Below, one piece after another: positions 1-64,000 of a stretch of 64,000 bases of DNA. Each line of letters starts with the position of its first letter. Positions within the stretch are counted from its first letter, which is position 1. The DNA comes from an uncultured Methylococcaceae bacterium (GTDB lineage: Bacteria > Pseudomonadota > Gammaproteobacteria > Methylococcales > Methylomonadaceae), in NCBI GenBank assembly GCA_903908165.1, contig CAIVQX010000173.1, forward strand, positions 8,528 to 72,527. The letters run 5' to 3'. The position numbers were made by a program, and so were the translations under genes. The notes under the pieces are model-generated. The model did not search any database. It was not told the origin of the DNA and saw only the letters and a list, made by a program, of their open reading frames with translations.

Positions 1-2616
1 ATGAAAGGCTACAGTACTTTATGGCAACCGGGCACTGATCATGCTGGTATTGCTACTCAAATGGTAGTAGAACGTCTGTGTAATGCTGAGGGTAAAACCC
101 GCCATGACCTTGGCCGAGAAAAATTTCTCAAAAAAGTCTGGCAATGGAAAGAAGAGTCCGGCGGAACAATTACGCGTCAACTCAGACGAATGGGTTCATC
201 TTTGGATTGGGACAAAGAACGCTTCACAATGGATGAAGGGATGTCCGATGCCGTCCAGGCAGTATTTATAAAATTGTACGAAGAAGGCCTTATCTATCGT
301 GGCAAACGCTTGGTTAACTGGGATCCTATTTTGCATACAGCTGTTTCTGATCTTGAAGTACTCTCCGAAGAAGAAAATGGTTCAATGTGGCATCTACGTT
401 ATCCTTTATCTAATGGGCAAGGGCATTTGGTTGTTGCAACAACACGCCCTGAAACCATGCTTGGAGATGCCGCGGTTGCGATACACCCCAATGACGAAAG
501 ATACAGACATTTGCTGGGAGAGTTTGTAAACCTACCCTTAACAAACCGCTGCATCCCTATAATTGCTGATGAATACGTTGACCCGGAATTTGGTACTGGC
601 TGTGTCAAAATTACCCCTGCACATGATTTTAATGATTACGATGTCTGGACTCGTCATCGTCATACTTCAGTTATTCAGAATCTACCGCATGGCGGGTTAA
701 TTAACCTTTTCACCGTTGATGCAGCAATACGGAGCAACATAGAAGATGAAAACAATTTAATCCCGCAAAAATATTGTGGCCTCGATCGTTTTGAGGCTCG
801 CAAACAGATAGTTGCTGACTTAGAATCTGCAGGTTTACTGGAAAAAATAGCCGACCATAAATTAATGGTTCCGCGCGGTGACCGAACCAATAGTGTCATT
901 GAGCCTTTATTAACTGATCAATGGTATGTAAAAGTGGGTCCGTTGGCTGAGCCTGCAATTGCTGCCGTCGAAAATGGCGATATCAAATTTGTGCCAGACA
1001 ACTGGAAAAACACGTACTTTGATTGGATGCGTAATATTCAGGATTGGTGTATTTCACGGCAAATCTGGTGGGGACACCGTATCCCTGCGTGGTATGACGA
1101 ATTGGGCAATATTTACGTCGGCAACTCTGAGCCAGCAATTCGGGAAAAACATAATTTATCTACTGACTATGTGCTTAAACAAGATGAAGATGTTTTGGAT
1201 ACCTGGTTTTCATCTGCTTTATGGCCTTTTTCTACCCTAGGTTGGCCAGAAAATACTGAAGAACTAGCTAAACATTACCCAACTAGCGTCCTCGTTACTG
1301 GATTTGATATCATTTTCTTCTGGGTAGCACGAATGATTATGATGGGCTTAAAATTCCAGGGTGCTGTACCATTTAAAGAAGTTTATATCCATGGATTGGT
1401 GCGTGATGCTGAGGGTCAAAAAATGTCTAAGTCAAAAGGCAACGTACTTGACCCGATCGACATAATCGATGGTATAGAATTGGATTCTTTAATAGCAAAA
1501 CGTACAGCCGGGATGATGCAGCCACATTTAGCTAAAAAAATTGAACAAGATACACGTAAACATTTTCCTGATGGCATCCAGTCATACGGTACCGATGCAT
1601 TGCGTTTCACCTTTGCTTCTTTGGCATCTACTGGTCGCGATATTCGTTTTGACCTTGCACGGACTGAAGGTTATCGTAATTTTTGTAATAAACTTTGGAA
1701 TGCTGCACGTTTTGTATTGATAAATACGGAGGAACAAGATAACGGATTATCCGATATACCTTGCACCTTGACTCAAGTAGATCGCTGGATTGTTTCCAGA
1801 CTCAATCAAGTAACAGCGATAACCAGTAATGCCATTGATAATTATCGTTTTGATTTAGCGGCGCAGGCGATTTATGAATTTACTTGGAATGAATACTGCG
1901 ATTGGTATCTTGAACTGGCCAAAATTTCACTACAATCTGAAGATGCTGCAATTCAACGCGGCACACGTAAAACGCTATTGACAGTTTTGGAATCCATACT
2001 ACGATTAGCGCACCCCATCATGCCATTTATTACAGAAGAAATTTGGCAGCGTGTTTCGCCTTTAGCAGGCATACAAGCCGAATCAATCATGCTACAAGCT
2101 TACCCAGTAGTTAATGAATCGAATATTGATAACAACTCTATTGCCGAAATCAATTGGGTAATGAATTTCATTTTGGGTGTTCGTCGTATACGTGGTGAAA
2201 TGAATATTCCTCCTAGCAAGCCCTTACCTGTATTACTTCATAATGGCTCAACTATTGACCAAAACCATTTAACTAACAACTTTGTCTATTTACAAAGACT
2301 GGGCCGGTTGGAATCTATTACTTGGTTAAGTAATGACGAAACAACACCCGAGTCTGCAATTGCCTTAATTGGTGAATTAAAAATCCTCATTCCGATAGCG
2401 GGTCTTATTGACAAAGATGCTGAGTTAATACGTTTGGAAAAAGAAATACAAAAAATTAAAAATGATCTACCAAGAATTGAAGGGAAATTAAATAACCCAA
2501 CATTCATTGATAAAGCCCCATCTGATGTTATTGACAAAGAAAAAGCTAAGCTGGCCGATTTAGTATCCAATCTTCATAACTTGGAACAACAACAAATCAA
2601 AATCCGAGCTTTATAA
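1..2616 (+). CDS. valS: Valyl-tRNA synthetase (5'-truncated by window edge)
   Basis: [36 protein letters not shown] and a C-terminal coiled-coil arm. The HIGH-motif region is absent, so the first ATG is an internal Met. Confidence 0.98.
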
Positions 2617-2692
2617 TTGAACCGAAAAGTAGCTTACACTGCATATAATTGGTGCTAGAGCCTTCAGCTCACCTCACCTAATAAAGGATCAC

Positions 2693-2737
2693 ATGTAAAC
2701 TGAGTAAAATAATAACTCAGTTTACATTAATTTTTTT
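2693..2737 (+). terminator. Probable intrinsic terminator of valS
   Basis: Perfect 13-bp inverted repeat ATGTAAACTGAGT (2693-2705) / ACTCAGTTTACAT (2715-2727) with a 9-nt loop, followed by a T7 run at 2731-2737. Confidence 0.6.
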
Positions 2738-2830
2738 ACTATCTAATGATATAAAGTATCTATACTGTCTTTAGACTTATACCCTAAGACTTATGCTTCA
2801 AATGAACCTCACTATAAGTTAATCATTAAT

Positions 2831-4546
2831 ATGTCGCCTATTGCACCAACTGATTCTCAATTGAGTGGTTTTATAAAATATTTAATTCAGGAAGGTCTAC
2901 TAACTGAAAATGAAACTACGAACCATAACCTAGAAGCACAAAAAAAAAACACACCCTTACTCAGTTATCTGGTAGCAAATAATTTTATAAAAAGCAAAAT
3001 TATTGCCACTAAAGCTTCAGTTGAATATGGTGTGCCCTTACTTGATCTGGATGCAATTGATCTGCTTACTCTTCCCCTACATTTAATAAATGAAAGCTTA
3101 ATTATTAAACACAGGGCTTTACCACTTTTTATTCGTGGTAAAACTCTATTTATCGCTTTATCTGACCCTACCAATCTTCAAGCTTTAGACGAAATAAAAT
3201 TTCAAAGTCAATTACATACTGAAACCATACTTGTTGAAGAAGACAAGTTAACAAAAGCGATTGATATAGCTTTAGAAGCTGATGATACATCAATAATGGA
3301 TCTGCTCGGCGACAATGCAGAAAATCTAGACATTTTAGAAAATCCTGCAGAAATTAACAAAGTTAATATTGACAGTGACATTGACGATGCACCTATCGTT
3401 AGATACGTGAATAAAATATTACTGGACTCTATAAAAAAAGGGGCTTCAGATATTCATATGGAACCTTATGAAAAAAACTTTCGTATTCGTTTCAGGGCCG
3501 ATGGAATATTACATCAAATTAGCAGTCCTCCATATAGCATTGCAAACAGAATGATTTCCCGAGTAAAAGTAATGGCAAAAATGGATATAGCTGAACATAG
3601 GGTACCTCAAGATGGTCGTATAAAAATTAAGTTATCCAAACAACATGCCATTGATTTTCGTGTAAACACTTGCCCAACTCTTTTTGGTGAAAAAGTTGTT
3701 TTAAGAATATTGGATCCTACTAGTGCACAAATCGGTATAGAAAAATTAGGCTTTGAGCCTGAACAAGAAAAAATTTTTCTCAATGCCATTAACAAACCTT
3801 ACGGTATGGTTTTAGTAACAGGCCCTACTGGTAGTGGTAAAACAGTAACACTTTATACCGCATTAAATTTACTTAATAATGTTGAGCGTAATATTTGTAC
3901 CGCCGAAGATCCCGTTGAAATAACAGTTGATGGCATCAATCAAGTAAATATGAACTTAAAAGCAGGACTAACGTTTGCAAATGCTTTAAGGGCATTTTTA
4001 CGTCAAGACCCTGACATTATTATGGTCGGCGAAATTCGCGATTTAGAAACAGCAGATATTGCTGTAAAAGCAGCCCAGACAGGCCATTTAGTTCTATCAA
4101 CATTACATACCAATGATGCTCCACAAACATTAAACAGGCTGATGCAAATGGGCATTGAACCTTTTAACATCATCTCAGCTGTTATTTTAATCATGGCGCA
4201 ACGGTTAGCAAGGCGCTTGTGTATGCATTGTAAAACACCGACCAATTTCCCTTACAACACCCTAATATCTGCCGGTTTTCGCGATGAGGAGATAAAAAAT
4301 CTTGTAACCTATGGTCCTGTTGGCTGTGAACATTGCACCAACGGATATAAAGGTAGAGTGGGTATTTATCAGGTAATGACACTAAGTGAGCCTATGCGTG
4401 CGCTCATACTTAATGGTGGAAATGCCATGCAATTGGCTGAACAAGCTAAGCTTGAGGGCATCAATGATTTACGAACATCGGGTTTAAATAAAATTCGTTT
4501 AGGCATTACAAGTTTGGAAGAAATTGACAGGGTCACCAAGGAATAA
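2831..4546 (+). CDS. pilB: Type IV-A pilus assembly ATPase PilB
   Basis: Walker A GPTGSGKT, TAEDPVE, LRQDPDIIMVGEIRD, tetracysteine CMHC...CEHC, N-terminal MshEN-like region. Confidence 0.96.
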   Translation: MSPIAPTDSQLSGFIKYLIQEGLLTENETTNHNLEAQKKNTPLLSYLVANNFIKSKIIATKASVEYGVPLLDLDAIDLLTLPLHLINESLIIKHRALPLFIRGKTLFIALSDPTNLQALDEIKFQSQLHTETILVEEDKLTKAIDIALEADDTSIMDLLGDNAENLDILENPAEINKVNIDSDIDDAPIVRYVNKILLDSIKKGASDIHMEPYEKNFRIRFRADGILHQISSPPYSIANRMISRVKVMAKMDIAEHRVPQDGRIKIKLSKQHAIDFRVNTCPTLFGEKVVLRILDPTSAQIGIEKLGFEPEQEKIFLNAINKPYGMVLVTGPTGSGKTVTLYTALNLLNNVERNICTAEDPVEITVDGINQVNMNLKAGLTFANALRAFLRQDPDIIMVGEIRDLETADIAVKAAQTGHLVLSTLHTNDAPQTLNRLMQMGIEPFNIISAVILIMAQRLARRLCMHCKTPTNFPYNTLISAGFRDEEIKNLVTYGPVGCEHCTNGYKGRVGIYQVMTLSEPMRALILNGGNAMQLAEQAKLEGINDLRTSGLNKIRLGITSLEEIDRVTKE

Positions 4547-4548
4547 AT

Positions 4549-5769
4549 ATGACGGATCAATCTGAACAAATAGACTTTATCTGGCAAGGTATAGACAAAA
4601 ATAGGAAGAAATCCGGTGGTGTTATTCCTGCTAAAAATGAGTTAATAGCAAAAACAGAATTAAGGCGACAAGGTTATTTCGTAACTAACATCAAAAAAAA
4701 ATCAACACCATTTTTCAGCGCTAGAATAAAGACTATTACACCAAATGATATTGCAATTTTTTCCCGACAATTAGCCACTATGCTGGCTGCTGGCATCCCA
4801 TTAGTGCAATCATTCCACATAATTGGCAAAGGACATGAAAATCCAAGCATGCAAGTTTTGCTATTAGCCATAAAAGCTAATATTGAAAATGGTGATACCC
4901 TTGCAGAAGCGCTAAAAAAAAACCCTCTTTATTTTGACGAGTTGTTCTGTAATTTGGTTTATGCAGGTGAACATGCTGGGATACTAGAAACACTTTTGGA
5001 TAAAATTGCAACTTATAAAGAAAAAACAGAGTCTATGAAGAAGAAAATTAAAAAGGCTCTGACCTATCCAATCGCAGTTATCGTTGTCGCATTTATTGTT
5101 ACAGCTATATTGCTCCTTTTTGTAGTACCTGTCTTTGAAGACATGTTCAAAAGCTTCGGAGCCGATTTACCTGCTTTTACCAGAATGGTTGTAAACATGT
5201 CTCAATGGCTAAAAGAATGGTGGTGGATTGTTCTTGGTTCCATCATCGTTTCTGCTTATGTATTTGGATACTTCAAAAAACGTTCAACAACTTTTAATCA
5301 TTTTTTAGATTCAATGCTACTCAAAATGCCAGTAGTTGGCATTATCTTAAGAAAATCTGCCATTGCACGATTTGCAAGAACTTTATCCACCATGTCTGCA
5401 GCCGGAGTTCCTCTGGTAGATGCATTACAATCAGTTGCTGGAGCTTGTGGCAATAACAACTTCGCTCAAGCTGTTTTAAAAATGCGAGAAGAAGTTGCAA
5501 CAGGACAAAGATTACAATTTGCAATGATGCAAACAAATCTTTTTCCTCATATGGTTCAACAAATGGTTGCTATCGGTGAAGAATCAGGCGCAATGGATGC
5601 CATGTTGGCTAAAATTGCTGATTTTTATGAAGAAGAGGTTGATAATCTCGTCGACAACTTAAGTAGCTTAATGGAACCTGTTATCATGGTTATACTAGGT
5701 ATTCTGATTGGTGGTTTAATTGTTGCCATGTACCTACCCATTTTTAAAATGGGTGCAGCAATTTCCTAA
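4549..5769 (+). CDS. pilC: Type IV pilus inner-membrane platform protein PilC (GspF family)
   Basis: FSRQLATMLAAGIPL, AGEHAGILE, GEESGAMD, EPVIMVILG...MYLPIF; position after pilB. Confidence 0.96.
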   Translation: MTDQSEQIDFIWQGIDKNRKKSGGVIPAKNELIAKTELRRQGYFVTNIKKKSTPFFSARIKTITPNDIAIFSRQLATMLAAGIPLVQSFHIIGKGHENPSMQVLLLAIKANIENGDTLAEALKKNPLYFDELFCNLVYAGEHAGILETLLDKIATYKEKTESMKKKIKKALTYPIAVIVVAFIVTAILLLFVVPVFEDMFKSFGADLPAFTRMVVNMSQWLKEWWWIVLGSIIVSAYVFGYFKKRSTTFNHFLDSMLLKMPVVGIILRKSAIARFARTLSTMSAAGVPLVDALQSVAGACGNNNFAQAVLKMREEVATGQRLQFAMMQTNLFPHMVQQMVAIGEESGAMDAMLAKIADFYEEEVDNLVDNLSSLMEPVIMVILGILIGGLIVAMYLPIFKMGAAIS

Positions 5770-5842
5770 CTTTTGCACAGCAAGAAGAAAATAACTCATT
5801 CACTTAAGCTAAACAACCACCACAAAAAAACGGCAACACTAT

Positions 5843-5866
5843 GCCTTAAAGCCTTAAAGCCTTAAC
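5843..5866. repeat. Three tandem copies of an 8-bp unit (GCCTTAAA, GCCTTAAA, GCCTTAAC) just upstream of pilD
   Basis: Read directly from the sequence. Confidence 0.8.
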
Positions 5867-5874
5867 AAAAAAAC

Positions 5875-6756
5875 ATGATAGAACAATTGGATATCCTAAT
5901 AAACTCACCTTATTGCATAATCGCACTCGCCAGTATTATTGGCTTGATGGTCGGAAGTTTTCTTAATGTTGTGATTTATCGCTTACCAATAATGATGCAA
6001 AGCAATTGGGAAAAAGAATGCTGTGAGTTTCTTAACATAAACTTATTTGACATCACCAAAAAACGAAAATCAATTAATCTGGCTTTACCCTTATCTCACT
6101 GCCCTAATTGTAAAACTCCGATTAAACCTTATCAAAATATACCGTTACTTAGTTATTTTTTATTGAAAGGCAAATGTTCAAAATGTTATAAACCTATTTC
6201 CTTACGCTATCCATTTATTGAACTTTTTACTGCGATAATTACAGTCATAGTGGTTTGGCATTTTGGTTATAGTCCACAGACTATTTTTGCCTTGATACTG
6301 TCTTGGTCATTAATTACGTTAAGTTGCATTGATATAGACCATCAGTTATTGCCTGATGATATTACGTTTCCACTGCTTTGGTTAGGCATATTTTTAAGCT
6401 TATTCGGCTTCTTTACAGATATCCATGCCAGTATTATTGGCGTAATGGCCGGATACACAAGTCTATGGCTTGTATATCATTTATTCAAATTAACAACTGG
6501 AAAAGAGGGCATGGGCTATGGTGATTTTAAACTATTTGCATTACTGGGTGGATGGTTCGGTTGGCAATATCTAACCATCATTATAATTATGTCATCGTTA
6601 GTGGGAGCATCTATTGGACTATCACTTATCATTTTCGCTGGACGTGATTACAATTCACCTATTCCTTTTGGCCCCTATTTAGCTGCTTCAGGTTGGCTTA
6701 CCTTGCTATGGGGAAACGATCTTAGTCAACTGTATTTTAATCTACTGAGCTTATAA
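5875..6756 (+). CDS. pilD: Prepilin peptidase / N-methyltransferase PilD
   Basis: GSFLNVVIYRLP, CPNC...CSKC, DIDHQLLPD, GMGYGDFKL, PFGPYLA. Confidence 0.96.
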   Translation: MIEQLDILINSPYCIIALASIIGLMVGSFLNVVIYRLPIMMQSNWEKECCEFLNINLFDITKKRKSINLALPLSHCPNCKTPIKPYQNIPLLSYFLLKGKCSKCYKPISLRYPFIELFTAIITVIVVWHFGYSPQTIFALILSWSLITLSCIDIDHQLLPDDITFPLLWLGIFLSLFGFFTDIHASIIGVMAGYTSLWLVYHLFKLTTGKEGMGYGDFKLFALLGGWFGWQYLTIIIIMSSLVGASIGLSLIIFAGRDYNSPIPFGPYLAASGWLTLLWGNDLSQLYFNLLSL

Positions 6757-6760
6757 CATA

Positions 6761-7375
6761 ATGCTAAAAATTGGTCTTACGGGTGGCATTGGAAGTGGTA
6801 AAAGCACCGTATCAAAAATTTTTCAGCAATTTGATATACCCATTATTGATGCTGATGAAATAGCTCATCAGTTAGTAACTATTGGACAACCGGCACTAGC
6901 CAAAATTCAGCAGGAATATGGTCCAAATATACTTAATCCTAACGGCTCACTTAATAGAGAGCAACTCAAGGACCTTATCTTTTCTAACGTCTTGCAAAAA
7001 CAAAAATTGGAATCTATCCTACACCCGTTAATTTTTGAATCCATACAAACACAAATTAAAGAACTGAATACGCCCTACTGTATAATTAGTATTCCATTGT
7101 TATTCGAAGCAAAAATGACCAGCCTTGTTGACCGAATATTAGTTGTTGACTGTACTGTAAAAACGCAAATAGAACGATTACTAAAACGTGATAATATGAC
7201 AATTGAAAGAATTCAATCCATTATCGATAGCCAAGTATCACAAGCATTTAGAAAAAAAATGGCTGATGACCTCATTGATAACAACAAAAACAACGAAAAC
7301 CTTGCAGATCAGATAAAAAAATTGCACAATTACTACATTTTATTGAGTAATAGTCAGGAAACATGCTCACTGTGA
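6761..7375 (+). CDS. coaE: Dephospho-CoA kinase
   Basis: IGLTGGIGSGKST, IIDADEIAH, IPLLFE; conserved pilD-coaE-zapD-yacG order. Confidence 0.96.
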   Translation: MLKIGLTGGIGSGKSTVSKIFQQFDIPIIDADEIAHQLVTIGQPALAKIQQEYGPNILNPNGSLNREQLKDLIFSNVLQKQKLESILHPLIFESIQTQIKELNTPYCIISIPLLFEAKMTSLVDRILVVDCTVKTQIERLLKRDNMTIERIQSIIDSQVSQAFRKKMADDLIDNNKNNENLADQIKKLHNYYILLSNSQETCSL

Positions 7376-8142
7376 ACAATACTATTACGTATGAATTTCC
7401 TCTGCATGAACGAATACGTGTATTTATAAGACTCGAACAACTTTTTCAACAATTTCTCTATCTTACTAATGGTAATACCGTAGCTGATAAACGATCAGCT
7501 ATTACCGTCTTGCTGGATATCGCATCAATTTTCAAACGTAATGATCTAAAGTCAGAAATTATAAAAGAACTTGATCGTCAAGCAGTTACTCTCAACAAAA
7601 TCGCTAACAATGAAAGCGTTGATAAATCTAAACTAGAAAAAATTCTTGATGAACTTAATCAGATCAGTAGAAAACTTCATGCCGTAAATGGAAAAATAGG
7701 CATCAATATTCCAATTAGCGACTTATTTCAAAGTATTGCCCAGCGCAGTTCAATACCGGGAGGGACTTGTTGTTTTGATCTACCAGAATATCACTATTGG
7801 CTGGAGCAAGACGAATCGGTTCGACTAAAAGATTTAAAATGCTGGAGTAGTCCATTCATCGACATTTATACAGCAATCGAATTTATTCTTAATTTCATAC
7901 GTAATAGCCAAGCCCCCAAAGATGAAATAGCGATTGCTGGCTTTTCTCAGGTCCCACTGGATCAGAATCAACCGTTCCAACTTATAAAAGTAACTTTAAA
8001 TAAGTCGCTACCTTACTTTGTTGAAATAAGTGGGGGTAAACATCGTTGCAACATACGATTTATGGAGCCTTCTATTGAAAATAAACGGCCCACCCAAAGT
8101 ATTAATGATATCCCTTTTAGCCTTACCTGCTGCTTGTTCTAA
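7363..8142 (+). CDS. zapD: Cell division protein ZapD
   Basis: [37 protein letters not shown]; synteny. Confidence 0.93.
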
Positions 8143-8348
8143 TGACTTCACCTGTTAATCCAATAACGGTAAAATGTCCGACCTGCAAAAGCACTGTTTC
8201 TTGGATAGCCGAACAGCAATACAAACCTTTTTGTTGTGAGCGTTGTAAATTAATAGACTTGGGTGAATGGGTAATGGAAGAAAAAAGAATTCCTGGTGAA
8301 TCACTAAAATTGGAAAATGATGATGAGGAAGATTCTTTTTTCCAATAA
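8142..8348 (+). CDS. yacG: DNA gyrase inhibitor YacG
   Basis: VKCPTC...[15 protein letters not shown] Zn-finger and acidic tail. Confidence 0.93.
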
Positions 8349-8572
8349 GCCATTAATCAGAGTACAACATTATTACTATTTACCTCCCCTTAGTTTAATT
8401 CCTTATAAAATATGATCTTTACATACTGAAAACATAACTCTATTAGTAAAAATTTTTAGAATGCGTCATTCGTTATAAGCCTGTTTTTTTAAAAGTACTC
8501 AACTTAATCCCATTAATACACATTGGAAATTAGTAGATTTATGTTAATGAAGCTATAACGTTTACACATAAA

Positions 8573-9481
8573 ATGCATCCTGCTCTAATTAAATTGGAAA
8601 ATAGCTTCAAACCATCAATTTTAACAAAACTAGGTGACCCACTATTAGATGAATACCAGATTGAATTATGGATAAAGCGTGATGATTTATTACATCCTAT
8701 CATTTCGGGTAACAAATGGAGAAAACTTAAATATAGTCTCGATCATGCTCTATCTCTTGGCTCAGACACCCTTATTAGTATGGGTGGCACTTATTCAAAT
8801 CATTTACATGCCCTTGCTTATGCCGGTAAAATTTTAGGCCTAAAGACAAAAGCATTCATTCGTGGCGAGCAACCGACAACGTTAACTTCAACTTTAATAG
8901 ATATACAAAATTGGGGAATGGAACTCTCATTTGTATCCCGCTCTGACTACAAATTACTTAGACAATACAAAAATTGCCATGATCTGCCTGCATTAAAACG
9001 AAGTCAATATTGGGTTCCTGAAGGAGGTGCACAAATATTGGCTTTAAAAGGTGTTGCGGAACTGGTTAACGAAATAGATATAACATATAACATACTATGT
9101 GTTCCGTGTGGCACCGGCGCAACTCTGGCAGGCATAATTAATGCGGCTCCTGAAAAGGCATCAATATGGGGATTTGCAGCATTAAAAAATGCTGCTTTTT
9201 TAGAATCTGATGTGGCTAGCTTATTACCCAAAATATCTAGTGATAACTGGAAAGTCAATTTAGATTATCACTTTGGTGGTTTTGCCAAAAAATCTACTGA
9301 GCTCTTGGATTTTATTAAGAATTTTGAAGATAAAACAGGCATTCCTCTTGAGTCTGTTTATACCGGAAAAATGCTTTTTGGTATCTATGACTTAATAACA
9401 AAACACACTTTTAAACCTCGTCAGCGTATTATTGCTATTCATACAGGTGGATTACAGGGGAAAAGAGGATTTACAAAATGA
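8573..9481 (+). CDS. ACC deaminase / D-cysteine desulfhydrase family PLP enzyme
   Basis: SGNKWRKLK (PLP lysine), GGTYSNHLHA, PEGG, CGTGATLAG, YTGKM, IHTGGLQG. Confidence 0.88.
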   Translation: MHPALIKLENSFKPSILTKLGDPLLDEYQIELWIKRDDLLHPIISGNKWRKLKYSLDHALSLGSDTLISMGGTYSNHLHALAYAGKILGLKTKAFIRGEQPTTLTSTLIDIQNWGMELSFVSRSDYKLLRQYKNCHDLPALKRSQYWVPEGGAQILALKGVAELVNEIDITYNILCVPCGTGATLAGIINAAPEKASIWGFAALKNAAFLESDVASLLPKISSDNWKVNLDYHFGGFAKKSTELLDFIKNFEDKTGIPLESVYTGKMLFGIYDLITKHTFKPRQRIIAIHTGGLQGKRGFTK

Positions 9482-12255
9482 ATAGAGTATTAGAACCTGA
9501 ATTAATGGACGATGTAATACAGGTAAAAGCCTATGCAGAAGGTGATTTTGAAATACCCCATAATGATTTTATAAGGCAATTAAAATACTCCATTAAGAAC
9601 CCAACCTTTACTGGGACTGCTTTGGATTTAGGCTGTGGACATGGAGATATAAGCATTCGCTTTGCCAAAGCATTTGAATTAAGTACTGTTCATGCACTTG
9701 ATGGATCAGAAGCTATGCTTAATTATGCAAAATCCAGTTTACCCAAAAATCTGTCAAATCGTATATCCTATATTAAAGGGCTTTTACCTGATGTAATATT
9801 ACCGCAATCAAGTTATGAAATAATTTTTAGCAATAGTTTGTTACATCATCTACCTGATCCGCAGATACTTTGGCAGACTATAAAAAAATATTCAAAACCT
9901 GGCACCCAAATAATCATAATGGATTTAGTGCGTCCTAATTCCATTGAAGTTGCACAAGACATGGTTAAAACCTATGCCGCCAATGAACCAGAAATTCTTC
10001 AAAGAGATTTTTATAATTCTTTGTTAGCGGCTTTCAGCATAAAAGAAATTACTACACAATTAGCAAAAGCTGGTTTAAATTTGCACATAGTACAAACAAG
10101 CGATCGACATGTTTTGATTACAGGCGTCATACCTGACCGTTTAAGGACAAAAATGAATACCATCAAACCCGCTGAAATAGTTAAAACAATAAACCTCGAA
10201 AACCCTGAGCTATACATTAATCGAGATCTGAGCATACTAGAATTCAATAAACGGGTACTTGCTCAGGCAAAAAATGAAGCTGTTCCTTTGCTGGAAAGGC
10301 TTAACTACTTATGCATCTCATGTTCAAATCTGGATGAATTTTTCGAAGTTCGGGTTGCCAGTGTCCTAGAAATGGTTTCCATTGACCCCAAAGCCATTGG
10401 CCCAGACGGCTTAACACCAAAAGAACAATTAGAACAAATTTCCATTCACGCTCATAAACTGGTAGATGAGCAATATCAAGTGCTTAATGAAATCTTAATT
10501 CCAAGATTCAATGAGGAAAATATTCGCTTTATTCGCCGTAACCAATGGAGCCCATTGCAACAAAAATGGCTCGCTAATTATTTCAATGATGAATTACTGC
10601 CTATTTTATCCCCTGTTGGTTTAGATTCTGCTCACCCTTTTCCACGTATACTTAATAAGAGTTTAAACTTTATTATATCCTTAACCGGAAAAGATGCTTT
10701 TGGGCGAAAAAGTGGTCGCGCTATTTTACAAGCTCCTAGAGCATTACCTCGCGTTATTCAATTACCAGTTGATGAAACCGAAAGCGGCCCGAACGATTTC
10801 GTATTTTTATCTTCTATTATTCATGCATTTGTTAGTGAGTTATTCCATGGCATGACAGTTAAAGGCTGCCATCAATTTAGAGTTACACGAAACAGTGATT
10901 TTTTTGTAGACGACGATGCCATTGACGATTTACTACTTGCTGTTCAAGGCGAATTAGCGATGCGTAACTATGGGGATGGTGTTCGTCTAGAAATAGATGC
11001 TGCCTGTCCGGATGATACCGTGAACTTTTTACTGGACCGCTTCGAACTGGGCCGAGATCGATTATTTTTAGTGGATGGCCCAGTCAATCTAAACAGAGTA
11101 CAAGAAATTATTAACCTGGTTGACAGACCTGACCTTAAATTTCCACCTTTTAAACCGAGCACTCCCCCACAACTGGGACGTAATAAAGATATTTTTGCAG
11201 CCATAAAGCGTCATGATATTTTACTGCACCACCCTTTTGAATCGTTCTCACCAGTCGTCGAATTTTTACGACAGGCTGCCGCTTCACCAGAAGTGCTTGC
11301 TATTAAACAAACACTTTACCGTGCTGGTACGGATTCTCCTATTGTTGCCGCCTTAATCAGGGCAGCACGAGCAGGCAAAGAAGTTACTGTAGTTATAGAG
11401 TTAAGGGCGCGTTTTGATGAAAAAGCTAATATCGACTTAGCTGCCAAACTACAAGAAGCTGCTGTTCATGTTGTTTATGGCGTCGTAGGTTATAAAACAC
11501 ATGCCAAAATGTGCTTGGTATTGCGTAGAGAGGGCAAAGAATTACTCAATTATGTTCATTTAGGAACCGGTAATTATCATCCCAAAACAGCTCAACTCTA
11601 TACCGATTATGGTTTGTTTTCTTGTAATAAAGAATTGGGGGAAGATGTCAGACGTGTTTTTACCCAACTCACTAGCTTAGGCAAAGTGACCAAGTTAAAT
11701 AAATTACTACAATCACCATTCACTTTACATAGAGGAATACTCGAAAAAATTGAACGAGAAATAACTCACGCCAAAAACGGCAAACCAGCCAAAATCATTA
11801 TTCAAGTTAATGCCATTGTTGAAGAGCAAGCCATACAAGCCTTATACAGAGCATCCCAAGCAGGTGTTGAAGTTAAACTTATTGTTCGTGGCATTTGCTG
11901 CCTAAGACCGGGTATACCTGGCGTATCTGAAAACATTGAAGTTCGTGCCATCATCGGACGCTTTCTAGAACATGCACGAATCTATGCCTTTGCTAATGAT
12001 GGTAATCAGGAAGTTTATGCCTCCAGTGCGGATTTGATGAACCGCAATATGTTCAGACGTGTAGAAATTTGTTTCCCTATTGAAAGTAAACGTCTCTATA
12101 ACCGTATATTACATGACCTTGATTTTTATTTAAAAGATAATACCCAAGCTTGGCTGTTACAACCTGATGGCCGTTATGTACAATTATTAAACACGACTAA
12201 TGATGAGCCGATACAAGCCCAATCTTTACTTTTAACTGAACTACAAATGTCCTAA
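9478..12255 (+). CDS. ppk1: Class I SAM methyltransferase (aa 1-~220) fused in frame to polyphosphate kinase 1 (from Met226, nt 10153)
   Basis: N-terminal part has LDLGCGHGD and SNSLLHHLPDP. C-terminal 700 aa have NRDLSILEFN, LDEFFEVRVA, LHHPFESF, IKQTLYR, HAKM, GTGNY, FLEHAR. Confidence 0.93.
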   Translation: MNRVLEPELMDDVIQVKAYAEGDFEIPHNDFIRQLKYSIKNPTFTGTALDLGCGHGDISIRFAKAFELSTVHALDGSEAMLNYAKSSLPKNLSNRISYIKGLLPDVILPQSSYEIIFSNSLLHHLPDPQILWQTIKKYSKPGTQIIIMDLVRPNSIEVAQDMVKTYAANEPEILQRDFYNSLLAAFSIKEITTQLAKAGLNLHIVQTSDRHVLITGVIPDRLRTKMNTIKPAEIVKTINLENPELYINRDLSILEFNKRVLAQAKNEAVPLLERLNYLCISCSNLDEFFEVRVASVLEMVSIDPKAIGPDGLTPKEQLEQISIHAHKLVDEQYQVLNEILIPRFNEENIRFIRRNQWSPLQQKWLANYFNDELLPILSPVGLDSAHPFPRILNKSLNFIISLTGKDAFGRKSGRAILQAPRALPRVIQLPVDETESGPNDFVFLSSIIHAFVSELFHGMTVKGCHQFRVTRNSDFFVDDDAIDDLLLAVQGELAMRNYGDGVRLEIDAACPDDTVNFLLDRFELGRDRLFLVDGPVNLNRVQEIINLVDRPDLKFPPFKPSTPPQLGRNKDIFAAIKRHDILLHHPFESFSPVVEFLRQAAASPEVLAIKQTLYRAGTDSPIVAALIRAARAGKEVTVVIELRARFDEKANIDLAAKLQEAAVHVVYGVVGYKTHAKMCLVLRREGKELLNYVHLGTGNYHPKTAQLYTDYGLFSCNKELGEDVRRVFTQLTSLGKVTKLNKLLQSPFTLHRGILEKIEREITHAKNGKPAKIIIQVNAIVEEQAIQALYRASQAGVEVKLIVRGICCLRPGIPGVSENIEVRAIIGRFLEHARIYAFANDGNQEVYASSADLMNRNMFRRVEICFPIESKRLYNRILHDLDFYLKDNTQAWLLQPDGRYVQLLNTTNDEPIQAQSLLLTELQMS

Positions 12256-12782
12256 TGTCACCCATCGCCGAAATTTCACAATTAGGTTCTAAGGTACTGC
12301 GTCTAAAAGCCGACGTGGTAGTTGATATACAAAGTCTAGAAATACAAGAACTGATTAACACTTTACAAAACACATTGGCTTCAACTCAGGGTGTTGGCAT
12401 TGCTGCGCCTCAAATTAATGAATCAAAACGGATCATTATTGTTGCTTCACGACCTTCCGAACGATACCCACATGCGCCAACGATGGAACCAACAGTAATG
12501 ATTAACCCATCATTTCAAGCTTTATCAGAAACCATAGAAAAAGATTGGGAAGGCTGTTTAAGCATCCCCGGCATCCGTGCATTAGTTCCACGTCATAAAA
12601 AAATTCAAATTAACTATACCGATAGAACAGGCAACATAGTTAACACCCAACTAGAAGGTTTTATAGCACGTGTATTTCAACATGAGTTTGATCATCTCGA
12701 AGGTAAGGTTTATTTAGATAGAGTTGAGAACAACCAAGATATTTTTTCTGAAAGCGAATATTTCAAAATGTTACGTTTGTAA
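12255..12782 (+). CDS. def: Peptide deformylase
   Basis: GVGIAAPQI, EGCLS, QHEFDHLEG; start overlaps the ppk1 stop (TAATG). Confidence 0.95.
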   Translation: MSPIAEISQLGSKVLRLKADVVVDIQSLEIQELINTLQNTLASTQGVGIAAPQINESKRIIIVASRPSERYPHAPTMEPTVMINPSFQALSETIEKDWEGCLSIPGIRALVPRHKKIQINYTDRTGNIVNTQLEGFIARVFQHEFDHLEGKVYLDRVENNQDIFSESEYFKMLRL

Positions 12783-12792
12783 AGCAAGCTCT

Positions 12793-13056
12793 ATGAATTG
12801 GTCTGTATATATTATTCTTTGTACTGACGATACATTATATACAGGCATTTCCATCGATGTTTACAAACGCTATCAGCAACACGCAAACGGAAAATGAGCA
12901 ATATATTTTCGTGGTCGCCAACCTAAGAAATTGATTTACCTAGAATCAGGACATAATCGAAGTAGCGCAACAAAACGTGAAATAAGTCTAAAAAAATTAA
13001 GTCGAGAAGATAAATTTAAAGTCATCACTTCGGACAACAATCATCTAACTTTTTAA
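12793..13056 (+). pseudogene. GIY-YIG nuclease family (UPF0213/YhbQ-like) protein with in-frame TGA at codon 35
   Basis: Manual translation: MNWSVYIILCTDDTLYTGISIDVYKRYQQHANGK*AIYFRGRQPKKLIYLESGHNRSSATKREISLKKLSREDK...; TGA at 12895-12897. Not in the ORF track. Confidence 0.85.
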
Positions 13057-13137
13057 ATAAATTGATCAAGCTTTTACAATGAAATCTATAAATAATTTAC
13101 AAAGCCCGTCTATAACCCTTTAATTGATTATCATAAA

Positions 13138-13890
13138 ATGAATAATTCTATTATCTACGCTCTCGATTTTGATGGGGTTATATGCGATAGCGCCATAGAA
13201 ACAGGAATAACCGGCTGGAAAGCAGCGTGTAGTATTTGGGTTGATATGCCAAAAGAGATTCCATCTGAAATGATTGATCAATTTCGGTTAATCAGGCCCA
13301 TCATAGAAACAGGCTATGAAGCTATATTAGCTATGCGCCTGCTCTATCTTAAAGAACCGATAGATACTATTTACTCAGATTACGCTCATAAAATAAACGC
13401 CTTATTAGAACAATCGAAGTTAACCACTAATGATCTTAAGAAATTGTTCGGACAAACAAGAGATGCTTGGATAGAAAATGATCTAGCCGACTGGATAAGC
13501 ATGAACCCCTTATTTTCTAACCTAGCAACAAAACTACAGGGACTGGAAAAGCGATGCTCTTGGTATATTGTTACCACTAAGCAAGAGCGCTTTGTCACAC
13601 AAATTCTACAAGCCAACTCAATTGAACTTTCCAGCGAAAAAATCTTTGGATTAGATCGCAATATGAACAAAATTGAAGTTTTAAAAGGACTAATGGAAGC
13701 TCATCCAAACGAAAAAATTTATTTTGTGGAAGACCGTTTCCCTACCCTACTGAACGTATTAAAAAATCCTGAACTTGCCAGTGTTAAACTTATTTTAGCT
13801 TTATGGGGCTACAATACATCACAAGACAAAACTCTTGCCTCTGAAAAACCCATCACCTTGCAAACCTTAGAAGATTTTCTTGAAGGATAA
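13138..13890 (+). CDS. HAD-superfamily hydrolase
   Basis: Motif I DFDGVICDS, VTTKQERF, motif IV FVEDR, WGYN. Confidence 0.8.
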   Translation: MNNSIIYALDFDGVICDSAIETGITGWKAACSIWVDMPKEIPSEMIDQFRLIRPIIETGYEAILAMRLLYLKEPIDTIYSDYAHKINALLEQSKLTTNDLKKLFGQTRDAWIENDLADWISMNPLFSNLATKLQGLEKRCSWYIVTTKQERFVTQILQANSIELSSEKIFGLDRNMNKIEVLKGLMEAHPNEKIYFVEDRFPTLLNVLKNPELASVKLILALWGYNTSQDKTLASEKPITLQTLEDFLEG

Positions 13891-13921
13891 ATTATCACTT
13901 ATATCTTTCTAGCAGCTTTCC

Positions 13922-13995
13922 AACACCCTTATCAGTCTATATTTATAACCTTTATTACAAGCCCTATTCGCTATTACAAGCTGAATAAGGGTGTT
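13922..13995. repeat. Inverted repeat enclosing two direct repeats in the HAD-dabA intergenic region
   Basis: AACACCCTTAT(CAG) 13922-13935 pairs with (CTGA)ATAAGGGTGTT 13981-13995. TATTACAAGC occurs at 13953-13962 and 13972-13981. Confidence 0.6.
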
Positions 13996-14289
13996 TTAAA
14001 CCATATTTATGGGTTTATTTCAACAACATCTAAACATATATTCAAATTTTAAATTTGTATAGCTGTAAATAGATACTACCAAATAATTTGGTCAATCATA
14101 ATCAAAACTAATTTATATCTATTTATTAATACGTTATCAAAAATGACAATCTATCGAAAAGAATTTATCGTTAAAAGCAGTATTCTGGCTCACTTTATGC
14201 ATAAAAATACACTATAACCCTACTCTAAATGAACATTTTTGATAAGTAACTTACTTTTTTAATATCTATTCCAAAAATGAAAAAATAAC

Positions 14290-16896
14290 ATGGATTATCG
14301 CGATATTATCAAACCCACCTCTAAATATTCTATCGATATGGTAAAAAATCACTCATTTAACCTAGATAGCAGTCTTGAACATATAGCACATTGGCTTCCT
14401 AGCCAAGGTCCGATTAAAGATTTTATTCACCACAATACACTGCATGCCGTTCAGGAACATCCATTTCATGAAGGTATTGCTATTGCAGCTAAGATATTTG
14501 GGGCACGTAGCTATTTGCCCTTGGAAGACTATCAAAAAATGTATCAACAAGGTCGAATCAGGCAAAGTGCTATTGATTGGGCAATCGAACATTCCGGAGT
14601 TAATCAACTAGAACAAGACAAACTCCGAGAAACTTTTTTCGTGCAAAATACTAGCAGCCACTACCCCCCACCTTCACTAGTCCATCAAGGTATTCGTAAT
14701 ACATGGCTGACTCAAATTGAAGTTGATCTTAATTCAATGGCTCACCCAATTTTATTTCGTTTACTAAGTAATTTTCTTGACCAAGGCATTAGTTCATGGG
14801 TTTTACCTAAAGACAATGAATGCTTCTGGGACTGTATTTTACGTATTTCAAACAATAGCTTCTTACCTCTATATCCATTAAACGAGCCATTAGTGCATGC
14901 TCTATTATCAGAGACCTCAGATCATGTCATTAAAGTATGTTTAGAAAAAATAGTAGGTGACGAGACTCTTTATGAACAATATTTACTGGAGTTAGTGTTA
15001 GCGCATCCTGGCTGGAGCGGTATGGTAAAGATTATCGAAAGCAATCCACAATCTCTACTCGCACACCGCCAAATTTCACTCAAACAAATGATTGCTGTGG
15101 AACTTGCTATTGAGTTAGCTTTTCTACTCAAGAAAAAAGGTCATCATTTTACTAATATTGCATCAATACCTTATAAAAAGGGTACACCCCTATTTAAGGA
15201 TAACAAAAAACCAATTATTCCATTACATCTGAAAACATGGCATGAAGCCATGGAATGGTCACTGCATACAGAATTATTATTTGCCTTAAAACCTAAAAAC
15301 GGACAAAAATCCCCGACAACTAATAGAATAATTCCTGAAGCACAAGCACTATTTTGTATTGACGACAGAGAATGTTCATTAAGACGTCATTTGGAAGAAA
15401 TTAACCCTGCTATAGAAACATTTGGAGCTGCCGGTTTCTTTGGCATCGATTTTTTATATCAAGGGTTGGATGACGCTTATCCCGTTGCACAATGCCCAAA
15501 CATCATTACACCTAAAAATTTAATAAAAGAATCGAGTAGTACTACCAACACATCAAAAGATAAAGCTAAACCGAGCACATTGACTCACATGCATTTCACA
15601 TCGCACTCAATGCTTCGCGGTTGGCTTTATACCCAAACCTTAGGTATAGGTTACGCCATTAAAATGGCATGGGATGTCTTTCGACCAGGCTCGAAGTTAC
15701 TGAATATAAAACTTCTAAGTGAAGTAAAACCCCATTCCCAATTACATCTTCTTAGAGACTCAGAAGAACTTAGTGAAGATGGCTATTTATTAGGATTTTC
15801 CTTTATAGAAATGGCAGATCGCTTGACTGGCTTACTCCGCAATATAGGTTTAACTCAGGATTTTGCACCATTAGTTGTTGTAGTGGCGCATGGCTCCAGT
15901 AGCGTAAATAACCCTCACTTCGCTGCTTACGATTGTGGGGCATGTTCTGGAAAACCGGGCGCTCCGAATGCCCGTGCTTTTGCTTGGATGGCTAATCATG
16001 AATCAGTCCGGACTATACTCCGAGAACGTGGCATTGACATTCCAGACAGTACTCGTTTTATAGCCGCGCTTCACAATACCAGTAAGGACGAAATCACTTA
16101 TTTTGACTCACACTTACTAGAACTACACCCCATTGCTGGTTTACACGCTTTTCAACAAACAATGAGCAAAGCACTCCATCGCAACGCAAGAGAACGTTGT
16201 CGTTGGTTCGAACTTGCTCCACAATCTCAATCAAATGATATAGCGCATAAACATGTCATAAAACGTGCCTCATCAATATTCGAACCGCGCCCAGAATATA
16301 ATCACTCCAATAACCTTTACTGCATCGTTGGCAGAAGAAAGTTAACAAGAGATCTATTTCTTGACCGCCGTGCCTTCCTCCATTCATACGATCCCCAAAC
16401 AGATAAACTAGGCGAGATTATGGTGCGTATTTTATCTGCCGTTATTCCTGTCTGTGGAGGCATTAATCTGGAGTATTTATTTTCGCGTATTGACAATTCA
16501 GTTTATGGGGCCGGCACCAAGCTCCCGCACAACGTAATCGGTTTATTGGGGGTGGCTAACGGAGTTGACGGTGATCTTCGAACAGGTTTACCTTCACAGA
16601 TGATCGAAGTACACCAACCCGCTCGCTTACTTATCGTCGCAGAACAAACCACTGACATTTTAGATAAAACGATTGCTAATCTAGGACCACTGAAAGAATG
16701 GTTAGATAATGAATGGGTAAGATTTGTTTCATGCCATCCTTTGAGTCATCAACTTTCCCTATATTCAGCATCTGGATGGGAGGTCATTGAAAACCTAGAT
16801 GAATATACAACACCCCAAGCTACTCATTCAGAGCAGATACTTGTCGGACAAAAAGAAACTATTCCAGTACATCACCTAATAAGGGAGCAAGCATGA
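14290..16896 (+). CDS. dabA: DUF2309/UPF0753 inorganic carbon pump subunit DabA (beta-carbonic-anhydrase-like)
   Basis: PSQGPIKDFIHHNTLHA; Zn ligands in FCID, AHGS and DCGAC; GGINLEYLFS, GDLRTGLP. Confidence 0.9.
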   Translation: MDYRDIIKPTSKYSIDMVKNHSFNLDSSLEHIAHWLPSQGPIKDFIHHNTLHAVQEHPFHEGIAIAAKIFGARSYLPLEDYQKMYQQGRIRQSAIDWAIEHSGVNQLEQDKLRETFFVQNTSSHYPPPSLVHQGIRNTWLTQIEVDLNSMAHPILFRLLSNFLDQGISSWVLPKDNECFWDCILRISNNSFLPLYPLNEPLVHALLSETSDHVIKVCLEKIVGDETLYEQYLLELVLAHPGWSGMVKIIESNPQSLLAHRQISLKQMIAVELAIELAFLLKKKGHHFTNIASIPYKKGTPLFKDNKKPIIPLHLKTWHEAMEWSLHTELLFALKPKNGQKSPTTNRIIPEAQALFCIDDRECSLRRHLEEINPAIETFGAAGFFGIDFLYQGLDDAYPVAQCPNIITPKNLIKESSSTTNTSKDKAKPSTLTHMHFTSHSMLRGWLYTQTLGIGYAIKMAWDVFRPGSKLLNIKLLSEVKPHSQLHLLRDSEELSEDGYLLGFSFIEMADRLTGLLRNIGLTQDFAPLVVVVAHGSSSVNNPHFAAYDCGACSGKPGAPNARAFAWMANHESVRTILRERGIDIPDSTRFIAALHNTSKDEITYFDSHLLELHPIAGLHAFQQTMSKALHRNARERCRWFELAPQSQSNDIAHKHVIKRASSIFEPRPEYNHSNNLYCIVGRRKLTRDLFLDRRAFLHSYDPQTDKLGEIMVRILSAVIPVCGGINLEYLFSRIDNSVYGAGTKLPHNVIGLLGVANGVDGDLRTGLPSQMIEVHQPARLLIVAEQTTDILDKTIANLGPLKEWLDNEWVRFVSCHPLSHQLSLYSASGWEVIENLDEYTTPQATHSEQILVGQKETIPVHHLIREQA

Positions 16897-18776
16897 ACGG
16901 ATTAATATTAGCCAGTCAGTTCATTCCATTACTGGGCTTTCTATTAATTTTCTTATCAGATAGAAATGAAAAAAAAATTGCTGCAATCAGCTACTGGTGT
17001 AGCCATACGCTAGGCCTATGTATTGGCGGATTGTTTATCCTATGGGGTATTAACGGTTTTACCAGTTATGAATATGAATGGTTTACTTTATATGAAAGTG
17101 GTGATTATAGCTTCCCAATTCTATTTTACTTTGATCGTGTAAGTGCTATTTACTTGTTTTGCGTTTGGGCAATCTTTTCCATTATTCTCAAATATTGCCG
17201 AGTTTATCTGCACCGAGAAACTGGATATAAGCGTTTTTTTCTAACTATATTCAGTTTTTTATTTGGACTTGTTCTCATTATTTTATCTGGTTCTATCGAC
17301 ATGCTATTTGCTGGCTGGGAAATTGCCGGCATCTCTTCTTTTTTGTTGATAGCCTTCTATCGACATCGAATACAACCAGTACGTAATGCTTTAAGAGCTT
17401 ATACCATCTACCGGTTTTGTGATATCGGCTTGCTGCTAGGCGCTTGGATGAGTCATTTGATGTTTCACGAAAGTCAGCACTTTAGCCAATTAGCTGTTTT
17501 ATTCAATAACTCATCCCTTACAACGCTTAGTTATCCTTCATTACTACTAATATCCATATTAATTCTAATTGCCGCTTCCGGTAAATCAGCACAATTTCCT
17601 TTTTGTTTCTGGCTGCCAAGAGCAATGGAAGGCCCTACCCCTTCAAGTGCTATCTTTTATGGCGCTTTATCTGTACATTTAGGTGTGTTTTTGCTTTTAA
17701 GAACATCTCCCATCTGGTCTTATACTTATTTGACCCGATCTATTGTATTTACCGTCGGCTTATTAACCGTTATCGTGGCCAGTATTTCGGAAAAAACACA
17801 GTCGAACATTAAAGGGAAAGTTGCTTATGGCTCAATTACCCAGGTAGGTTTTATGTTTATGGAATTGGCGCTTGGCCTTGAGTCGCTGGTGCTTGTTCAT
17901 TTTCTGGGGAACGCATTTTTACGCTGCTATCAACTTCTGGTTTCACCGTCTATAGTCGCGCATCTGCTACGAGTAGAAGGCTCAACTAATAACGATTTTT
18001 ATATACAAAATAGCTCAAGCTTACATTTTTTACCTAAATCGATCCGTAATACCTTACCTGAAGTATTACAAAACACACTTTATGTGTTTTCACTTCAAGA
18101 AGGTAATTTAGAACTAGTAGTTCGCTCGGTACTTTGGGTCCCATTAAAACGCATTGGCGCAATTATCAATAAAACTAATCCTTGGTTAAGCATACTTTAT
18201 ATCTTGATAAGTTTTACAACGATTGGCTTTCTTCTTAATTTATCTGGAGCATCTACTAAGTATGTAGCTATACCTGTATCAATTTTGATGGTACTCACCT
18301 CATTAAGTGCCTTTAGCCAAAAGCATAGTCCTTTTAAGGTTTGGAATAGCATCGGTCTTAGCACTATTCTAGCCGGTGTGGCTATCTGCTTTTTAAACCC
18401 TGATACTTTCTTTGATGTATTAATCTTTGCTAGCGGCATTATCCCTGCCTGGTTGCTAGGTATTATTGCCTTAACAAAGTTACTGAAAAATGATAGCTTC
18501 GCCGACTCACCATTCACCTATCGAGGGATGTCGGAAACCCAACCCAAATTTTCATTACTTTTATTTTTAAGCTTTTTGGGATTGGTTGGATTTCCTATAT
18601 CACCAGCTTTCCTCGGTGAGGATTTATTGCTATCCCATGCCAGTAGTCATGACCCTTGGTTTGCTCTACCTATTACTATTGCTTTCGTCATTAATGGTAT
18701 CTCAGCAGCGCGCATATTCCAAAGACTTTGTATGGGTAGACCAACTGAGCTTAATAACCTAAAAGAAGGGACTTGA
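16893..18776 (+). CDS. dabB: NuoL/MrpA-like proton-conducting membrane subunit DabB
   Basis: GWEIAGISSFLLI, YRFCDIGL, KSAQFPF...WLPRAMEGPTPSSA; 4-nt overlap with dabA; no other nuo/mrp genes nearby. Confidence 0.85.
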   Translation: MNGLILASQFIPLLGFLLIFLSDRNEKKIAAISYWCSHTLGLCIGGLFILWGINGFTSYEYEWFTLYESGDYSFPILFYFDRVSAIYLFCVWAIFSIILKYCRVYLHRETGYKRFFLTIFSFLFGLVLIILSGSIDMLFAGWEIAGISSFLLIAFYRHRIQPVRNALRAYTIYRFCDIGLLLGAWMSHLMFHESQHFSQLAVLFNNSSLTTLSYPSLLLISILILIAASGKSAQFPFCFWLPRAMEGPTPSSAIFYGALSVHLGVFLLLRTSPIWSYTYLTRSIVFTVGLLTVIVASISEKTQSNIKGKVAYGSITQVGFMFMELALGLESLVLVHFLGNAFLRCYQLLVSPSIVAHLLRVEGSTNNDFYIQNSSSLHFLPKSIRNTLPEVLQNTLYVFSLQEGNLELVVRSVLWVPLKRIGAIINKTNPWLSILYILISFTTIGFLLNLSGASTKYVAIPVSILMVLTSLSAFSQKHSPFKVWNSIGLSTILAGVAICFLNPDTFFDVLIFASGIIPAWLLGIIALTKLLKNDSFADSPFTYRGMSETQPKFSLLLFLSFLGLVGFPISPAFLGEDLLLSHASSHDPWFALPITIAFVINGISAARIFQRLCMGRPTELNNLKEGT

Positions 18777-18808
18777 GACAAAAAATCTCTTTGCTATTAA
18801 AGATACTA

Positions 18809-19018
18809 CTATTCAGATAAAGCAAACCCAACCTTAATAGTAACTTGCCAATGCGCGATCTTACCATCAGTAATATGGCCTCGGGTTTCAACGACCTCAA
18901 ACCAACGCATATTAGCAATTGTCTCCGAAGCTTTACTGATGGCATTTTCAATAGCTTCCTGCATACCGACAGTTGATGAGCCGGTTAATTCTATTTTTTT
19001 ATAAGTATGTTCAATCAT
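18809..19018 (-). CDS. Dodecin (flavin-binding)
   Basis: [12 protein letters not shown]...AIENAI...[11 protein letters not shown]...[10 protein letters not shown], 69 aa. Confidence 0.92.
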
Positions 19019-19691
19019 GAAATTTCCTCTTGGTGTATAAAAAGTCTAGTTCCTGTAAACGTTCAGGCGTACCTATATCCATCCAGAACCCTGAAAAATA
19101 TTGGCCTGAAACACGTGTATTAACAATTGCTTCTCGTAATAAATGCCCTAATTTTCTACTCCCCGCAGGCATATCAATAAATAATCTGGGGTGATATAAA
19201 CCAATACCACTAAAAGTAAATTTCTTAGCACAATCTAGAGAAACTTTGTCTCTTTTGTCCAAACAGAAATCACCTAATGGATGATGCACAGGATTATCGA
19301 CCAAAACTATATGAGCCAGATCAACCGATATATTTTTTAGTTCGGCAAATGGAAAGTTTGTCGCGATATCACCATTAACAACTAAAAAAACCTCATTTCC
19401 CAATAAAGGTAATGCATTAATAATTCCACCGGCTGTTTCAAGGCCTTGGGTGCCTTCAGGTGAATAACCAATAGTTGCACCAAATTGATGTCCATTACCT
19501 AAATGATCTTCAATTAATTCGCCAAGATGCGCATGATTAATAATAATCTCATTAAAGCCAGCCAGAACCAGTTGAATGATGGTGTGCTCAATAATCGTTT
19601 TTCCCGCAACGGAAAGCAGTGGTTTAGGGATATGATCGGTTAAAGGTCGCATTCGTTCACCACGACCTGCCGCTAAAATCATGACTTTCAT
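19011..19691 (-). CDS. murU: N-acetylmuramate-alpha-1-phosphate uridylyltransferase MurU
   Basis: [38 protein letters not shown]; adjacent to amgK. Confidence 0.9.
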
Positions 19692-20716
19692 ACGATTGCA
19701 GATGCCTCGCTTTTCGCTACAGACATAAAATTATCAAATGCGGGCAAAATCTGAGTTTGTAGAAAATCACCAAACTCAAAAAGCGGCTGATTGTTTGAAC
19801 AGACCCTAGAAATATACTGGAGCGTACGTGGTATGTCCTTTAGATAATCAGACTTAGCATCTCTTAAATGTAGCCTCGAAAAAATTCCAACAGCCTTAAG
19901 ATGTCGTTGCAGTCCCATTAAATCAAACCAATATTTAAAACAAGTGGATGTACAACTTATCAGTTGCGCTTCAATTAGTTTTTCATAATAAATTGTCACC
20001 CACTGATCTACTTGATGATCTGGCCAAGCTATATAACAATCTCTTAATAGTGATACTAAATCATAGGTAATAGGCCCAATAACTGCATCCTGAAAATCAA
20101 TAACGCCTGGAGAATTTTCAGTTAACACCATTAAATTCCTTGAATGATAATCTCGATGGACGCAGACATTGGGTTGCTCCAAAGCAGTTGTCACAAGAAG
20201 AGTACATAAAGGTTCCCACACAGAAGAAGGAATCTGAATATCTAATGCATGACCTAAAAACCATTCTGCAAAAATACCCAACTCTCGCTGCAAGAGTTGT
20301 TCATTATAGGAAGGTAAACTAGAATCTAATAAGCTCTTGGATGATTGTAACTTGAATAATACATTAAAAGCACTTAGGTAGAGTGTATTAGCCGTATTAT
20401 TTGTTAATTGATCTAAATAACAGTGTGAACCAAAATCTTCAAGTAATAAAAAACCATCAGTTAAGTTTTGTTGAAAAATAGTAGGTACATTAACGTTAGA
20501 ATTTGCAAGCAACGCAGCAACCCTAATAAATGGTTCGATATTTTCTTTTTCCGGTGGCGCGTCCATCACAATGAATTGGCCCTCTAATGCCTTGATTCTA
20601 AAGTAACGTCGAAAGCTGGCATCACTAGAGGCAGGGTCCGCAGAAACTATAGTCATTAATAGATCATTCTCAAGCCAATCAAGCATCGCTATTGTTCTTA
20701 GGTCATCATGCATCAT
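19688..20716 (-). CDS. amgK: MurNAc/GlcNAc anomeric kinase AmgK (APH-like phosphotransferase)
   Basis: DASFRRYFR, HRDYHSRNLM, IDFQDA, GLQRHLK; divergent from lptD. Confidence 0.9.
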   Translation of the reverse strand: MMHDDLRTIAMLDWLENDLLMTIVSADPASSDASFRRYFRIKALEGQFIVMDAPPEKENIEPFIRVAALLANSNVNVPTIFQQNLTDGFLLLEDFGSHCYLDQLTNNTANTLYLSAFNVLFKLQSSKSLLDSSLPSYNEQLLQRELGIFAEWFLGHALDIQIPSSVWEPLCTLLVTTALEQPNVCVHRDYHSRNLMVLTENSPGVIDFQDAVIGPITYDLVSLLRDCYIAWPDHQVDQWVTIYYEKLIEAQLISCTSTCFKYWFDLMGLQRHLKAVGIFSRLHLRDAKSDYLKDIPRTLQYISRVCSNNQPLFEFGDFLQTQILPAFDNFMSVAKSEASAIV

Positions 20717-20826
20717 GTTTTAATTTGTGTTAGATAAGTTATAAAGTTAAGCTGATTTAAGGTAAAATATATGAAAGCATTCTATGCGATTTATGATCTG
20801 ATACGCTACTAAACTTAATTCCATCT

Positions 20827-23811
20827 ATGCTTCGCCGTTTATTTCTAGTTATCTTACCCGCATTAACTGTATCGGTAAGCTTCGCGAATGAAGCAGCGTG
20901 GAATTGTGAACAAAACAAAGTAACTAAAGAATGGTTATGTATCGGCGATGCCGTTACAAAAACCAAAGCCAAAGAACCAGCTCCACTTCCTAACTCAGTC
21001 CAAGCTACCCAGCCAGCCGTAACGAAACCGACTGAGATATCTGAACCGATTCAAACAGCTAAACCTGTTATTGCTAAGCCCACTGATATTCCTGAGCCTA
21101 CTCAAACAGCTAAGCCTGTAATGACTGAGCCAGTTGAAGAAATCCAAGCTGTTATACCTAAACCGGCAAACACAACTCCTCCAACAGCAATGACGGATCC
21201 CGTTCAAAGCAATCAAGTTGACCAACCAGCTCTTATTGAAAGCGATAAAATTATTATTACCCCAAAGGTTGATAATGAAAAGCCATCACTTTCCAGTTCA
21301 CCGAATGCTGATATCAATAATCAAATAGTGCCCGGTGCAGCAAGCAATCAACCTGGCTGGAATTGTGGTGCCAACAAAGCCGATGGAACTTGGAATTGCC
21401 AACACATTGGACCTAAGCCGGAAAGCAGAACTCAAATAGCCGATATTGAAGAACCTGGAATGCGGTTATTAGACCCTCCTTTTGATCTTGAGCAGGAACA
21501 ATCTTTTAATACGCTAACTTCACAACTGCCTTATGACCCTTGGCAGAATTGCAATGCCGAGCGCGGTACAAAACAAGACTTCACCTCGCAATCTGATAAA
21601 AGAGATGTTTCACCTATGGACATCAAATCAAACTATGCGGAAGTTTATGACAGTGAAATTAGAACATTCACTGGCGATGTACAAATGTCCAGAGCCGACC
21701 AACAATCATCATCTAAATCTGCTAATTATGATAGTGTTTCTGATGTACTGGATCTTAACGGTAATGTTTTTTACCATGATGAAGGCGTAGCAATGCACAG
21801 TGAATCAGCCATGCTTAAAATAGCAGACGACCAAGCCAAACTGAGAGACGTGCAATTTATTTCTCCAACTACACCCTTGAGAGGGAAAGCACACGCGTAT
21901 TATAAAGAAAGCAAAACCTTATCGAATTACAAAGATGTCGTCTACACCAGTTGTCGACCAGGAAATCAAGACTGGATAATTCACGCTTCTGACTTAGAAA
22001 TGGATAAAGTGACTGGCAAAGGTACGGCTAAAAACACCTGGTTAGAATTTAAAGGCCTACCCGTTTTCTATTCCCCTGTACTATCTTTTCCTATTGATAA
22101 TAGAAGAATGTCCGGCTTTCTAGCACCTTCATTTGGTAGCACCAAATACAGTGGCTTCCGTGTTGCCGCACCTTACTACTGGAATATTGCGCCTAATTAT
22201 GACGCAACCTTTACGCCCCGCGAATTAAGTAAAAGAGGCCCCTTACTCGCGACTCAATTTCGCCACATGAGTGAACAATCTGCCAGTAAAGTCGGGGTTG
22301 AATATATGCCTTATGATAGCGAACTGAAAACCTCTCGATATTTGGGTTCTATAAAAAATACCACCACAATTACACCTAGCATACATTCAAATCTAGATTT
22401 GAATTATGTTTCTGATAAAACCTACTTCGCTGAATTAGGAAACGCCTTGAGTTTTTCTAACTTCAATTACCTGAAGAGCTCTGCAGATGTTACCTATAAC
22501 AACAAAGATGTTAACTTTATGACATCAATGGTGAATTATCAGTCTATCAATACAACATTAACGGATGCACAACTTCCTTATCGAACCCTTCCTAGTGTTA
22601 ATCTTAATCTGAATCATGAATTTAATACAAAAGTTCCGCTAGTTACAGATATGCAAAACGAATATGTAAATTTCCAACAAAGTAGCTTGATAAATGGTCA
22701 GCGTATAAATACCAGACCATCAATCAGCACTCCAATGGCAAACACTTATTCTTTTTTAATTCCTAAGGTTTCTTTAGCCTACACTCAGTACGATTTAACT
22801 AACATAACTTCTTCCAACCTAACTTCAGCTGGTATTTCAACTACCGCTTACTCAGGTTCCTCTGGCTCAGCTTCAAGAACCTTACCAGTTTTTTCAACCG
22901 ATAGCGGCTTGTTTTTTGAACGCAACCTTAATATTGCCAATAATGCCTATGTGCATACAGTGGAGCCAAGATTATTTTATTTATATATTCCTAACACTAA
23001 TCAAACCGACATTCCGGTTTTTGATAGTGCCCAGTATGACTTTCAATACGGCGCCATGTTCCGGGAAAACAGCTTTAGTGGTACCGATAGAATACAAAAT
23101 GCCAATCAAGTAACAACGGCGCTAACCTCCAGACTAATTGATGACAAAACAGGCTTGGAACGCTTAAAATTAAACGTTGGTGAGATCTTCTATTTTCAAA
23201 ACAGAACGGCCTGGGTGCCTGGAGAAGGTTCTACGCAAGCACTCATAGACCGTTTCAACCAACAAAGTGTCTCGAACGTGGTTACTGACTTAACTAGCGC
23301 ACTGACTAAAAACCTATCCCTTGCAACCGGAATGCAGTGGAATCCTGTCCTAAATGATTTTGAACGACTAAAAGCAGGACTACATTATCGTACTGAAGCG
23401 AATGAGATTTTTAATGCACGATATTACAATCGAAAAAACCCATTAATACCAGATGAGACCACTGACGTTAATGAAACGGATCTCTCCGCCCGTTTCCCTG
23501 TATATGACAATTGGTCTCTTATGGGTCGATGGCAATATTCGGTCTTATGGAAAAAAACACAAGACTCCTTTTTAGGCATTGAAAAGGAAAATTGTTGCTG
23601 GCGTTTTCGTGTCGCTCTCCGCCGTTACATCAACAATATTTCCAATTCGAGCAGTAGCTCTATTTCAAGCTCCACCAGTACGGTACTCTCAGGTACCCCA
23701 CAGAATGGAATATTTTTTGAGTTTGAACTCAAAGGTGTCACTTCACTTGGCGATACAATGGATGAATTCTTAAGTCGAGAACTTTATGGCTACCGAGGCC
23801 CTCAACAATGA
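20827..23811 (+). CDS. lptD: LPS-assembly outer-membrane protein LptD with long N-terminal extension
   Basis: Signal peptide, YTSCRPG, SGFLAPSFG, PYYWNIAPNYDATF, EPRLFYLYIP, ENCCW; upstream of surA. Confidence 0.95.
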   Translation: MLRRLFLVILPALTVSVSFANEAAWNCEQNKVTKEWLCIGDAVTKTKAKEPAPLPNSVQATQPAVTKPTEISEPIQTAKPVIAKPTDIPEPTQTAKPVMTEPVEEIQAVIPKPANTTPPTAMTDPVQSNQVDQPALIESDKIIITPKVDNEKPSLSSSPNADINNQIVPGAASNQPGWNCGANKADGTWNCQHIGPKPESRTQIADIEEPGMRLLDPPFDLEQEQSFNTLTSQLPYDPWQNCNAERGTKQDFTSQSDKRDVSPMDIKSNYAEVYDSEIRTFTGDVQMSRADQQSSSKSANYDSVSDVLDLNGNVFYHDEGVAMHSESAMLKIADDQAKLRDVQFISPTTPLRGKAHAYYKESKTLSNYKDVVYTSCRPGNQDWIIHASDLEMDKVTGKGTAKNTWLEFKGLPVFYSPVLSFPIDNRRMSGFLAPSFGSTKYSGFRVAAPYYWNIAPNYDATFTPRELSKRGPLLATQFRHMSEQSASKVGVEYMPYDSELKTSRYLGSIKNTTTITPSIHSNLDLNYVSDKTYFAELGNALSFSNFNYLKSSADVTYNNKDVNFMTSMVNYQSINTTLTDAQLPYRTLPSVNLNLNHEFNTKVPLVTDMQNEYVNFQQSSLINGQRINTRPSISTPMANTYSFLIPKVSLAYTQYDLTNITSSNLTSAGISTTAYSGSSGSASRTLPVFSTDSGLFFERNLNIANNAYVHTVEPRLFYLYIPNTNQTDIPVFDSAQYDFQYGAMFRENSFSGTDRIQNANQVTTALTSRLIDDKTGLERLKLNVGEIFYFQNRTAWVPGEGSTQALIDRFNQQSVSNVVTDLTSALTKNLSLATGMQWNPVLNDFERLKAGLHYRTEANEIFNARYYNRKNPLIPDETTDVNETDLSARFPVYDNWSLMGRWQYSVLWKKTQDSFLGIEKENCCWRFRVALRRYINNISNSSSSSISSSTSTVLSGTPQNGIFFEFELKGVTSLGDTMDEFLSRELYGYRGPQQ
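21025..21160 (+). repeat. 51-bp (17-aa) degenerate tandem repeat in the lptD N-terminal linker
   Basis: Units start at 21025 (KPTEISEPIQTAKPVIA), 21076 (KPTDIPEPTQTAKPVMT) and 21127 (EPVEEIQAVIP, decayed). Confidence 0.8.
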
Positions 23812-25106
23812 TTAATAAAAACACATTGAGAAAAGTTATTATTTCCTTGGCAACTTGCTTTGTATTAATGCTTAACTACCCAACTGTCGCTGAAGTACTT
23901 GGGAGAGTTGCTGCCATTGTTGAGGAAGACGTTATTCTAGAGCAAGAACTAGACAATGAATTATCAACTATTGCAGAACGAATTCGTGCCAGCAATGCCC
24001 AGATGCCTCCAGAGTCAATATTGCGTAAACAAGTTTTAGAAAAACTAATTATTGATAAGCTTCAACGACAGCTAGCAGAAAAAGCGGGTATTACGGTTAC
24101 TGAAGAAATGCTTAACAATTCTGCGGCTGATATCGCTCAAAGAAATAATATGACGCTTCAACAGTTTAGAGAAGAACTTCAACGCCAAGGCTTAACTTAC
24201 AAAAACTTTTTAGATAATATGCGTAATGAAATTATTATCAATCAGTTACGAGGCAGGGAGATTGGAGGTCGTATTAAGGTAACGGATAGAGAGGTTGATC
24301 ACTATCTGGAAACACAAGAACAGGAAAGTAATGGTACTGCCATACAATATCATTTGGGACATATACTCATTGCCGTCAGAGAGGCTGCCGCTGCTAAAGA
24401 GATCCAATCAGCCCAGAGCAAAGCTAATGAACTGGTTAAAAAGCTACGCGCAGGCCAAGACTTTACTCATACCGCAATGACTGAGTCAGGAGATGACAAC
24501 GCACTTAAAGGTGGTGATCTTGGGTGGCGATCACTGAGTGATATACCCTCCCTATTTTCTGATATAGTGGTTAAAATGCATGCCAATGAAGTTGCAGACC
24601 CTATTCGTAGCCCTAGCGGGTTTCATATTATTAAAATGCTCGAGCTAAAAGGTCTTGATAACCATACCATTACCAACACCAAAGTGCGTCATATTTTAAT
24701 AAAAACAAATGATTTAATCGATGATGAAGAGGCAAAAAAACGTTTGTTGGCTTTAAAAGCACGTATTATGGATGGTGATGATTTTGCTGCTTTGGCAAGA
24801 GCGCATTCAGACGATAAAGGCTCTGCATTAAAAGGCGGTTCACTTGACTGGGTTGGCCCCCAAGATCTGGTTAAGCCATTTGAAGACGCCATGGAAAAAT
24901 TAGAAATCAACGAACTCAGTGAACCCATACAAACACAGTTTGGCTGGCATTTAATTCAGGTGCTCGATAGAAAAACCAAGGATAATAGTGCCGAGCACAA
25001 AAAAGATGTTGTAAGGGAAGCAATTCGTAAAAGAAAAATTGAAGAAGAAACCGAACTCTGGATGCGTCGATTACGTGATGAAGCTTATGTAGAAATTTTG
25101 GAATAA
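23808..25106 (+). CDS. surA: Periplasmic chaperone/PPIase SurA
   Basis: SurA N-domain and two parvulin domains (GGDLGW, GFHIIK; GGSLDW, FGWHLIQV). Confidence 0.96.
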   Translation: MINKNTLRKVIISLATCFVLMLNYPTVAEVLGRVAAIVEEDVILEQELDNELSTIAERIRASNAQMPPESILRKQVLEKLIIDKLQRQLAEKAGITVTEEMLNNSAADIAQRNNMTLQQFREELQRQGLTYKNFLDNMRNEIIINQLRGREIGGRIKVTDREVDHYLETQEQESNGTAIQYHLGHILIAVREAAAAKEIQSAQSKANELVKKLRAGQDFTHTAMTESGDDNALKGGDLGWRSLSDIPSLFSDIVVKMHANEVADPIRSPSGFHIIKMLELKGLDNHTITNTKVRHILIKTNDLIDDEEAKKRLLALKARIMDGDDFAALARAHSDDKGSALKGGSLDWVGPQDLVKPFEDAMEKLEINELSEPIQTQFGWHLIQVLDRKTKDNSAEHKKDVVREAIRKRKIEEETELWMRRLRDEAYVEILE

Positions 25107-25159
25107 CCATAGAACCATATCCAATAATTCATATTGCTGACGGGAATTTTTATAATATT

Positions 25160-25744
25160 ATGACTGACTATTTAAGCAATCAATCAGCTCTAAACAAGCG
25201 TATAAAGCTAATTATAGAGAACGAGAACATTGATAATCACCGTTCTGTTATCAATAATATTGCTGATCAACTCGCAATTGATACGTTAACAGTCGCAGCC
25301 GCACTCCTACATTTATCCCAAAACATTGAAGACACATTAACGCCTTCATCATTAAAAAACCAAACTATTGAGCCACAAGCATTAACACATCACCGCACTT
25401 TAAATATTAAAATGGTGCGTTATCGTTTGGATGTTGGCAGTCAGCATCTTATCACCTTGGAACAACTAAAAAGAACATTGGTTGAGGAGTCAGGTGTCGA
25501 TAAAAACAATATTAATAATATTAAAATCCAAAGCTTGTATACGTTGATAGAACTTCCCGACGAAATGCCTGCTGATATATTTCAGCATTTAAAATCTGTT
25601 GAAATTAATCAAAGAAAACTCGATATAAAACGAGTAAAAACACGGAACAATAAGAGACGAGGAAATAATCACTTACGCCGAACTCGTAAACCCGATTATA
25701 ATCCCCCAAGTAATCAAGTAACTTGTAATAAAATAGCAGACTGA
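25160..25744 (+). CDS. Stand-alone DbpA-type RNA-binding domain protein (DeaD C-terminal-like, no helicase core)
   Basis: AAALLHL linker, MVRYRLDVG...LVEESGV...I.I...YTLIELP, basic Arg/Lys-rich tail; no DEAD motif. Confidence 0.7.
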   Translation: MTDYLSNQSALNKRIKLIIENENIDNHRSVINNIADQLAIDTLTVAAALLHLSQNIEDTLTPSSLKNQTIEPQALTHHRTLNIKMVRYRLDVGSQHLITLEQLKRTLVEESGVDKNNINNIKIQSLYTLIELPDEMPADIFQHLKSVEINQRKLDIKRVKTRNNKRRGNNHLRRTRKPDYNPPSNQVTCNKIAD

Positions 25745-25763
25745 TCGCGGCCAGATTTCTTAT

Positions 25764-26225
25764 ATGACAGATATAACTGCATCAAAAGCTATGCTTGGCT
25801 GGCGTGAATGGGTAAGTTTACCAGACCTTAATATTAACCAGATTAAAGCTAAAATTGACACAGGCGCCAGATCATCTGCATTACATGCTTATACTATCGA
25901 GCCCTATCGAAAAGGGGGGCAACGATGGATCATGTTCGCAATACATCCAATACAAAAAGTTTCAGACATCTCTATTGAATGTCACTCACCAATTAAAGAT
26001 AGGCGTATAGTTACAGACTCAGGCGGGCATAAACAACGCCGCTATGTAATAGAAACTCAGTTAATTTTAGGCCAAAAACTCATTACTGCTGAAATGACAC
26101 TAACTAATAGAGACACTATGCTATTTCGAATGTTGATTGGCCGCAACACACTAAAAAATCATTTTAATATTAATCCTTGCGCCTCTTATTTACAGGGTAA
26201 TAGCCATCAAATTACGCCACTATAG
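25764..26225 (+). CDS. RimK-associated retropepsin-like protease (RimB / PF05618-type)
   Basis: GWREWVSLP, AKIDTGARSSALH, DSGGH.Q.RYVI, R..MLFRMLIGR. Confidence 0.85.
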   Translation: MTDITASKAMLGWREWVSLPDLNINQIKAKIDTGARSSALHAYTIEPYRKGGQRWIMFAIHPIQKVSDISIECHSPIKDRRIVTDSGGHKQRRYVIETQLILGQKLITAEMTLTNRDTMLFRMLIGRNTLKNHFNINPCASYLQGNSHQITPL

Positions 26226-26279
26226 ATCATTAAAATTAACGCCCACAAACTCATACAAAAATAATAAAAGGAGATTGCT

Positions 26280-26606
26280 ATGTTTCTAGACAATAAATTT
26301 ACCGCTCTACAACTTTCCATCATTAATAGTCAGGCAGTACTCTATACTTGTGCCTGCCCTGTACATGTCAGTATGCAAATCACCAATTTGCGTAAACTAT
26401 TCGATTACCAAAAGACCTGCATGGATATGCCATCCCAAAGTGATGTGCAAATGCAAGTTCACCAACGAATTGCAGAAGTTACTAAGCAAGCTCATCAATT
26501 GATGGAACAATGCCTTGATGAGATTTTAGAACTAGAAAGATGGGATAAAAGTAAATTAGAAATGCCAGAAGGACTTAGGACACGTATCGAAAAGACAGAT
26601 CCATAA
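26280..26606 (+). CDS. Hypothetical helical protein with CACPVH motif
   Basis: 108-aa ORF preceded by a strong AAGGAG Shine-Dalgarno; Cys/His pattern CxCPxH...C...H...H...C. Confidence 0.7.
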   Translation: MFLDNKFTALQLSIINSQAVLYTCACPVHVSMQITNLRKLFDYQKTCMDMPSQSDVQMQVHQRIAEVTKQAHQLMEQCLDEILELERWDKSKLEMPEGLRTRIEKTDP

Positions 26607-26667
26607 ATTTAATTGTTCTATTTAAATACCCTTAAATCAGATTGTTAGTTTGATGTCATTGAAAATA

Positions 26668-29331
26668 CTAAGCACCAATCTTTTCCCTCAGTACAATTTT
26701 ACTAATCGCGGGAAGAACAATAAAAGTGCAAACCATTATCCAAAAAATACCCATGGTAATAATCAACCCCATACTTGCAATACCCTGATGAGCTGAAAAT
26801 GCCAAACCGCCAAAACTAGATGCCGTAGTTAAAGCACCATAAAACATCGCTCTAGCTGTACTGGATTGATAGATATTCTGATCTTCTGATAACGAATGAT
26901 GAAGCTTTTCAACCATGTGTATGCCGTTATCAACGCCCAACCCTAATAGCAACGGCAAAGCAATAATATTGGCGTAGTTAATCGGCGTGTTTGTCACCAC
27001 AGTACTAGCCATAGTGAATAATCCCGCCAAAACCAATGGCGTCATTACCAAAAGGGTATCAGTTATATTTCGACGTATCCCGTATAAGAGTATGGCAATA
27101 ACGACCAAAGCAATAGTAATCGCTTTTTGAAAAGAATGAACGACTTCTTTCATCGATTCCCAATAAATAATAGGTAAATCAGTTGTATCTGGCGCAACAG
27201 ATTGAACATCAGCTATAAATTTTTCCAGATTATCCAAATCATTTAAGTCTTTTTTAGGGAAAATTTGTATTCGATAACTGCCATCCTTACTAAGCCACCT
27301 ATCTTTAAAATTAGATGGCAAATCATTCAGACTAACTTCTTGTGCATTTAAACCAACCAATAGTTCATTCATGGTACTTGGAAGCGTACCCAGTAATGTG
27401 GTTTGTATTCTTTCAATAAACATGCGACGACTAGGCTGTTGTCTGCCATTTATCTCTACCAATATATCTTGTAACTCTTGCCTAAAATCTTTTAATGCCG
27501 ATATTTCGTGTGCATCTGTTTTATCAGGCAACACCGTATTAATAGTTTTTATAAGCCTATTGATAGCAGGCAAGGGATCATTATCCAACTTGAGCGCTGG
27601 GAAATACTGTATTTGAGACCCTAATAACATGGCCATTTCTTCAATAATAGCCAATTTTTCTTCCTGCTCCTCAGGTTTAAAATCAAAAAAACTAACTGTT
27701 TTATCAACTGTAGATAACTTTGAGAGTTTTTGCTGCATAGTCTTAGCTTGTTGCTCTCCCGTAGCCAAAACTGTTAATGTCATTGGCGTTGTATCTGGAT
27801 CTTTATTCAAATTCTTAAAGGCTATTACTGACTCCGTATTGGGATCGCGAAGATTGATCGGATTAAAATCAATTTTCACCCTAAAAACCAAAATGACAGA
27901 GACAATTGCAATAATAAGCGTTAACAAAGAAATTGGTTTAGCAAAATGAAGCGTTAACGTAGCCATTTTTTCTGCTAAAGTTGCCAATAAAGGATGTGTC
28001 GATTTAGGCTCAGAATTTTGAGTTAAAGGAATAAATCGTATTAACGCAGGCAACACCGTTAGGGTTACTAAAAGACAAATGAATAGACTGGTACCTGCCA
28101 ACAAGCCCAACTCAGAAACACCTTTATAATCGGTTGGGACAAATGCATAAAGCCCAATAGCAGTAGTACCTGCACACAAGATTAATGAAGGACTTGTTGA
28201 AATTAAGGTGCTATGGATTGCTCTAACCTTGTGAACATGGTGGCGTAAATTATCCTGATAACGCAAACAAAAATGTATGGCGTATTCAACACCCAAACCA
28301 ATATTAGATACTGCAAATGCGACTGAAATTAAATTAAGTTCTTTTACAGAAATCGCTGCAAAAGCACCGCAAAAAACCATCCCTAATAACAGTGAAATCA
28401 GTGTTGCCAGTGTCAGTAAAATTGATCTATAAGCGATTAATAATATAAATAAAACTAACACAAGTGAGAAAATACTGGCATTAAATGTCCCATTACTCAT
28501 ACCAACTATTTCATCGTCTTCTAAACCTACTTCTCCCGTAATCCAGACTTTAACTTCAGGTACATCAGGTTGCTGAATAATTGCTATAGCTTTACGTATT
28601 TTACTAATTGCATTTTCAGCAGGGCGAATTTGAGTGTAATCAAATTTTGGCGACACGAAAATAAACCCCTTGTCCACCATCCGATTAGTATTTAATTTCT
28701 TTTCGGTAATTAACGACTCCCAAGAAAGTAAATTATTTTCACCATTCATACTTTTGTGCAAAGCCAGCGAAACTTTATCAATCAAAGCAGGAAGATCAAT
28801 CGGAACGACCTGATCCTTATTTGCCGTGCTCAAGGCATCATCAAATATAGAGAAAAAACCCGTCAGATTTGGTTCTTGAGCAATTCGACCTATAAAAGAT
28901 TGCGCTTGCGACAAGTTATTCGATAAGTTCTGTAAGTCAGCACTATCAAGATATAGCAATCCATTTTTATGAAAAAATTCATTCTCATTAGGAATATAAA
29001 CCGATTCAAAATTAACTTTATCGGCACTTAATAATCTTCCCAAACGTTGAGTCGCCGCCTTAGTGAGTTCTGGAGTATCAGATTCAATTACTAATAAGAT
29101 CGCATGGAGATCCTGAGAAAATGACTTTTCATAATTACGTAGGTTTTTTTGAAAAGGTGCATTAGGTGCGACCATATCTGTAGTATCAGTATCAATACTT
29201 AAATGATTTACCGTATATTGACCTGCAAAAAAAGTGATTACACTGACAAACAATAAAACCAACACAGGATTATTAAGTGTCCAGTTTGCCCAGTAAGTTA
29301 ACAGGCCATAAATACTCGTTTTAAACGACAT
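26668..29331 (-). CDS. hpnN: MMPL/RND-family lipid transporter, HpnN-like (hopanoid transport)
   Basis: Two RND repeats with GLGVEYAIH and GLGVDNGIH TM motifs. ORF extends to a TTG at 29352; ATG at 29331 (MSFKTS) is the likelier start. Confidence 0.72.
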   Translation of the reverse strand: MSFKTSIYGLLTYWANWTLNNPVLVLLFVSVITFFAGQYTVNHLSIDTDTTDMVAPNAPFQKNLRNYEKSFSQDLHAILLVIESDTPELTKAATQRLGRLLSADKVNFESVYIPNENEFFHKNGLLYLDSADLQNLSNNLSQAQSFIGRIAQEPNLTGFFSIFDDALSTANKDQVVPIDLPALIDKVSLALHKSMNGENNLLSWESLITEKKLNTNRMVDKGFIFVSPKFDYTQIRPAENAISKIRKAIAIIQQPDVPEVKVWITGEVGLEDDEIVGMSNGTFNASIFSLVLVLFILLIAYRSILLTLATLISLLLGMVFCGAFAAISVKELNLISVAFAVSNIGLGVEYAIHFCLRYQDNLRHHVHKVRAIHSTLISTSPSLILCAGTTAIGLYAFVPTDYKGVSELGLLAGTSLFICLLVTLTVLPALIRFIPLTQNSEPKSTHPLLATLAEKMATLTLHFAKPISLLTLIIAIVSVILVFRVKIDFNPINLRDPNTESVIAFKNLNKDPDTTPMTLTVLATGEQQAKTMQQKLSKLSTVDKTVSFFDFKPEEQEEKLAIIEEMAMLLGSQIQYFPALKLDNDPLPAINRLIKTINTVLPDKTDAHEISALKDFRQELQDILVEINGRQQPSRRMFIERIQTTLLGTLPSTMNELLVGLNAQEVSLNDLPSNFKDRWLSKDGSYRIQIFPKKDLNDLDNLEKFIADVQSVAPDTTDLPIIYWESMKEVVHSFQKAITIALVVIAILLYGIRRNITDTLLVMTPLVLAGLFTMASTVVTNTPINYANIIALPLLLGLGVDNGIHMVEKLHHSLSEDQNIYQSSTARAMFYGALTTASSFGGLAFSAHQGIASMGLIITMGIFWIMVCTFIVLPAISKIVLREKIGA

Positions 29332-29355
29332 TATTTTGATCCAAATATACAAGGA

Positions 29356-30432
29356 TTAATGAATAGTAAGAATATCTAAAGCACTTAAAGGATCACTTCG
29401 ATATTCAATAAGCTCTTTTCCTTGCTGAACAATGAAAAGTGCAGAGATTTTTTTCACATTGGCAATTGCCGTACCATCTTTGTATCCTAAGCAAAGCAAA
29501 GCAGTAGACCACGCATCTGCTATAGTAGGATTTTCGTGAATAACAGTGACAGAAACCAAGTCATGAGTAACCGGTCGACCCGTCCGAGCATCAAGAATAT
29601 GACTATAACGTTTTCCCTTGTCATCAAAATAATGCCGATAAGTACCTGACGTCATGATAGATATGGGTAATATTTCCGGCATACTAATAATTTTTTGCAT
29701 AACCTGTTCCCCAGGCAAAGGCCTTTCAACTGCAATTCGCCATACTTTTGAATCGGGCTTGTGACCTCGAGTTTTTAACTCACCACCAATCTCAACCAAA
29801 TAATTTTTAATACCATTTTTTTCTAAGATATCACTAATACGTCCCACGCTGTAGCCTTGAGCAATAGATGATAAATCAACTTTTAAATCCGATTGATTTT
29901 TACGCAAATGTGTTTCATCCACTATCTCCAGCTTTTCCATACCAATTTGGGATAAGGTTTTAAGAATTGTACTTTCATCAGGAATAGTTAATTTATCTCC
30001 TCGAAACCCCCATAACTCAAATAAAGGCTTAATCGTTAAATCATAACAACCCTCACTGGCCTGATGAACCGCCTGAGCCACGCGAACTAACTCTATAATC
30101 TCTTTACCTACTTCTTGGCTTTTGATATTTTCAACACTATTGAATACCTCAATAACAGAATCAGGTCTATAATTGGATAGTGTTTTATCAATAAAATTAA
30201 ATTCACTAATGATACTGGCTTCAATATCCTTACTATTAACTGACAACTCGGACCAATAGCTGATATGGTAAGTCGTTCCTTGCGCAGCACCTTCAAGCTT
30301 TTGAATAGAAGGATCAGAACAACCTGTAAGTAAGCTAAAAAACAGCAAACAACTATAATATGCAGGTAAACTAACCCAGTGTTTTTTAAAATATACCAAG
30401 ATTCCTATCCATTTAGGTTTATTCTTTATCAT
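29356..30432 (-). CDS. apbE: FAD:protein FMN transferase ApbE (lipoprotein)
   Basis: Lipobox LLTGC, GTTYHI, DLSSIAQGY, VEIGGE, TSGTYR, SHILDARTG, ADAWSTAL. Confidence 0.92.
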   Translation of the reverse strand: MIKNKPKWIGILVYFKKHWVSLPAYYSCLLFFSLLTGCSDPSIQKLEGAAQGTTYHISYWSELSVNSKDIEASIISEFNFIDKTLSNYRPDSVIEVFNSVENIKSQEVGKEIIELVRVAQAVHQASEGCYDLTIKPLFELWGFRGDKLTIPDESTILKTLSQIGMEKLEIVDETHLRKNQSDLKVDLSSIAQGYSVGRISDILEKNGIKNYLVEIGGELKTRGHKPDSKVWRIAVERPLPGEQVMQKIISMPEILPISIMTSGTYRHYFDDKGKRYSHILDARTGRPVTHDLVSVTVIHENPTIADAWSTALLCLGYKDGTAIANVKKISALFIVQQGKELIEYRSDPLSALDILTIH

Positions 30433-30782
30433 AAAAAAGGTTTACCTAACTTTTATTACAGAAGGTCCTTAAAATCAAGTTGCACATTATCTACATACAT
30501 CATAAACATGGATACCTATTTACTTATTAAGATATATAGACAATTTAGATATGATTAATCTGCAATCCTTCTTACGAAAACCATGATCAATACTTCTAAA
30601 CATCCTGGATGTATCTGTAGCCAATTTCATTTAAAAGCAACTTAATTCGACCATTATAATCTCAAATAGTTATTCGTTTATTAAAAATACAATTTTTAAA
30701 TTATATCCATACAGATCTTTGGTTCAAAATCGACTGGGTCGTTCAATAATAAGCGTATTATATTTTTCAGGCTAAGCTAAAA

Positions 30783-33700
30783 ATGAATAATTTATTAGGT
30801 AACAAGCCACCGAAACAACTCATTTCCGGCATCTTTTTATTGTGTTTGTTAATACTAGCCTTCATGGTAATAAGTGAACTTTTGGTTCCGCTCATTTGGG
30901 CAGTCATTATAAGCTATATCATGTGGCGCCCTTATCAATGGCTTAGATATCAACTTAATGATCACGCTACGCTAAGTTCTGCATTAATGACAATATTTAT
31001 TGCAACGGTCATTTTTTTGATCCTCTACTGGCTCCTTGCCATGTTACAAAATGAAACGCAAACAGCTTATCAAAGCTTGGCTATTAACCTAAATCAAGAA
31101 TCCTATCAATTTCCTAACTTCTTACTAAACACACCATGGCTAGGTCATTATTTACAAGAATGGCTTGATCGACTCACTCACGACCGTGCAGAATTAATAC
31201 TACAATTTGCTAATTGGGCAAAGCAATGGCTAGGTGGCTTAGCGAAACTCATCGGTGACATAGGATACAACGTTATAAAGCTGGGTATTATTCTTGTCAC
31301 CGTGTTTTTTTGTTTTCGAGATGGCAAAGAGATAATTAACCAATTACAACAAGGATTGGTTCAATTTCTTGGTCAACATCAGCATATCTATATTGAAGCT
31401 GCTTGTAACACAACACGTGCAGTGGTTTACGGCCTGATCCTTGCTGCTCTTGGACAAGGTTTAGTTGCAGGACTTGGGTACTATATTGTTGGCATTCAAG
31501 CCCCTATTCTTTTTGCTGCAATTACGGCTCTTTTAGCCATAATACCAATGGGCGCCACTTTGGTTTGGCTACCCACTGGTATTGCGCTCATTCTAACAAA
31601 TCAACTGGGAGCCGGTGTAGGACTTTTACTCTGGGGTTTATTAGCAGTCAGTACCATTGATAATATCATTCGTCCGTTAATCATTAGTGGGACGAGTAGA
31701 ATTCCTTTTCTACTTGTATTATTTGGTGTACTTGGTGGGCTGAAGGCCTTTGGTGCGATTGGTCTATTTTTAGGACCCATTATTTTGGCCGTCCTACTTT
31801 CTGTTTGGCAAGCTTGGTTAAAGCTTCAACAAGAAACATCTTATTCAAATTCACCAGCTCAACATATATGGCATAACTTAACTGCGATTCAAGCAATTAA
31901 TTATCTAACATCTAATCAAACAACTGGATTAAGTCAATTGGTAGCCATGGAACGTTGGCATTATTATGGCCCTAACCAACTTATAGAAAAAAAACCACGT
32001 TCACTCTTGAATTTATTTTTCTCCCAATTTGAAAGTTTTCTTATTTTGGTTCTCATTGGCGCGGCTATATTATCTGCTGCTATTGGAGATTTACAAGATG
32101 GCCTTACCATCTTGATAGTTGTGGTAATTAATGCCTTACTCGGGTTTTACCAAGAGTTTAAAGCTGAAAAATCCTTATACGCACTAAAAAAAATGTTCGC
32201 ACTCAAAGCCAAAGTTCGTCGTGATGGTGGCATTAGTGAACTACCAGCCGATCAACTTGTGCCCGGGGATATTATCATTCTTGAGGCTGGCAACAAAATA
32301 CCTGCAGATGGTCGTATTATTACAGCACATACACTGGAACTAGATGAGTCATCACTAACAGGTGAATCAATTCCAGTTTCAAAGCAATCACAACCACTCA
32401 AAGAAATTGCAACACCTCTCGCTGAAAGAAGTAACATGCTTTATATGAATAATGTCGTTACCCGTGGACGTGCAGAAATGCTGATAACTGCAACAGGTAT
32501 GAATACTGAGATTGGCAAACTTGCGCAGCTACTTTCTCAACCGGAAGAACGAATCACACCACTTCAAATCCAACTTGATAACTTGGGTAAACGTCTTATC
32601 CTGATTGTACTTACAGTCATTGTAATCTTATTTATCAGTGCCTTATTGAGGGGCGACCCACTGATAGAAACCGCATTCAGTACCATTGCACTGGCTGTTG
32701 CCGCAATTCCAGAAGGTTTACCAGCTGTCGTTACTGTGACTTTGGCACTCGGAATGCATCGCATGGCTCATCAACATGCTATCGTTAAACGTTTGGCCGC
32801 AGTAGAAACACTGGGATGCACTACCGTTATCTGTTCTGACAAGACAGGTACGCTAACCGTCAACCAAATGACTGCAAGATCAATTTTTTACAATAATCAA
32901 ACTTATACTGTCAGCGGTGAAGGTTATTCGTTGATCGGAGAAATTTTTCCTCCTATTTCTCCAAATAATCTTTCAACGCTTCTATTACCACTGGCACTTT
33001 GTAACAACAGTCACATACAAAATAGTCAAATTGTAGGCGATCCAATGGAAGATGCTTTATTGGTGCTTGCTGCCAAAGGCGGCATTGTTAGCGAACTGGC
33101 TAACAATCAATTCCCCAGATTTGCCGAGATACCGTTTGATGCAGCTCACAAATTTATGGCCACATTTCACCATTATGAAAATGAAGTAAAAATATTCATA
33201 AAAGGTGCGCCTGAAATATTACTTGAGCTGTGTCATTCAGTTCGAGACACTGAACATCAAAATCTGCGACCATTAGAACCAGACGAAATATTAAGACAAA
33301 ACAACATAATGGCTAGCAGTGGCTTGCGTGTAATTGGAGTAGCAGTTCGTTCAGTTCCCGCAGAGACTGTAGAAGCTAATAGCGACCTATTTCAACACAT
33401 CAAGGATCTCACTTTTATTGCTCTAATAGGACTTATGGATCCTCCCAGACCAGGAGTTCAGGAGGCTATTAAGCTCTGCCAACAAGCCGGTATTGCAATC
33501 AAGATGATTACTGGTGACCAAAAAATTACAGCATTGGCAATTGCAAAAGAATTAGGGTTAATGGGTGAAGTAGCAGATGGTCGAGACTTACTTCAATATA
33601 ATGATAATACACTAGCTCAACGTATAAATAATATCAGCGTATTCGCTCGCACCACACCGGAACAAAAAGTACTTATTATTGAAGCTTTAAAAGCGGATGG

Positions 33701-34553
33701 ACACATTGTTGCTATGACAGGTGATGGTGTTAATGATGCACCTGCACTAAAAAATGCCGACATTGGTATTGCAATGGGCATAAGTGGAACTGATGTTGCA
33801 AGGGAAGCTGCAATGATGATATTAACAGATGATAATTTTGCCACTATAGTGAATGCGATTAAAGAAGGACGTGGGATCTATGATAATATGATTACGTTTG
33901 TACGATTTCAACTTTCCACTAATATAGGCGCAATATTGACTGTAGCTATTGCTCCACTTCTAGGAATGCCCATTCCTTTTACTGCAGTGCAATTATTATG
34001 GATCAATATTATCATGGATGGCCCACCAGCCATGTCACTAGGTGTTGATCCAACACGAACCAATAGTATGGACGAAATGCCCCGCAATCCAAAAGCGCGT
34101 ATACTTTCACTCCGCCGTTTTGGTAATTTATTTAGTTACGGATTAACAATGGCAATAGGTACACTAGGAACTTTATATTTTAGCTTACAAACTGGAACAC
34201 TCAATCATGCAAAAACCCTAGCTTTTACGACCTTCGTATTATTTCAGGTATTTAATGTTTTTAATGCTCGCGCTGAAAAAAACAGCACATTTAACAGTCA
34301 CTTCTTTGCTAACAAAATGCTCTGGCTTGCTATTGTCTCAGTGATACTATTACAAATATTAGTAATAAACTGGACACCTGCGCAAGCAATATTTCAAACT
34401 ACTGCATTAACAGCGCATGATTGGTTAATTGCTACTGGAGTCGCAATGTCCATTCTTTTTCTTGAAGAAATTCGGAAACTTATAAAAGGAATCATATTCC
34501 AACCAATAAATGCAACCAATAAAACAGTTACTATAAATTCAAAACATGAATAA
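30783..34553 (+). CDS. Fusion: AI-2E family transporter (aa 1-~345) plus type II cation-transporting P-type ATPase
   Basis: N-terminal part has IDNIIRPLII and GLFLGPIILA. C-terminal part has TGES, PEGL, DKTGT, KGAPE, DPPR, TGD, GDGVNDAPAL. Confidence 0.9.
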   Translation: MNNLLGNKPPKQLISGIFLLCLLILAFMVISELLVPLIWAVIISYIMWRPYQWLRYQLNDHATLSSALMTIFIATVIFLILYWLLAMLQNETQTAYQSLAINLNQESYQFPNFLLNTPWLGHYLQEWLDRLTHDRAELILQFANWAKQWLGGLAKLIGDIGYNVIKLGIILVTVFFCFRDGKEIINQLQQGLVQFLGQHQHIYIEAACNTTRAVVYGLILAALGQGLVAGLGYYIVGIQAPILFAAITALLAIIPMGATLVWLPTGIALILTNQLGAGVGLLLWGLLAVSTIDNIIRPLIISGTSRIPFLLVLFGVLGGLKAFGAIGLFLGPIILAVLLSVWQAWLKLQQETSYSNSPAQHIWHNLTAIQAINYLTSNQTTGLSQLVAMERWHYYGPNQLIEKKPRSLLNLFFSQFESFLILVLIGAAILSAAIGDLQDGLTILIVVVINALLGFYQEFKAEKSLYALKKMFALKAKVRRDGGISELPADQLVPGDIIILEAGNKIPADGRIITAHTLELDESSLTGESIPVSKQSQPLKEIATPLAERSNMLYMNNVVTRGRAEMLITATGMNTEIGKLAQLLSQPEERITPLQIQLDNLGKRLILIVLTVIVILFISALLRGDPLIETAFSTIALAVAAIPEGLPAVVTVTLALGMHRMAHQHAIVKRLAAVETLGCTTVICSDKTGTLTVNQMTARSIFYNNQTYTVSGEGYSLIGEIFPPISPNNLSTLLLPLALCNNSHIQNSQIVGDPMEDALLVLAAKGGIVSELANNQFPRFAEIPFDAAHKFMATFHHYENEVKIFIKGAPEILLELCHSVRDTEHQNLRPLEPDEILRQNNIMASSGLRVIGVAVRSVPAETVEANSDLFQHIKDLTFIALIGLMDPPRPGVQEAIKLCQQAGIAIKMITGDQKITALAIAKELGLMGEVADGRDLLQYNDNTLAQRINNISVFARTTPEQKVLIIEALKADGHIVAMTGDGVNDAPALKNADIGIAMGISGTDVAREAAMMILTDDNFATIVNAIKEGRGIYDNMITFVRFQLSTNIGAILTVAIAPLLGMPIPFTAVQLLWINIIMDGPPAMSLGVDPTRTNSMDEMPRNPKARILSLRRFGNLFSYGLTMAIGTLGTLYFSLQTGTLNHAKTLAFTTFVLFQVFNVFNARAEKNSTFNSHFFANKMLWLAIVSVILLQILVINWTPAQAIFQTTALTAHDWLIATGVAMSILFLEEIRKLIKGIIFQPINATNKTVTINSKHE

Positions 34554-35868
34554 TATTTTTTTAATTATTATTGCCTTACTACTGGTAATGCTCAATGGTT
34601 TTTTTGTGGCAGCAGAATTTGGTCTTGTTAAACTGCGTCAGACACGAATTCAGCAGATTGCCAAAACTCAAGGTTGGAAAGGACGTATTTTAGCAATAGT
34701 TCATTCTAAACTTGATGCCTATTTATCCGCTTGCCAACTAGGAATCACATTAGCCTCCCTTGGCTTGGGCTGGGTTGGTGAGCCAGCCTTTGCCAGCATA
34801 TTGGAACCGACATTTAGCGAACTTAACATAACCTCGCCAGAATTAATACACGCTATTTCATTCACTTGTGCATTTTCTATTATTTCATTTTTACATATCG
34901 TTGTCGGTGAGCTTGCGCCAAAATCAATGGCTATCCGAAATCCCGAAAAAATCGGACTATGGAGTGCAGTTCCACTCTATGGATTTTATTGGTTAATGTT
35001 CCCTGCTATCTGGTTACTTAATTCCAGTGCGAATTTGTTATTAAAAGTTTTTACTTTAGGTAACAGTCACGGTAAGGATGCCCATTATTCAGCTGACGAA
35101 CTTAAACTAATTTTACGAGATAATAGTCAAGATAATCGCTTCACACGTGACGAATGGAATACATTAGCAAAGACACTTGACTTCAGCACCCTAGAAGTTT
35201 CTGACTTAATGCGTCCAACCCATGAAATGGTGGCATTACATCGGAATAACTCCTTAAAAACAAACTTAAACATCATTTCTGAAAAGCGCTTTAGCCGTTA
35301 TCCTTATTTCGACACCAATGAAATTGATGTTCTAGGTATTATTCATCTAAAAGATTTGTTCTTTGCATTGCAAATAGACAAGGAAATTGAAGATCTTCAT
35401 CAATTTTTAAGACCTATCCAATATATTTCACCTGATACACCAGCACTCGACTTGTTCCGTTACTTCCGCATGGGTGCATCTCATTTCTCTGTTATTGGCC
35501 AAATAGGAGAAAAACCACAAGGCTTCATTACTCTAGATAATTTGTTAAGCGCCATGGTCGGTGAAATCCAAGATGAATTTAGACAAAATAATAATGATTG
35601 GAACCGCCTTGATGATGGCAGCCTGATTGTTAAAGGTAGCTTGCCAATATTCTCACTGGAACGAATTTTAGGTATCGATATTGAAAATGAAGAACTGGAA
35701 TTAGAAGATGAAGTATCTATTGGCGGACTGATTATGTCTAAACTTCAAGATATACCCGTTGAAGGCCAAAAAATAACATTCAATCAATTTGAAATCATCA
35801 TCAAAAAAATGAAGGGACCTCAAACTGTTCTAGTACAAATATACCCTAATATTGTTGGCATTCACTAA
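34546..35868 (+). CDS. CNNM/CorB (hemolysin-family, DUF21-CBS-CorC) Mg2+/divalent cation transporter
   Basis: NGFFVAAEFGLV, QLGITLASLGLGWVGEP, GELAPK, SRYP, CBS pair, C-terminal CorC/HlyC domain. Confidence 0.88.
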   Translation: MNNIFLIIIALLLVMLNGFFVAAEFGLVKLRQTRIQQIAKTQGWKGRILAIVHSKLDAYLSACQLGITLASLGLGWVGEPAFASILEPTFSELNITSPELIHAISFTCAFSIISFLHIVVGELAPKSMAIRNPEKIGLWSAVPLYGFYWLMFPAIWLLNSSANLLLKVFTLGNSHGKDAHYSADELKLILRDNSQDNRFTRDEWNTLAKTLDFSTLEVSDLMRPTHEMVALHRNNSLKTNLNIISEKRFSRYPYFDTNEIDVLGIIHLKDLFFALQIDKEIEDLHQFLRPIQYISPDTPALDLFRYFRMGASHFSVIGQIGEKPQGFITLDNLLSAMVGEIQDEFRQNNNDWNRLDDGSLIVKGSLPIFSLERILGIDIENEELELEDEVSIGGLIMSKLQDIPVEGQKITFNQFEIIIKKMKGPQTVLVQIYPNIVGIH

Positions 35869-35892
35869 AACATCAACAACTTAATCAATCTT

Positions 35893-35909
35893 CATAATTC
35901 TTACACATT
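35893..35909 (+). promoter_or_regulatory. Candidate response-regulator box upstream of the baeS-like gene
   Basis: CATAATTCTTACACATT, 14/17 identical to the copy at 38081; 11-bp periodic half-sites. Confidence 0.35.
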
Positions 35910-35948
35910 ACATAATCATAATGACAGAATAATGATAGGATTGATTTC

Positions 35949-37388
35949 ATGCATAGAACCATCCGAGGCAAATTATTTTTAACTTTTCTAGTAACAACTC
36001 TTTTTGTTGTTTTTGGAATGTATATTTTTATGCGCAGTTCTCTAAATCAAGGGTTTTCTGCATTGGTAGAATCAAGGCAACAGGAGCAAGTAAAAATTCT
36101 AATTGAAGGTCTTACTGACTATTATTCGAACAACCAAAGTTGGAACAATCTGTCTGGTGATAAAAAAAAATGGATTGATCTTTTATGGAAATCTAATCCA
36201 CAGCATCATGACTACCCTTCACCTTGGATTACACAAGCACTAACAGAACCCAATAACTTTTGGCCACCAGCCATACCTGAGCTGCCACCAAAAAAGCTTT
36301 TTATGCCCCTCGGATTACGCGCAATGTTATTAAACGCAGATAAGACGGTTATTTTTGGTCGTAATGAAGCTATCCATCAATTATCTTTGCATCCTATCCG
36401 TTACAAGGAAAAAATTATTGGTTTCCTGGGTCTCTTGCCAGGTAAGCTATACAATCAGGCCAGTGATATTGAATTTATTGAGAAACAATCTAAATCTTTT
36501 ATTTGGATAGCGTTATTAATGATTTTTTTGTCTGCTAGCCTTGCATTATTACTCGCTTATACCTTAGGTCGACCCATTAAGCGTATAACAACTGCAATCA
36601 AAGCTTTATCTCTGGGGCGTTATAATATAAGACTACCCATAGATTCTAGAGATGAACTTGGGCAATTAGCTCGTGACTTTAACGACATGGCCGCTGCACT
36701 GGAGCAATCAGAACAAGCTCGCCGGCGCTGGGTAGCTGATATTTCTCACGAACTTCGGACACCCTTATCTGTATTACGTGGTGAATTAGAAGCACTTCAG
36801 GATGGAATACATCCATTAACCTCCTCAGCAATTGACTCTCTGTTTGGGGATGTTATGCGACTCCATCGCTTAACTGAAGATCTTTATCAATTATCATTAT
36901 CTGATAAGGGTGCTTTAAGTTATCACAAAGATTATCTAGATCCAGTAGAGATTTTAAAAGATGATCTCACCACTTTACAACTGAAATTCCAAGAAAAAAA
37001 TATTCAGATAAAATGGGTTAACGACATACCAAGCTCTATATTTATTTATGCTGACCCAGATCGTTTATCACAACTTTACCGAAATTTACTTAATAATAGT
37101 GCATCTTATACCGATAATAACGGTCAATTAGTAATCTCTATTTTTCAAAGATCCTCTAATATAGTGATCAACTTTTCTGATAGTGAACCAGGTGTGCCTG
37201 AACAAGAATTATCTAAGCTATTTGATCGATTTTATCGCCTAGAAAGTTCTCGTAATCGTCACCACGGTGGAGCAGGTCTAGGATTAGCTATTTGCAGGAA
37301 TATTGTTGAAGCGCACAATGGTAATCTTCAAGCTAATACCTCTCCTCAAAAAGGTCTTACTGTTTGCATAGAATTTCCAATTGAATGA
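35949..37388 (+). CDS. baeS: BaeS-like sensor histidine kinase
   Basis: Two TM helices, HAMP (DELGQLARDFN), H-box DISHELRTP, LLNN, DSEPG, GLGLAIC. Confidence 0.85.
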   Translation: MHRTIRGKLFLTFLVTTLFVVFGMYIFMRSSLNQGFSALVESRQQEQVKILIEGLTDYYSNNQSWNNLSGDKKKWIDLLWKSNPQHHDYPSPWITQALTEPNNFWPPAIPELPPKKLFMPLGLRAMLLNADKTVIFGRNEAIHQLSLHPIRYKEKIIGFLGLLPGKLYNQASDIEFIEKQSKSFIWIALLMIFLSASLALLLAYTLGRPIKRITTAIKALSLGRYNIRLPIDSRDELGQLARDFNDMAAALEQSEQARRRWVADISHELRTPLSVLRGELEALQDGIHPLTSSAIDSLFGDVMRLHRLTEDLYQLSLSDKGALSYHKDYLDPVEILKDDLTTLQLKFQEKNIQIKWVNDIPSSIFIYADPDRLSQLYRNLLNNSASYTDNNGQLVISIFQRSSNIVINFSDSEPGVPEQELSKLFDRFYRLESSRNRHHGGAGLGLAICRNIVEAHNGNLQANTSPQKGLTVCIEFPIE

Positions 37389-38074
37389 TGAAGCATATCC
37401 TGATTGTAGAAGATGAATTAAAATTGGCTCTTCTGCTAGCCGATTATTTGAAAAATGCTGGCTTCAACACTACTTGTCTAAGTAATGGACTAGAAGTAGT
37501 ATCTTGGCTTAAAATAAACTCAACTGAGCTTGTATTGCTAGATTTAATGTTGCCGGGTAGAGATGGTCTGGATATTTGTCGTGACATCCGTAATTTCAGC
37601 TTAGTACCAATTATAATAATAACCGCACGTATTGAAGAAATAGACCGCTTACTTGGGCTCGAGTTAGGGGCAGACGACTATATCTGCAAACCTTTTAGTC
37701 CACGTGAAATGGTACTTCGAGTTAAAGCTATAATCCGCCGACTTGAGGTACAAACAGATCCAGTTATTAATAGTCTTTTGAGACTGACACCTGATAGCTT
37801 TCGTGTATTTTCTAGAGAACGAGAAATAGAATTAACTAGTGTAGAGTTTTGTTTGTTACAAGCACTATATAATCAACCCGGACGCATATTATCGCGTTCA
37901 AAATTAATGGACTTAATCTATCAGGATCAACGGATTGTCTGTGATAGAACTATTGATAGTCATATTAAAAAACTAAGAAAAAAACTGTTCGATTTATTAC
38001 CAGAGGAAGAATTAATTCACTCTGTTTATGGAGCTGGCTATCGTTATGAGCCACAAAAAAGAGTTATTGAATGA
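37385..38074 (+). CDS. baeR: BaeR-like OmpR-family response regulator
   Basis: ILIVEDE, LLDLMLPG, GADDYICKPFSPRE, RTIDSHIKKLR, YGAGYR. Confidence 0.88.
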   Translation: MMKHILIVEDELKLALLLADYLKNAGFNTTCLSNGLEVVSWLKINSTELVLLDLMLPGRDGLDICRDIRNFSLVPIIIITARIEEIDRLLGLELGADDYICKPFSPREMVLRVKAIIRRLEVQTDPVINSLLRLTPDSFRVFSREREIELTSVEFCLLQALYNQPGRILSRSKLMDLIYQDQRIVCDRTIDSHIKKLRKKLFDLLPEEELIHSVYGAGYRYEPQKRVIE

Positions 38075-38078
38075 TTGT

Positions 38079-38106
38079 TCCACAATATTTACACATTTCG
38101 TCCAAA
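38079..38106 (+). promoter_or_regulatory. Candidate OmpR-family tandem direct-repeat site upstream of mdtA
   Basis: TCCACA (38079) / TACACA (38090) / TCCAAA (38101) at an 11-bp period. Confidence 0.4.
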
Positions 38107-38317
38107 TTATTTGCTTCTTTCATATTTAAAGTAAATATAAAGAAAAAAATCAATATACTGAAATTCATAAGAAATCTATAAAAACAAAAATTTTATGCCT
38201 ATTACACTATTTTTTACTAGTTTATTTTTTAAACGACATGATCATCTCACTGCATTTTTGAAATGAAATATATTTCGTAACATAATGTAATTATGCGCTA
38301 TTTAACAAAGCCAAACG

Positions 38318-39571
38318 ATGGACAAATCAATAATGCTTGGACAATTAAAAAAAAGGATAAAAAAATATTTTTCCTGGAAAATAGGAAGTGCATTAGCTCT
38401 ATTATTGATATTAGCATTTTTTGTCATCAAATGGGTTAGCGAACCAACAGAAGGAGATAGTAAAGACTCTAAAAAATCAACCGAACCTCAGATTGCAGTT
38501 GTCGCAGAAGCAGCGACCCAAGGAGATTTCCCCGTATATCTAAACGCCTTAGGCACCATAACAGCACTACGTACAGTTACTGTAAAATCACGTGTTGATG
38601 GGGAACTTATCCATGTCGCTTTCAAAGAAGGTTCATTAGTAACTGCAGGTGATTTACTCGCCGAAATTGACCCACGAGCATTTCAGGTACAATTAATGCA
38701 GGCCGAAGGTCAGTTACGAAGAGACCAAGCATTATTAAAAAATGCGCAATTGGATCTAGTTCGTTACAAAACACTACTAGAACAAGATTCTATTGCTGCC
38801 CAACAAACACATACTCAACAAGCTGTGGTAGAACAACATCAAGGAACTGTTGAAATTGATCGCGGCCTTGTTGCGGATGCTAAACTCCAACTGAGTTATG
38901 CAAAAATCACAGCACCCATTACAGGAAGACTAGGATTGCGCTTAGTCGATCAGGGCAATATGGTGAAAGCTTCCGATACCAACGGACTGGCTGTTATTAC
39001 ACAAATCAGTCCAATAGCAGCTATTTTTACACTACCTGAAGATAATTTACCAGCCGTCATGCAACGATTTAAATCTGGTGAAACCCTATCAGTTGAAGCC
39101 TATGACCGTGGAGGCAACAACAAGATTGCTAAAGGACAACTATTAGCCGTCGACAACCAAATTGATACAACCACAGGAACTGTAAAGCTAAAAGCTCAGT
39201 TTACTAATGAAGACAATGTTTTATTTTCAAATCAATTTGTTAATATCAAAATTAAAATGGATACACTCAACTCTGTAACGATTATTCCCACCTCGGCTAT
39301 TCAAAGAGGAACAATTGGTTCATTTGTTTATGTCGTAAAAGATGATCATACCGTAAAGTTACAAACAGTAAGTTTGGGGCCTATTGAGGGTGAAAAAACT
39401 GCCGTATTAAAAGGGCTTAACGCTAATGAATTAGTTGTGGTAGATGGTGCAGACAAACTTCGTGATAAGGTGAAAGTTAAACTGATTACCCATGGGTCGA
39501 CATCTTCTGGTGGAACACCGACACTTACTGACAAGCCACTCAATAATAATTCATCAAATAAGAAAAAATGA
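38318..39571 (+). CDS. mdtA: RND membrane fusion protein MdtA
   Basis: TVTVKSRVDG, ITAPITGRLGLRLVD.GN, DNQIDTTTGTVKLKA, LFSNQFVN. Confidence 0.92.
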   Translation: MDKSIMLGQLKKRIKKYFSWKIGSALALLLILAFFVIKWVSEPTEGDSKDSKKSTEPQIAVVAEAATQGDFPVYLNALGTITALRTVTVKSRVDGELIHVAFKEGSLVTAGDLLAEIDPRAFQVQLMQAEGQLRRDQALLKNAQLDLVRYKTLLEQDSIAAQQTHTQQAVVEQHQGTVEIDRGLVADAKLQLSYAKITAPITGRLGLRLVDQGNMVKASDTNGLAVITQISPIAAIFTLPEDNLPAVMQRFKSGETLSVEAYDRGGNNKIAKGQLLAVDNQIDTTTGTVKLKAQFTNEDNVLFSNQFVNIKIKMDTLNSVTIIPTSAIQRGTIGSFVYVVKDDHTVKLQTVSLGPIEGEKTAVLKGLNANELVVVDGADKLRDKVKVKLITHGSTSSGGTPTLTDKPLNNNSSNKKK

Positions 39572-39627
39572 GTATTATTTGAACGTTCTCTTAAATTATC
39601 TTTAGCTCCGACCAAGATACCAAGATC

Positions 39628-42600
39628 ATGAACCCCTCACGGCTATTTATCTTACGTCCAATTGCTACATCACTTGTAATGCTGGCTCTCTTGCTAGTAG
39701 GTATAATTGCCTATCGGGAATTACCCATATCTGCTTTACCTCAAGTTGAATACCCCACAATTCAGATAATAACACTATATCCTGGCGCTAACCAGGAAGT
39801 CATGACCTCAGTAATCACCTCACCATTGGAACGGCAATTTGGTCAACTACCTGGCTTAAATCAGATGTCGTCTTCAAGTTCTGGAGGTGCTTCAGTAATA
39901 ACTCTTGAGTTTAACTTAAATCTGAATCTGGACATTGCAGAACAAGAAGTACAAGCAGCTATCAATGCGGCTAACAATTTCCTTCCGGCTGACCTGCCCA
40001 TGCCACCCATATACAATAAGATTAATCCGGCAGATGCACCTATCTTGACGCTAGCAGTTACTTCAAAAACACTGCCTTTATCTAAAGTTGAAGACCTAGT
40101 TGACACTAGACTGGCTCAAAAATTTTCACAATTGTCTGGAGTAGGATTAGTAACAATTAGTGGCGGACAGCGCCCCGCTGTTCGTATTCAAGCTAACCCT
40201 AGTGCATTAGCAGCTTATGGCTTAAGCTTGGAAGATCTGCGTATTGCTATAGCCAATGCTAATGTCAATCAACCCAAAGGAATGTTTGACGGTCCGGCAC
40301 GATCAGCCATTATAGATGCTAATGATCAACTTCAATCAGCCGCAGAATATAAACAACTAATCATTGCATATCGTAATAATAGACCTGTATATTTATCAGA
40401 CATTGCTGATGCCATTGACGATACTGAAAACGTAAAATTAGCCGCTTGGGCAAATGGTGTATCCGCTGTTATTGTCAATATTCAGCGCCAACCAGGCAGT
40501 AATGTCATCGAAGTTGTTGATCGCATCAAACAACTCTTACCTAAGTTGCAAGAAGCCCTTCCCAGTGCTCTAGATGTTGAATTATTAACTGATCGCACCC
40601 ATACAATTCGGGCTTCAATTCAAGATGTCCATAAAGAACTACTTATCGCACTTGTACTGGTAGTGCTCGTTATCTTTCTGTTTTTACGAAATGTTTCTGC
40701 CACCGCCATTCCCGGAATAGTCGTACCACTCTCTTTGATTGGTACTTTTTCCATTATGTATCTTGCGGACTTTAGCATTAATAACCTAACACTCATGGCA
40801 CTTACTATAGCCGCCGGCTTTGTAGTTGACGATGCCATCGTTGTTATCGAAAACATTACCCGCTATATTGAACAGGGAGAAACACCTAAAAACGCTGCTC
40901 TCAAAGGTTCCGAACAAATTTCTTTCACCATTATTTCATTAACTTTTTCATTGATCGCCGTTTTAATCCCTTTATTATTTATGGGAGATATAGTGGGTCG
41001 ACTTTTTCGAGAATTTGCAATTACACTGGCAGTAGCGATCCTTATATCTGCAATTATTTCGCTGACTCTAACACCAATGATGTGTGCAAAGATGTTAAAA
41101 CCTTTATCCGAAGAGAAAAAAGGTCGATTTTATTTAACTAGTGGAAGATTTTTTGACCACATAACTGAAAGCTATTCCAAAATATTGGATTGGGTATTAG
41201 AACATCAAAGAGCGACACTCCTAGTTGCTCTTACAACATTTCTACTTACCCTATTATTATATTTAATCGTACCAAAAGGTTTCCTACCGATTCAAGACAC
41301 TGGAATCATTCAAGGCATCTCTGAAGCACCAGAATCCATTTCATTTGACGCCATGTCTAAACACCAACAAGCCTTAAGCAAAATAATCTTGGAAGATCCT
41401 GCTGTCGAAGATATTTCCTCTATTATTGGCGTTGACGGAACCAATCGCACACTCAATACCGGACGATTCATAATAACCCTAAAACCAATAGAGTTACGAA
41501 AAAATAACGCCATAGAAGTTATCCAAAGGTTACAAAACAAAATTGCTGGACTTGAGGGTATAAAATTATTTCTTCAACCTGTTCAAGACCTAACTATAGA
41601 AAATCGTGTTAGCCGCAGTCAGTACCAATTTACGTTAGAATCAGCAAATCGCGAAGAATTGAGTTATTGGACATCACTTCTCGTCGAAGAACTATCTAAA
41701 AAAACTCAGTTTTCTGATATTAACAGTGACCTTCAAGATCATGGGCTTCAAGCTTTCGTAAAGATTGATCGAAGTACAGCAAGCAGAATGGGTATTAGTA
41801 TTGCAGCTATTGATAACGTTTTATACGATGCCTTTGGGCAACGATTTATTTCCAGTATTTTTACACAATCTAACCAGTATCGGGTGGTTCTTGAAGTTAA
41901 GCCTGAATTTCGACAAAACTTAGAGAACTTGAGAGAGATTCGAATACCGTCCTCAAATGGTGCTCAAGTTCCATTATCAACCATAGCTAGCATTTCAGAG
42001 CATACAGCACCTCTTGTTACCAATCGTCTAGGTCAATTTCCATCAACAACTATTTCTTTTAACTTAGCTTCTAATACCTTTTTAGATGAGGCTATTGATG
42101 CTATCGAAATAAGTAAACAAAAAATAGGGTTACCACTGAGTGTACAAGCCAATTACCAAGGCGCGACTTTAGCATTTAGCTCTTCACAATCCAACACTTT
42201 ATGGCTAATTCTAGCCGCCATAATAACCGTTTATATTGTGCTGGGTGTTCTTTACGAAAGCTATATTCATCCAATCACAATTCTCTCAACATTACCATCG
42301 GCCGGTGTAGGTGCACTTCTTGCTTTGATGCTTTCAGGTAACGATTTAGGAATTATTTCAATTATCGGCATCATTCTACTGATAGGTATTGTCAAAAAAA
42401 ATGCGATTATGATGATAGATTTTGCGCTAGAAGCCGAGCGCAAACAAGACCTCTCTCCCAAAGAAGCAATACATCAAGCCTGTCTCCAACGTTTTCGTCC
42501 AATCATGATGACTACTATGGCTGCGTTATTAAGTGCCCTTCCTCTTATGCTAGGAACAGGAGTAGGATCAGAACTACGACACCCTCTCGGCGTTACAATG

Positions 42601-42723
42601 GTCGGCGGCTTAATCCTGAGCCAAATACTTACTCTGTTCACAACTCCAGTTATTTATCTATATTTCAATAAACTAGAGCGTAAGCTCAAAGGGACTCTTG
42701 AGATTGATCAGGATTTTCTGTGA
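39628..42723 (+). CDS. mdtB: RND permease MdtB
   Basis: [55 protein letters not shown]. Confidence 0.92.
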
Positions 42724-45700
42724 ATTTATCAGCGTATTTTATCTATCGTCCAATCGCCACCTCGCTCCTAACACTGGCAATCAGTTTAGCGGGATTAATC
42801 GCCTTTTTTCAATTACCTATCGCACCACTCCCTCAAGTTGATTTTCCAACTATTTCTGTTCAAGCTTCCTTGCCAGGGGCAAGTCCGGAAATAATGAGTT
42901 CTTCAGTAGCAACTCCATTAGAACGTGAACTTGGACATATAGCAGGCATTTCAGAAATGACTTCTGCAAGCTCTATGGGCAGTACCAATATTATGTTGCA
43001 ATTTGATATTGATCGCGACATTGACGGTGCTGCCCGAGATGTGCAAGCTGCGATTAATGCAGCAAACAACTTGTTACCAGGTAATTTGCCTAATCGCCCA
43101 AGCTATAGGAAAATTAACCCAGCAGATTCACCCATTATGATTCTTGCTTTGACATCAGAAACTATGTCACGTGGTCAACTTTATGATGCAGCCTCAACAA
43201 TTCTTTCGCAAAAAATATCACAAGTTCAAGGGACTGGGCAAGTTACTGTAGGTGGCAGTGCACTACCTGCAATAAGAATTCAACTTAATCCAGTCGCTTT
43301 GGCCAAATATGGTATTGGCTTTGATGAAGTGAGATCTACTATTGCGGCGAGTAATATCAATCGACCTAAAGGAACAATTGAAAATACAACTCAACAATTA
43401 CCAATTTACGCCAACGATCAAGCTAAAACTGCTAGTGAATATTTACCACTCATAGTCACCTATAAAAATGGCGCAGCCATACACTTATCGGACATAGGAC
43501 AGGCTCTAGACTCTGTAGAAGACCTAAGATCAGCCGGACTCAAAGACAACCAACCCGCTATTTTATTAATCATAAATAAACAAGCCGGCGCTAATATCAT
43601 AGAAACAGTTGATAAAATTAAATCACTGTTTCCACAATTACAGGCATCTATTCCTAGTGCCTGTAAACTATCAATGGTTTTGGATAGATCCATAACCATT
43701 CGCGCCTCACTTCATGAAGTTGAACGCAGTCTTTTAATTGCTATAGGATTGGTGATCCTTATAGTTTTTTTATTTCTACGAGACCTTCGCTCCTCTATTA
43801 TTCCCATCATCACTATACCTGTATCCTTACTAGGCACTTTTGGTGTAATGTATTTATGCAACTACAGTTTGGATAATTTATCATTAATGGCACTGATTAT
43901 TGCCACTGGTTTTGTTGTTGATGATGCAATTGTTGTACTTGAAAATACATTAAGGCATTTAGAGCATGGAAACTCACCACGTGAAGCCGCTTTAAAAGGT
44001 GCTAGTGAAGTTGGCTTTACAGTATTAACTATAAGCTTATCGCTTATCGCTGTTTTTATCCCCATTTTATTAATGGGGGGAATCGTGGGGCGTCTTTTTC
44101 AGGAATTCGCAGTCGTACTCTCAACTGCCGTTCTTATTTCTTTAGTCATCTCACTGACTACTACACCAATGCTTTGCGCACTGTGGTTAAAACCCTTAAA
44201 AACAAAAACACCCAATCATCTTTACTATTTTGCTGAACGATATACCAATCATTTACTGACTGGCTATGAACGCACACTTCGATGGGCTTTACGTAACGGT
44301 TTAATAGTAATGTTGTTATTATTGTGTACGATAGGCTTAAATATCTACCTCTATACAATAGTACCAAAGGGTTTCTTCCCTATTCAGGATACAGGAAGAC
44401 TTTCAGGAACCATTCAGGCAGACCAGAGCATATCATCGCAAGCCATGCAAAAAAAACTGGCTGATTTTGTATCAATATTGCACCAAGATCCCGAAATTGA
44501 AACTGTTATTGGTTTTACTGGGGGGCAACGCAGCACGAATAGTGGACAAATGTTTGCAACACTTAAACCCTTAGAAGAAAGACATTTAAGCGTTGATAAA
44601 CTGATGTCACGACTCAGAAAAAAACTTGAGAATGAACCAGGAGCTAAGCTCATATTACAGTCACCCCAGGATTTGAGAATCGGAGCACGTGGTTCTTCTG
44701 CTTTATTTGAATATTCCCTACAGGCAGATAATTTAGAAGAACTTCGTATTTGGGTTCCTCAAATAGTCAAAGCCTTGTCACATCGTCATGAATTAGTAGA
44801 TGTAAATACCAACCAGCAAGATCATGGACAACAAATTTCACTCCAGATTGATAGAGACCTTACCAGCAGGCTTGGACTCAGTCAGTCGCTTATTAATTCC
44901 ACACTCAACAATGCCTTTGGACAAAGACAGATTTCTCTAATTTACAATGATCTCAACCAATATCGTATCATTATGGAAGTCTCTCCAGAATTTTCACAAA
45001 GTGCTGAAACATTAAAAAATATGTATATCAATATCCCACAAACCCTGCCATTAAACTCTGCGGGACAAATACCGTTTTCAACCTTTGTCACTTACACAAC
45101 AAACAACACTCCATTATCTGTCAACCATCAAAGTCAGTTTCCTGCTGGAACTATCTCATTCAATCTTAAACCTGGCACATCCTTATCTACAGCAAGCCAA
45201 GCACTTAAAGAAACAATGGACAATCTTGGTGTACCTTCATCCATACACGGCAGCTTCCAAGGAACTGCGAAAGCGTTTGAAGAGTCCTTGAAAAATCAAC
45301 CTTGGCTAATTCTAGCTGCTTTGGTGTCAATTTATATTGTCCTTGGTATTTTATATGAAAGCTATATCCATCCTTTGACCATTATTTCCACTTTACCATC
45401 TGCAGGCATTGGTGCAATTCTGGCACTGCTTATTTGCAAAACTGAATTTAGCATCATTGCAACGATTGGCGTTATTTTATTGATCGGTATCGTAAAAAAG
45501 AACGCTATTATGATGATAGATTTTGCCTTAAATGCTGAACGTACAATGTCTATGAGTCCAAAAGATGCAATTTTCAATGCTTGTTTGATGCGTTTTCGTC
45601 CCATTATGATGACTACTTTTGCGGCCCTTCTTGCCGCATTACCGCTTGCACTTGGATCAGGTTACGGATCTGAATTACGACGACCTTTGGGCATAGCAAT

Positions 45701-45848
45701 AGTCGGTGGTCTTTTATTTAGCCAGGTTCTAACTTTATATTCAACTCCGGTTATATATCTTTATCTAGATCGTTTTCAGACTTGGTGTCGGCGCAAACTT
45801 CTGCGAAACACATCGACACCCTTACCGAATCCGACAAATCTGCTTTGA
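42720..45848 (+). CDS. mdtC: RND permease MdtC
   Basis: GTG start overlapping the mdtB stop; [33 protein letters not shown], second permease of an mdtABC-type operon. Confidence 0.92.
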
Positions 45849-45877
45849 GTACATTTCTCTGACATTCTGAATTATTT

Positions 45878-47356
45878 ATGATCACCTACTTAATAAGGTT
45901 AATTACTTTTCTCTACTTCATAATTGTTGGAGGTTGCAGCGTAGGGCCAGATTACAAAAAACCAAGCAATGCTTTTCCTAATACATTTAAAGAAATTAAA
46001 GGTTGGAAACAAGCTAATCCGCGTGACATTGAGCTTTCTGATAAATGGTGGGAGATATTTAAAGATCCGCGCCTGAATGCCCTTGAACAACAAATCAACA
46101 TTGGCAATCAATCAATCGCACAAGCAGAGGCACAATTCCGACAGTCACAGTCGATGGTACAAACTGCAACTGCTGCTTATTTCCCAACCGCTAATGCTTC
46201 TGCGAGTGCGAGCCGATTCAAGGCGGTAAGTGGAGAGACTAAAGCTGTAAGTGGCGTAAAATATTTATTCAATACTGTGTTAAGTGTCGCCTGGGAGCCA
46301 GACATATGGGGTAGTGTTCGCAGACAAGTTGAGTCCAGTAGAGCCAATGCACAAGCCAGTGCAGCGACTCTGCAGGCGTTACGTTTATCAACACAAGCAA
46401 CATTAGCTCAAGACTATTTTCTGCTAAGAGTATTTGACGCACAGATCAATCTTTTAAACGATACCGTTAAAACTTATCAAAAAACATTAACTATCACAGA
46501 GAACCGTTATGCCGTAGGTATGGCGGCCAAGTCTGAAATTGTCCAAGCTGAAACTCAACTCCAATCAGCACAAGCTCAAGCTATTAATATAGAAGTACAG
46601 CGAGCAAAAGTAGAACATGCTATAGCGATTTTAATTGGCAAAACTCCCGCAGAGATATCTATTCCTGTTGGTTCATTAAACACTTTTCTGCCAGCTATAC
46701 CCGTCAGTATACCGTCAGAACTATTAGAGCGAAGACCGGATATCGCAATCGCTGAAAGACAAGCCGCTGCAGCTAATGCACTTATTGGAGTTGCTAAAGC
46801 GGCTTATTTTCCAACACTAAATCTTGCCGCTAACAACGGTCAACAAAACAATAGTGTTTCAAACTTAATGAATTCGGCATCACGTTATTGGACCTTAGGT
46901 CCTGCTGCATTTGCAATTCCTCTTTTTGATGGCGGATTTCGGGGCGCTCAAATGCAACAAACTATTGACGCTTATGACGCATCGGTGGCAGCTTATCGCC
47001 AAGCGGTTCTAGTCAGTTTTCAAGAGGTCGAGGATAATCTAGCTGCTCTACGTATACTTGAGCAGGAAATGTTGGTTCAAAACAAGGCGGTTGAATCTGC
47101 CCAAAAAGCTGTCCTTCTAACAACTAACCAATATAAAGCCGGAACAATCAGTTATCTCAATGTAATGATCGATCAGGCGGCAGCGCTTGCGAATGAAAAA
47201 ACGGCCGTTGATCTTCAAGGTCAACGCCTTACTGCTGCCGTTCTTCTAATAAAAGCACTGGGTGGTGGTTGGAAATCGTCTGTTCTTCCGAGTGAAGAAG
47301 ACATAAGTGGTGAAATTAAATGGCTACAGTTTTTACCTATTCCGTTAAGTAAATAG
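45878..47356 (+). CDS. NodT/OprM-family efflux outer-membrane lipoprotein
   Basis: Lipobox VGGC, SVGPDY, WEPDIWG, LLERRPDI, LIKALGGGW. Confidence 0.92.
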   Translation: MITYLIRLITFLYFIIVGGCSVGPDYKKPSNAFPNTFKEIKGWKQANPRDIELSDKWWEIFKDPRLNALEQQINIGNQSIAQAEAQFRQSQSMVQTATAAYFPTANASASASRFKAVSGETKAVSGVKYLFNTVLSVAWEPDIWGSVRRQVESSRANAQASAATLQALRLSTQATLAQDYFLLRVFDAQINLLNDTVKTYQKTLTITENRYAVGMAAKSEIVQAETQLQSAQAQAINIEVQRAKVEHAIAILIGKTPAEISIPVGSLNTFLPAIPVSIPSELLERRPDIAIAERQAAAANALIGVAKAAYFPTLNLAANNGQQNNSVSNLMNSASRYWTLGPAAFAIPLFDGGFRGAQMQQTIDAYDASVAAYRQAVLVSFQEVEDNLAALRILEQEMLVQNKAVESAQKAVLLTTNQYKAGTISYLNVMIDQAAALANEKTAVDLQGQRLTAAVLLIKALGGGWKSSVLPSEEDISGEIKWLQFLPIPLSK

Positions 47357-47410
47357 GTATTCAAAAACACTTATAAAAACAAGGACCTTATTGACAAAAA
47401 GAACTTATTT

Positions 47411-47773
47411 TTAAACTACCTTGGGGTCATCTTCATGAAGTTCACGTAATAGAAAATAATTAAGTGCCGTACGAATAACAGCTATAGCTGCTAATTTACC
47501 TATCTGATCCCAACTTGGTGACACTGCAGTAGAAAGAATATCAGCACCAAGTTGTAATTCAAGAGCTAGCGCAAAATAACGTGCTAATGTCAGTCGTGTT
47601 TCAATAAAAACATCCTTGCTGCTGATACGAACACTTTGAATCCATGTCGTTAAGGTTGCCAGCAAACCGATCCCAATTATCAATGCACCAGTAACCTCAA
47701 CCATCAACTTAAGCCAATGGACTGCATGCATCACAAGATCCTCTGCTTCAGCAATAGATAACCCTATCACCAT
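47411..47773 (-). CDS. DUF1622 family small membrane protein
   Basis: RLTLARYFALALELQLGADILST...IAVIRTALNYFL. ATG at 47773 has a GAAGG RBS; ORF extends to a TTG at 47794. Confidence 0.8.
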   Translation of the reverse strand: MVIGLSIAEAEDLVMHAVHWLKLMVEVTGALIIGIGLLATLTTWIQSVRISSKDVFIETRLTLARYFALALELQLGADILSTAVSPSWDQIGKLAAIAVIRTALNYFLLRELHEDDPKVV

Positions 47774-47803
47774 GTCTATACCTTCTTTATCCAATTAATT
47801 TAT

Positions 47804-47843
47804 AAATAAAAAACCCTCACTAAGAAATTCCCAGCGAGGGTTT
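47804..47843 (-). terminator. Intrinsic terminator of the DUF4410-like gene
   Basis: Minus strand AAACCCTCGCT...AGTGAGGGTTT hairpin (one G-U pair) running into a T-rich tail. Confidence 0.7.
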
Positions 47844-47919
47844 ATATTGCAGTTATCGCTAAAGTTTATTTAAAATTTTAAATCGAATCAGACAAAACCT
47901 AAATAAATTACTGGTTAGT

Positions 47920-48651
47920 TTATTTCGCCAAATTTGGATTAATCCAACCTTGCTTAGCAAAGAACTTAGCTAATTCTGCAGTAATCTCTTCAGCCATATC
48001 TTCTGCTTGATGCGCTGAAGCTGACTTATATGCATCAGCTGCACCTTTTGCTACATTTGCACCAACTGTTGCTGCTGCACCTGCACCTGCTGCTGCTCCT
48101 GCTGGCCCCATTACTACAGCGCCAGGCTTCTTACCACTATCAGCATGAGCATCAAAAGCCATTAACTCTTTATCTCCAGTCGTTGAATGATCGTAAACCA
48201 ACACTTTAGCATCCAGTGACGACTTCCCTACACCTAAACCAATAGCGTTTCTTGTCAAACTATTGCCTTCATCAATCTTGATAAGCTTGCCATGAATCGT
48301 GATTACTCCATCCGAAAGTGAGGTGTTTTGATCTGCGCGTATAGGATTCAAGCCTAAAGCCGTTATCTTCTTCACTAACTCTTTCGACATAGCATCAGTA
48401 ACTTCAGTGGCTAACTTGTTTTTATCTACAGCCTCATTTTCATCATCCCTCATCATCTTTGAAATTGGATTTGCATTTTGTTGAATCGCACTGGGATCAA
48501 TCGAAAAATCATAAATTAAAACTGTACTTGGCTTGGCCAAACCTACGACATCAGTTTCATAGGTCTTTTTAACATCCATATTGGCGCAAGCCACTAACAA
48601 CGAACATAAAAAACCACTTGCTGATAACTTTATAGCGTTTTGTATTTGCAT
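47920..48651 (-). CDS. DUF4410-like lipoprotein
   Basis: Lipobox LLVAC, VLIYDF, G.LIKIDEGN...R..IGLGVGKS, KKPG. Confidence 0.65.
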   Translation of the reverse strand: MQIQNAIKLSASGFLCSLLVACANMDVKKTYETDVVGLAKPSTVLIYDFSIDPSAIQQNANPISKMMRDDENEAVDKNKLATEVTDAMSKELVKKITALGLNPIRADQNTSLSDGVITIHGKLIKIDEGNSLTRNAIGLGVGKSSLDAKVLVYDHSTTGDKELMAFDAHADSGKKPGAVVMGPAGAAAGAGAAATVGANVAKGAADAYKSASAHQAEDMAEEITAELAKFFAKQGWINPNLAK

Positions 48652-48817
48652 AATTGATCCTAAATTAAATTGGTGATAAACAAAAAAGTCGAAAATAGTA
48701 AATATTAAAAAAATTATAACTAAATAATAAAGCTATAAAAAACAAACATTAATACCATATATTCATATGGAAACCTATTTTTACTTACCTTGCTAATCAT
48801 AATAAATAAACAAATAA

Positions 48818-49588
48818 TTAACGTAAAAATCGTCCACCACTAATATCAATTAAAGCGCCGTTAATATGGGATGACATATCACTAGCAAGAAATAATACTG
48901 AACTTGCAACTTCTTCAGCAAATGTATTACGACCTAACGGCGTCTGTTTACGATAATTCTCCAACATCTCCTCGGTAGAATGAATTTCGTGATGTTGGGT
49001 TTCGACCGTCCCTGGCATAACAGAATTGGTACGCACCTGCGGTGCCAATTCTTTCGCTAGAGTATGGGTAAACACCATAAGTCCGCCTTTTGCTGCAGCA
49101 TAAGATCCGCCACCATTGGCGCCACCAGTCTGCACTGAAAGCGACAAAATATTTACAATACGACCACTACCGGTTGCCCGCAAATGCGGAATAGCTCGTT
49201 TGGTTAACAAAAAAGCACTGGTCAAATTAAGATCTATAGATCTATTCCAATCCTTAAGCGTACACTCTTCTATCTTGGCACGCTTAACCAACCCACCGCC
49301 ATTATTAACTAAAATATCTAAACGACCCGTTTCACTCACCAACTTATCAACTATTGCATTGGCATCATCCTCATTAGTAAGATCGGCAGGCAATAATAGA
49401 CACTTAATTTTTTGCGATAATAGCTGATCACGGAGTTTTTCAGCCCCTTCTTTGCTGGAATGATAATGTATTCCAATAAATGCACCAGCCTGCCCTAGCG
49501 CTAAGGCAACAGCCTGTCCTATACCCACTCCAGCTCCGCTGACTAATGCAACTTTGCCAGTCAAACTTAATGTTTGCTCTGGTATCAT
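48818..49588 (-). CDS. Short-chain dehydrogenase/reductase (SDR)
   Basis: SGAGVGIG, LDILVNNGG, YAAAK, PGTVET. ATG at 49588 has a GGAG RBS; ORF extends to 49636. Confidence 0.9.
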   Translation of the reverse strand: MIPEQTLSLTGKVALVSGAGVGIGQAVALALGQAGAFIGIHYHSSKEGAEKLRDQLLSQKIKCLLLPADLTNEDDANAIVDKLVSETGRLDILVNNGGGLVKRAKIEECTLKDWNRSIDLNLTSAFLLTKRAIPHLRATGSGRIVNILSLSVQTGGANGGGSYAAAKGGLMVFTHTLAKELAPQVRTNSVMPGTVETQHHEIHSTEEMLENYRKQTPLGRNTFAEEVASSVLFLASDMSSHINGALIDISGGRFLR

Positions 49589-49728
49589 ATTGATACTCCG
49601 AATATTTTTAACGATATTTTTGATATCGGTTATCAAAAGAATTTCTTAAGATTAACGAAATGCTGCTAAGCAGCTCTATTAAGAAAATCAAATAAAATTT
49701 AAATCAAAAAGATTCAATACACCAAAAA

Positions 49729-50193
49729 CTAAATATTTTTTACTTTTTCTAATATGTCTTCGGCATGACCTTCATGGTTTACACCATAAGCTGCCTCAAC
49801 CAAAGCACCCTCTTTATCAATAATGAAAGTTGAACGCAAAATTGCCATGCTTTTAACACCATTCTTTTCTCGCTCTCGCCACACGCCATAACTTTCACAT
49901 AGTTCTCCTGTAGTATCAGCTAGTAACTCTACTTTCAAACCAAATTTGTTAATAAAATCGACATGACTTTCGCAAGAGTCTTTGCTGACTCCAATAACTA
50001 CGGTATCGTAATTGGCAAATTCTTTAGAAAGTCTCGTAAAATCATTAGCCTCTATTGTGCAGCCTGGCGTATCATCTTTAGGGTAAAAATATAAAACTAC
50101 ATTTTTTTTACCCGCAAAATCGGATAAATTGACTAGTTGATTTAACTGATTATGCGAGCTAAATAAAGGTGCTTGTTGTTGCTTTTGTAACAT
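49729..50193 (-). CDS. bcp: Peroxiredoxin BCP/PrxQ
   Basis: VLYFYPKDDTPGCTIEA, RSTFIID. Confidence 0.92.
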   Translation of the reverse strand: MLQKQQQAPLFSSHNQLNQLVNLSDFAGKKNVVLYFYPKDDTPGCTIEANDFTRLSKEFANYDTVVIGVSKDSCESHVDFINKFGLKVELLADTTGELCESYGVWREREKNGVKSMAILRSTFIIDKEGALVEAAYGVNHEGHAEDILEKVKNI

Positions 50194-50405
50194 GAGAATA
50201 CCCTTTATAAATTATGAAATTATTAGTATTAACTACTCCACCAAAATGGTTTAGTTGGCATCATAGTCAGCAAAAAGAGTAAAGTCCAGCCAATGATTAT
50301 TATTAAGCTAACTATGCGACAAAACCAATATAACGTTTTTATAATAATTTACATAATCTCTTCTACGTTATACAGTCCTATTAAACCCTTCTCAAAATAT
50401 AGATC

Positions 50406-52250
50406 TCAATACTGACTCAGATGCTGGAGTAAAATTCGTCTTATTTCTTCAATTGTTAATGGATATCCTTGTGCAGAATGCCCTGTCCTAACAATATATT
50501 CAGACTCGACGTTATCAATATGTGCACTACTGTATTCGACAACACCATCATTACCAGTCTTAATATCTTCACCAGGTAGTACCGCAATAATCGAATGACT
50601 TGTTACATCTGGTGCCAAAGGAGTCTCAACTAACACTTTCATCATTGGGTTTCCAATCGACATTCCATCAAGACTTGTAGGTAACTTATCACTTAAGCCT
50701 GGAGGCATATTTACCTGACCTACTAATTGCTTATACTTTGCTGCACCTCCTTTAACCAAATCAATAGGTGATGTTATTAAAAATCGGACAAATTTACGAA
50801 CCCAATCCTTGGTTAAAAAACTGCCGCGATGCGGGGTAGAAATATAAATAACTCGTTTTACAAAGGGTAATGGTTTGAAGAACAGCGCCTTACTCATGTT
50901 ATTTTTTATTAGCGGATCAATCTTGAGCGTTTCAAATGATTGATCACTAATCACGTGCCAAAATCGATCACTCGAATTAACCGCCATCAAATTAGTCAAT
51001 AATCCACCCTGACTGTGTCCTATTACCACCATACGAGACAATGCGGAGTCTTTGTGTTCAGGATCAAGTTGATCAATCATTTTAATTAACGTTTCCCGTA
51101 AAATAGCTGCCGAATGAACTATTGGTGCATCGCTGTTGTACTGATAAAACCAAAATTGATAACGTTTACGAAGCACTGGATCGCTTCGCAATGTGTTGAC
51201 CATCTCAGCCCAAGCGGTAGGACTGCTGATTGTCCCATGCACAAGAACCACAGGAATCCGGCCAGGTTGATAGGGTTGTATCATAAGCACATGATTTTCA
51301 ACATCAACTCCAGAAATAAAATTTTTTAGACCTGCTTTCCACAATTCTGGATCGTTCAAATGATATGCAAGCGGGGCTGTAGTATCCGATTGCAATGGTA
51401 CATGCTGACCATTAACTTCAACCTCACTATCATCATATGCTGAATATAGCTCCAGACTTGCAATCCCTCTTCCGGCTTGAAAATCACTTAAATTTCCAGT
51501 AATACGCAGAAATGCAGTGATAGGAATGGCACCTCCATTTGGAGCCTCACTGGTTTTATGCGCTACCCCGATAATTGGCACACCCAGTCCTGGCGTCCGG
51601 TTACGAACGGTAAAACCATAGATATCATAAGCATCCGCTGAATAGAAAGCTTCAAAATTACTAAGCTGCCAACCTAACTCATTTGTCTCTCTTGTAATTG
51701 TTAACGTCCCACCTGCCAGCTTTCGGATACCACCTGTAAGTGAAAGCCCATCACCGTTACTATCCTTAAAACCTTGCTCTAATCCTCGATTGTAGATTTC
51801 ACAAGCTTCTCGAAATTGATTATCATATGGACTGGGTAGTGGCTGATTACTCTCACCCAATAGATAGAAATAGGCGTAAACAGCTGACTGCAGAAAAAGG
51901 TCTTTTGCTTGCTCACTGGATTTTTGACTATTACCGTTTTCGGCTAATGACTCTGCATAGGCATAACTTGTTTCGGCCAATGCGAATAATAAATCTCGTC
52001 TTTGATCTAGTAATGCTATTTGGTATAAATTGCCAATAGCTAACTGTGGATTTTTGTCATATAAATCTAATAAATTAAACCGCTGTAATACTGCTTTGGT
52101 ATTATTACTCACCTTACCCTCGTCAGAGAGTGAGTTCATGTTTGCAATTTGATAAGACTCTTTTGGGCTAACCTTGGTAACTCCAACAGGAGCGGCACAT
52201 CCCACTAAAAAAAGTATTATTAGAGCAAATCTATACACCAAAATCACCAA
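50406..52250 (-). CDS. Alpha/beta-hydrolase (lipase/esterase-like) lipoprotein
   Basis: Lipobox LVGC, PVVLVHG, nucleophile elbow GHSQGG, STPHRGS, DGVVEYSSAH. Confidence 0.8.
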   Translation of the reverse strand: MVILVYRFALIILFLVGCAAPVGVTKVSPKESYQIANMNSLSDEGKVSNNTKAVLQRFNLLDLYDKNPQLAIGNLYQIALLDQRRDLLFALAETSYAYAESLAENGNSQKSSEQAKDLFLQSAVYAYFYLLGESNQPLPSPYDNQFREACEIYNRGLEQGFKDSNGDGLSLTGGIRKLAGGTLTITRETNELGWQLSNFEAFYSADAYDIYGFTVRNRTPGLGVPIIGVAHKTSEAPNGGAIPITAFLRITGNLSDFQAGRGIASLELYSAYDDSEVEVNGQHVPLQSDTTAPLAYHLNDPELWKAGLKNFISGVDVENHVLMIQPYQPGRIPVVLVHGTISSPTAWAEMVNTLRSDPVLRKRYQFWFYQYNSDAPIVHSAAILRETLIKMIDQLDPEHKDSALSRMVVIGHSQGGLLTNLMAVNSSDRFWHVISDQSFETLKIDPLIKNNMSKALFFKPLPFVKRVIYISTPHRGSFLTKDWVRKFVRFLITSPIDLVKGGAAKYKQLVGQVNMPPGLSDKLPTSLDGMSIGNPMMKVLVETPLAPDVTSHSIIAVLPGEDIKTGNDGVVEYSSAHIDNVESEYIVRTGHSAQGYPLTIEEIRRILLQHLSQY

Positions 52251-52366
52251 TGATAAATCGACTAATGGTAGAGGCGGGTATCTTATGTAAATTCATTTAT
52301 ATGAGACCAGATAAAATCATTTATTTTAGTGAGTTGTAGTAGTATTCTGCGTAGCTAAATAAAGCA

Positions 52367-53557
52367 TTGATCATTTTTAATAAAAAAATCAACCATCATA
52401 TGCCCCCTTTAAAAAACACCATAAAACATTTAAAACTAAACAAAGCAGATTACGAAATCATTGTACCTTTTTCTGTTTTTCTGATTATAACTTTTATAGT
52501 TATGGTATTGGTTCGAATGGAAATTTTTGATTCCGAAAAGTTAAAATCTAGTGATCAACTATTATCACCTCCTGTCATTGAAACTGATTTATCGAACACC
52601 TCTATTGAAATCGGCGCCTACATTGATAATATTTATATGCTATCAATTAGCAACAAAACCTTTGATGCCAATGGATCAATTTGGTTAACATGGCCACAAA
52701 AAGCAGAAGATTTTTTTCAAGCCCGAAATCTTACCCCGGATAAATGGCTTTATTTTGTTAATCAAATTGACAACTGGGATTTCAAATTAGAGCAAATTTA
52801 TGAGAAACCAATCAAACTCAAGAATGGACACTATTACCAAAGTTTCAGGTTTTCAGGTCATTTTTACATTAATGATATTCCGTTTTATAAGTTTCCATTC
52901 GAAACCTTAAAAATACCTCTTATCTTCGAACTCGCTGACTTTAGTAACATCAATAACGCTAATAACATTCATGATATGCGCTTAGTTCCCGATCGATCAT
53001 CAGGCATAGGTAGCTACATTGGCCTAACAGGTTACAATACAATTGCTTTTAATATATTTTCTAAAAAGCATATTTATAGCAATAACCTTGGTTCGCCAAT
53101 TGCGGATTCAAAACCTATAAGTACTTATCAAGCTGTATTCGAAACAACTTATAAACAATCCGTCAATGCAGCTCTATTAACCTATTTTTTACCCTTATTG
53201 ATTGTCATGGCACTAGTTCTTTTCTCCCCGATGCTATCATCATCACTTTGGGATGTTCGACTGAGCGTTCCACCAACTGCGTTACTCACCTTAATCTTTC
53301 TGCAACTAGGTTATAGAGAAAAACTCCCCGATATCCCTTATATAATTTTTATTGATATCGTTTACAACGTTTGTTATTTAGGTATTATATTGATTTTCGG
53401 ACTTTTTTTGTGGGGATCTAATAAAGTAAATCTAGCTCCAGAAGCTGAAAAAGCTCTTCTTATTGAGAAAATTGATTTGATGGATAAACGTTTCCAGCGA
53501 TATGTTGTCTTAGGACTAATTATCTTAATTACAGGGGAATGGATATCGTTTGCTTAA
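52367..53557 (+). CDS. Prokaryotic pentameric ligand-gated ion channel (Pro-loop; GLIC/ELIC-like)
   Basis: Beta-rich ECD (IGAYIDNI...TFDANGSIWLTW; FSGHF; FPFE), M1 FLPLLIV, M2 RLSVPPTALLTLIF, M2-M3 loop LPDIPY, M3 D, M4 at the C-terminus. Likelier start is ATG 52400. Confidence 0.78.
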   Translation: MIIFNKKINHHMPPLKNTIKHLKLNKADYEIIVPFSVFLIITFIVMVLVRMEIFDSEKLKSSDQLLSPPVIETDLSNTSIEIGAYIDNIYMLSISNKTFDANGSIWLTWPQKAEDFFQARNLTPDKWLYFVNQIDNWDFKLEQIYEKPIKLKNGHYYQSFRFSGHFYINDIPFYKFPFETLKIPLIFELADFSNINNANNIHDMRLVPDRSSGIGSYIGLTGYNTIAFNIFSKKHIYSNNLGSPIADSKPISTYQAVFETTYKQSVNAALLTYFLPLLIVMALVLFSPMLSSSLWDVRLSVPPTALLTLIFLQLGYREKLPDIPYIIFIDIVYNVCYLGIILIFGLFLWGSNKVNLAPEAEKALLIEKIDLMDKRFQRYVVLGLIILITGEWISFA

Positions 53558-53650
53558 CCGAATTTATTTTGCCCTGCTAGAAAAATAGCGTTTCAATTAT
53601 ATTAATCAAGTCAAACAATTAATTACATTCTAGACTTTGGCTTTTAACAA

Positions 53651-54664
53651 TTATCTCAAGACACCAGTAGGGCAAGAATAATTATCCAATACTTCAACAT
53701 AATTGGCACGCTCATACTTGGCAGGATCAATAGCACGCTGTTGACTGATACTGCCTTTTAGCTGACTAATTGAATCATATTCATGCTCGACTAACCATTG
53801 CTCTAACTCAACCAGTATTTGAGTTAACCGTCCTAGACCCTGCTTAAGCAAGACACTACATAGATGCACGACATCAGCTCCGGCGAACAATGCTTTCAAT
53901 ACATCTTGTGTCTCATGAAAACCGCCCGTTACAGCTAATGAAAGATGGGTTCGACCATACAAAAGAGCGGCCCATCGAATACGTAACAACGTTTCAGACG
54001 AGGTTGACAACTCTAATCTTGGCAACACCTCTAGTGTTTCCAAATCAATATCAGGCTGATAGAACCGATTAAATAAAGCTACACCATTCGCTCCGGAGAC
54101 CTCAAGCTGTTTTACAAAATGAATAGGTGAGCTGAATTGGGAAGAAAGCTTCATGATAATTGGCAAGCTCACCTGACTTTTTAACACTTGTAATATATTT
54201 AGATAACGATTTTCAACGTCATTGCTACTTTCCTCAGCATTGGCAGCCACGTGATAGATATTAAGCTCCAAGGCATCAGCACCGGCTTGTTGTAGTTGTC
54301 TCCCATACTCTACCCAACCACTTATCGAAGTACCGTTCAAACTAGCAATAATAGGAATCGTAAGTGTTGACTTGAGTTTATGTAATTGCTCCAGATACTT
54401 GTCTTGATAGGTCTGAATATTAGCCGGCATGGGGTGAAACGAATCGGCTTCACCATGCCCGATAGATTGCTGATAAAAAAATCGTTGAATTTGTTGCTCT
54501 TCGGCTTCGATCTTTTCTTCAAATAGCGAATACATTATCAATGCTGATGCGCCCGCATCTTCCAAGCTTTTTGCAGTACTTAAGTTCTTACTCAATGGTG
54601 ATGCTGAAGGGACCAAAGGATTAGCTAACTTCAACCCCACGTATTGGGTCGTTAAATCAACCAT
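53651..54664 (-). CDS. Dihydroorotate-dehydrogenase-like flavoprotein (PFOR-associated)
   Basis: L.NPLVPSASPL, PIIASLNG, ADALELNIY, PIIMKLS, LFNRFYQPDID, AVTGG; 8-nt overlap with nifJ. Confidence 0.85.
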   Translation of the reverse strand: MVDLTTQYVGLKLANPLVPSASPLSKNLSTAKSLEDAGASALIMYSLFEEKIEAEEQQIQRFFYQQSIGHGEADSFHPMPANIQTYQDKYLEQLHKLKSTLTIPIIASLNGTSISGWVEYGRQLQQAGADALELNIYHVAANAEESSNDVENRYLNILQVLKSQVSLPIIMKLSSQFSSPIHFVKQLEVSGANGVALFNRFYQPDIDLETLEVLPRLELSTSSETLLRIRWAALLYGRTHLSLAVTGGFHETQDVLKALFAGADVVHLCSVLLKQGLGRLTQILVELEQWLVEHEYDSISQLKGSISQQRAIDPAKYERANYVEVLDNYSCPTGVLR

Positions 54665-57600
54665 TGTTGATCTCCTTTAAACTGTTGGCTTTTAGTTGAA
54701 CTTTCGCTTCTGATATATCAGTAGCTTCATTCCATTCCAACTCAGACAATTGTTTATAATAACGATATCGATTTTTTACATCTTGCTGAGCCTGTGCCAG
54801 AAAACGCTCAGCAGCTTCTGGATGTGTTTGCCACAGCATACTAAATCTTGTTTCAGTTTTGACGAAATCACGATAAGGAATCGACGGTTCTGCTGAATCT
54901 AGTTTCATCGGATTCTTTCCGGCTTTTGCCTTGCTTGGATCAAATCGAAATAATGGCCAATGTCCACTCTTAACTGCCAAATCTTGTTGCCTATGGTTAT
55001 TGGACAAATCCACTCCATGCGCAATACAAGGTGCGTAAGCGATGATGATAGATGGACCATCATGCGCCTCTGCCTCCAAAAAAGCATTAAGTGTTTGAGT
55101 GTCTTTACCGGCATAAGCAACATGTGCCACATACACATTACTGTAATCCATCGCTAACAAAGCCAAATCTTTTTTGGCAGTCGCTTTACCACCTGCAGAA
55201 AATTTTGCTACTGCACCTAAAGGAGTTGATTTTGAAGTTTGTCCTCCGGTATTGGAATAAACCTCAGTATCAAGAACCAAAATATTAACATTGCGGCCAG
55301 AAGCTAATACATGATCAACCCCTCCAAAACCAATATCATATGCCCATCCGTCACCACCGATAATCCAAACACTTTTTTTACTTAAACTGTCTGCTAAATT
55401 TAGTAAGGTTTGAGCGGATTGATCTATTAAAGATTCTAGTTTTTGCTTAAGAGAAATAATCCGTTCGCGCTGTTCATAAATACCAGCTTCATCAGACTGA
55501 TCGGCATTCAAGATAGCGTCAACTTGTTCCTCACCTAACTGGTCACGAAGTAAGATCAGTAACTCTTTGGCGTAATCATTTTGCTTATCCAATGCAATCC
55601 GCATTCCCAATCCAAACTCGGCATTATCTTCAAATAAAGAATTACTCCAAGCTGGGCCTCTACCTTCAGGATTCTTAGTCCATGGTGTTGTAGGTAGATT
55701 GCCCCCATAAATTGAAGAGCAGCCTGTTGCATTAGCAATCATCATTCGATCTCCAAATAATTGTGAAGCCAATTTGATATAAGGCGTTTCACCACAACCT
55801 ACGCAAGCACCAGAAAACTCAAACAATGGCTGCAAAACCATTGCACCTTTAATAGTATTAGTTTTCAATAATCGTCGATCATATTCAGGAATGGCTAAAA
55901 AGAACTCCCAATTATCTCGTTCTGCTTTCTGAAGTGGCGCCTGAGCTTGCATATTCAAAGCTTTGCGACTGACGTTAGATTTATCGCGAATCGGACAAAT
56001 ATCAACACAAAGTGTGCAGCCGGTGCAATCTTCGGGTGCCACTTGATAACTAATAGCCAAACCTGATGGAAAATCTTTACCCAGCATCGGAACACATTTA
56101 AAAGTTTCAGGTTTATCTTCTAAAACATCGGTAGAAAATATCTTACTGCGAATAACCGAATGTGGACAAACCATCACACACTTTCCGCATTGGGTACACA
56201 AATCAGTTTCCCAAACCGGAATTTCCAGCGCTAAATTGCGTTTCTCAAAAGCAGCCGTACCTGTTGGAAAAGTACCATCATTCGGCATAACACTCACTGG
56301 CAAGGCATCTCCTCTGCCTGCAATAATTTCACCAGTAACACGCCTAATAAAATTAAGTGAAGCATCAGTAATGCAAGAGCTAATATCAAACATGCTACTG
56401 ATCTTTGCAGGCAGTGGCACACTATATAAACTAGCCAACGCTTCATCAATGGCTTTGAAATTAAGCTCAACAATACGCTGACCTTTTTTTCCATAGGTCT
56501 TTTCAACGGCTTGTTTTATGGCAGCTACAGCATTTTTCTGGGGCAATACACCGGAAATTGCAAAAAAACAAGTTTGCATAATGGTATTAATACGCTTACC
56601 CATGCCACTTTTTTCAGCAACCGCATAAGCATCTATAATATAAAAACTAATATTTTTGGTTATCAATTGCTCTTGCATTTTAGCAGGTAGCGAATCCCAA
56701 ACTTGATCAACTGGCTCCGGTGTATTCAGTAAAAAAACCGCATTTTCGGCAGCATTGACTAGCATGTCGTAACGGGTCAGAAAAATAGTCTGATGACAGC
56801 CAATAAAATTGGCATCATTTTCAGCAATCAAATAAGTTGAATGAATTGGCCTAGAGCCAAAACGCAAATGCGAAACGGTAATGGCACCAGATTTTTTTGA
56901 ATCATAAACAAAATAACCTTGAGCATTTAAATCCGTTGCTTCACCAATGATTTTAATCGTGTTTTTATTGGCGCTAACCGTACCATCACTACCCAATCCG
57001 TAAAACATAGCCTGAAAAGTATCTCTATGAGCATCCGTACGATAGCTCGCATCCCACTCTAGACTGGTATATGTGACGTCATCATGAATGCCAATAGTAA
57101 ACTGATTTTTTGGTTGCAACTGATTCAACTCATCGAAAATCGTTTTAATCATCCCTGGAGTAAACTCTTTAGAAGACAGGCCATAACGACCACCAATCAC
57201 TTGTGGTAAGACTGAAAATCTGACCGAACCACTCATATAATCTTGAGCAAGAGCGCTTAAAACATCTTTATAGAGAGGCTCACCATCTGATCCAGGCTCT
57301 TTTGTGCGATCCAATACAGCGATTTTACGACAAGTCACTGGCAAAGCGGCAAGTAAACTGTCTGGATCAAATGGCCGATATAGTCGAACTTTAACTAAGC
57401 CTACCGACTCACCCTGACGATTGAGATAGTCAACTGTTTCAGCTACCGCCTCTGCGCCTGAACCCATGATTACAATGACACGTTCTGCAGTTACCGAACC
57501 CAAATACTCAAACAGATAATATGAGCGGCCTGTCAGTAATGAAAAACGATCCATTGCACTCTGGACTATTCTTGGCATCGCCTGATAAAAAGGATTAACC

Positions 57601-58295
57601 GTTTCCCTAGCTTGAAAATACACATCAGGATTTTGAGCTGTACCACGCAATACTGGTTTATCTGGCGTTAAGGCTCGTTTTCTGTGCGCAGATACCCACT
57701 CATCTTTAATCATTGCTCGCATTACAACATCATCAAATAGAGTAAGTTTACCTATTTCATGGGAAGTTCTAAAACCATCAAAAAAATGCATCACCGGAAT
57801 GCGACTTTCCAATGTCACAGCATGAGCAATCAAAGCAAAGTCCAAAACTTCTTGGGGAGAATTAGAACATAACATAGCAAAACCAGTCATTCTCGCTGAC
57901 ATAACATCACTATGATCACCAAAAATAGATAAACCCTGACAAGCCAAAGAACGTGCGGCAATATGAAATACAGTTGGGGTTAATTCACCAGCAATTTTAT
58001 ACATATTGGGTAACATTAACAACAGACCTTGGGATGCCGTAAAAGTAGTTGCCATTGAACCAGCCTGTAAGGCACCGTGAATGGCTCCAGCAACGCCAGC
58101 TTCACTTTGCATTTCAGTCACTTGTGGAACTGTACCCCATAAATTAAGCTGACCACGAGAGGACCATTCATCAGCCCACTCACCCATAGTTGACGATGGG
58201 GTTATTGGATAAATGGCGATAACTTCATTAAGTTTATGAGCAACCGTAGCAGCAGCCTGATTTCCATCAATTGTACATATTTTCTGAGTTTGCAT
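54657..58295 (-). CDS. nifJ: Pyruvate:ferredoxin (flavodoxin) oxidoreductase, homodimeric type
   Basis: IYPITPSS, EMQSEAGVAG, GLGSDGTV, two 4Fe-4S motifs (CTQCGKC...C, CTGCTLC...C), FSGACVGCGETPY, GGDGWAYDIG. Confidence 0.96.
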   Translation of the reverse strand: MQTQKICTIDGNQAAATVAHKLNEVIAIYPITPSSTMGEWADEWSSRGQLNLWGTVPQVTEMQSEAGVAGAIHGALQAGSMATTFTASQGLLLMLPNMYKIAGELTPTVFHIAARSLACQGLSIFGDHSDVMSARMTGFAMLCSNSPQEVLDFALIAHAVTLESRIPVMHFFDGFRTSHEIGKLTLFDDVVMRAMIKDEWVSAHRKRALTPDKPVLRGTAQNPDVYFQARETVNPFYQAMPRIVQSAMDRFSLLTGRSYYLFEYLGSVTAERVIVIMGSGAEAVAETVDYLNRQGESVGLVKVRLYRPFDPDSLLAALPVTCRKIAVLDRTKEPGSDGEPLYKDVLSALAQDYMSGSVRFSVLPQVIGGRYGLSSKEFTPGMIKTIFDELNQLQPKNQFTIGIHDDVTYTSLEWDASYRTDAHRDTFQAMFYGLGSDGTVSANKNTIKIIGEATDLNAQGYFVYDSKKSGAITVSHLRFGSRPIHSTYLIAENDANFIGCHQTIFLTRYDMLVNAAENAVFLLNTPEPVDQVWDSLPAKMQEQLITKNISFYIIDAYAVAEKSGMGKRINTIMQTCFFAISGVLPQKNAVAAIKQAVEKTYGKKGQRIVELNFKAIDEALASLYSVPLPAKISSMFDISSCITDASLNFIRRVTGEIIAGRGDALPVSVMPNDGTFPTGTAAFEKRNLALEIPVWETDLCTQCGKCVMVCPHSVIRSKIFSTDVLEDKPETFKCVPMLGKDFPSGLAISYQVAPEDCTGCTLCVDICPIRDKSNVSRKALNMQAQAPLQKAERDNWEFFLAIPEYDRRLLKTNTIKGAMVLQPLFEFSGACVGCGETPYIKLASQLFGDRMMIANATGCSSIYGGNLPTTPWTKNPEGRGPAWSNSLFEDNAEFGLGMRIALDKQNDYAKELLILLRDQLGEEQVDAILNADQSDEAGIYEQRERIISLKQKLESLIDQSAQTLLNLADSLSKKSVWIIGGDGWAYDIGFGGVDHVLASGRNVNILVLDTEVYSNTGGQTSKSTPLGAVAKFSAGGKATAKKDLALLAMDYSNVYVAHVAYAGKDTQTLNAFLEAEAHDGPSIIIAYAPCIAHGVDLSNNHRQQDLAVKSGHWPLFRFDPSKAKAGKNPMKLDSAEPSIPYRDFVKTETRFSMLWQTHPEAAERFLAQAQQDVKNRYRYYKQLSELEWNEATDISEAKVQLKANSLKEINNG

Positions 58296-58489
58296 GAAAC
58301 AGTCCCGAGATAAATCAAATGAACAATAACTAACGTTTCAAGTGTAACAACTATAGAGAATAGTTAATGTTAGGTTAAATCCCAATTTTTGACTTAACTT
58401 GATCTAAAAATTTTGCCTAATTTCAGAAGATATTTGTTTAACAAGATATTTCTATGATCTTACTGCTAAAATTTTATTAACTTTTAAAC

Positions 58490-59635
58490 CTATTTCAACA
58501 TCTCCAAAGCTAGTTCTGCCATATTTTTTGAACCACCACCCTGCCCTAGTTCATTCTTTACTTGATTCAAATTATCTCGCATCTGTTCGGCATAAAACGG
58601 TTCTATCAAAATTCGTTTGATTTCTTCCGCAAGACTTTCTGGTGTCGCCTCATGCTGAATAAGCTCTTTAATAAAACCCTTTCCTAAAATGATATTAGGC
58701 AATCCTATAAAAGGAGTATTTACCAACAACCTTCCCAACCAATAGGTTAGAGAAGACAGTTTATAGGTTATAACCATAGGCACAGTTAACAAGGCAATTT
58801 CTAACGTTGCTGTACCTGAAGTTGTCATTACCACATCACAACACTGAATAACATCATAAGGCTGATTCTTTATTACTGTTATTTTAATGGTGGACTGATA
58901 AAGATAATTCTCAAGGAGTTCATCACTAATGGAATCTGCCTGTGGCAATATAAATTGAACGCCAGGTATTTCTACTTGTAAAATTTCAGCGGCCGCCAAC
59001 ATAACCGGTAACAGCCTATTAATTTCGTTAGCACGACTACCAGGCAATAAGCCAACCAATGGTTTACTTTCATCTAAACCATAGATAACCATATCTTTAG
59101 ATCGACTATGTAACGGATGAACTTTATCAACAGACGGATGCCCCACATAACGGACCGGTACATTCTCTGCGTCATAATAGGCTGTTTCAAAGGGGAAGAT
59201 TACCGCCATCATGTCGATGACTTTCCCATAAGTTTTTACTCTGCCTGGTCGCCATGCCCAAACTTGAGGACTTACGTAAAATAAAACTTTAATACCACAT
59301 TGTTTAGCAAAACGCGCTAATTTAAGATTAAATTCTTTATAATCAACACAGACCAGTAGATCAGGGCGCTCAGTCAAAACCAACTGTTGCATTAATTTTA
59401 ATGCCTTGCGAATTTCGCCATAATGTTTAAGTACCTCAACCACACCAATAACACCAATAGATCCAGAATTAAAGCGAATATCGATACCCGCCTGCGCCAT
59501 TTTAGCGCCTCCCATTCCAAACCCTTTAATATCTAGCTGATGTTTTTTTAGCTCCAGAAACATATTGGCCGCATGTTGATCACCAGAAGATTCTCCAGCG
59601 CTGAACATTATAGCTAATGGTTTTTTTTGAAACAT
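58490..59635 (-). CDS. lpxB: Lipid-A-disaccharide synthase
   Basis: AGESSGDQH, YVSPQVWAWR, FPFE, VGHP, LLPGSR.NE, SGTATLE, LPNII. ATG at 59635 preferred; ORF extends to 59683. Confidence 0.95.
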   Translation of the reverse strand: MFQKKPLAIMFSAGESSGDQHAANMFLELKKHQLDIKGFGMGGAKMAQAGIDIRFNSGSIGVIGVVEVLKHYGEIRKALKLMQQLVLTERPDLLVCVDYKEFNLKLARFAKQCGIKVLFYVSPQVWAWRPGRVKTYGKVIDMMAVIFPFETAYYDAENVPVRYVGHPSVDKVHPLHSRSKDMVIYGLDESKPLVGLLPGSRANEINRLLPVMLAAAEILQVEIPGVQFILPQADSISDELLENYLYQSTIKITVIKNQPYDVIQCCDVVMTTSGTATLEIALLTVPMVITYKLSSLTYWLGRLLVNTPFIGLPNIILGKGFIKELIQHEATPESLAEEIKRILIEPFYAEQMRDNLNQVKNELGQGGGSKNMAELALEMLK

Positions 59636-59768
59636 GACTCTATTTACCTTATGAAACAATTCATTGCCACTGTTCCAAGCCAATTAACTGAACTTACAAA
59701 AAAGTCGCTTTGCAAAAAAAATGTCATTCAAAACGACTCTTAAACTTTTAACTACATTGGTACAAAAA

Positions 59769-60866
59769 CTATGCTGTCAAAACACCTCGAATAATCCCCA
59801 CAATCTCCCTAATCGTTTCATCTTCAAGAAACGGACAAATAGGCAAAGAAAAACAAGTTAAAGATACAGATTCGGTTACTGGCAGACTTAAACCTGCGCA
59901 CTCTTGCTTAAATACATTTTGTTGATGTAATGGCACCGGATAATAAACCGCACAACCAACTTGCTTATCCTGTAAAGCTTTTAAGATGTCATCTCGACGA
60001 TCCGATAACAAAGTATATTGATGGTAAACATGCTCGCCCAAGCCATCTTCGTAAGGTGTAATTAAAGGCAAGTCTGCCATTAATTCTGAATATAGGTGCG
60101 CTACATGTCGGCGAGCCTGATTATATTGATCAATCCGTTTCAACTTAGCTCTTAAAATTACTGCCTGCATTTCATCAAGACGACTGTTATAGCCAATCAC
60201 ATCATGATAATAACGCACATCCGAACCATGATTACGTAATTGTTTAATTTTTGCTGCAGTTTCATCAGAATTGGTAACCACCAAGCCACCGTCACCAAAA
60301 GCACCTAAGTTTTTGCTGGGGAAAAAACTGTAGCCGCCAGCATGACCAATTGCACCGGTTTGTTTTCCATTGATGCTTGCACCAAAAGATTGACATGCAT
60401 CTTCAATCAGCTTTAAGTTATATTTTTCACACAGTGCCTCAATTTCAACCATGTCAGCAGGTTGACCAAACAAATGCACAGGCATAATTGCTTTGGTTTT
60501 CGACGTAATTGCCGCTTCAATTGCTTCCGGTGAAATATTAAAAGTGCGCGGATCAATGTCAACAAAAACAGGAGTTGCACCCACATACTTTATAGCTTCT
60601 GCAGTAGCAATAAACGTAAACGCTGTTGTAATTACTTCATCTCCAGCACCTATACCTTCGGCTATCAAAGCCAAATGCAAGGCATCAGTACCTGAAGCCA
60701 CACCTATAGCATGTTTAACACCCAAATATTGGGCCGTTTCTTTTTCAAAAGCCTGAACATTTGGGCCCAATATAAACGAGCAGTTTTCTATTGTTTCAGC
60801 CAGACCACGCTCAACTTCCTCTTTAATTTCTGCATATTGAGCTTTCAGGTTCACCATCGGTATCAT
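59769..60866 (-). CDS. gnnB: DegT/DnrJ/EryC1/StrS aminotransferase, probable GnnB
   Basis: ASGTDAL, PVHLFGQ, IEDACQS, SFFPSKNLGAFGDGG, GYNSRLD; located between gnnA-like gene and lpxB. Confidence 0.72.
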   Translation of the reverse strand: MIPMVNLKAQYAEIKEEVERGLAETIENCSFILGPNVQAFEKETAQYLGVKHAIGVASGTDALHLALIAEGIGAGDEVITTAFTFIATAEAIKYVGATPVFVDIDPRTFNISPEAIEAAITSKTKAIMPVHLFGQPADMVEIEALCEKYNLKLIEDACQSFGASINGKQTGAIGHAGGYSFFPSKNLGAFGDGGLVVTNSDETAAKIKQLRNHGSDVRYYHDVIGYNSRLDEMQAVILRAKLKRIDQYNQARRHVAHLYSELMADLPLITPYEDGLGEHVYHQYTLLSDRRDDILKALQDKQVGCAVYYPVPLHQQNVFKQECAGLSLPVTESVSLTCFSLPICPFLEDETIREIVGIIRGVLTA

Positions 60867-60892
60867 ATTTTATTGCCTTATGTTTATTTGAA

Positions 60893-61834
60893 TTAGTTAT
60901 CGCCCAATAGCTGAGTAATTTGAATCGCGGTTGCCAAAGCCCTTCTGCCTGCTTCACCAGAAACCAATGGGTTTTCTCCTGTTTGAATACAATTTATAAA
61001 ATGTTTAATCTCTTCAAGTAAAGCGTCTCCGCCTTCAAAAACAGATTCTTCATTTTCAATTTCTGGAATCCCAGGGAACATTTCTTTTTTTCCCGTTCTA
61101 TATTTGGTCAAAATCCGATTTTGGAAATCAACTGAGATATAAGAACTGGGTCTAAATAGACGCATTTTACGTTCCATCTTCATACTAATACGACTCGCTG
61201 TCACATTAGCAACACAACCACTTTTAAATAATAACCGTGCATTAGCGATATCAGTACCTTGAGTAAGCACTGCTGTGCCACTGGCATCTATGCGCTCAAC
61301 TTCTGAGTCCACTAAAGCCAAAATAATATCAATGTCATGGATCATTAAATCGAGCACAACGCTAACATCATTGGCTCGAGGATTAAAAGGAGATAAGCGG
61401 TGTGATTCAATAAATAAAGGTTTTTCATCTTTGTCCAAACCCATTACAGCGGGATTAAAACGCTCTAAATGTCCAACTTGTAAAATTAAATTCTTTGCTT
61501 TAGCTATAGCAATTAACTCATCCGCCTCAGCAACTGTTACCGTAATGGGTTTCTCAACAAGCACATGCGAGCCGGCATTAAGAAATTCTTTTGAGACATG
61601 ATGATGCAAAGTTGTAGGCACTACAATACTGACCGCATCAACCTCACCCAACAACGACTGATAATCCGTTAAAGCACGTGCACCATACTTATCAGCGACT
61701 GCTTTTGCAGCATCCTCATTAATATCGACTACTGCAACCAATTCACAATCAGGTAATGAGGCGTATTTTTCAGCATGAAACTTACCTAAATAACCCGTGC
61801 CAATAACAGCACATCTAATTTTCTTCATTTGCAT
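60893..61834 (-). CDS. gnnA: Gfo/Idh/MocA oxidoreductase, probable GnnA (UDP-GlcNAc 3-dehydrogenase)
   Basis: AVIGTGYLGKFHA, HVLVEKP, QVGHLERFNPA, VVLDLMIHDID, ASRIS; context with aminotransferase and lpxB. Confidence 0.72.
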   Translation of the reverse strand: MQMKKIRCAVIGTGYLGKFHAEKYASLPDCELVAVVDINEDAAKAVADKYGARALTDYQSLLGEVDAVSIVVPTTLHHHVSKEFLNAGSHVLVEKPITVTVAEADELIAIAKAKNLILQVGHLERFNPAVMGLDKDEKPLFIESHRLSPFNPRANDVSVVLDLMIHDIDIILALVDSEVERIDASGTAVLTQGTDIANARLLFKSGCVANVTASRISMKMERKMRLFRPSSYISVDFQNRILTKYRTGKKEMFPGIPEIENEESVFEGGDALLEEIKHFINCIQTGENPLVSGEAGRRALATAIQITQLLGDN

Positions 61835-62054
61835 TCATTACCTTTCATTTGACTTAACCCGAAGACGATCTGACAGAAAAAGTATCAGTATACTATCTGC
61901 TCGGCATATAAATAATGCTAGCTATTGTAATCTATCTGCCTGTATTCATACAATTTTGTGGATTTGACCAGAAAAATAAGCCCATAAGTAACCTATAGCT
62001 ATAGTCAATTGGATCTAAAATAATTGCTGATGGCTAGTTTCTCCGATACCATAA

Positions 62055-62076
62055 ACCTACTGAACGTTTGTTAGGT
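62055..62076. promoter_or_regulatory. Candidate TetR operator
   Basis: Imperfect 22-bp palindrome ACCTA-CTG-AACGTT-TGT-TAGGT ending 8 bp before the tetR start. Confidence 0.55.
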
Positions 62077-62083
62077 AGATAGC

Positions 62084-62653
62084 TTGAATTCAAAAGAAAA
62101 AATATTAACTGCCGCTATTATTTTATTTGCTCAAAAAGGCTATTCTGGCTTATCAATGAGACAACTTGCCTTATCAGTTGATTTGAGTGTAGCGGCAATT
62201 TATCATCATTTTCCAGACAAAAATGCACTTTATTTAGAAGCAGTTCGTTTTTCTTTTTCAGATAAAGAACAAGTCTTTGATCAGGTATGGAACTCCGACT
62301 GTAGCGCAAAAGAAAAACTCCATGGCTTCATTCGCTCCTTAATTGACGTAATGCTCAATGATCAAAATTTTCATAGATTGATGCAACGTGAAATTCTTGA
62401 AGCCAACCCAGAAAGAATGCAACTACTGGCAAAAGGAGTTTTTCACAGTCAGTTCTGCTTATTAATGCAATTGATGGCAGAGTTGGCGCCTAAACAAGAT
62501 GCTCACCTCTTTGCAACATCCGCAATTGGTTTAGCCAAATACTACATTGAGTACCAGCCTTTACTCAAAAACTTACCTGGCTGGAAACTCGAACACGAAA
62601 TACCTGAGTTTATGGCATCACATATCACTTCATTACTCTTAAATAGTTTCTAG
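62084..62653 (+). CDS. TetR/AcrR family transcriptional regulator
   Basis: KEKILTAAIILFAQKGYSGLSMRQLA..VDLSVAAIYHHFPDKNALY; TTG start. Confidence 0.9.
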   Translation: MNSKEKILTAAIILFAQKGYSGLSMRQLALSVDLSVAAIYHHFPDKNALYLEAVRFSFSDKEQVFDQVWNSDCSAKEKLHGFIRSLIDVMLNDQNFHRLMQREILEANPERMQLLAKGVFHSQFCLLMQLMAELAPKQDAHLFATSAIGLAKYYIEYQPLLKNLPGWKLEHEIPEFMASHITSLLLNSF

Positions 62654-62664
62654 GCGAAAACTAC

Positions 62665-64000
62665 ATGAAGAAAACAGTCCGCCCATTACTTTTGACTTTT
62701 CTGATTGATTTACTCAACTCTCGAAAAACTGTTTACTTAGGATTAATAACACTACTTGCCTCTGGTTGTACCTTGGGACCTGACTTTGTCAGACCGAAAA
62801 GTCCAGATGTGAAAAGTTACTTACCAGAAAAACCATTAACAAAAAACACCACCCCATCAGAGTCAATCAAACCCCAATCGTTAACACTGGGAAAAGATAT
62901 TGAAGGTCAATGGTGGAGATTATTTCGCTCCCCTGCTTTAACCAAACTCATTGAACAGGCTATAAAGCATAACCCTGACCTACAAACGGCTTTAGCAACG
63001 TTAAATCAGGCACAGGAAAATGCTACAGCAAAACAAGGCTCTTTGTTTCCTTCACTTGATGTCATTACCAGACAAAATCAACAAAAAATTTCAGGTGCGC
63101 AATTTGGAGACCCCAATATTCCTGACCATACTTACGCACTCTCCTACGTTGGCGTTCATGTTGCCTATACCTTAGATGTTTTTGGAGCCATTCGACGTCA
63201 AATTGAAGGCTTCGAAGCCATAGCAGAATATAACCACTTTCAACTTGAAGGTATCTTTTTAACCCTGGCTGCGAACGTCGTTACCACGGCAATACAAGAA
63301 GCGTCTCTAAGAGCCCAAATTAAAGCAACGCAAGAAATTATTTTGTCACAAACGCGACAACTTGACCTCGTCACCCATCAATTTGAATTAGGGGGTGCCT
63401 CCAAGATAGATGTCTTAACGCTACAATCAAATCTCGAGCAAACACAAGTAACTCTCCCGCCTTTACAACAACAACTGGCTCAAACACGCCATCAATTAAC
63501 AGTTTTTACTGGGGAACTACCCAGCAATGAACTTATTGCCCAATTTAACTTGAATGACCTCCATTTACCGGAAGATCTCCCCCTTTCCTTACCCTCTAAA
63601 CTGGTAGAACAACGTCCTGATATAAGAGCTCAAGAAGCCTTACTACATGACGCAAGTGCTCAGATAGGGGTTGCTACTGCAAGATTATTCCCTGATTTTA
63701 CTATTGATACCAACGTAGGCAGCGTGGCCACAAAAATTGGTGATTTATTTGTACCCGGCAGTGCTGTATGGAACCTTGCTGGCAATATGTTAGCACCCGT
63801 TTTTCACGGTGGTGAGTACCTGCACAAAAGACGTGCCGCATTGGCTGCCTATGAACAAGCTGCTGCTCGTTATCGAAGCACTGTATTGCAAGCCTTTCAA
63901 AATGTAGCTGATACCTTGAGCGCATTAGAATCCGATACTGCCAAATTAAAAGCGCAAGATGCTGCACTAAAAGCAGCTTCTAATAGCTTAGAATTAGTCA
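62665..64000 (+). CDS. NodT-family efflux outer-membrane lipoprotein (3'-truncated by window edge; absent from ORF track)
   Basis: Manual translation from ATG 62665: MKKTVRP...LASGCTLGPDFVRP...YTLDVFGAIRRQIE...LPSKLVEQRPDIR; open to the window end. Confidence 0.9.
   Translation, partial: MKKTVRPLLLTFLIDLLNSRKTVYLGLITLLASGCTLGPDFVRPKSPDVKSYLPEKPLTKNTTPSESIKPQSLTLGKDIEGQWWRLFRSPALTKLIEQAIKHNPDLQTALATLNQAQENATAKQGSLFPSLDVITRQNQQKISGAQFGDPNIPDHTYALSYVGVHVAYTLDVFGAIRRQIEGFEAIAEYNHFQLEGIFLTLAANVVTTAIQEASLRAQIKATQEIILSQTRQLDLVTHQFELGGASKIDVLTLQSNLEQTQVTLPPLQQQLAQTRHQLTVFTGELPSNELIAQFNLNDLHLPEDLPLSLPSKLVEQRPDIRAQEALLHDASAQIGVATARLFPDFTIDTNVGSVATKIGDLFVPGSAVWNLAGNMLAPVFHGGEYLHKRRAALAAYEQAAARYRSTVLQAFQNVADTLSALESDTAKLKAQDAALKAASNSLELV

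Follow-up and report, generated by a model that had tools for sequence, protein, structure and literature searches.

An AI-2E-family transporter fused to an SPCA/PMR1-like P-type ATPase in Methylococcales methanotrophs

Introduction

Can a P-type ATPase and a secondary transporter of another superfamily exist as one protein, and if so, what might they do together? The question is raised by a 1256-aa ORF (ATG start, TAA stop) at 30783..34553 on the forward strand of the window, by which we mean the whole 64,000-nt stretch of contig CAIVQX010000173.1 from an uncultured Methylococcaceae bacterium that was analysed here. An earlier note, made from the letters of the DNA, had read this ORF as a real fusion of an AI-2E-family transporter to a P-type ATPase rather than a pair of neighbouring genes merged through loss of a stop, and knew of no characterised protein with this architecture. 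Our literature searches agree on the latter point, and in the sequence databases the architecture turns out to be common but unremarked. Larger AI-2E homologues are reportedly listed by Rettner & Saier 2010, where a passing mention is possible; the literature search returned no paper tying AI-2E proteins to P-type ATPases, CNNM proteins or Ca/Mg. The AI-2E family is large, with members in bacteria, archaea and eukaryotes, yet what is on record of its function comes down to an AI-2 export phenotype and a single Na+/H+ antiporter. The solved members TqsA and YdiK are homopentamers, each subunit having an N-terminal scaffold domain, through which the pentamer is held together, and a C-terminal two-hairpin transport domain; both termini of TqsA are cytoplasmic, and YdiK has the same fold (PMC9475539).

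Results

Architecture of the fusion protein

Features of the locus are collected in Table 1. The Pfam AI-2E_transport domain occupies residues 17–345 (E 2e-37; 129.5 bits, cut-off 34.3), and the match to PF01594 (TC 2.A.86) spans profile positions 5–326 of 327, a full-length domain. The last AI-2E helix ends in SVWQAWLKLQ, and after the linker the ATPase starts with WHNLT at 31869. Its Cation_ATPase_N (363–431), E1-E2_ATPase (472–664), Hydrolase (683–993) and Cation_ATPase_C (1063–1234) domains follow in order, and since PF00690, PF00122, PF00702, PF13246 and PF00689 each exceed the cut-off, the set of N, A and P domains and 10-helix membrane domain is complete. The N-terminus of the pump is taken by the AI-2E module, and its C-terminal tail consists of 22 unconserved residues, with a 13-nt insertion after 34499 in one environmental variant.

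Table 1. Features of the fusion locus, in window coordinates.
Feature	Position	Strand	Evidence
Candidate sigma-70-type promoter (TTAAAA, 18 nt, TATAAT)	30631..30660	+	Consensus scan only; weak evidence
AI-2E (YdiK-like) transporter module, residues 1–350	30783..31832	+	Pfam PF01594, YdiK 7ot9 match, 17 invariants, dN/dS
DNxxRP family motif of the AI-2E module, read DNIIRP	31659–31676	+	
Cytoplasmic linker ETSYSNSPAQHI, residues 351–362, polar, 12 residues long	31833..31868	+	Variability, S357T, pLDDT
Complete P2-type (SPCA/PMR1-like) cation ATPase, residues 363–1234	31869..34484	+	Pfam, NCBIfam, PDB, motifs, dN/dS
TGES motif, residues 526–529	32358–32369	+	
PEGL motif (M4)	32709–32720	+	
DKTGT motif, phosphorylated Asp (Asp686), residues 686–690	32838–32852	+	
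TGDGVNDAPAL hinge, residues 979–989	33717–33749	+	
M5 STNIGA	33915–33932	+	
M6 WINIIMDGPPA	33999–34031	+	
C-terminal tail (residues 1235–1256) and TAA stop	34485..34553	+	3% identity among fused proteins
CNNM/CorB-type (CNNM + CBS + CorC_HlyC) putative divalent-cation exporter	34546..35868	+	Pfam

The start codon of the CNNM/CorB gene overlaps the stop of the fusion gene by 8 nt (ATGAATAA), so the two genes probably belong to the same operon; RNA contigs cross the boundary between them. A CNNM/CorB gene is also the conserved 3′ partner of the fusion in loci L001–L003, L011 and L015 and elsewhere. Upstream, the candidate promoter lies in a 350-nt intergenic region common to the fusion gene and a divergent ApbE gene. 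Site counts in the promoter and terminator scan did not exceed the shuffled expectation, and the scan gave no noteworthy internal terminator. An Rfam search of 30300–30900 for a leader riboswitch or other RNA element, a possible clue to the metal, returned no match at E<=1, and a search of the whole window gave none at the gathering score.

The junction in DNA and RNA

The fusion is genuine and expressed. DNA contigs from four independent studies cross the junction with neither a gap nor a stop, their sole difference being a T>A change at 31851 that converts Ser357 of the linker to Thr. The junction sequence is near-identical across 20 or more DNA runs, drawn from about 12 studies. Four metatranscriptome runs likewise gave contigs that cross it without a stop or indel, and the S357T polymorphism is present in both environmental DNA and RNA. 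The absence of an in-frame ATG, GTG or TTG, on which the earlier note had based its reading, holds between codon 335 (TTG), which lies inside the last AI-2E helix, and codons 386 (TTG) and 389 (ATG). The Met at position 389 shows no conservation among 99 fused homologues. An internal start for a separate ATPase was rejected, since the linker has no canonical start codon and there is no conserved Met.

Recurrence across genomes, which the note had proposed as a check, was found in more than 100 protein clusters, isolates included. Methylococcales contain at least 99 further full-length fusions (Methylobacter, Methylovulum, Methyloprofundus and Crenothrix), some in complete isolate genomes, and cultured Methylobacter and Methylovulum are among the carriers. 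In a survey of related loci, 20 of 80 species-representative loci were fused. A mis-assembly, a sequencing error that erased a stop or a decaying pseudogene of two adjoining genes might be suspected from a long-read MAG relative in which the region is broken by frameshifts (L009/L137), and from the many close AI-2E homologues that are separate 352-aa proteins. For practical purposes this reading is refuted by the shared junction, the crossing contigs and transcripts, the further fused proteins, linker indels that are in frame every time and dN/dS values of 0.12–0.14. Together with a second fusion described below, these observations strongly support a real fusion.

Selection on the two halves and variation of the linker

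Purifying selection acts equally on the two halves, with dN/dS of 0.14 for the AI-2E half and 0.12 for the ATPase half. All 17 subfamily-invariant AI-2E residues are kept in the window protein, and at 92–100% among the fused proteins. The catalytic and ion-site motifs of the ATPase, including DKTGT and TGES, are present in 100 of 100 fused proteins, and TGDGVNDAPAL in 96. Across the same 100 proteins linker identity is only 16%. Rich in E, P, A, D, Q and S, the junction segment ranges in length between 17 and 28 residues, in frame throughout. An AlphaFold2 model of residues 10–1209, built with 97 homologues (mean pLDDT 66.8, pTM 0.42), gave no confident inter-domain geometry and a linker pLDDT below 50. 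In neighbour-joining trees with weak backbone support, fused and stand-alone AI-2E proteins interleave at similar divergence and the fused or split state changed several times, with repeated secondary splitting. Because it is unconserved and variable in length, and the fused and split states interchange, the linker appears to be a flexible tether rather than a rigid coupling.

Type of ATPase

The best NCBIfam model for the ATPase was the PMR1-type TIGR01522, at 784.8 bits marginally under its equivalog cut-off of 798.3. The P2B PMCA-type model TIGR01517 scored 250 bits less (531.2) and still exceeded its own cut-off of 507.05, which explains the PMCA-type name that NCBI gives to homologues. 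SPCA1 (611 bits) and LMCA1 (556 bits) were the best solved structures in a PDB search. In the M5/M6 alignment, M6 WINIIMDGPPA is identical to human SPCA1, and the M5 position of the SERCA site-I Glu is Ala, as in SPCA1 and LMCA1. Site II is present (the Glu of M4 PEGL, and Asn and Asp of the M6 N-x-x-x-D) and site I is absent, leaving a single ion site. Judged by homology and gene neighbours, the substrate is probably Ca2+, possibly Mn2+.

Nearly all unfused members of the same ATPase clade have one extra N-terminal TM helix and a basic patch before the conserved WH.LS at which the pump starts. The idea that this lone helix descends from the final helix of an AI-2E domain was rejected for 14 of 16 pumps (z about 0); only P0395 supported it (z 7.0), with P0401 doing so weakly (z 2.6).

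Relatives and topology of the AI-2E module

The AI-2E module matched YdiK (7ot9) in the PDB with E 5e-21 as a single sequence and 2e-64 as a subfamily profile. Its score of 118.2 bits against the YdiK equivalog NF008216 is well under the cut-off of 305, and it represents a subfamily related to YdiK, not an orthologue. An alignment to TqsA (7nb6), meant to map its proposed AI-2 site, gave no match even with the profile, TqsA being too distant. The cytoplasmic C-terminus of YdiK and TqsA fits a fusion to the pump.

The earlier note had also pointed to a Na+(Li+)/H+ antiporter as precedent. That protein, UPF0118 of Halobacillus andaensis, is the one protein of the family for which transport of inorganic ions has been demonstrated (PMC7221264, PMC5379678), and the precedent does not transfer. 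We compared its signature (E179-R182-K215-Q217-D251-R292-R293-E296-K298-S307, Motifs A–D) by motif position rather than by full alignment. The Motif C Asp (D251) is replaced by Ala (AIIPMG versus DFxPIxG) and Motif D reads IDNIIRPL versus IRRTVEPK; a UPF0118-type identity was rejected. PhoA data place the C-terminus of UPF0118 in the periplasm, which conflicts with the cryo-EM topology relied on here and differs from the cytoplasmic C-terminus needed for fusion.

Gene neighbourhoods

Where relatives share the MMPL/ApbE and CNNM flanks, the stretch between these contains either the fusion or an AI-2E gene, a Na_Ca_ex gene and a paralogous Ca-type ATPase. Unfused AI-2E genes of the same subfamily repeatedly adjoin genes for P-type ATPases, CaCA exchangers and CNNM proteins in Beta- and Gammaproteobacteria. 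Other arrangements include CNNM-AI-2E-ATPase in Thauera, CNNM-AI-2E, Na_Ca_ex-AI-2E, divergent ATPase and AI-2E genes in Caballeronia, and AI-2E followed by an adjoining ATPase in Rhizobiales PAR1. These neighbourhoods make it likely that the AI-2E module and the pump share a role in divalent-cation transport. The link is not universal, since a stand-alone AI-2E gene with no cation transporter nearby is what about half of the Methylococcales loci, and most loci in other groups, contain.

Databases name the fused proteins only as Ca-ATPases, and as a result hundreds of AI-2E proteins that stand alone at 352 aa have come to bear this name in metagenome annotations.

A second fusion in Methylocystis

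Three Methylocystis proteins (L025, L026 and L027) combine an AI-2E domain, a P-type ATPase and a C-terminal HlyD-type adaptor, and a Na_Ca_ex gene lies near the L025 fusion. Their order is that of the window protein (AI-2E, linker, (P)WH..., ATPase) and their hosts are likewise methanotrophs. In contrast to the window protein, they carry an extra TM helix and a periplasmic membrane-fusion-protein domain at the C-terminus. Their ATPase belongs to a different subclade, with 38% identity to that of the window and 59–63% to stand-alone pumps of Planctomycetota, and their AI-2E domain is distant from the window's (33%). By these comparisons the Methylocystis fusion arose independently. None of 69 stand-alone relatives of its ATPase has an AI-2E neighbour.

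Discussion

We consider it somewhat better than an even chance that the protein combines a pump for Ca2+ (possibly Mn2+) efflux with a tethered secondary transporter that still functions, both serving one module of divalent-cation homeostasis. The C-terminal module would be a complete, catalytically intact P2-type ATPase with one ion site, akin to SPCA, PMR1 and LMCA1, in the inner membrane of a freshwater Methylococcales methanotroph, most likely moving Ca2+ (possibly Mn2+) from cytoplasm to periplasm in exchange for protons. The YdiK-like N-terminal module would keep a transporter function of its own, serving the same homeostasis as the pump and the co-transcribed CNNM/CorB exporter. A short, flexible, acidic, proline-rich tether would join the two on the cytoplasmic side, the fusion presumably having originated from neighbouring genes. 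Solved AI-2E proteins are pentamers held by their scaffolds, so the ATPase modules are probably arrayed around an AI-2E pentamer. The selective benefit may be that both modules are made in equal amounts and forced to the same place; obligate mechanical coupling is hard to reconcile with the flexible linker and with repeated secondary splitting.

It is unlikely, if still worth serious attention, that the AI-2E module is transport-dead and acts as an anchor, an oligomerisation scaffold or a regulatory N-terminal domain by which the A-domain is restrained or positioned. Such a role would suit the pentameric state of solved AI-2E proteins, the clade-wide tethering of the A-domain N-terminus to the membrane, with or without AI-2E, and the regulation of other P-type ATPases by N-terminal extensions. 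However, a single helix is evidently enough to anchor these pumps, and the 17 invariants, the DNxxRP motif and purifying selection (dN/dS) as strong as on the pump go beyond what a mere anchor needs; fused copies show no relaxation and are interleaved with stand-alone AI-2E proteins. Export of autoinducer-2 or another small metabolite, with a fusion that means nothing beyond co-expression, seems to us rather improbable. AI-2 export has been reported for TqsA, and YdiK, which among solved proteins is most closely related to the module, bound AI-2 in vitro, but in-vitro AI-2 transport has been shown for no AI-2E member, TqsA included (PMC9475539). The module also falls below the YdiK equivalog cut-off, and its shuffled linkage to three families of divalent-cation transporters in several proteobacterial orders, along with two fusions, is unlikely to be due to chance.

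Direct energetic or allosteric coupling, in which A-domain movements drive or gate AI-2E transport to give an ATP-dependent secondary-type transporter, is very improbable. The tether does run from the end of the elevator-like transport domain to the A-domain's N-terminal segment, where the pump is most mobile, and a fusion in the same order arose twice. Yet a linker that is unconserved, varies by 11 residues, is rich in proline and acidic residues and is predicted to be disordered should transmit force poorly, the ATPase retains a complete ion site of its own, and the parts have separated repeatedly in evolution and are separate genes in other orders. Hardly more probable is an elaborate version, a ring of five P-type ATPases on a pentameric AI-2E core whose A-domains gate or drive the elevator, connected in Methylocystis through the HlyD-type adaptor to an outer-membrane channel. 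Being concentrated in methanotrophs, such a machine could serve periplasmic methanol dehydrogenases by handling Ca2+ or lanthanides. If true, the Methylocystis version would be the first envelope-spanning efflux system powered by a P-type ATPase.

Two independent fusions, together with neighbourhoods in which AI-2E genes are shuffled among those for Ca-type P-type ATPases, CaCA exchangers and CNNM/CorB exporters, make this a Rosetta-stone case. It leads to a concrete hypothesis, open to test, on one AI-2E subfamily, namely a role in divalent-cation homeostasis. Work on P-type ATPases gains a natural example of a pump bound covalently to a partner that is probably a pentamer, within a clade whose A-domain N-terminus is membrane-tethered. 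The fusion is also a natural topology reporter, supporting a cytoplasmic C-terminus in YdiK-like proteins.

Compared with E. coli YdiK and TqsA, the module conserves the DNxxRP motif and glycine-rich hairpin region and differs in being covalently joined to a pump. With SPCA1/PMR1 (P2A, TIGR01522) and Listeria LMCA1 the window ATPase has the full domain set and all catalytic motifs in common, but it resides in a bacterial inner membrane and adds a multi-helix AI-2E transporter of about 350 residues at the N-terminus. Other P-type ATPases have extra N-terminal elements, such as the MA/MB helices of P1B pumps, Ma/Mb of P5 pumps and the autoinhibitory N-terminus of plant ACAs. In all of them, as in the unfused paralogues of the clade with their single helix, the addition precedes the A-domain, whereas here a complete transporter from a different superfamily has been added, one that folds independently and is still under transporter-like constraint.

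Structure and authenticity of the fusion gene

The earlier note had described one ORF in which an AI-2E transporter continues through a short linker into a P-type ATPase, and ORF calling and Pfam searches bore out every element of that description (see the table). WHNLT begins at nucleotide 31869, directly after the linker. The claim that the ATPase has no start codon of its own was confirmed: no in-frame ATG, GTG or TTG occurs between codon 335, within the last AI-2E helix, and codons 386/389, and Met389 is itself unconserved among homologues. Across an alignment of 100 fused proteins, linker identity is only 16%, and the junction segment, rich in Glu, Pro, Ala, Asp, Gln and Ser, varies from 17 to 28 residues, in frame every time. 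An AlphaFold2 model of residues 10–1209 is of low confidence (pLDDT 66.8, pTM 0.42) and carries no interface information; a linker pLDDT below 50 fits a flexible tether.

Coordinates of the fusion gene, related fusions and other features. Locations are window positions unless a locus is named; L025, L026 and L027 are Methylocystis loci.
Feature	Location	Residues	Strand	Remarks
Fusion ORF	30783-34553		+	1256 codons, begins ATG, ends TAA
AI-2E_transport		17-345		Pfam, profile positions 5-326 of 327, far over cut-off
Linker	31833-31868	351-362		ETSYSNSPAQHI
Cation_ATPase_N		363-431		Pfam, far over cut-off
E1-E2_ATPase		472-664		Pfam, far over cut-off
Hydrolase		683-993		Pfam, far over cut-off
Cation_ATPase_C		1063-1234		Pfam, far over cut-off
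Fusion stop/CNNM ATG overlap	34546-34553			8 nt, ATGAATAA
Metatranscriptome contigs over junction	31748-32313, 31759-32397, 31594-31994, 31708-31943			
Methylocystis triple fusion	L025:4799-9541, L026:6836-11731, L027:6857-11770			
BaeSR/MdtABC-like cluster	35949-47356			complete; HAMP histidine kinase, OmpR-type regulator, membrane-fusion protein, two AcrB-type RND pumps, outer-membrane factor
DeaD dimerisation + DbpA RNA-binding ORF	25160-25744	194 aa		these domains alone, no helicase core; 197-aa counterpart at same place in L015
DabA (PF10070) gene, then 627-aa ORF	14290-18776			possibly an inorganic-carbon uptake pair, if the 627-aa ORF is DabB
Pyruvate:ferredoxin oxidoreductase gene	54657-58295			ordinary chromosomal context

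The fusion is no artefact. Near word-for-word copies of the 801-nt junction region turn up in DNA from lakes, rivers and estuaries, in no fewer than 20 runs that belong to about 12 independent studies. Contigs from four of these studies span the junction with no gap, indel or stop; their sole difference is T>A at 31851, changing Ser357 in the linker to Thr. Four metatranscriptome runs belonging to three studies likewise yield contigs over the junction, and other contigs run from the 3′ end of the fusion gene into the next gene, with DNA carry-over possible in these libraries. The 90%-identity cluster of the protein has 62 members, including several full-length copies from differing sources. 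A metatranscriptome variant (run X30) carries 8 substitutions and, after 34499, a 13-nt insertion (CAACCAATAAATG) that would put the last ~18 codons in another frame; across fused proteins the unconserved C-terminal tail shows 3% identity. In one MAG contig (CAWBLO010000031.1, loci L009/L137) the fused gene is split over at least 5 frames, and its neighbours MMPL and ApbE each give a single full-length match; the breakage could come from indel errors in long reads, or the gene could truly be a pseudogene. No Rfam RNA was found anywhere in the 64,000-nt window.

Distribution among methanotrophs

The source organism belongs to the Methylobacter/Crenothrix group of Methylococcales methanotrophs. 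The fusion, proposed from the window alone, recurs across genomes: a full-length search (at least 1150 aa, with PF01594 and the entire ATPase domain set) returned at least 99 further fused proteins of 58–84% identity. Hosts include Methylobacter sp. S3L5C, M. tundripaludum, Methylovulum miyakonense, M. psychrotolerans, Methyloprofundus and many MAGs, and some of the genes sit on complete 4.7–4.9 Mb genomes. When 80 species-representative loci were surveyed for this AI-2E subfamily, 20 were fused, and every one of these is from Methylococcales. Databases name them 'calcium-translocating P-type ATPase, PMCA-type', 'HAD-IC family P-type ATPase' or 'Ca2+-transporting ATPase', and the AI-2E half is absent from every source name. 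Dozens of lone ~352-aa AI-2E proteins (P0008, P0010, P0011, P0016 and P0022 among them) carry the JGI names 'Ca2+-transporting ATPase' or 'P-type Ca2+ transporter type 2C', apparently a systematic mis-naming by annotation transfer from fused proteins. A literature search, separate from InterPro and TCDB, found no paper describing or characterising the architecture, consistent with the note's remark that no characterised protein has it. The fused proteins are thus real, recurrent and uncharacterised entries already in public databases.

Conservation and identity of the two halves

Both halves are maintained by selection. All 100 fused proteins keep TGES, DKTGT, PEGL and the N-x-x-x-D site of M6, and 17 residues invariant in the AI-2E subfamily are retained in 92–100% of them. 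Between the window and the related locus L004, the least saturated pair, the dN/dS values are 0.14 (AI-2E half), 0.12 (ATPase) and 0.20 (the 12 linker codons); linker values reach 0.6–0.8 in more distant pairs.

The top NCBIfam model for the ATPase half is PMR1-type TIGR01522 (784.8 bits, slightly under the 798.3 cut-off). It also scores 531 bits against the PMCA-type model, over that model's own lower cut-off, which accounts for the database names. Among solved structures, human SPCA1 (611 bits) comes nearest, then Listeria LMCA1 (556 bits), with SERCA behind. The ion site is of the single-site pattern: M6 (WINIIMDGPPA) is that of SPCA1, M4 reads IPEGLPAV, and M5 has the Ala of SPCA1 and LMCA1 where SERCA has its site-I Glu. 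Because of this homology and these motifs, we read the ATPase half as a probable Ca2+, possibly Mn2+, efflux pump.

Judged by sequence, the AI-2E half is YdiK-like. It matches YdiK (PDB 7ot9) at E = 5e-21 when one sequence is the query and at 2e-64 when the query is a subfamily profile; neither query reaches TqsA, which is too distant. Its score against the YdiK equivalog model falls short of the cut-off. Assignment to the UPF0118 Na+(Li+)/H+ antiporters, which the note had offered as a precedent, was rejected: the group signature is missing, the indispensable Asp of Motif C being replaced by Ala and Motif D reading IDNIIRPL instead of IRRTVEPK, and the precedent is not transferable.

Gene neighbourhood

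Neighbourhood provides the main clue to function. The fusion gene is flanked by a divergent ApbE/MMPL pair on one side and, on the other, by a gene with CNNM, CBS and CorC_HlyC domains, a putative CorB-type divalent-cation exporter. The overlap between the fusion stop and the CNNM start codon suggests translational coupling; in related loci L001–L003 the two genes are instead 30–50 nt apart. Directly downstream lies a complete BaeSR/MdtABC-like cluster. Locus L015 has the same flanks, but between them lie a separate 352-aa AI-2E gene (68% identical), a Na_Ca_ex (CaCA) gene and, in convergent orientation, the gene of a P-type ATPase; sharing only 42% identity with the fused ATPase, this pump is a paralogue. 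L018, L107 and L115 resemble L015. In L015 an MFP gene directly follows CNNM.

Other unfused loci pair the same components. CNNM adjoins and precedes AI-2E in L023 and in Thauera L151, L166 and L172; CNNM, AI-2E and an ATPase 54% identical to that of the window stand in this order in Thauera L159 and L160. Na_Ca_ex precedes AI-2E in L154 and L158, ATPase and AI-2E are divergent in Caballeronia L162 and L164, and in Rhizobiales PAR1 (L035) they are adjacent on one strand, AI-2E before ATPase, with a stop between. Counting loci with at least 3 kb on both sides, 12 of 27 in Methylococcales are fused, 2 have an unfused ATPase within 8 kb, 6 have CNNM nearby and 1 has Na_Ca_ex; the corresponding figures for 23 loci of other Proteobacteria are 0, 4, 4 and 3. 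By a rough estimate rather than a computed background, such a pump is expected within 8 kb of a random gene in <1% of cases. Linkage is not universal, and many lone AI-2E copies have no cation transporter nearby.

A second fusion and evolutionary history

Three Methylocystis genomes, including isolate M. suflitae NLS-7, contain a single frame of about 1580–1640 codons in which AI-2E is followed by a variable ~22-residue linker, 'PWH...', a complete P-type ATPase, one extra TM helix and an HlyD-type periplasmic membrane-fusion-protein domain. The ATPase half is 38% identical to that of the window and 59–63% identical to lone Planctomycetota pumps, whereas the window's is 63–69% identical to lone Methylococcales pumps; the AI-2E halves are 33% identical. 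These differing parents indicate independent fusion events in the same order. In L025 a Na_Ca_ex gene lies ~2.5 kb upstream. An AI-2E gene neighbours none of 69 lone pumps related to the Methylocystis type. Since the triple fusion equips a pump with a periplasmic adaptor, it may connect to an outer-membrane channel; we know of no such arrangement for a P-type ATPase.

Within Methylococcales, neighbour-joining trees have weak backbones, which leaves the number of events uncertain. Fused and lone forms interleave in the AI-2E tree, where fused L008 groups with four lone Methylobacter proteins (100%) and fused Crenothrix polyspora with split Crenothrix L013 (100%). Rooting the ATPase tree on the L015-type paralogue puts fused proteins on the deepest Methylococcales branches (support 90 and 96). 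At least 4 well-supported clusters of unfused forms are nested among fused ones, and the sister group is Thauera, where the neighbourhood is unfused. A fused and an unfused copy, mutually 82% identical, coexist in M. tundripaludum. The likely path runs from neighbouring genes through early fusion in the clade to repeated loss or splitting. Nearly all unfused pumps of the clade (P0384–P0401, lone orthologues or paralogues of window positions 31869-34484) open with an extra TM helix, followed by a basic patch and a linker of variable length that leads to the conserved WH.LS; they are 11-helix P2-type ATPases. With this helix in unfused pumps and AI-2E in fused ones, the A-domain N-terminus is membrane-tethered clade-wide. 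Only in P0395 (z 7.0) and, weakly, P0401 is the helix similar to the last AI-2E helix, and only these two look like relics of AI-2E deletion.

Proposed function and comparison with known AI-2E proteins

The best-supported reading is a Ca2+(/Mn2+) efflux pump tethered at its cytoplasmic side to an AI-2E transporter that would retain its function, the two forming one divalent-cation homeostasis module co-transcribed with the CNNM exporter. Fusion would bring equimolar synthesis and co-localisation, and pumps would probably be arrayed round an AI-2E pentamer; the findings of the sections above are shown, and the ions, the role of AI-2E and the oligomer are all inferred. Obligate mechanical coupling of pump and AI-2E is made less likely by the flexible, unconserved linker and by the repeated separation of the halves in evolution. 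A mere anchor is disfavoured by the retained invariant residues of the AI-2E module and by its low dN/dS, although the single-helix anchors of unfused paralogues leave an anchoring or regulatory role as a rival reading.

PMC9475539 cites Rettner & Saier 2010 for larger AI-2E homologues, whose C-terminal additions are ATP/GTP-binding, GAF or TPR domains. Cryo-EM of TqsA and YdiK (PMC9475539) describes a pentamer joined mainly via N-terminal scaffold domains, with an elevator-like C-terminal transport domain, and places both termini of TqsA in the cytoplasm. To be joined to a P-type ATPase, whose N-terminus is cytoplasmic, AI-2E must have its own C-terminus in the cytoplasm. For UPF0118, published PhoA data put the C-terminus on the periplasmic side (PMC7221264), against the TqsA topology. 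The natural fusions, informative on a poorly understood family, support a cytoplasmic C-terminus, at least in the YdiK-like branch.

What the first reader, a model, noticed from the sequence alone, without database searches (positions are those of the whole stretch)
52367..53557. Bacterial pentameric ligand-gated ion channel (Cys-loop/Pro-loop receptor homolog) with a double-proline M2 helix
Seen: an N-terminal membrane anchor, then a beta-rich domain with pLGIC hallmarks (beta1-beta2 IGAYIDNI...FDANGSIWLTW, FSGHF, Pro-loop FPFE), then four TM segments. By-eye alignment to ELIC M2 (R0'LQTSFTLML9'...L22'P23'RLPY) gives R0'LSVPPTALL9'TLIFLQLGYREKL22'P23'DIPY, with register conserved exactly. Established: pLGICs are patchily distributed in prokaryotes and natural ligands or roles are mostly unknown. 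Unusual here: Pro at both 4' and 5', a bulky Phe at pore-facing 13', Val at -1' where ELIC has Glu, and Gln in place of the usual pre-M1 Arg. Inference: a stand-alone chemosensory or pH-gated channel with atypical gating, possibly horizontally acquired. It is an isolated gene with no operon partner.
Basis: partly seen in the sequence, partly recalled or inferred. Interest (0 to 1): 0.78.

Follow-up and report, generated by a model that had tools for sequence, protein, structure and literature searches.

The report
Divergent bacterial pentameric ligand-gated ion channel
This gene from a freshwater methane-oxidising bacterium encodes a genuine but very divergent relative of the nicotinic/GABA receptor channel family, from an uncharacterised bacterial subfamily that standard domain models miss; it is a new member of a known kind, not a new kind of system.

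Summary
The ORF is real, but its start is probably ATG 52400 (385 aa), not TTG 52367. It is conserved and present in metatranscriptomes. It is a pLGIC homolog. The family profile hits 195 solved pLGIC chains (best E 1e-16). The AlphaFold2 model (pLDDT 89) matches sTeLIC, GLIC, ELIC and GlyR (Foldseek E ~1e-16, TM ~0.78). Pfam misses the whole family.

The "unusual" residues are hallmarks of a broad prokaryotic clade, not quirks of this gene: P4' and F13' are invariant in 70/70 close relatives. The canonical Pro-loop Asp / pre-M1 Arg pair is lost together across the subfamily; here it is E179 plus K263-Q264.

Recent horizontal acquisition is not supported: GC3 is normal and the locus is syntenic with Methylobacter psychrophilus. 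The gene stands alone here. In a sister clade it is translationally coupled to an orphan UrtA-like binding protein, which gives a ligand lead that transfers poorly to this clade.

A Methylococcus capsulatus pLGIC homolog, probably the ortholog, was listed in 2004. The ligand, the pentamer and conduction remain untested.

The parts
   Evidence: ORF. The 385-aa form is the one called in 22 metagenome contigs, and homolog N-termini agree. pLGIC homology comes.
52442..52516 (+). N-terminal helix 'TM0' (KADYEIIVPFSVFLIITFIVMVLVR), a probable uncleaved signal anchor
   Evidence: AF2 helix at residues 15-39, pLDDT 85-93. It contains a 19-residue uncharged run with no AxA-type site, and a comparable 15-25-residue segment is present in nearly all family members. 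That it stays uncleaved is an inference.
52553..52567 (+). Conserved linker motif DQLLS (family pattern D[QR]-hydrophobic-hydrophobic-[SP]) between TM0 and beta1
   Evidence: Conserved across methanotroph clades. It forms a short beta strand in the AF2 model, residues 53-55.
52601..53158 (+). Periplasmic ligand-binding-type beta-sandwich domain (ECD), including beta1-beta2 (52604-52693), FSGHF (52850-52864) and loop C (about 53075-53119)
   Evidence: AF2 strands. Profile alignment to the ELIC and GLIC ECDs. Family-invariant G, W, N, P, F and G positions.
52892..52903 (+). Pro-loop tip FPFE (equivalent to the Cys-loop F/YPxD motif; E replaces the canonical D)
   Evidence: P and F are 70/70. The position after FPF is Q36/E18/D9/H5/N2. 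Superfamily conservation figures are from PMC4795631 Table 1.
53150..53161 (+). Pre-M1 linker YKQS: Q264 (396 numbering) sits in the canonical Arg column, with K263 adjacent
   Evidence: HMMER alignment to GLIC chimeras. Family column is Q19/K19/S15/P6/T3/R2. Asp and Arg co-vary across the wider clade, OR 8.9.
53162..53221 (+). M1 helix with the invariant kink proline (LPLL)
   Evidence: AF2 helix 255-274. P is 70/70.
53240..53317 (+). M2 pore helix SSLWDVRLSVPPTALLTLIFLQLGYR: D-2' (53252), R0', P4'P5' (53270-53275), L9' (53285), F13' (53297), L16' (53306)
   Evidence: AF2 helix 281-306. Ungapped alignment to GlyR and GABA-A M2. Column counts.
53324..53329 (+). L22'-P23' at the start of the M2-M3 loop (LPDIPY)
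   Evidence: P is 70/70 and the Y four residues later is 70/70. It aligns to LPKV(S/A)Y and LPKTPY of solved channels.
53348..53434 (+). M3 helix
   Evidence: AF2 helix 317-345. Invariant D, F, F and W positions.
53441..53551 (+). M4 helix preceded by a roughly 20-residue cytoplasmic helical extension carrying the conserved ID..FQ motif
   Evidence: AF2 helix 348-384. D362 and Q366 are nearly invariant. M4 aligns with GlyR M4 in 4x5t.
52251..52399 (.). AT-rich divergent intergenic region shared with the upstream hydrolase gene; presumed promoter region, with no recognisable Shine-Dalgarno before the ATG
   Evidence: Sequence. No sigma-70 consensus hit falls inside this region. Its function is inferred only.
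50406..52250 (-). Context only: divergently transcribed 614-aa alpha/beta-hydrolase lipoprotein (lipobox LVGC, GHSQGG); also next to the pLGIC gene in two other methanotroph genera
   Evidence: Weak Pfam hits to PGAP1, DUF676 and Abhydrolase_6. The same divergent pairing occurs in L007 and L008, with 55% identity. No functional link has been shown.

Best explanation
The gene encodes one subunit of a pentameric ligand-gated ion channel (pLGIC, Pro-loop receptor), presumably a homopentamer, in the inner membrane of a freshwater Methylococcales methanotroph.

Architecture: an N-terminal signal-anchor helix (TM0), a roughly 30-residue linker, a periplasmic beta-sandwich sensor domain, and four TM helices with M2 lining the pore.

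Proposed working:
- A periplasmic chemical stimulus (a small molecule, or pH) acts on the ECD.
- The signal passes through the Pro-loop / pre-M1 / M2-M3 interface. In this subfamily that interface uses E179 and K263-Q264 in place of the canonical Asp-Arg salt bridge.
- The signal opens a hydrophobic gate made of L9', F13' and, in this protein, L16'.
- The ring of Asp at -2' next to Arg 0' most likely makes the pore cation-selective, as Glu -2' does in GLIC.
- The invariant Pro at 4' (doubled at 5' here) lies between the 9'/13' gate and the -2'/2' constriction. It probably acts as a helix hinge or kink.

Shown: homology, fold, residue conservation, presence in metatranscriptomes, and the stand-alone, vertically inherited locus.

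Inferred: pentamer, conduction, selectivity, hinge role, uncleaved TM0.

Unknown: the ligand. A small nitrogenous solute is my guess, drawn from the UrtA-linked sister clade. It is weak, because the ECD surfaces of the two clades differ.

Sub-confidences: pLGIC homolog 0.97; functional gated channel about 0.75; cation-selective about 0.65; any specific ligand class below 0.25.
For: Homology:
- Single-sequence phmmer against the PDB hits the GLIC-GlyR chimera at E 9e-6 over residues 66-370, plus about 100 other pLGIC chains.
- The family profile hits 195 distinct pLGIC chains, best 1.3e-16, with GLIC at 1e-10 to 1e-12 and ELIC near 1e-10.

Fold:
- AF2 pLDDT 89.1, pTM 0.83, with the beta-rich ECD plus M1 to M4.
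- The Foldseek top 50 are all pLGICs; sTeLIC 6fl9 has E 1.3e-16 and TMt 0.79.

Signature residues kept: Pro-loop P and F, M1 P, L9' (69/70) and P23' (70/70).

Pore stripe in the family: 2' G/A/S, 6' T, 9' L, 13' F, 16' Q, 20' A/E/D.

Selectivity: -2' is D54/E16. Counted back from P23' in the alignment, GLIC has E at -2'.

F13' compatibility: GLIC with an engineered 13' Phe (A237F) has been crystallised, including a complex with Cs+ (entries 3lsv and 4ila).

Real, used gene:
- 94 homolog clusters.
- 174 clusters at 50% identity with E<=1e-30.
- The identical protein occurs in many lake metagenomes in the same neighbourhood.
- Metatranscriptome contigs from two studies cover all or most of the gene at word depth similar to its neighbours.
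Against: - Pfam PF02931 and PF02932 do not detect it. Across the family, 0/70 hit PF02931 and 6/70 give sub-threshold PF02932 hits. NCBIfam LIC gives only E 0.075.
- The Pro-loop Asp and pre-M1 Arg, 93-94% conserved in the superfamily (PMC4795631), are replaced, so ECD-TMD coupling may differ or be impaired.
- Prolines at 4' and 5' plus a ring of Phe at 13' and Leu at 16' could give a very narrow or rarely opening pore.
- The M1-M2 segment has the length of the anion-selective GlyR and GABA-A receptors, not of GLIC or ELIC (counted).
- No multimer model, electrophysiology or ligand data exist.
- Metatranscriptome contigs can contain DNA carry-over (caveat stated).
Confidence: 0.7

Rival explanations
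1. It is the same fold and the same pentameric channel, but anion-selective. Arg 0' and a GlyR-length M1-M2 loop would dominate over Asp -2'.
For: The distance from the M1 proline to P23' is 43 residues, identical to GlyR alpha1 and GABA-A alpha1. GLIC has 41 (counted from alignments). R0' is 69/70. The best PDB sequence hits are chimeras carrying anionic-receptor transmembrane domains.
Against: The anionic signature P-2' A-1' is absent. Instead -2' is always D or E (70/70; 114/135 in the wider clade), as in cation-selective GLIC. 13' is Phe, not the Thr of GlyR and GABA-A.
Confidence: 0.15
2. The channel is not gated directly by a free small molecule. It is gated by a ligand-loaded periplasmic binding protein or another partner encoded elsewhere in the genome, as the UrtA-coupled sister clade suggests.
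For: In 20 of 80 related loci a UrtA-like SBP gene is adjacent. It is on the same strand in 19 of them and overlaps by 4 bp in 8. It occurs in two different gene orders across three phyla, without urtBCDE. The SBP passes the curated cutoff: TIGR03407 500.4 bits against 492.75, and Peripla_BP_5 at 9e-137. Tasneem et al. reported PBP fusions and PBP neighbours for other bacterial pLGICs (PMC549065).
Against: The UrtA-linked loci form one clade separate from the methanotroph clade. That clade has its own invariant ECD residues that the window clade lacks, for example Y81, K88, S164-R165, D168-D169, D176, K200-Y201 and W244. No UrtA-like gene lies in the 64-kb window, and no conserved SBP neighbour appears in about 35 methanotroph loci.
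Confidence: 0.12
3. It is a pH-gated channel, like GLIC (acid) or sTeLIC (alkaline), used for pH or membrane-potential homeostasis rather than for sensing a solute.
For: The closest structural matches are the two pH-gated bacterial channels sTeLIC and GLIC. The gene stands alone with no sensor partner. A conserved His precedes loop C (H235 in all four clades) and another is frequent in FSGHF.
Against: Foldseek scores for ELIC, GlyR and GABA-A are practically the same, so structural rank says nothing about the stimulus. A conserved aromatic and polar set around the loop B/C/D positions (W106, Y223, H235, Y237, F166-Y167) fits a ligand pocket equally well.
Confidence: 0.2
4. It is a degenerate, non-conducting pLGIC relic, a structural or receptor-only protein. 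Loss of the Asp-Arg coupling pair and the proline-broken, Phe-plugged M2 would reflect loss of channel function.
For: The two most conserved coupling residues are replaced. Prolines sit inside M2, and there are three consecutive hydrophobic rings at 9', 13' and 16'.
Against: The supposedly damaging residues are themselves under strong conservation: P4' 70/70, F13' 70/70, acidic -2' 70/70, L9' 69/70 and P23' 70/70. They persist across more than 130 clusters at 50% identity. That is the pattern of a working pore, not of decay. The gene is intact, widespread and found in metatranscriptomes.
Confidence: 0.05
5. The gene is recent horizontally acquired cargo in this genome.
For: The gene's GC of 0.332 is the low extreme of the window's long ORFs, 0.385 +/- 0.023. 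The phyletic distribution of the family is patchy across phyla.
Against: GC3 of 0.288 equals the window mean of 0.298 +/- 0.026, so the low GC comes from amino-acid composition. The pLGIC / DHOD-like / PFOR order is shared with Methylobacter psychrophilus, and the hydrolase / pLGIC pair is shared with Methylotetracoccus and Methylolobus. No mobile-element genes or tRNA flank it.
Confidence: 0.05

Closest known systems
GLIC (Gloeobacter violaceus proton-gated cation channel)
   Same: - Same ECD beta-sandwich plus 4-TM fold (Foldseek E ~1e-15, TMt ~0.78).
- Profile E of 1e-10 to 1e-12.
- No Cys-loop cysteines.
- Pro-loop FPF, M1 Pro and LP at 22'-23'.
- Acidic ring at -2'.
- Short bacterial-type M3-M4 connection.
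   Different: - About 16% identity.
- GLIC has a cleaved signal peptide rather than a long TM0 anchor (from general knowledge).
- GLIC keeps D122 and R192, whereas this protein has E plus K-Q.
- GLIC has V4'V5', I9' and A13', against P4'P5', L9' and F13' here.
- The M1-M2 segment is 2 residues shorter in GLIC.
ELIC (Erwinia/Dickeya amine-gated channel) and sTeLIC (alkaline-pH-gated channel)
   Same: Same fold: sTeLIC is the top Foldseek hit at E 1e-16, and the ELIC ECD chimera is the top profile hit at 1.3e-16. All are stand-alone bacterial homopentamer-type genes. R at 0' and L at 9' as in ELIC (the ELIC M2 sequence is from memory and was not re-derived here).
   Different: No Pro in M2 of these channels. 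Hydrophobic 13'F and 16'L here, against 16'F in ELIC (memory). The WxP loop-A motif of ELIC and GLIC is absent, being aligned to a gap. The ligand is unknown.
Methylococcus capsulatus pLGIC listed by Tasneem, Iyer, Jakobsson & Aravind 2004 (PMC549065); probably MCA0752 (P0039)
   Same: MCA0752 belongs to the same subfamily and the same methanotroph clade. It is 45% identical over 95% of the length and carries the same M2 motif. This shows that a methanotroph pLGIC was predicted 20 years ago.
   Different: I could not confirm from the text that 'Mcap' in that paper is MCA0752. The figure with identifiers is not held. The paper does not discuss P4', F13', TM0 or the lost Asp-Arg pair, and there has been no experimental follow-up.
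Bacterial pLGICs fused to or neighbouring periplasmic binding proteins (Tasneem 2004), and DeCLIC with an N-terminal domain
   Same: The sister clade of this subfamily is translationally coupled to a PBP type-I (UrtA-like) protein. This is the same design logic as the PBP-I fusions described in alpha-proteobacteria.
   Different: The window gene has no fused or adjacent sensor domain. The UrtA-type partner is a separate gene rather than a fusion. It was not found described in the searchable literature.
Anionic Cys-loop receptors (GlyR alpha1, GABA-A alpha1/beta3)
   Same: These give the best-scoring TMD alignments. M1 to M3 align without gaps, with identical M1-Pro to P23' spacing, R0', T6', L9', T10' and LP(K/D)(V/I)xY.
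   Different: No Cys-loop disulfide, no large M3-M4 domain, D instead of P at -2', P instead of G at 4', and F instead of T at 13'.

Membership tests
pLGIC / Pro-loop receptor superfamily | Extracellular beta-sandwich followed by a four-helix transmembrane domain (overall fold) | tested here: met
   AF2 pLDDT 89.1 and pTM 0.83. 1101 PDB matches at E<=1e-3. The top 50 are all pLGICs, with TMt up to 0.79.
pLGIC / Pro-loop receptor superfamily | Significant sequence-profile similarity to solved pLGICs over ECD and TMD | tested here: met
   Family profile against the PDB: 195 pLGIC sequences at E<=1e-3, best 1.3e-16, covering profile positions 53-373. The single sequence gives 9e-6.
pLGIC / Pro-loop receptor superfamily | Absolutely conserved proline at the tip of the beta6-beta7 (Cys/Pro) loop, within the F/YPxD motif | tested here: met
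   FPFE is present. P is 70/70 and F 70/70, and P is 135/135 in the wider clade. Jaiteh 2016 reports 100% conservation.
pLGIC / Pro-loop receptor superfamily | Asp of F/YPxD (93% conserved) paired with the pre-M1 Arg (94% conserved) | tested here: not met
   The window has E179 and Q264, with K263 adjacent. Family: D 9/70 and R 2/70. The two co-vary in the wider clade, OR 8.9, p 2e-7, not corrected for phylogeny. This is a frequent feature, not a universal one, so it does not exclude membership.
pLGIC / Pro-loop receptor superfamily | M1 kink proline, 9' leucine in M2 and M2-M3 loop proline (23') | tested here: met
   M1 P 70/70. L9' 69/70 and P23' 70/70.
pLGIC / Pro-loop receptor superfamily | Pfam PF02931 (ligand-binding domain) and PF02932 (transmembrane region) above the gathering score | tested here: not met
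   No hit at E<=10 for the window protein. Across the family, 0/70 hit PF02931 and 6/70 hit PF02932, all sub-threshold with best E 0.03. This is a limit of model sensitivity, and it is contradicted by the profile-to-PDB and fold evidence.
pLGIC / Pro-loop receptor superfamily | Assembly as a pentamer with M2 lining a central pore | not testable with these tools
   Only monomer prediction is available, and no coordinates are returned. The pore-stripe periodicity of conserved residues at 2', 6', 9', 13', 16' and 20' is consistent with a central pore, but that is indirect.
pLGIC / Pro-loop receptor superfamily | Agonist- or pH-gated ion conduction | not testable with these tools
   This needs electrophysiology or flux assays.
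Cation-selective pLGIC subgroup (GLIC-like) | Ring of acidic residues at the cytoplasmic pore mouth (-1' or -2') | tested here: met
   -2' is D54/E16 of 70. GLIC has E at -2' when counted back from P23' in the alignment.
Anion-selective pLGIC subgroup (GlyR/GABA-A-like) | P-2' A-1' R0' motif | tested here: not met
   The window has D-2' V-1' R0'. No Pro occurs at -2' in any of the 70. Only the loop length and R0' match.
SBP-coupled pLGIC (UrtA-linked clade of this subfamily) | Adjacent, co-oriented Peripla_BP_5 / UrtA-like gene | tested here: not met
   There is no UrtA-like sequence anywhere in the window (tblastn best E 0.56). The window clade is separate from the UrtA-linked clade.

The most novel reading that the evidence does not exclude
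The subfamily represents a distinct solution to pLGIC gating.

It has abandoned the near-universal Pro-loop Asp / pre-M1 Arg coupling salt bridge. It has also fixed a proline hinge at M2 4' (PP in this protein), between the hydrophobic 9'/13' gate and the -2'/2' constriction. The lower and upper gates could therefore move semi-independently, by analogy with the P-x-P hinge of Kv S6. The channel is additionally tethered by a fifth transmembrane helix (TM0).

Its sister clade would be the first pLGIC that works with a separate UrtA-type binding protein. That would make channel-based sensing of urea or small amides, and more broadly the natural role of bacterial pLGICs, directly testable.
Probability: 0.25. 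Interest if true: 0.7.

Novelty: new member of a known kind. Interest (0 to 1): 0.42.

Why it matters
Only four prokaryotic pLGICs (GLIC, ELIC, sTeLIC, DeCLIC) have been characterised, and they underpin much of the mechanistic work on human neurotransmitter receptors. The natural ligands and cellular roles of bacterial pLGICs remain largely unknown.

This gene belongs to a sizeable clade: at least 174 clusters at 50% identity with E<=1e-30. The clade is widespread in lake methanotrophs, picocyanobacteria, Halieaceae and Myxococcota, and Pfam-based annotation misses it.

Three features make it a potentially informative natural experiment on gating and ECD-TMD coupling:
- the invariant M2 proline;
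- the invariant 13' Phe;
- the coupled loss of the Asp-Arg pair.

The UrtA-coupled sister clade offers a rare, concrete ligand hypothesis for a bacterial pLGIC.

For the window gene itself the result is more modest. It is a well-supported annotation of a 'hypothetical protein' as a probable cation-selective ligand-gated channel of an abundant freshwater methanotroph.

Tried and rejected
- **Direct domain searches:** Pfam and NCBIfam scans of the protein gave nothing usable. Scanning all 70 family members did not help either. Homology had to be established by profile-to-PDB search and by fold.
- **Promoter and terminator scans:** no sigma-70-like site in the divergent intergenic region and no intrinsic terminator. 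The 3' intergenic RNA fold is no better than shuffles, z = 0.14.
- **Transcript start from metatranscriptome contigs:** contigs break or run through the intergenic region inconsistently between runs, so no TSS can be called.
- **Ligand inference from gene neighbourhood in the methanotroph clade:** neighbours are unrelated housekeeping genes that differ from sub-clade to sub-clade (read from the translations; not profile-checked). The only recurrent neighbour is the divergent alpha/beta-hydrolase, in 3 loci.
- **Transferring the UrtA lead to the window clade:** weakened by the separate clade position and by different invariant ECD residues.
- **HGT by composition:** rejected, because GC3 is normal.
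- **Second paralog or UrtA gene in the window:** none.
- **Literature searches:** nothing relevant for UrtA + pLGIC, pLGIC + methanotroph, GLIC A237F, or PBP-operon pLGICs.
- **Population variants:** 2 synonymous and 5 conservative nonsynonymous changes are too few to say anything about selection.
- **Pentamer modelling and pore geometry:** not possible. Only monomer prediction is offered, no coordinates are returned, and concatenated inputs are not accepted.
Full report
**1. The observation**

The window contains a 396-codon ORF at 52367..53557(+), starting at TTG.

The TTG start is probably wrong.
- The identical database protein is 385 aa and begins MPPLKN, at ATG 52400.
- Gene callers used that start on all 22 contigs read.
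- No homolog has the 11 extra residues.
- Neither start has a recognisable Shine-Dalgarno sequence.

The gene lies between a divergently transcribed 614-aa gene (50406..52250, minus strand) and a convergent DHOD-like gene (53651..54664, minus strand). In this genome it is therefore monocistronic.

**2. Is it a pLGIC?**

Direct domain searches fail.
- Pfam gives no hit to PF02931 or PF02932, even at E<=10.
- NCBIfam's LIC model reaches only E = 0.075.
- Of 70 family members scanned, none hits PF02931. Only 6 give sub-threshold hits to PF02932, best E 0.03.

Homology is nevertheless firm.
- The single sequence matches the GLIC-GlyR chimera 4x5t at E = 9e-6 over residues 66-370. About a hundred other pLGIC chains match through M1-M3.
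- A profile of 70 relatives (A1) matches 195 distinct solved pLGIC sequences. The best is 1.3e-16, GLIC scores 1e-10 to 1e-12 and ELIC about 1e-10. The matches run from beta1 to M3 or M4.
- An AlphaFold2 model built on that alignment is confident: pLDDT 89.1, pTM 0.83. It has an N-terminal helix (residues 15-39, 385-aa numbering), a beta-rich domain (68-253) and helices at 255-274, 281-306, 317-345 and 348-384.
- Foldseek against the PDB returns only pLGICs in the top 50. They include sTeLIC, GLIC, ELIC, GlyR and GABA-A receptors, at E ~1e-16 to 1e-15 with target-normalised TM up to 0.79.

The pentamer part of that criterion could not be tested.

**3. The M2 register and the 'unusual' residues**

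HMMER aligns M1 through the M2-M3 loop to the GlyR alpha1 and GABA-A alpha1/beta3 transmembrane domains without gaps. This fixes the register as W-3' D-2' V-1' R0' L S V P4' P5' T6' A L L9' T L I F13' L Q L16' G Y R E20' K L22' P23'.

Across 70 relatives:

| Position | Count |
|---|---|
| P4' | 70/70 |
| F13' | 70/70 |
| L9' | 69/70 |
| R0' | 69/70 |
| P23' | 70/70 |
| -1' | V or I in 67/70 |
| -2' | always acidic (D54, E16) |
| P5' | 44/70 (otherwise S or T) |
| 16' | Q in 63/70 |

The window's L16' is a minority state, shared with a few close relatives.

In the 150 best representatives of an exhaustive search of 1.84 billion proteins, P4' is kept in 120/136 aligned sequences, F13' in 113/134 and an acidic -2' in 114/135. 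P5' is kept in only 27.

So these features are not idiosyncrasies of this gene. They are the conserved signature of a broad prokaryotic clade.

Counting back from P23' in the GLIC sequence printed, GLIC carries Glu at -2'. An acidic ring at that depth next to a basic 0' is the arrangement seen in a cation-selective bacterial channel. Against this, the spacing from the M1 proline to P23' (43 residues) equals that of the anion-selective GlyR and GABA-A receptors. It is two longer than in GLIC. I therefore rate cation selectivity at about 0.65.

None of the aligned solved channels has proline at 4' or 5'. An engineered 13' Phe in GLIC (A237F) has been crystallised, including a complex with Cs+ (entries 3lsv and 4ila listed). 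A Phe ring at 13' is therefore compatible with a GLIC-type pore.

**4. The ECD-TMD interface**

Jaiteh et al. 2016 (PMC4795631, Table 1) list the most conserved superfamily positions:

| Position | Conservation | State here |
|---|---|---|
| Pro-loop F/Y | 71% F, 25% Y | kept (F) |
| Pro-loop P | 100% | kept |
| Pro-loop D | 93% | Glu in the window; family Q36/E18/D9/H5/N2 |
| beta9 W | 71% | replaced by Tyr, which that table lists as an 11% substitution |
| Pre-M1 R | 94% | Gln264 in the window; family Q19/K19/S15/P6/T3/R2 |
| M1 P | 77% | kept |
| M2-M3 P | 88% | kept |

In the wider clade the Asp and Arg are retained or lost together (odds ratio 8.9, Fisher p = 2e-7, not corrected for phylogeny). 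That is what would be expected if they form a functional pair.

In the window's own sub-clade the combination is Glu plus Lys-Gln, in 7 of 70 sequences. A one-residue-shifted Glu-Lys pair may substitute for the canonical bridge; this is inference.

The WxP loop-A motif of GLIC and ELIC is also absent, being aligned to a gap.

**5. The N-terminus**

Nearly every family member has a 15-25-residue uncharged segment about 10-30 residues from the N-terminus. It is followed by a linker of roughly 30 residues with a conserved D[QR]-hydrophobic-hydrophobic-[SP] motif. In the model that motif forms a short strand.

In the window protein the hydrophobic run is 19 residues and is followed by VLVRME, which has no small-x-small signal-peptidase site. 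An uncleaved signal anchor (TM0), and hence a five-TM subunit, is likely but unproven. Some cyanobacterial members do have ALA-type sites and may be cleaved.

**6. Organism, distribution, expression**

Relatives are concentrated in Methylococcales.
- Methylobacter psychrophilus, 67% identity.
- M. capsulatus Bath MCA0752, 45%.
- M. geothermalis, whose protein NCBI names 'ligand-gated ion channel'.

They also occur in picocyanobacteria (including marine Synechococcus WH7803 and WH8017), Halieaceae and Myxococcota MAGs. Several genomes carry two paralogs.

The exact protein occurs in many lake, freshwater and estuary metagenomes, always in the same neighbourhood. Metatranscriptome assemblies from at least two studies contain the gene. 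In two of the four runs laid, contigs cover it end to end; the other two leave short gaps. Word depth is comparable with the neighbours. The usual caveat applies: contigs are not strand-resolved and DNA carry-over is possible.

The family comprises 174 clusters at 50% identity with E<=1e-30. It grades into 2,737 hits at E<=1e-3.

**7. Horizontal transfer**

The gene's GC (0.332) is low for the window (long ORFs 0.385 +/- 0.023). Its GC3 (0.288) equals the window mean (0.298 +/- 0.026). The low GC therefore reflects the Ile, Leu, Phe, Asn and Lys-rich composition of a membrane protein.

Synteny is conserved.
- The order pLGIC / DHOD-like / PFOR is shared with M. psychrophilus, at 67%, 80% and 88% protein identity respectively.
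- The divergent hydrolase / pLGIC pair is shared with Methylotetracoccus oryzae and Methylolobus aquaticus.
- No tRNA or mobile-element genes flank it.

Recent acquisition is not supported. Ancient inter-phylum transfer of the family is plausible from its patchy distribution, as Tasneem et al. argued for bacterial pLGICs in general.

**8. Neighbourhoods and the ligand question**

Neighbours in about 35 methanotroph loci vary by sub-clade and look like unrelated housekeeping genes. That reading comes from the translations and was not profile-checked. The one exception is the recurrent divergent alpha/beta-hydrolase, in 3 loci.

In 20 of 80 related loci a gene of about 440 aa is adjacent to the pLGIC gene. 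It is on the same strand in 19 of them and overlaps by 4 bp in 8.
- Order SBP then channel: Halieaceae, Pseudomonadales and Myxococcota.
- Order channel then SBP: Synechococcus.
- Its representative is Peripla_BP_5 at E = 9e-137. It passes NCBIfam's curated cutoff for UrtA, 500.4 against 492.75 bits.
- No urtBCDE genes accompany it.

This is a conserved, rearranged and translationally coupled pair spanning three phyla. It points to functional coupling between an orphan urea/amide-type binding protein and the channel. I found nothing on this in the searchable literature. Tasneem et al. did describe PBP-I fusions and PBP-II neighbours for other bacterial pLGICs.

The UrtA-linked loci form one clade, separate from the methanotroph clade, in a rough neighbour-joining tree. 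That clade also has many of its own invariant ECD residues, which the window clade lacks. The lead therefore transfers poorly to the window protein. No UrtA-like gene lies in the window.

All four clades share a small set of conserved aromatic and polar ECD residues near the loop B/C/D positions: W106, F166-Y167, Y223, H235, Y237 and G242 in 396 numbering. This is consistent with a conserved pocket but does not identify a ligand.

**9. Mechanism proposed**

Shown:
- pLGIC homology and fold;
- conservation of pore and interface residues;
- presence in metatranscriptomes;
- a stand-alone, vertically inherited locus.

Inferred:
- a homopentamer in the inner membrane, with the ECD in the periplasm;
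- a hydrophobic gate at L9', F13' and L16';
- a cation filter at D-2';
- a hinge or kink at P4'P5', between the upper gate and the lower constriction;
- ECD-TMD coupling through E179 and K263 instead of Asp-Arg;
- an uncleaved TM0.

Unknown: the stimulus. I consider a direct small-molecule agonist most likely. pH gating (0.2) and partner-protein gating (0.12) are the alternatives.

**10. Comparison with what is known, and verdict**

The protein is a member of the pLGIC superfamily, on the evidence of fold, profile and the single universally conserved proline. It departs in two frequent but non-universal signature residues.

A Methylococcus capsulatus homolog and cyanobacterial homologs were already listed as predicted ligand-gated channels in 2004 (PMC549065). 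I could not verify that the 2004 entry is MCA0752. No member of this subfamily has been characterised; the studied bacterial models remain GLIC, ELIC, sTeLIC and DeCLIC.

The finding is therefore a correct and careful identification of a new member of a known kind. It sits in an understudied, Pfam-invisible subfamily with a distinctive pore helix.

It is moderately interesting to channel biophysicists as a possible new model system. The UrtA-coupled sister clade is the most novel thing that turned up. The window gene itself is neither surprising in kind nor horizontally acquired, and the 'atypical gating' remains a hypothesis.

Noticed in passing
Related loci L036, L037, L040, L044, L048, L051-L053, L056-L060, L065, L067, L069, L075, L077, L080 (gene next to the pLGIC match; L046 convergent): An orphan UrtA-like periplasmic binding protein gene sits beside the pLGIC gene in Halieaceae, Myxococcota and Synechococcus. 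It passes the NCBIfam UrtA cutoff and lacks urtBCDE. The two genes are often translationally coupled by a 4-bp overlap and occur in two gene orders. This SBP-channel pairing appears to be undescribed.
   Followed up: partly
window 50406..52250 (-): A 614-aa alpha/beta-hydrolase with a lipoprotein signal (lipobox LVGC) and a GHSQGG nucleophile elbow. Pfam hits are only weak (PGAP1/DUF676) and NCBIfam gives none. It is divergently paired with the pLGIC gene here and in Methylotetracoccus (L007) and Methylolobus (L008). A periplasmic esterase next to a ligand-gated channel is suggestive, but the link is untested.
   Followed up: partly
window 9478..12255 (+): A 925-aa protein fusing an N-terminal SAM-dependent methyltransferase domain (residues ~38-200) to a complete polyphosphate kinase 1 (all four PPK domains). 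This is an unusual architecture.
   Followed up: no
window 30783..34553 (+): A 1256-aa protein fusing an AI-2E/PerM-family transporter domain (residues 17-345) to a full P-type cation-transporting ATPase. This is an unusual fusion.
   Followed up: no
window 14290..18776 (+): A DabA (747.9 bits) plus DabB-like (Proton_antipo_M) gene pair with overlapping stop and start. This is a probable energy-coupled inorganic-carbon uptake system in a methanotroph.
   Followed up: no
window 35949..47356 (+): A HAMP-HisKA sensor kinase and OmpR-type regulator, followed by an RND efflux cluster (MFP, two tandem pump genes of 1031 and 1042 aa, and an outer-membrane factor). The layout resembles MdtABC. RND pump genes also lie beside the UrtA-pLGIC pair in Myxococcota loci L058, L059 and L067, which is probably coincidence.
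   Followed up: no
Loci L037, L040 and one further Halieaceae locus (probably L036), upstream of the UrtA-like gene: An 818-aa DAO + FAO_M + GCV_T protein (dimethylglycine/sarcosine dehydrogenase architecture) precedes the UrtA-like/pLGIC pair. It hints at a methylated-amine or nitrogen-metabolism context in that clade.
   Followed up: partly
Loci L013/L014 vs L025, L026, L020, L069, L075: Several genomes carry two paralogs of this pLGIC subfamily, sometimes in tandem (L020, L026, L069) or within 5 kb (L075). This raises the possibility of heteromeric assemblies in bacteria.
   Followed up: no
window 53651..58295 (-): A DHOD-like flavoprotein gene overlaps the stop of a 1212-aa pyruvate:ferredoxin oxidoreductase (NifJ-type) gene by 8 bp. 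The pair is conserved in Methylobacter psychrophilus at 80% and 88% identity.
   Followed up: no
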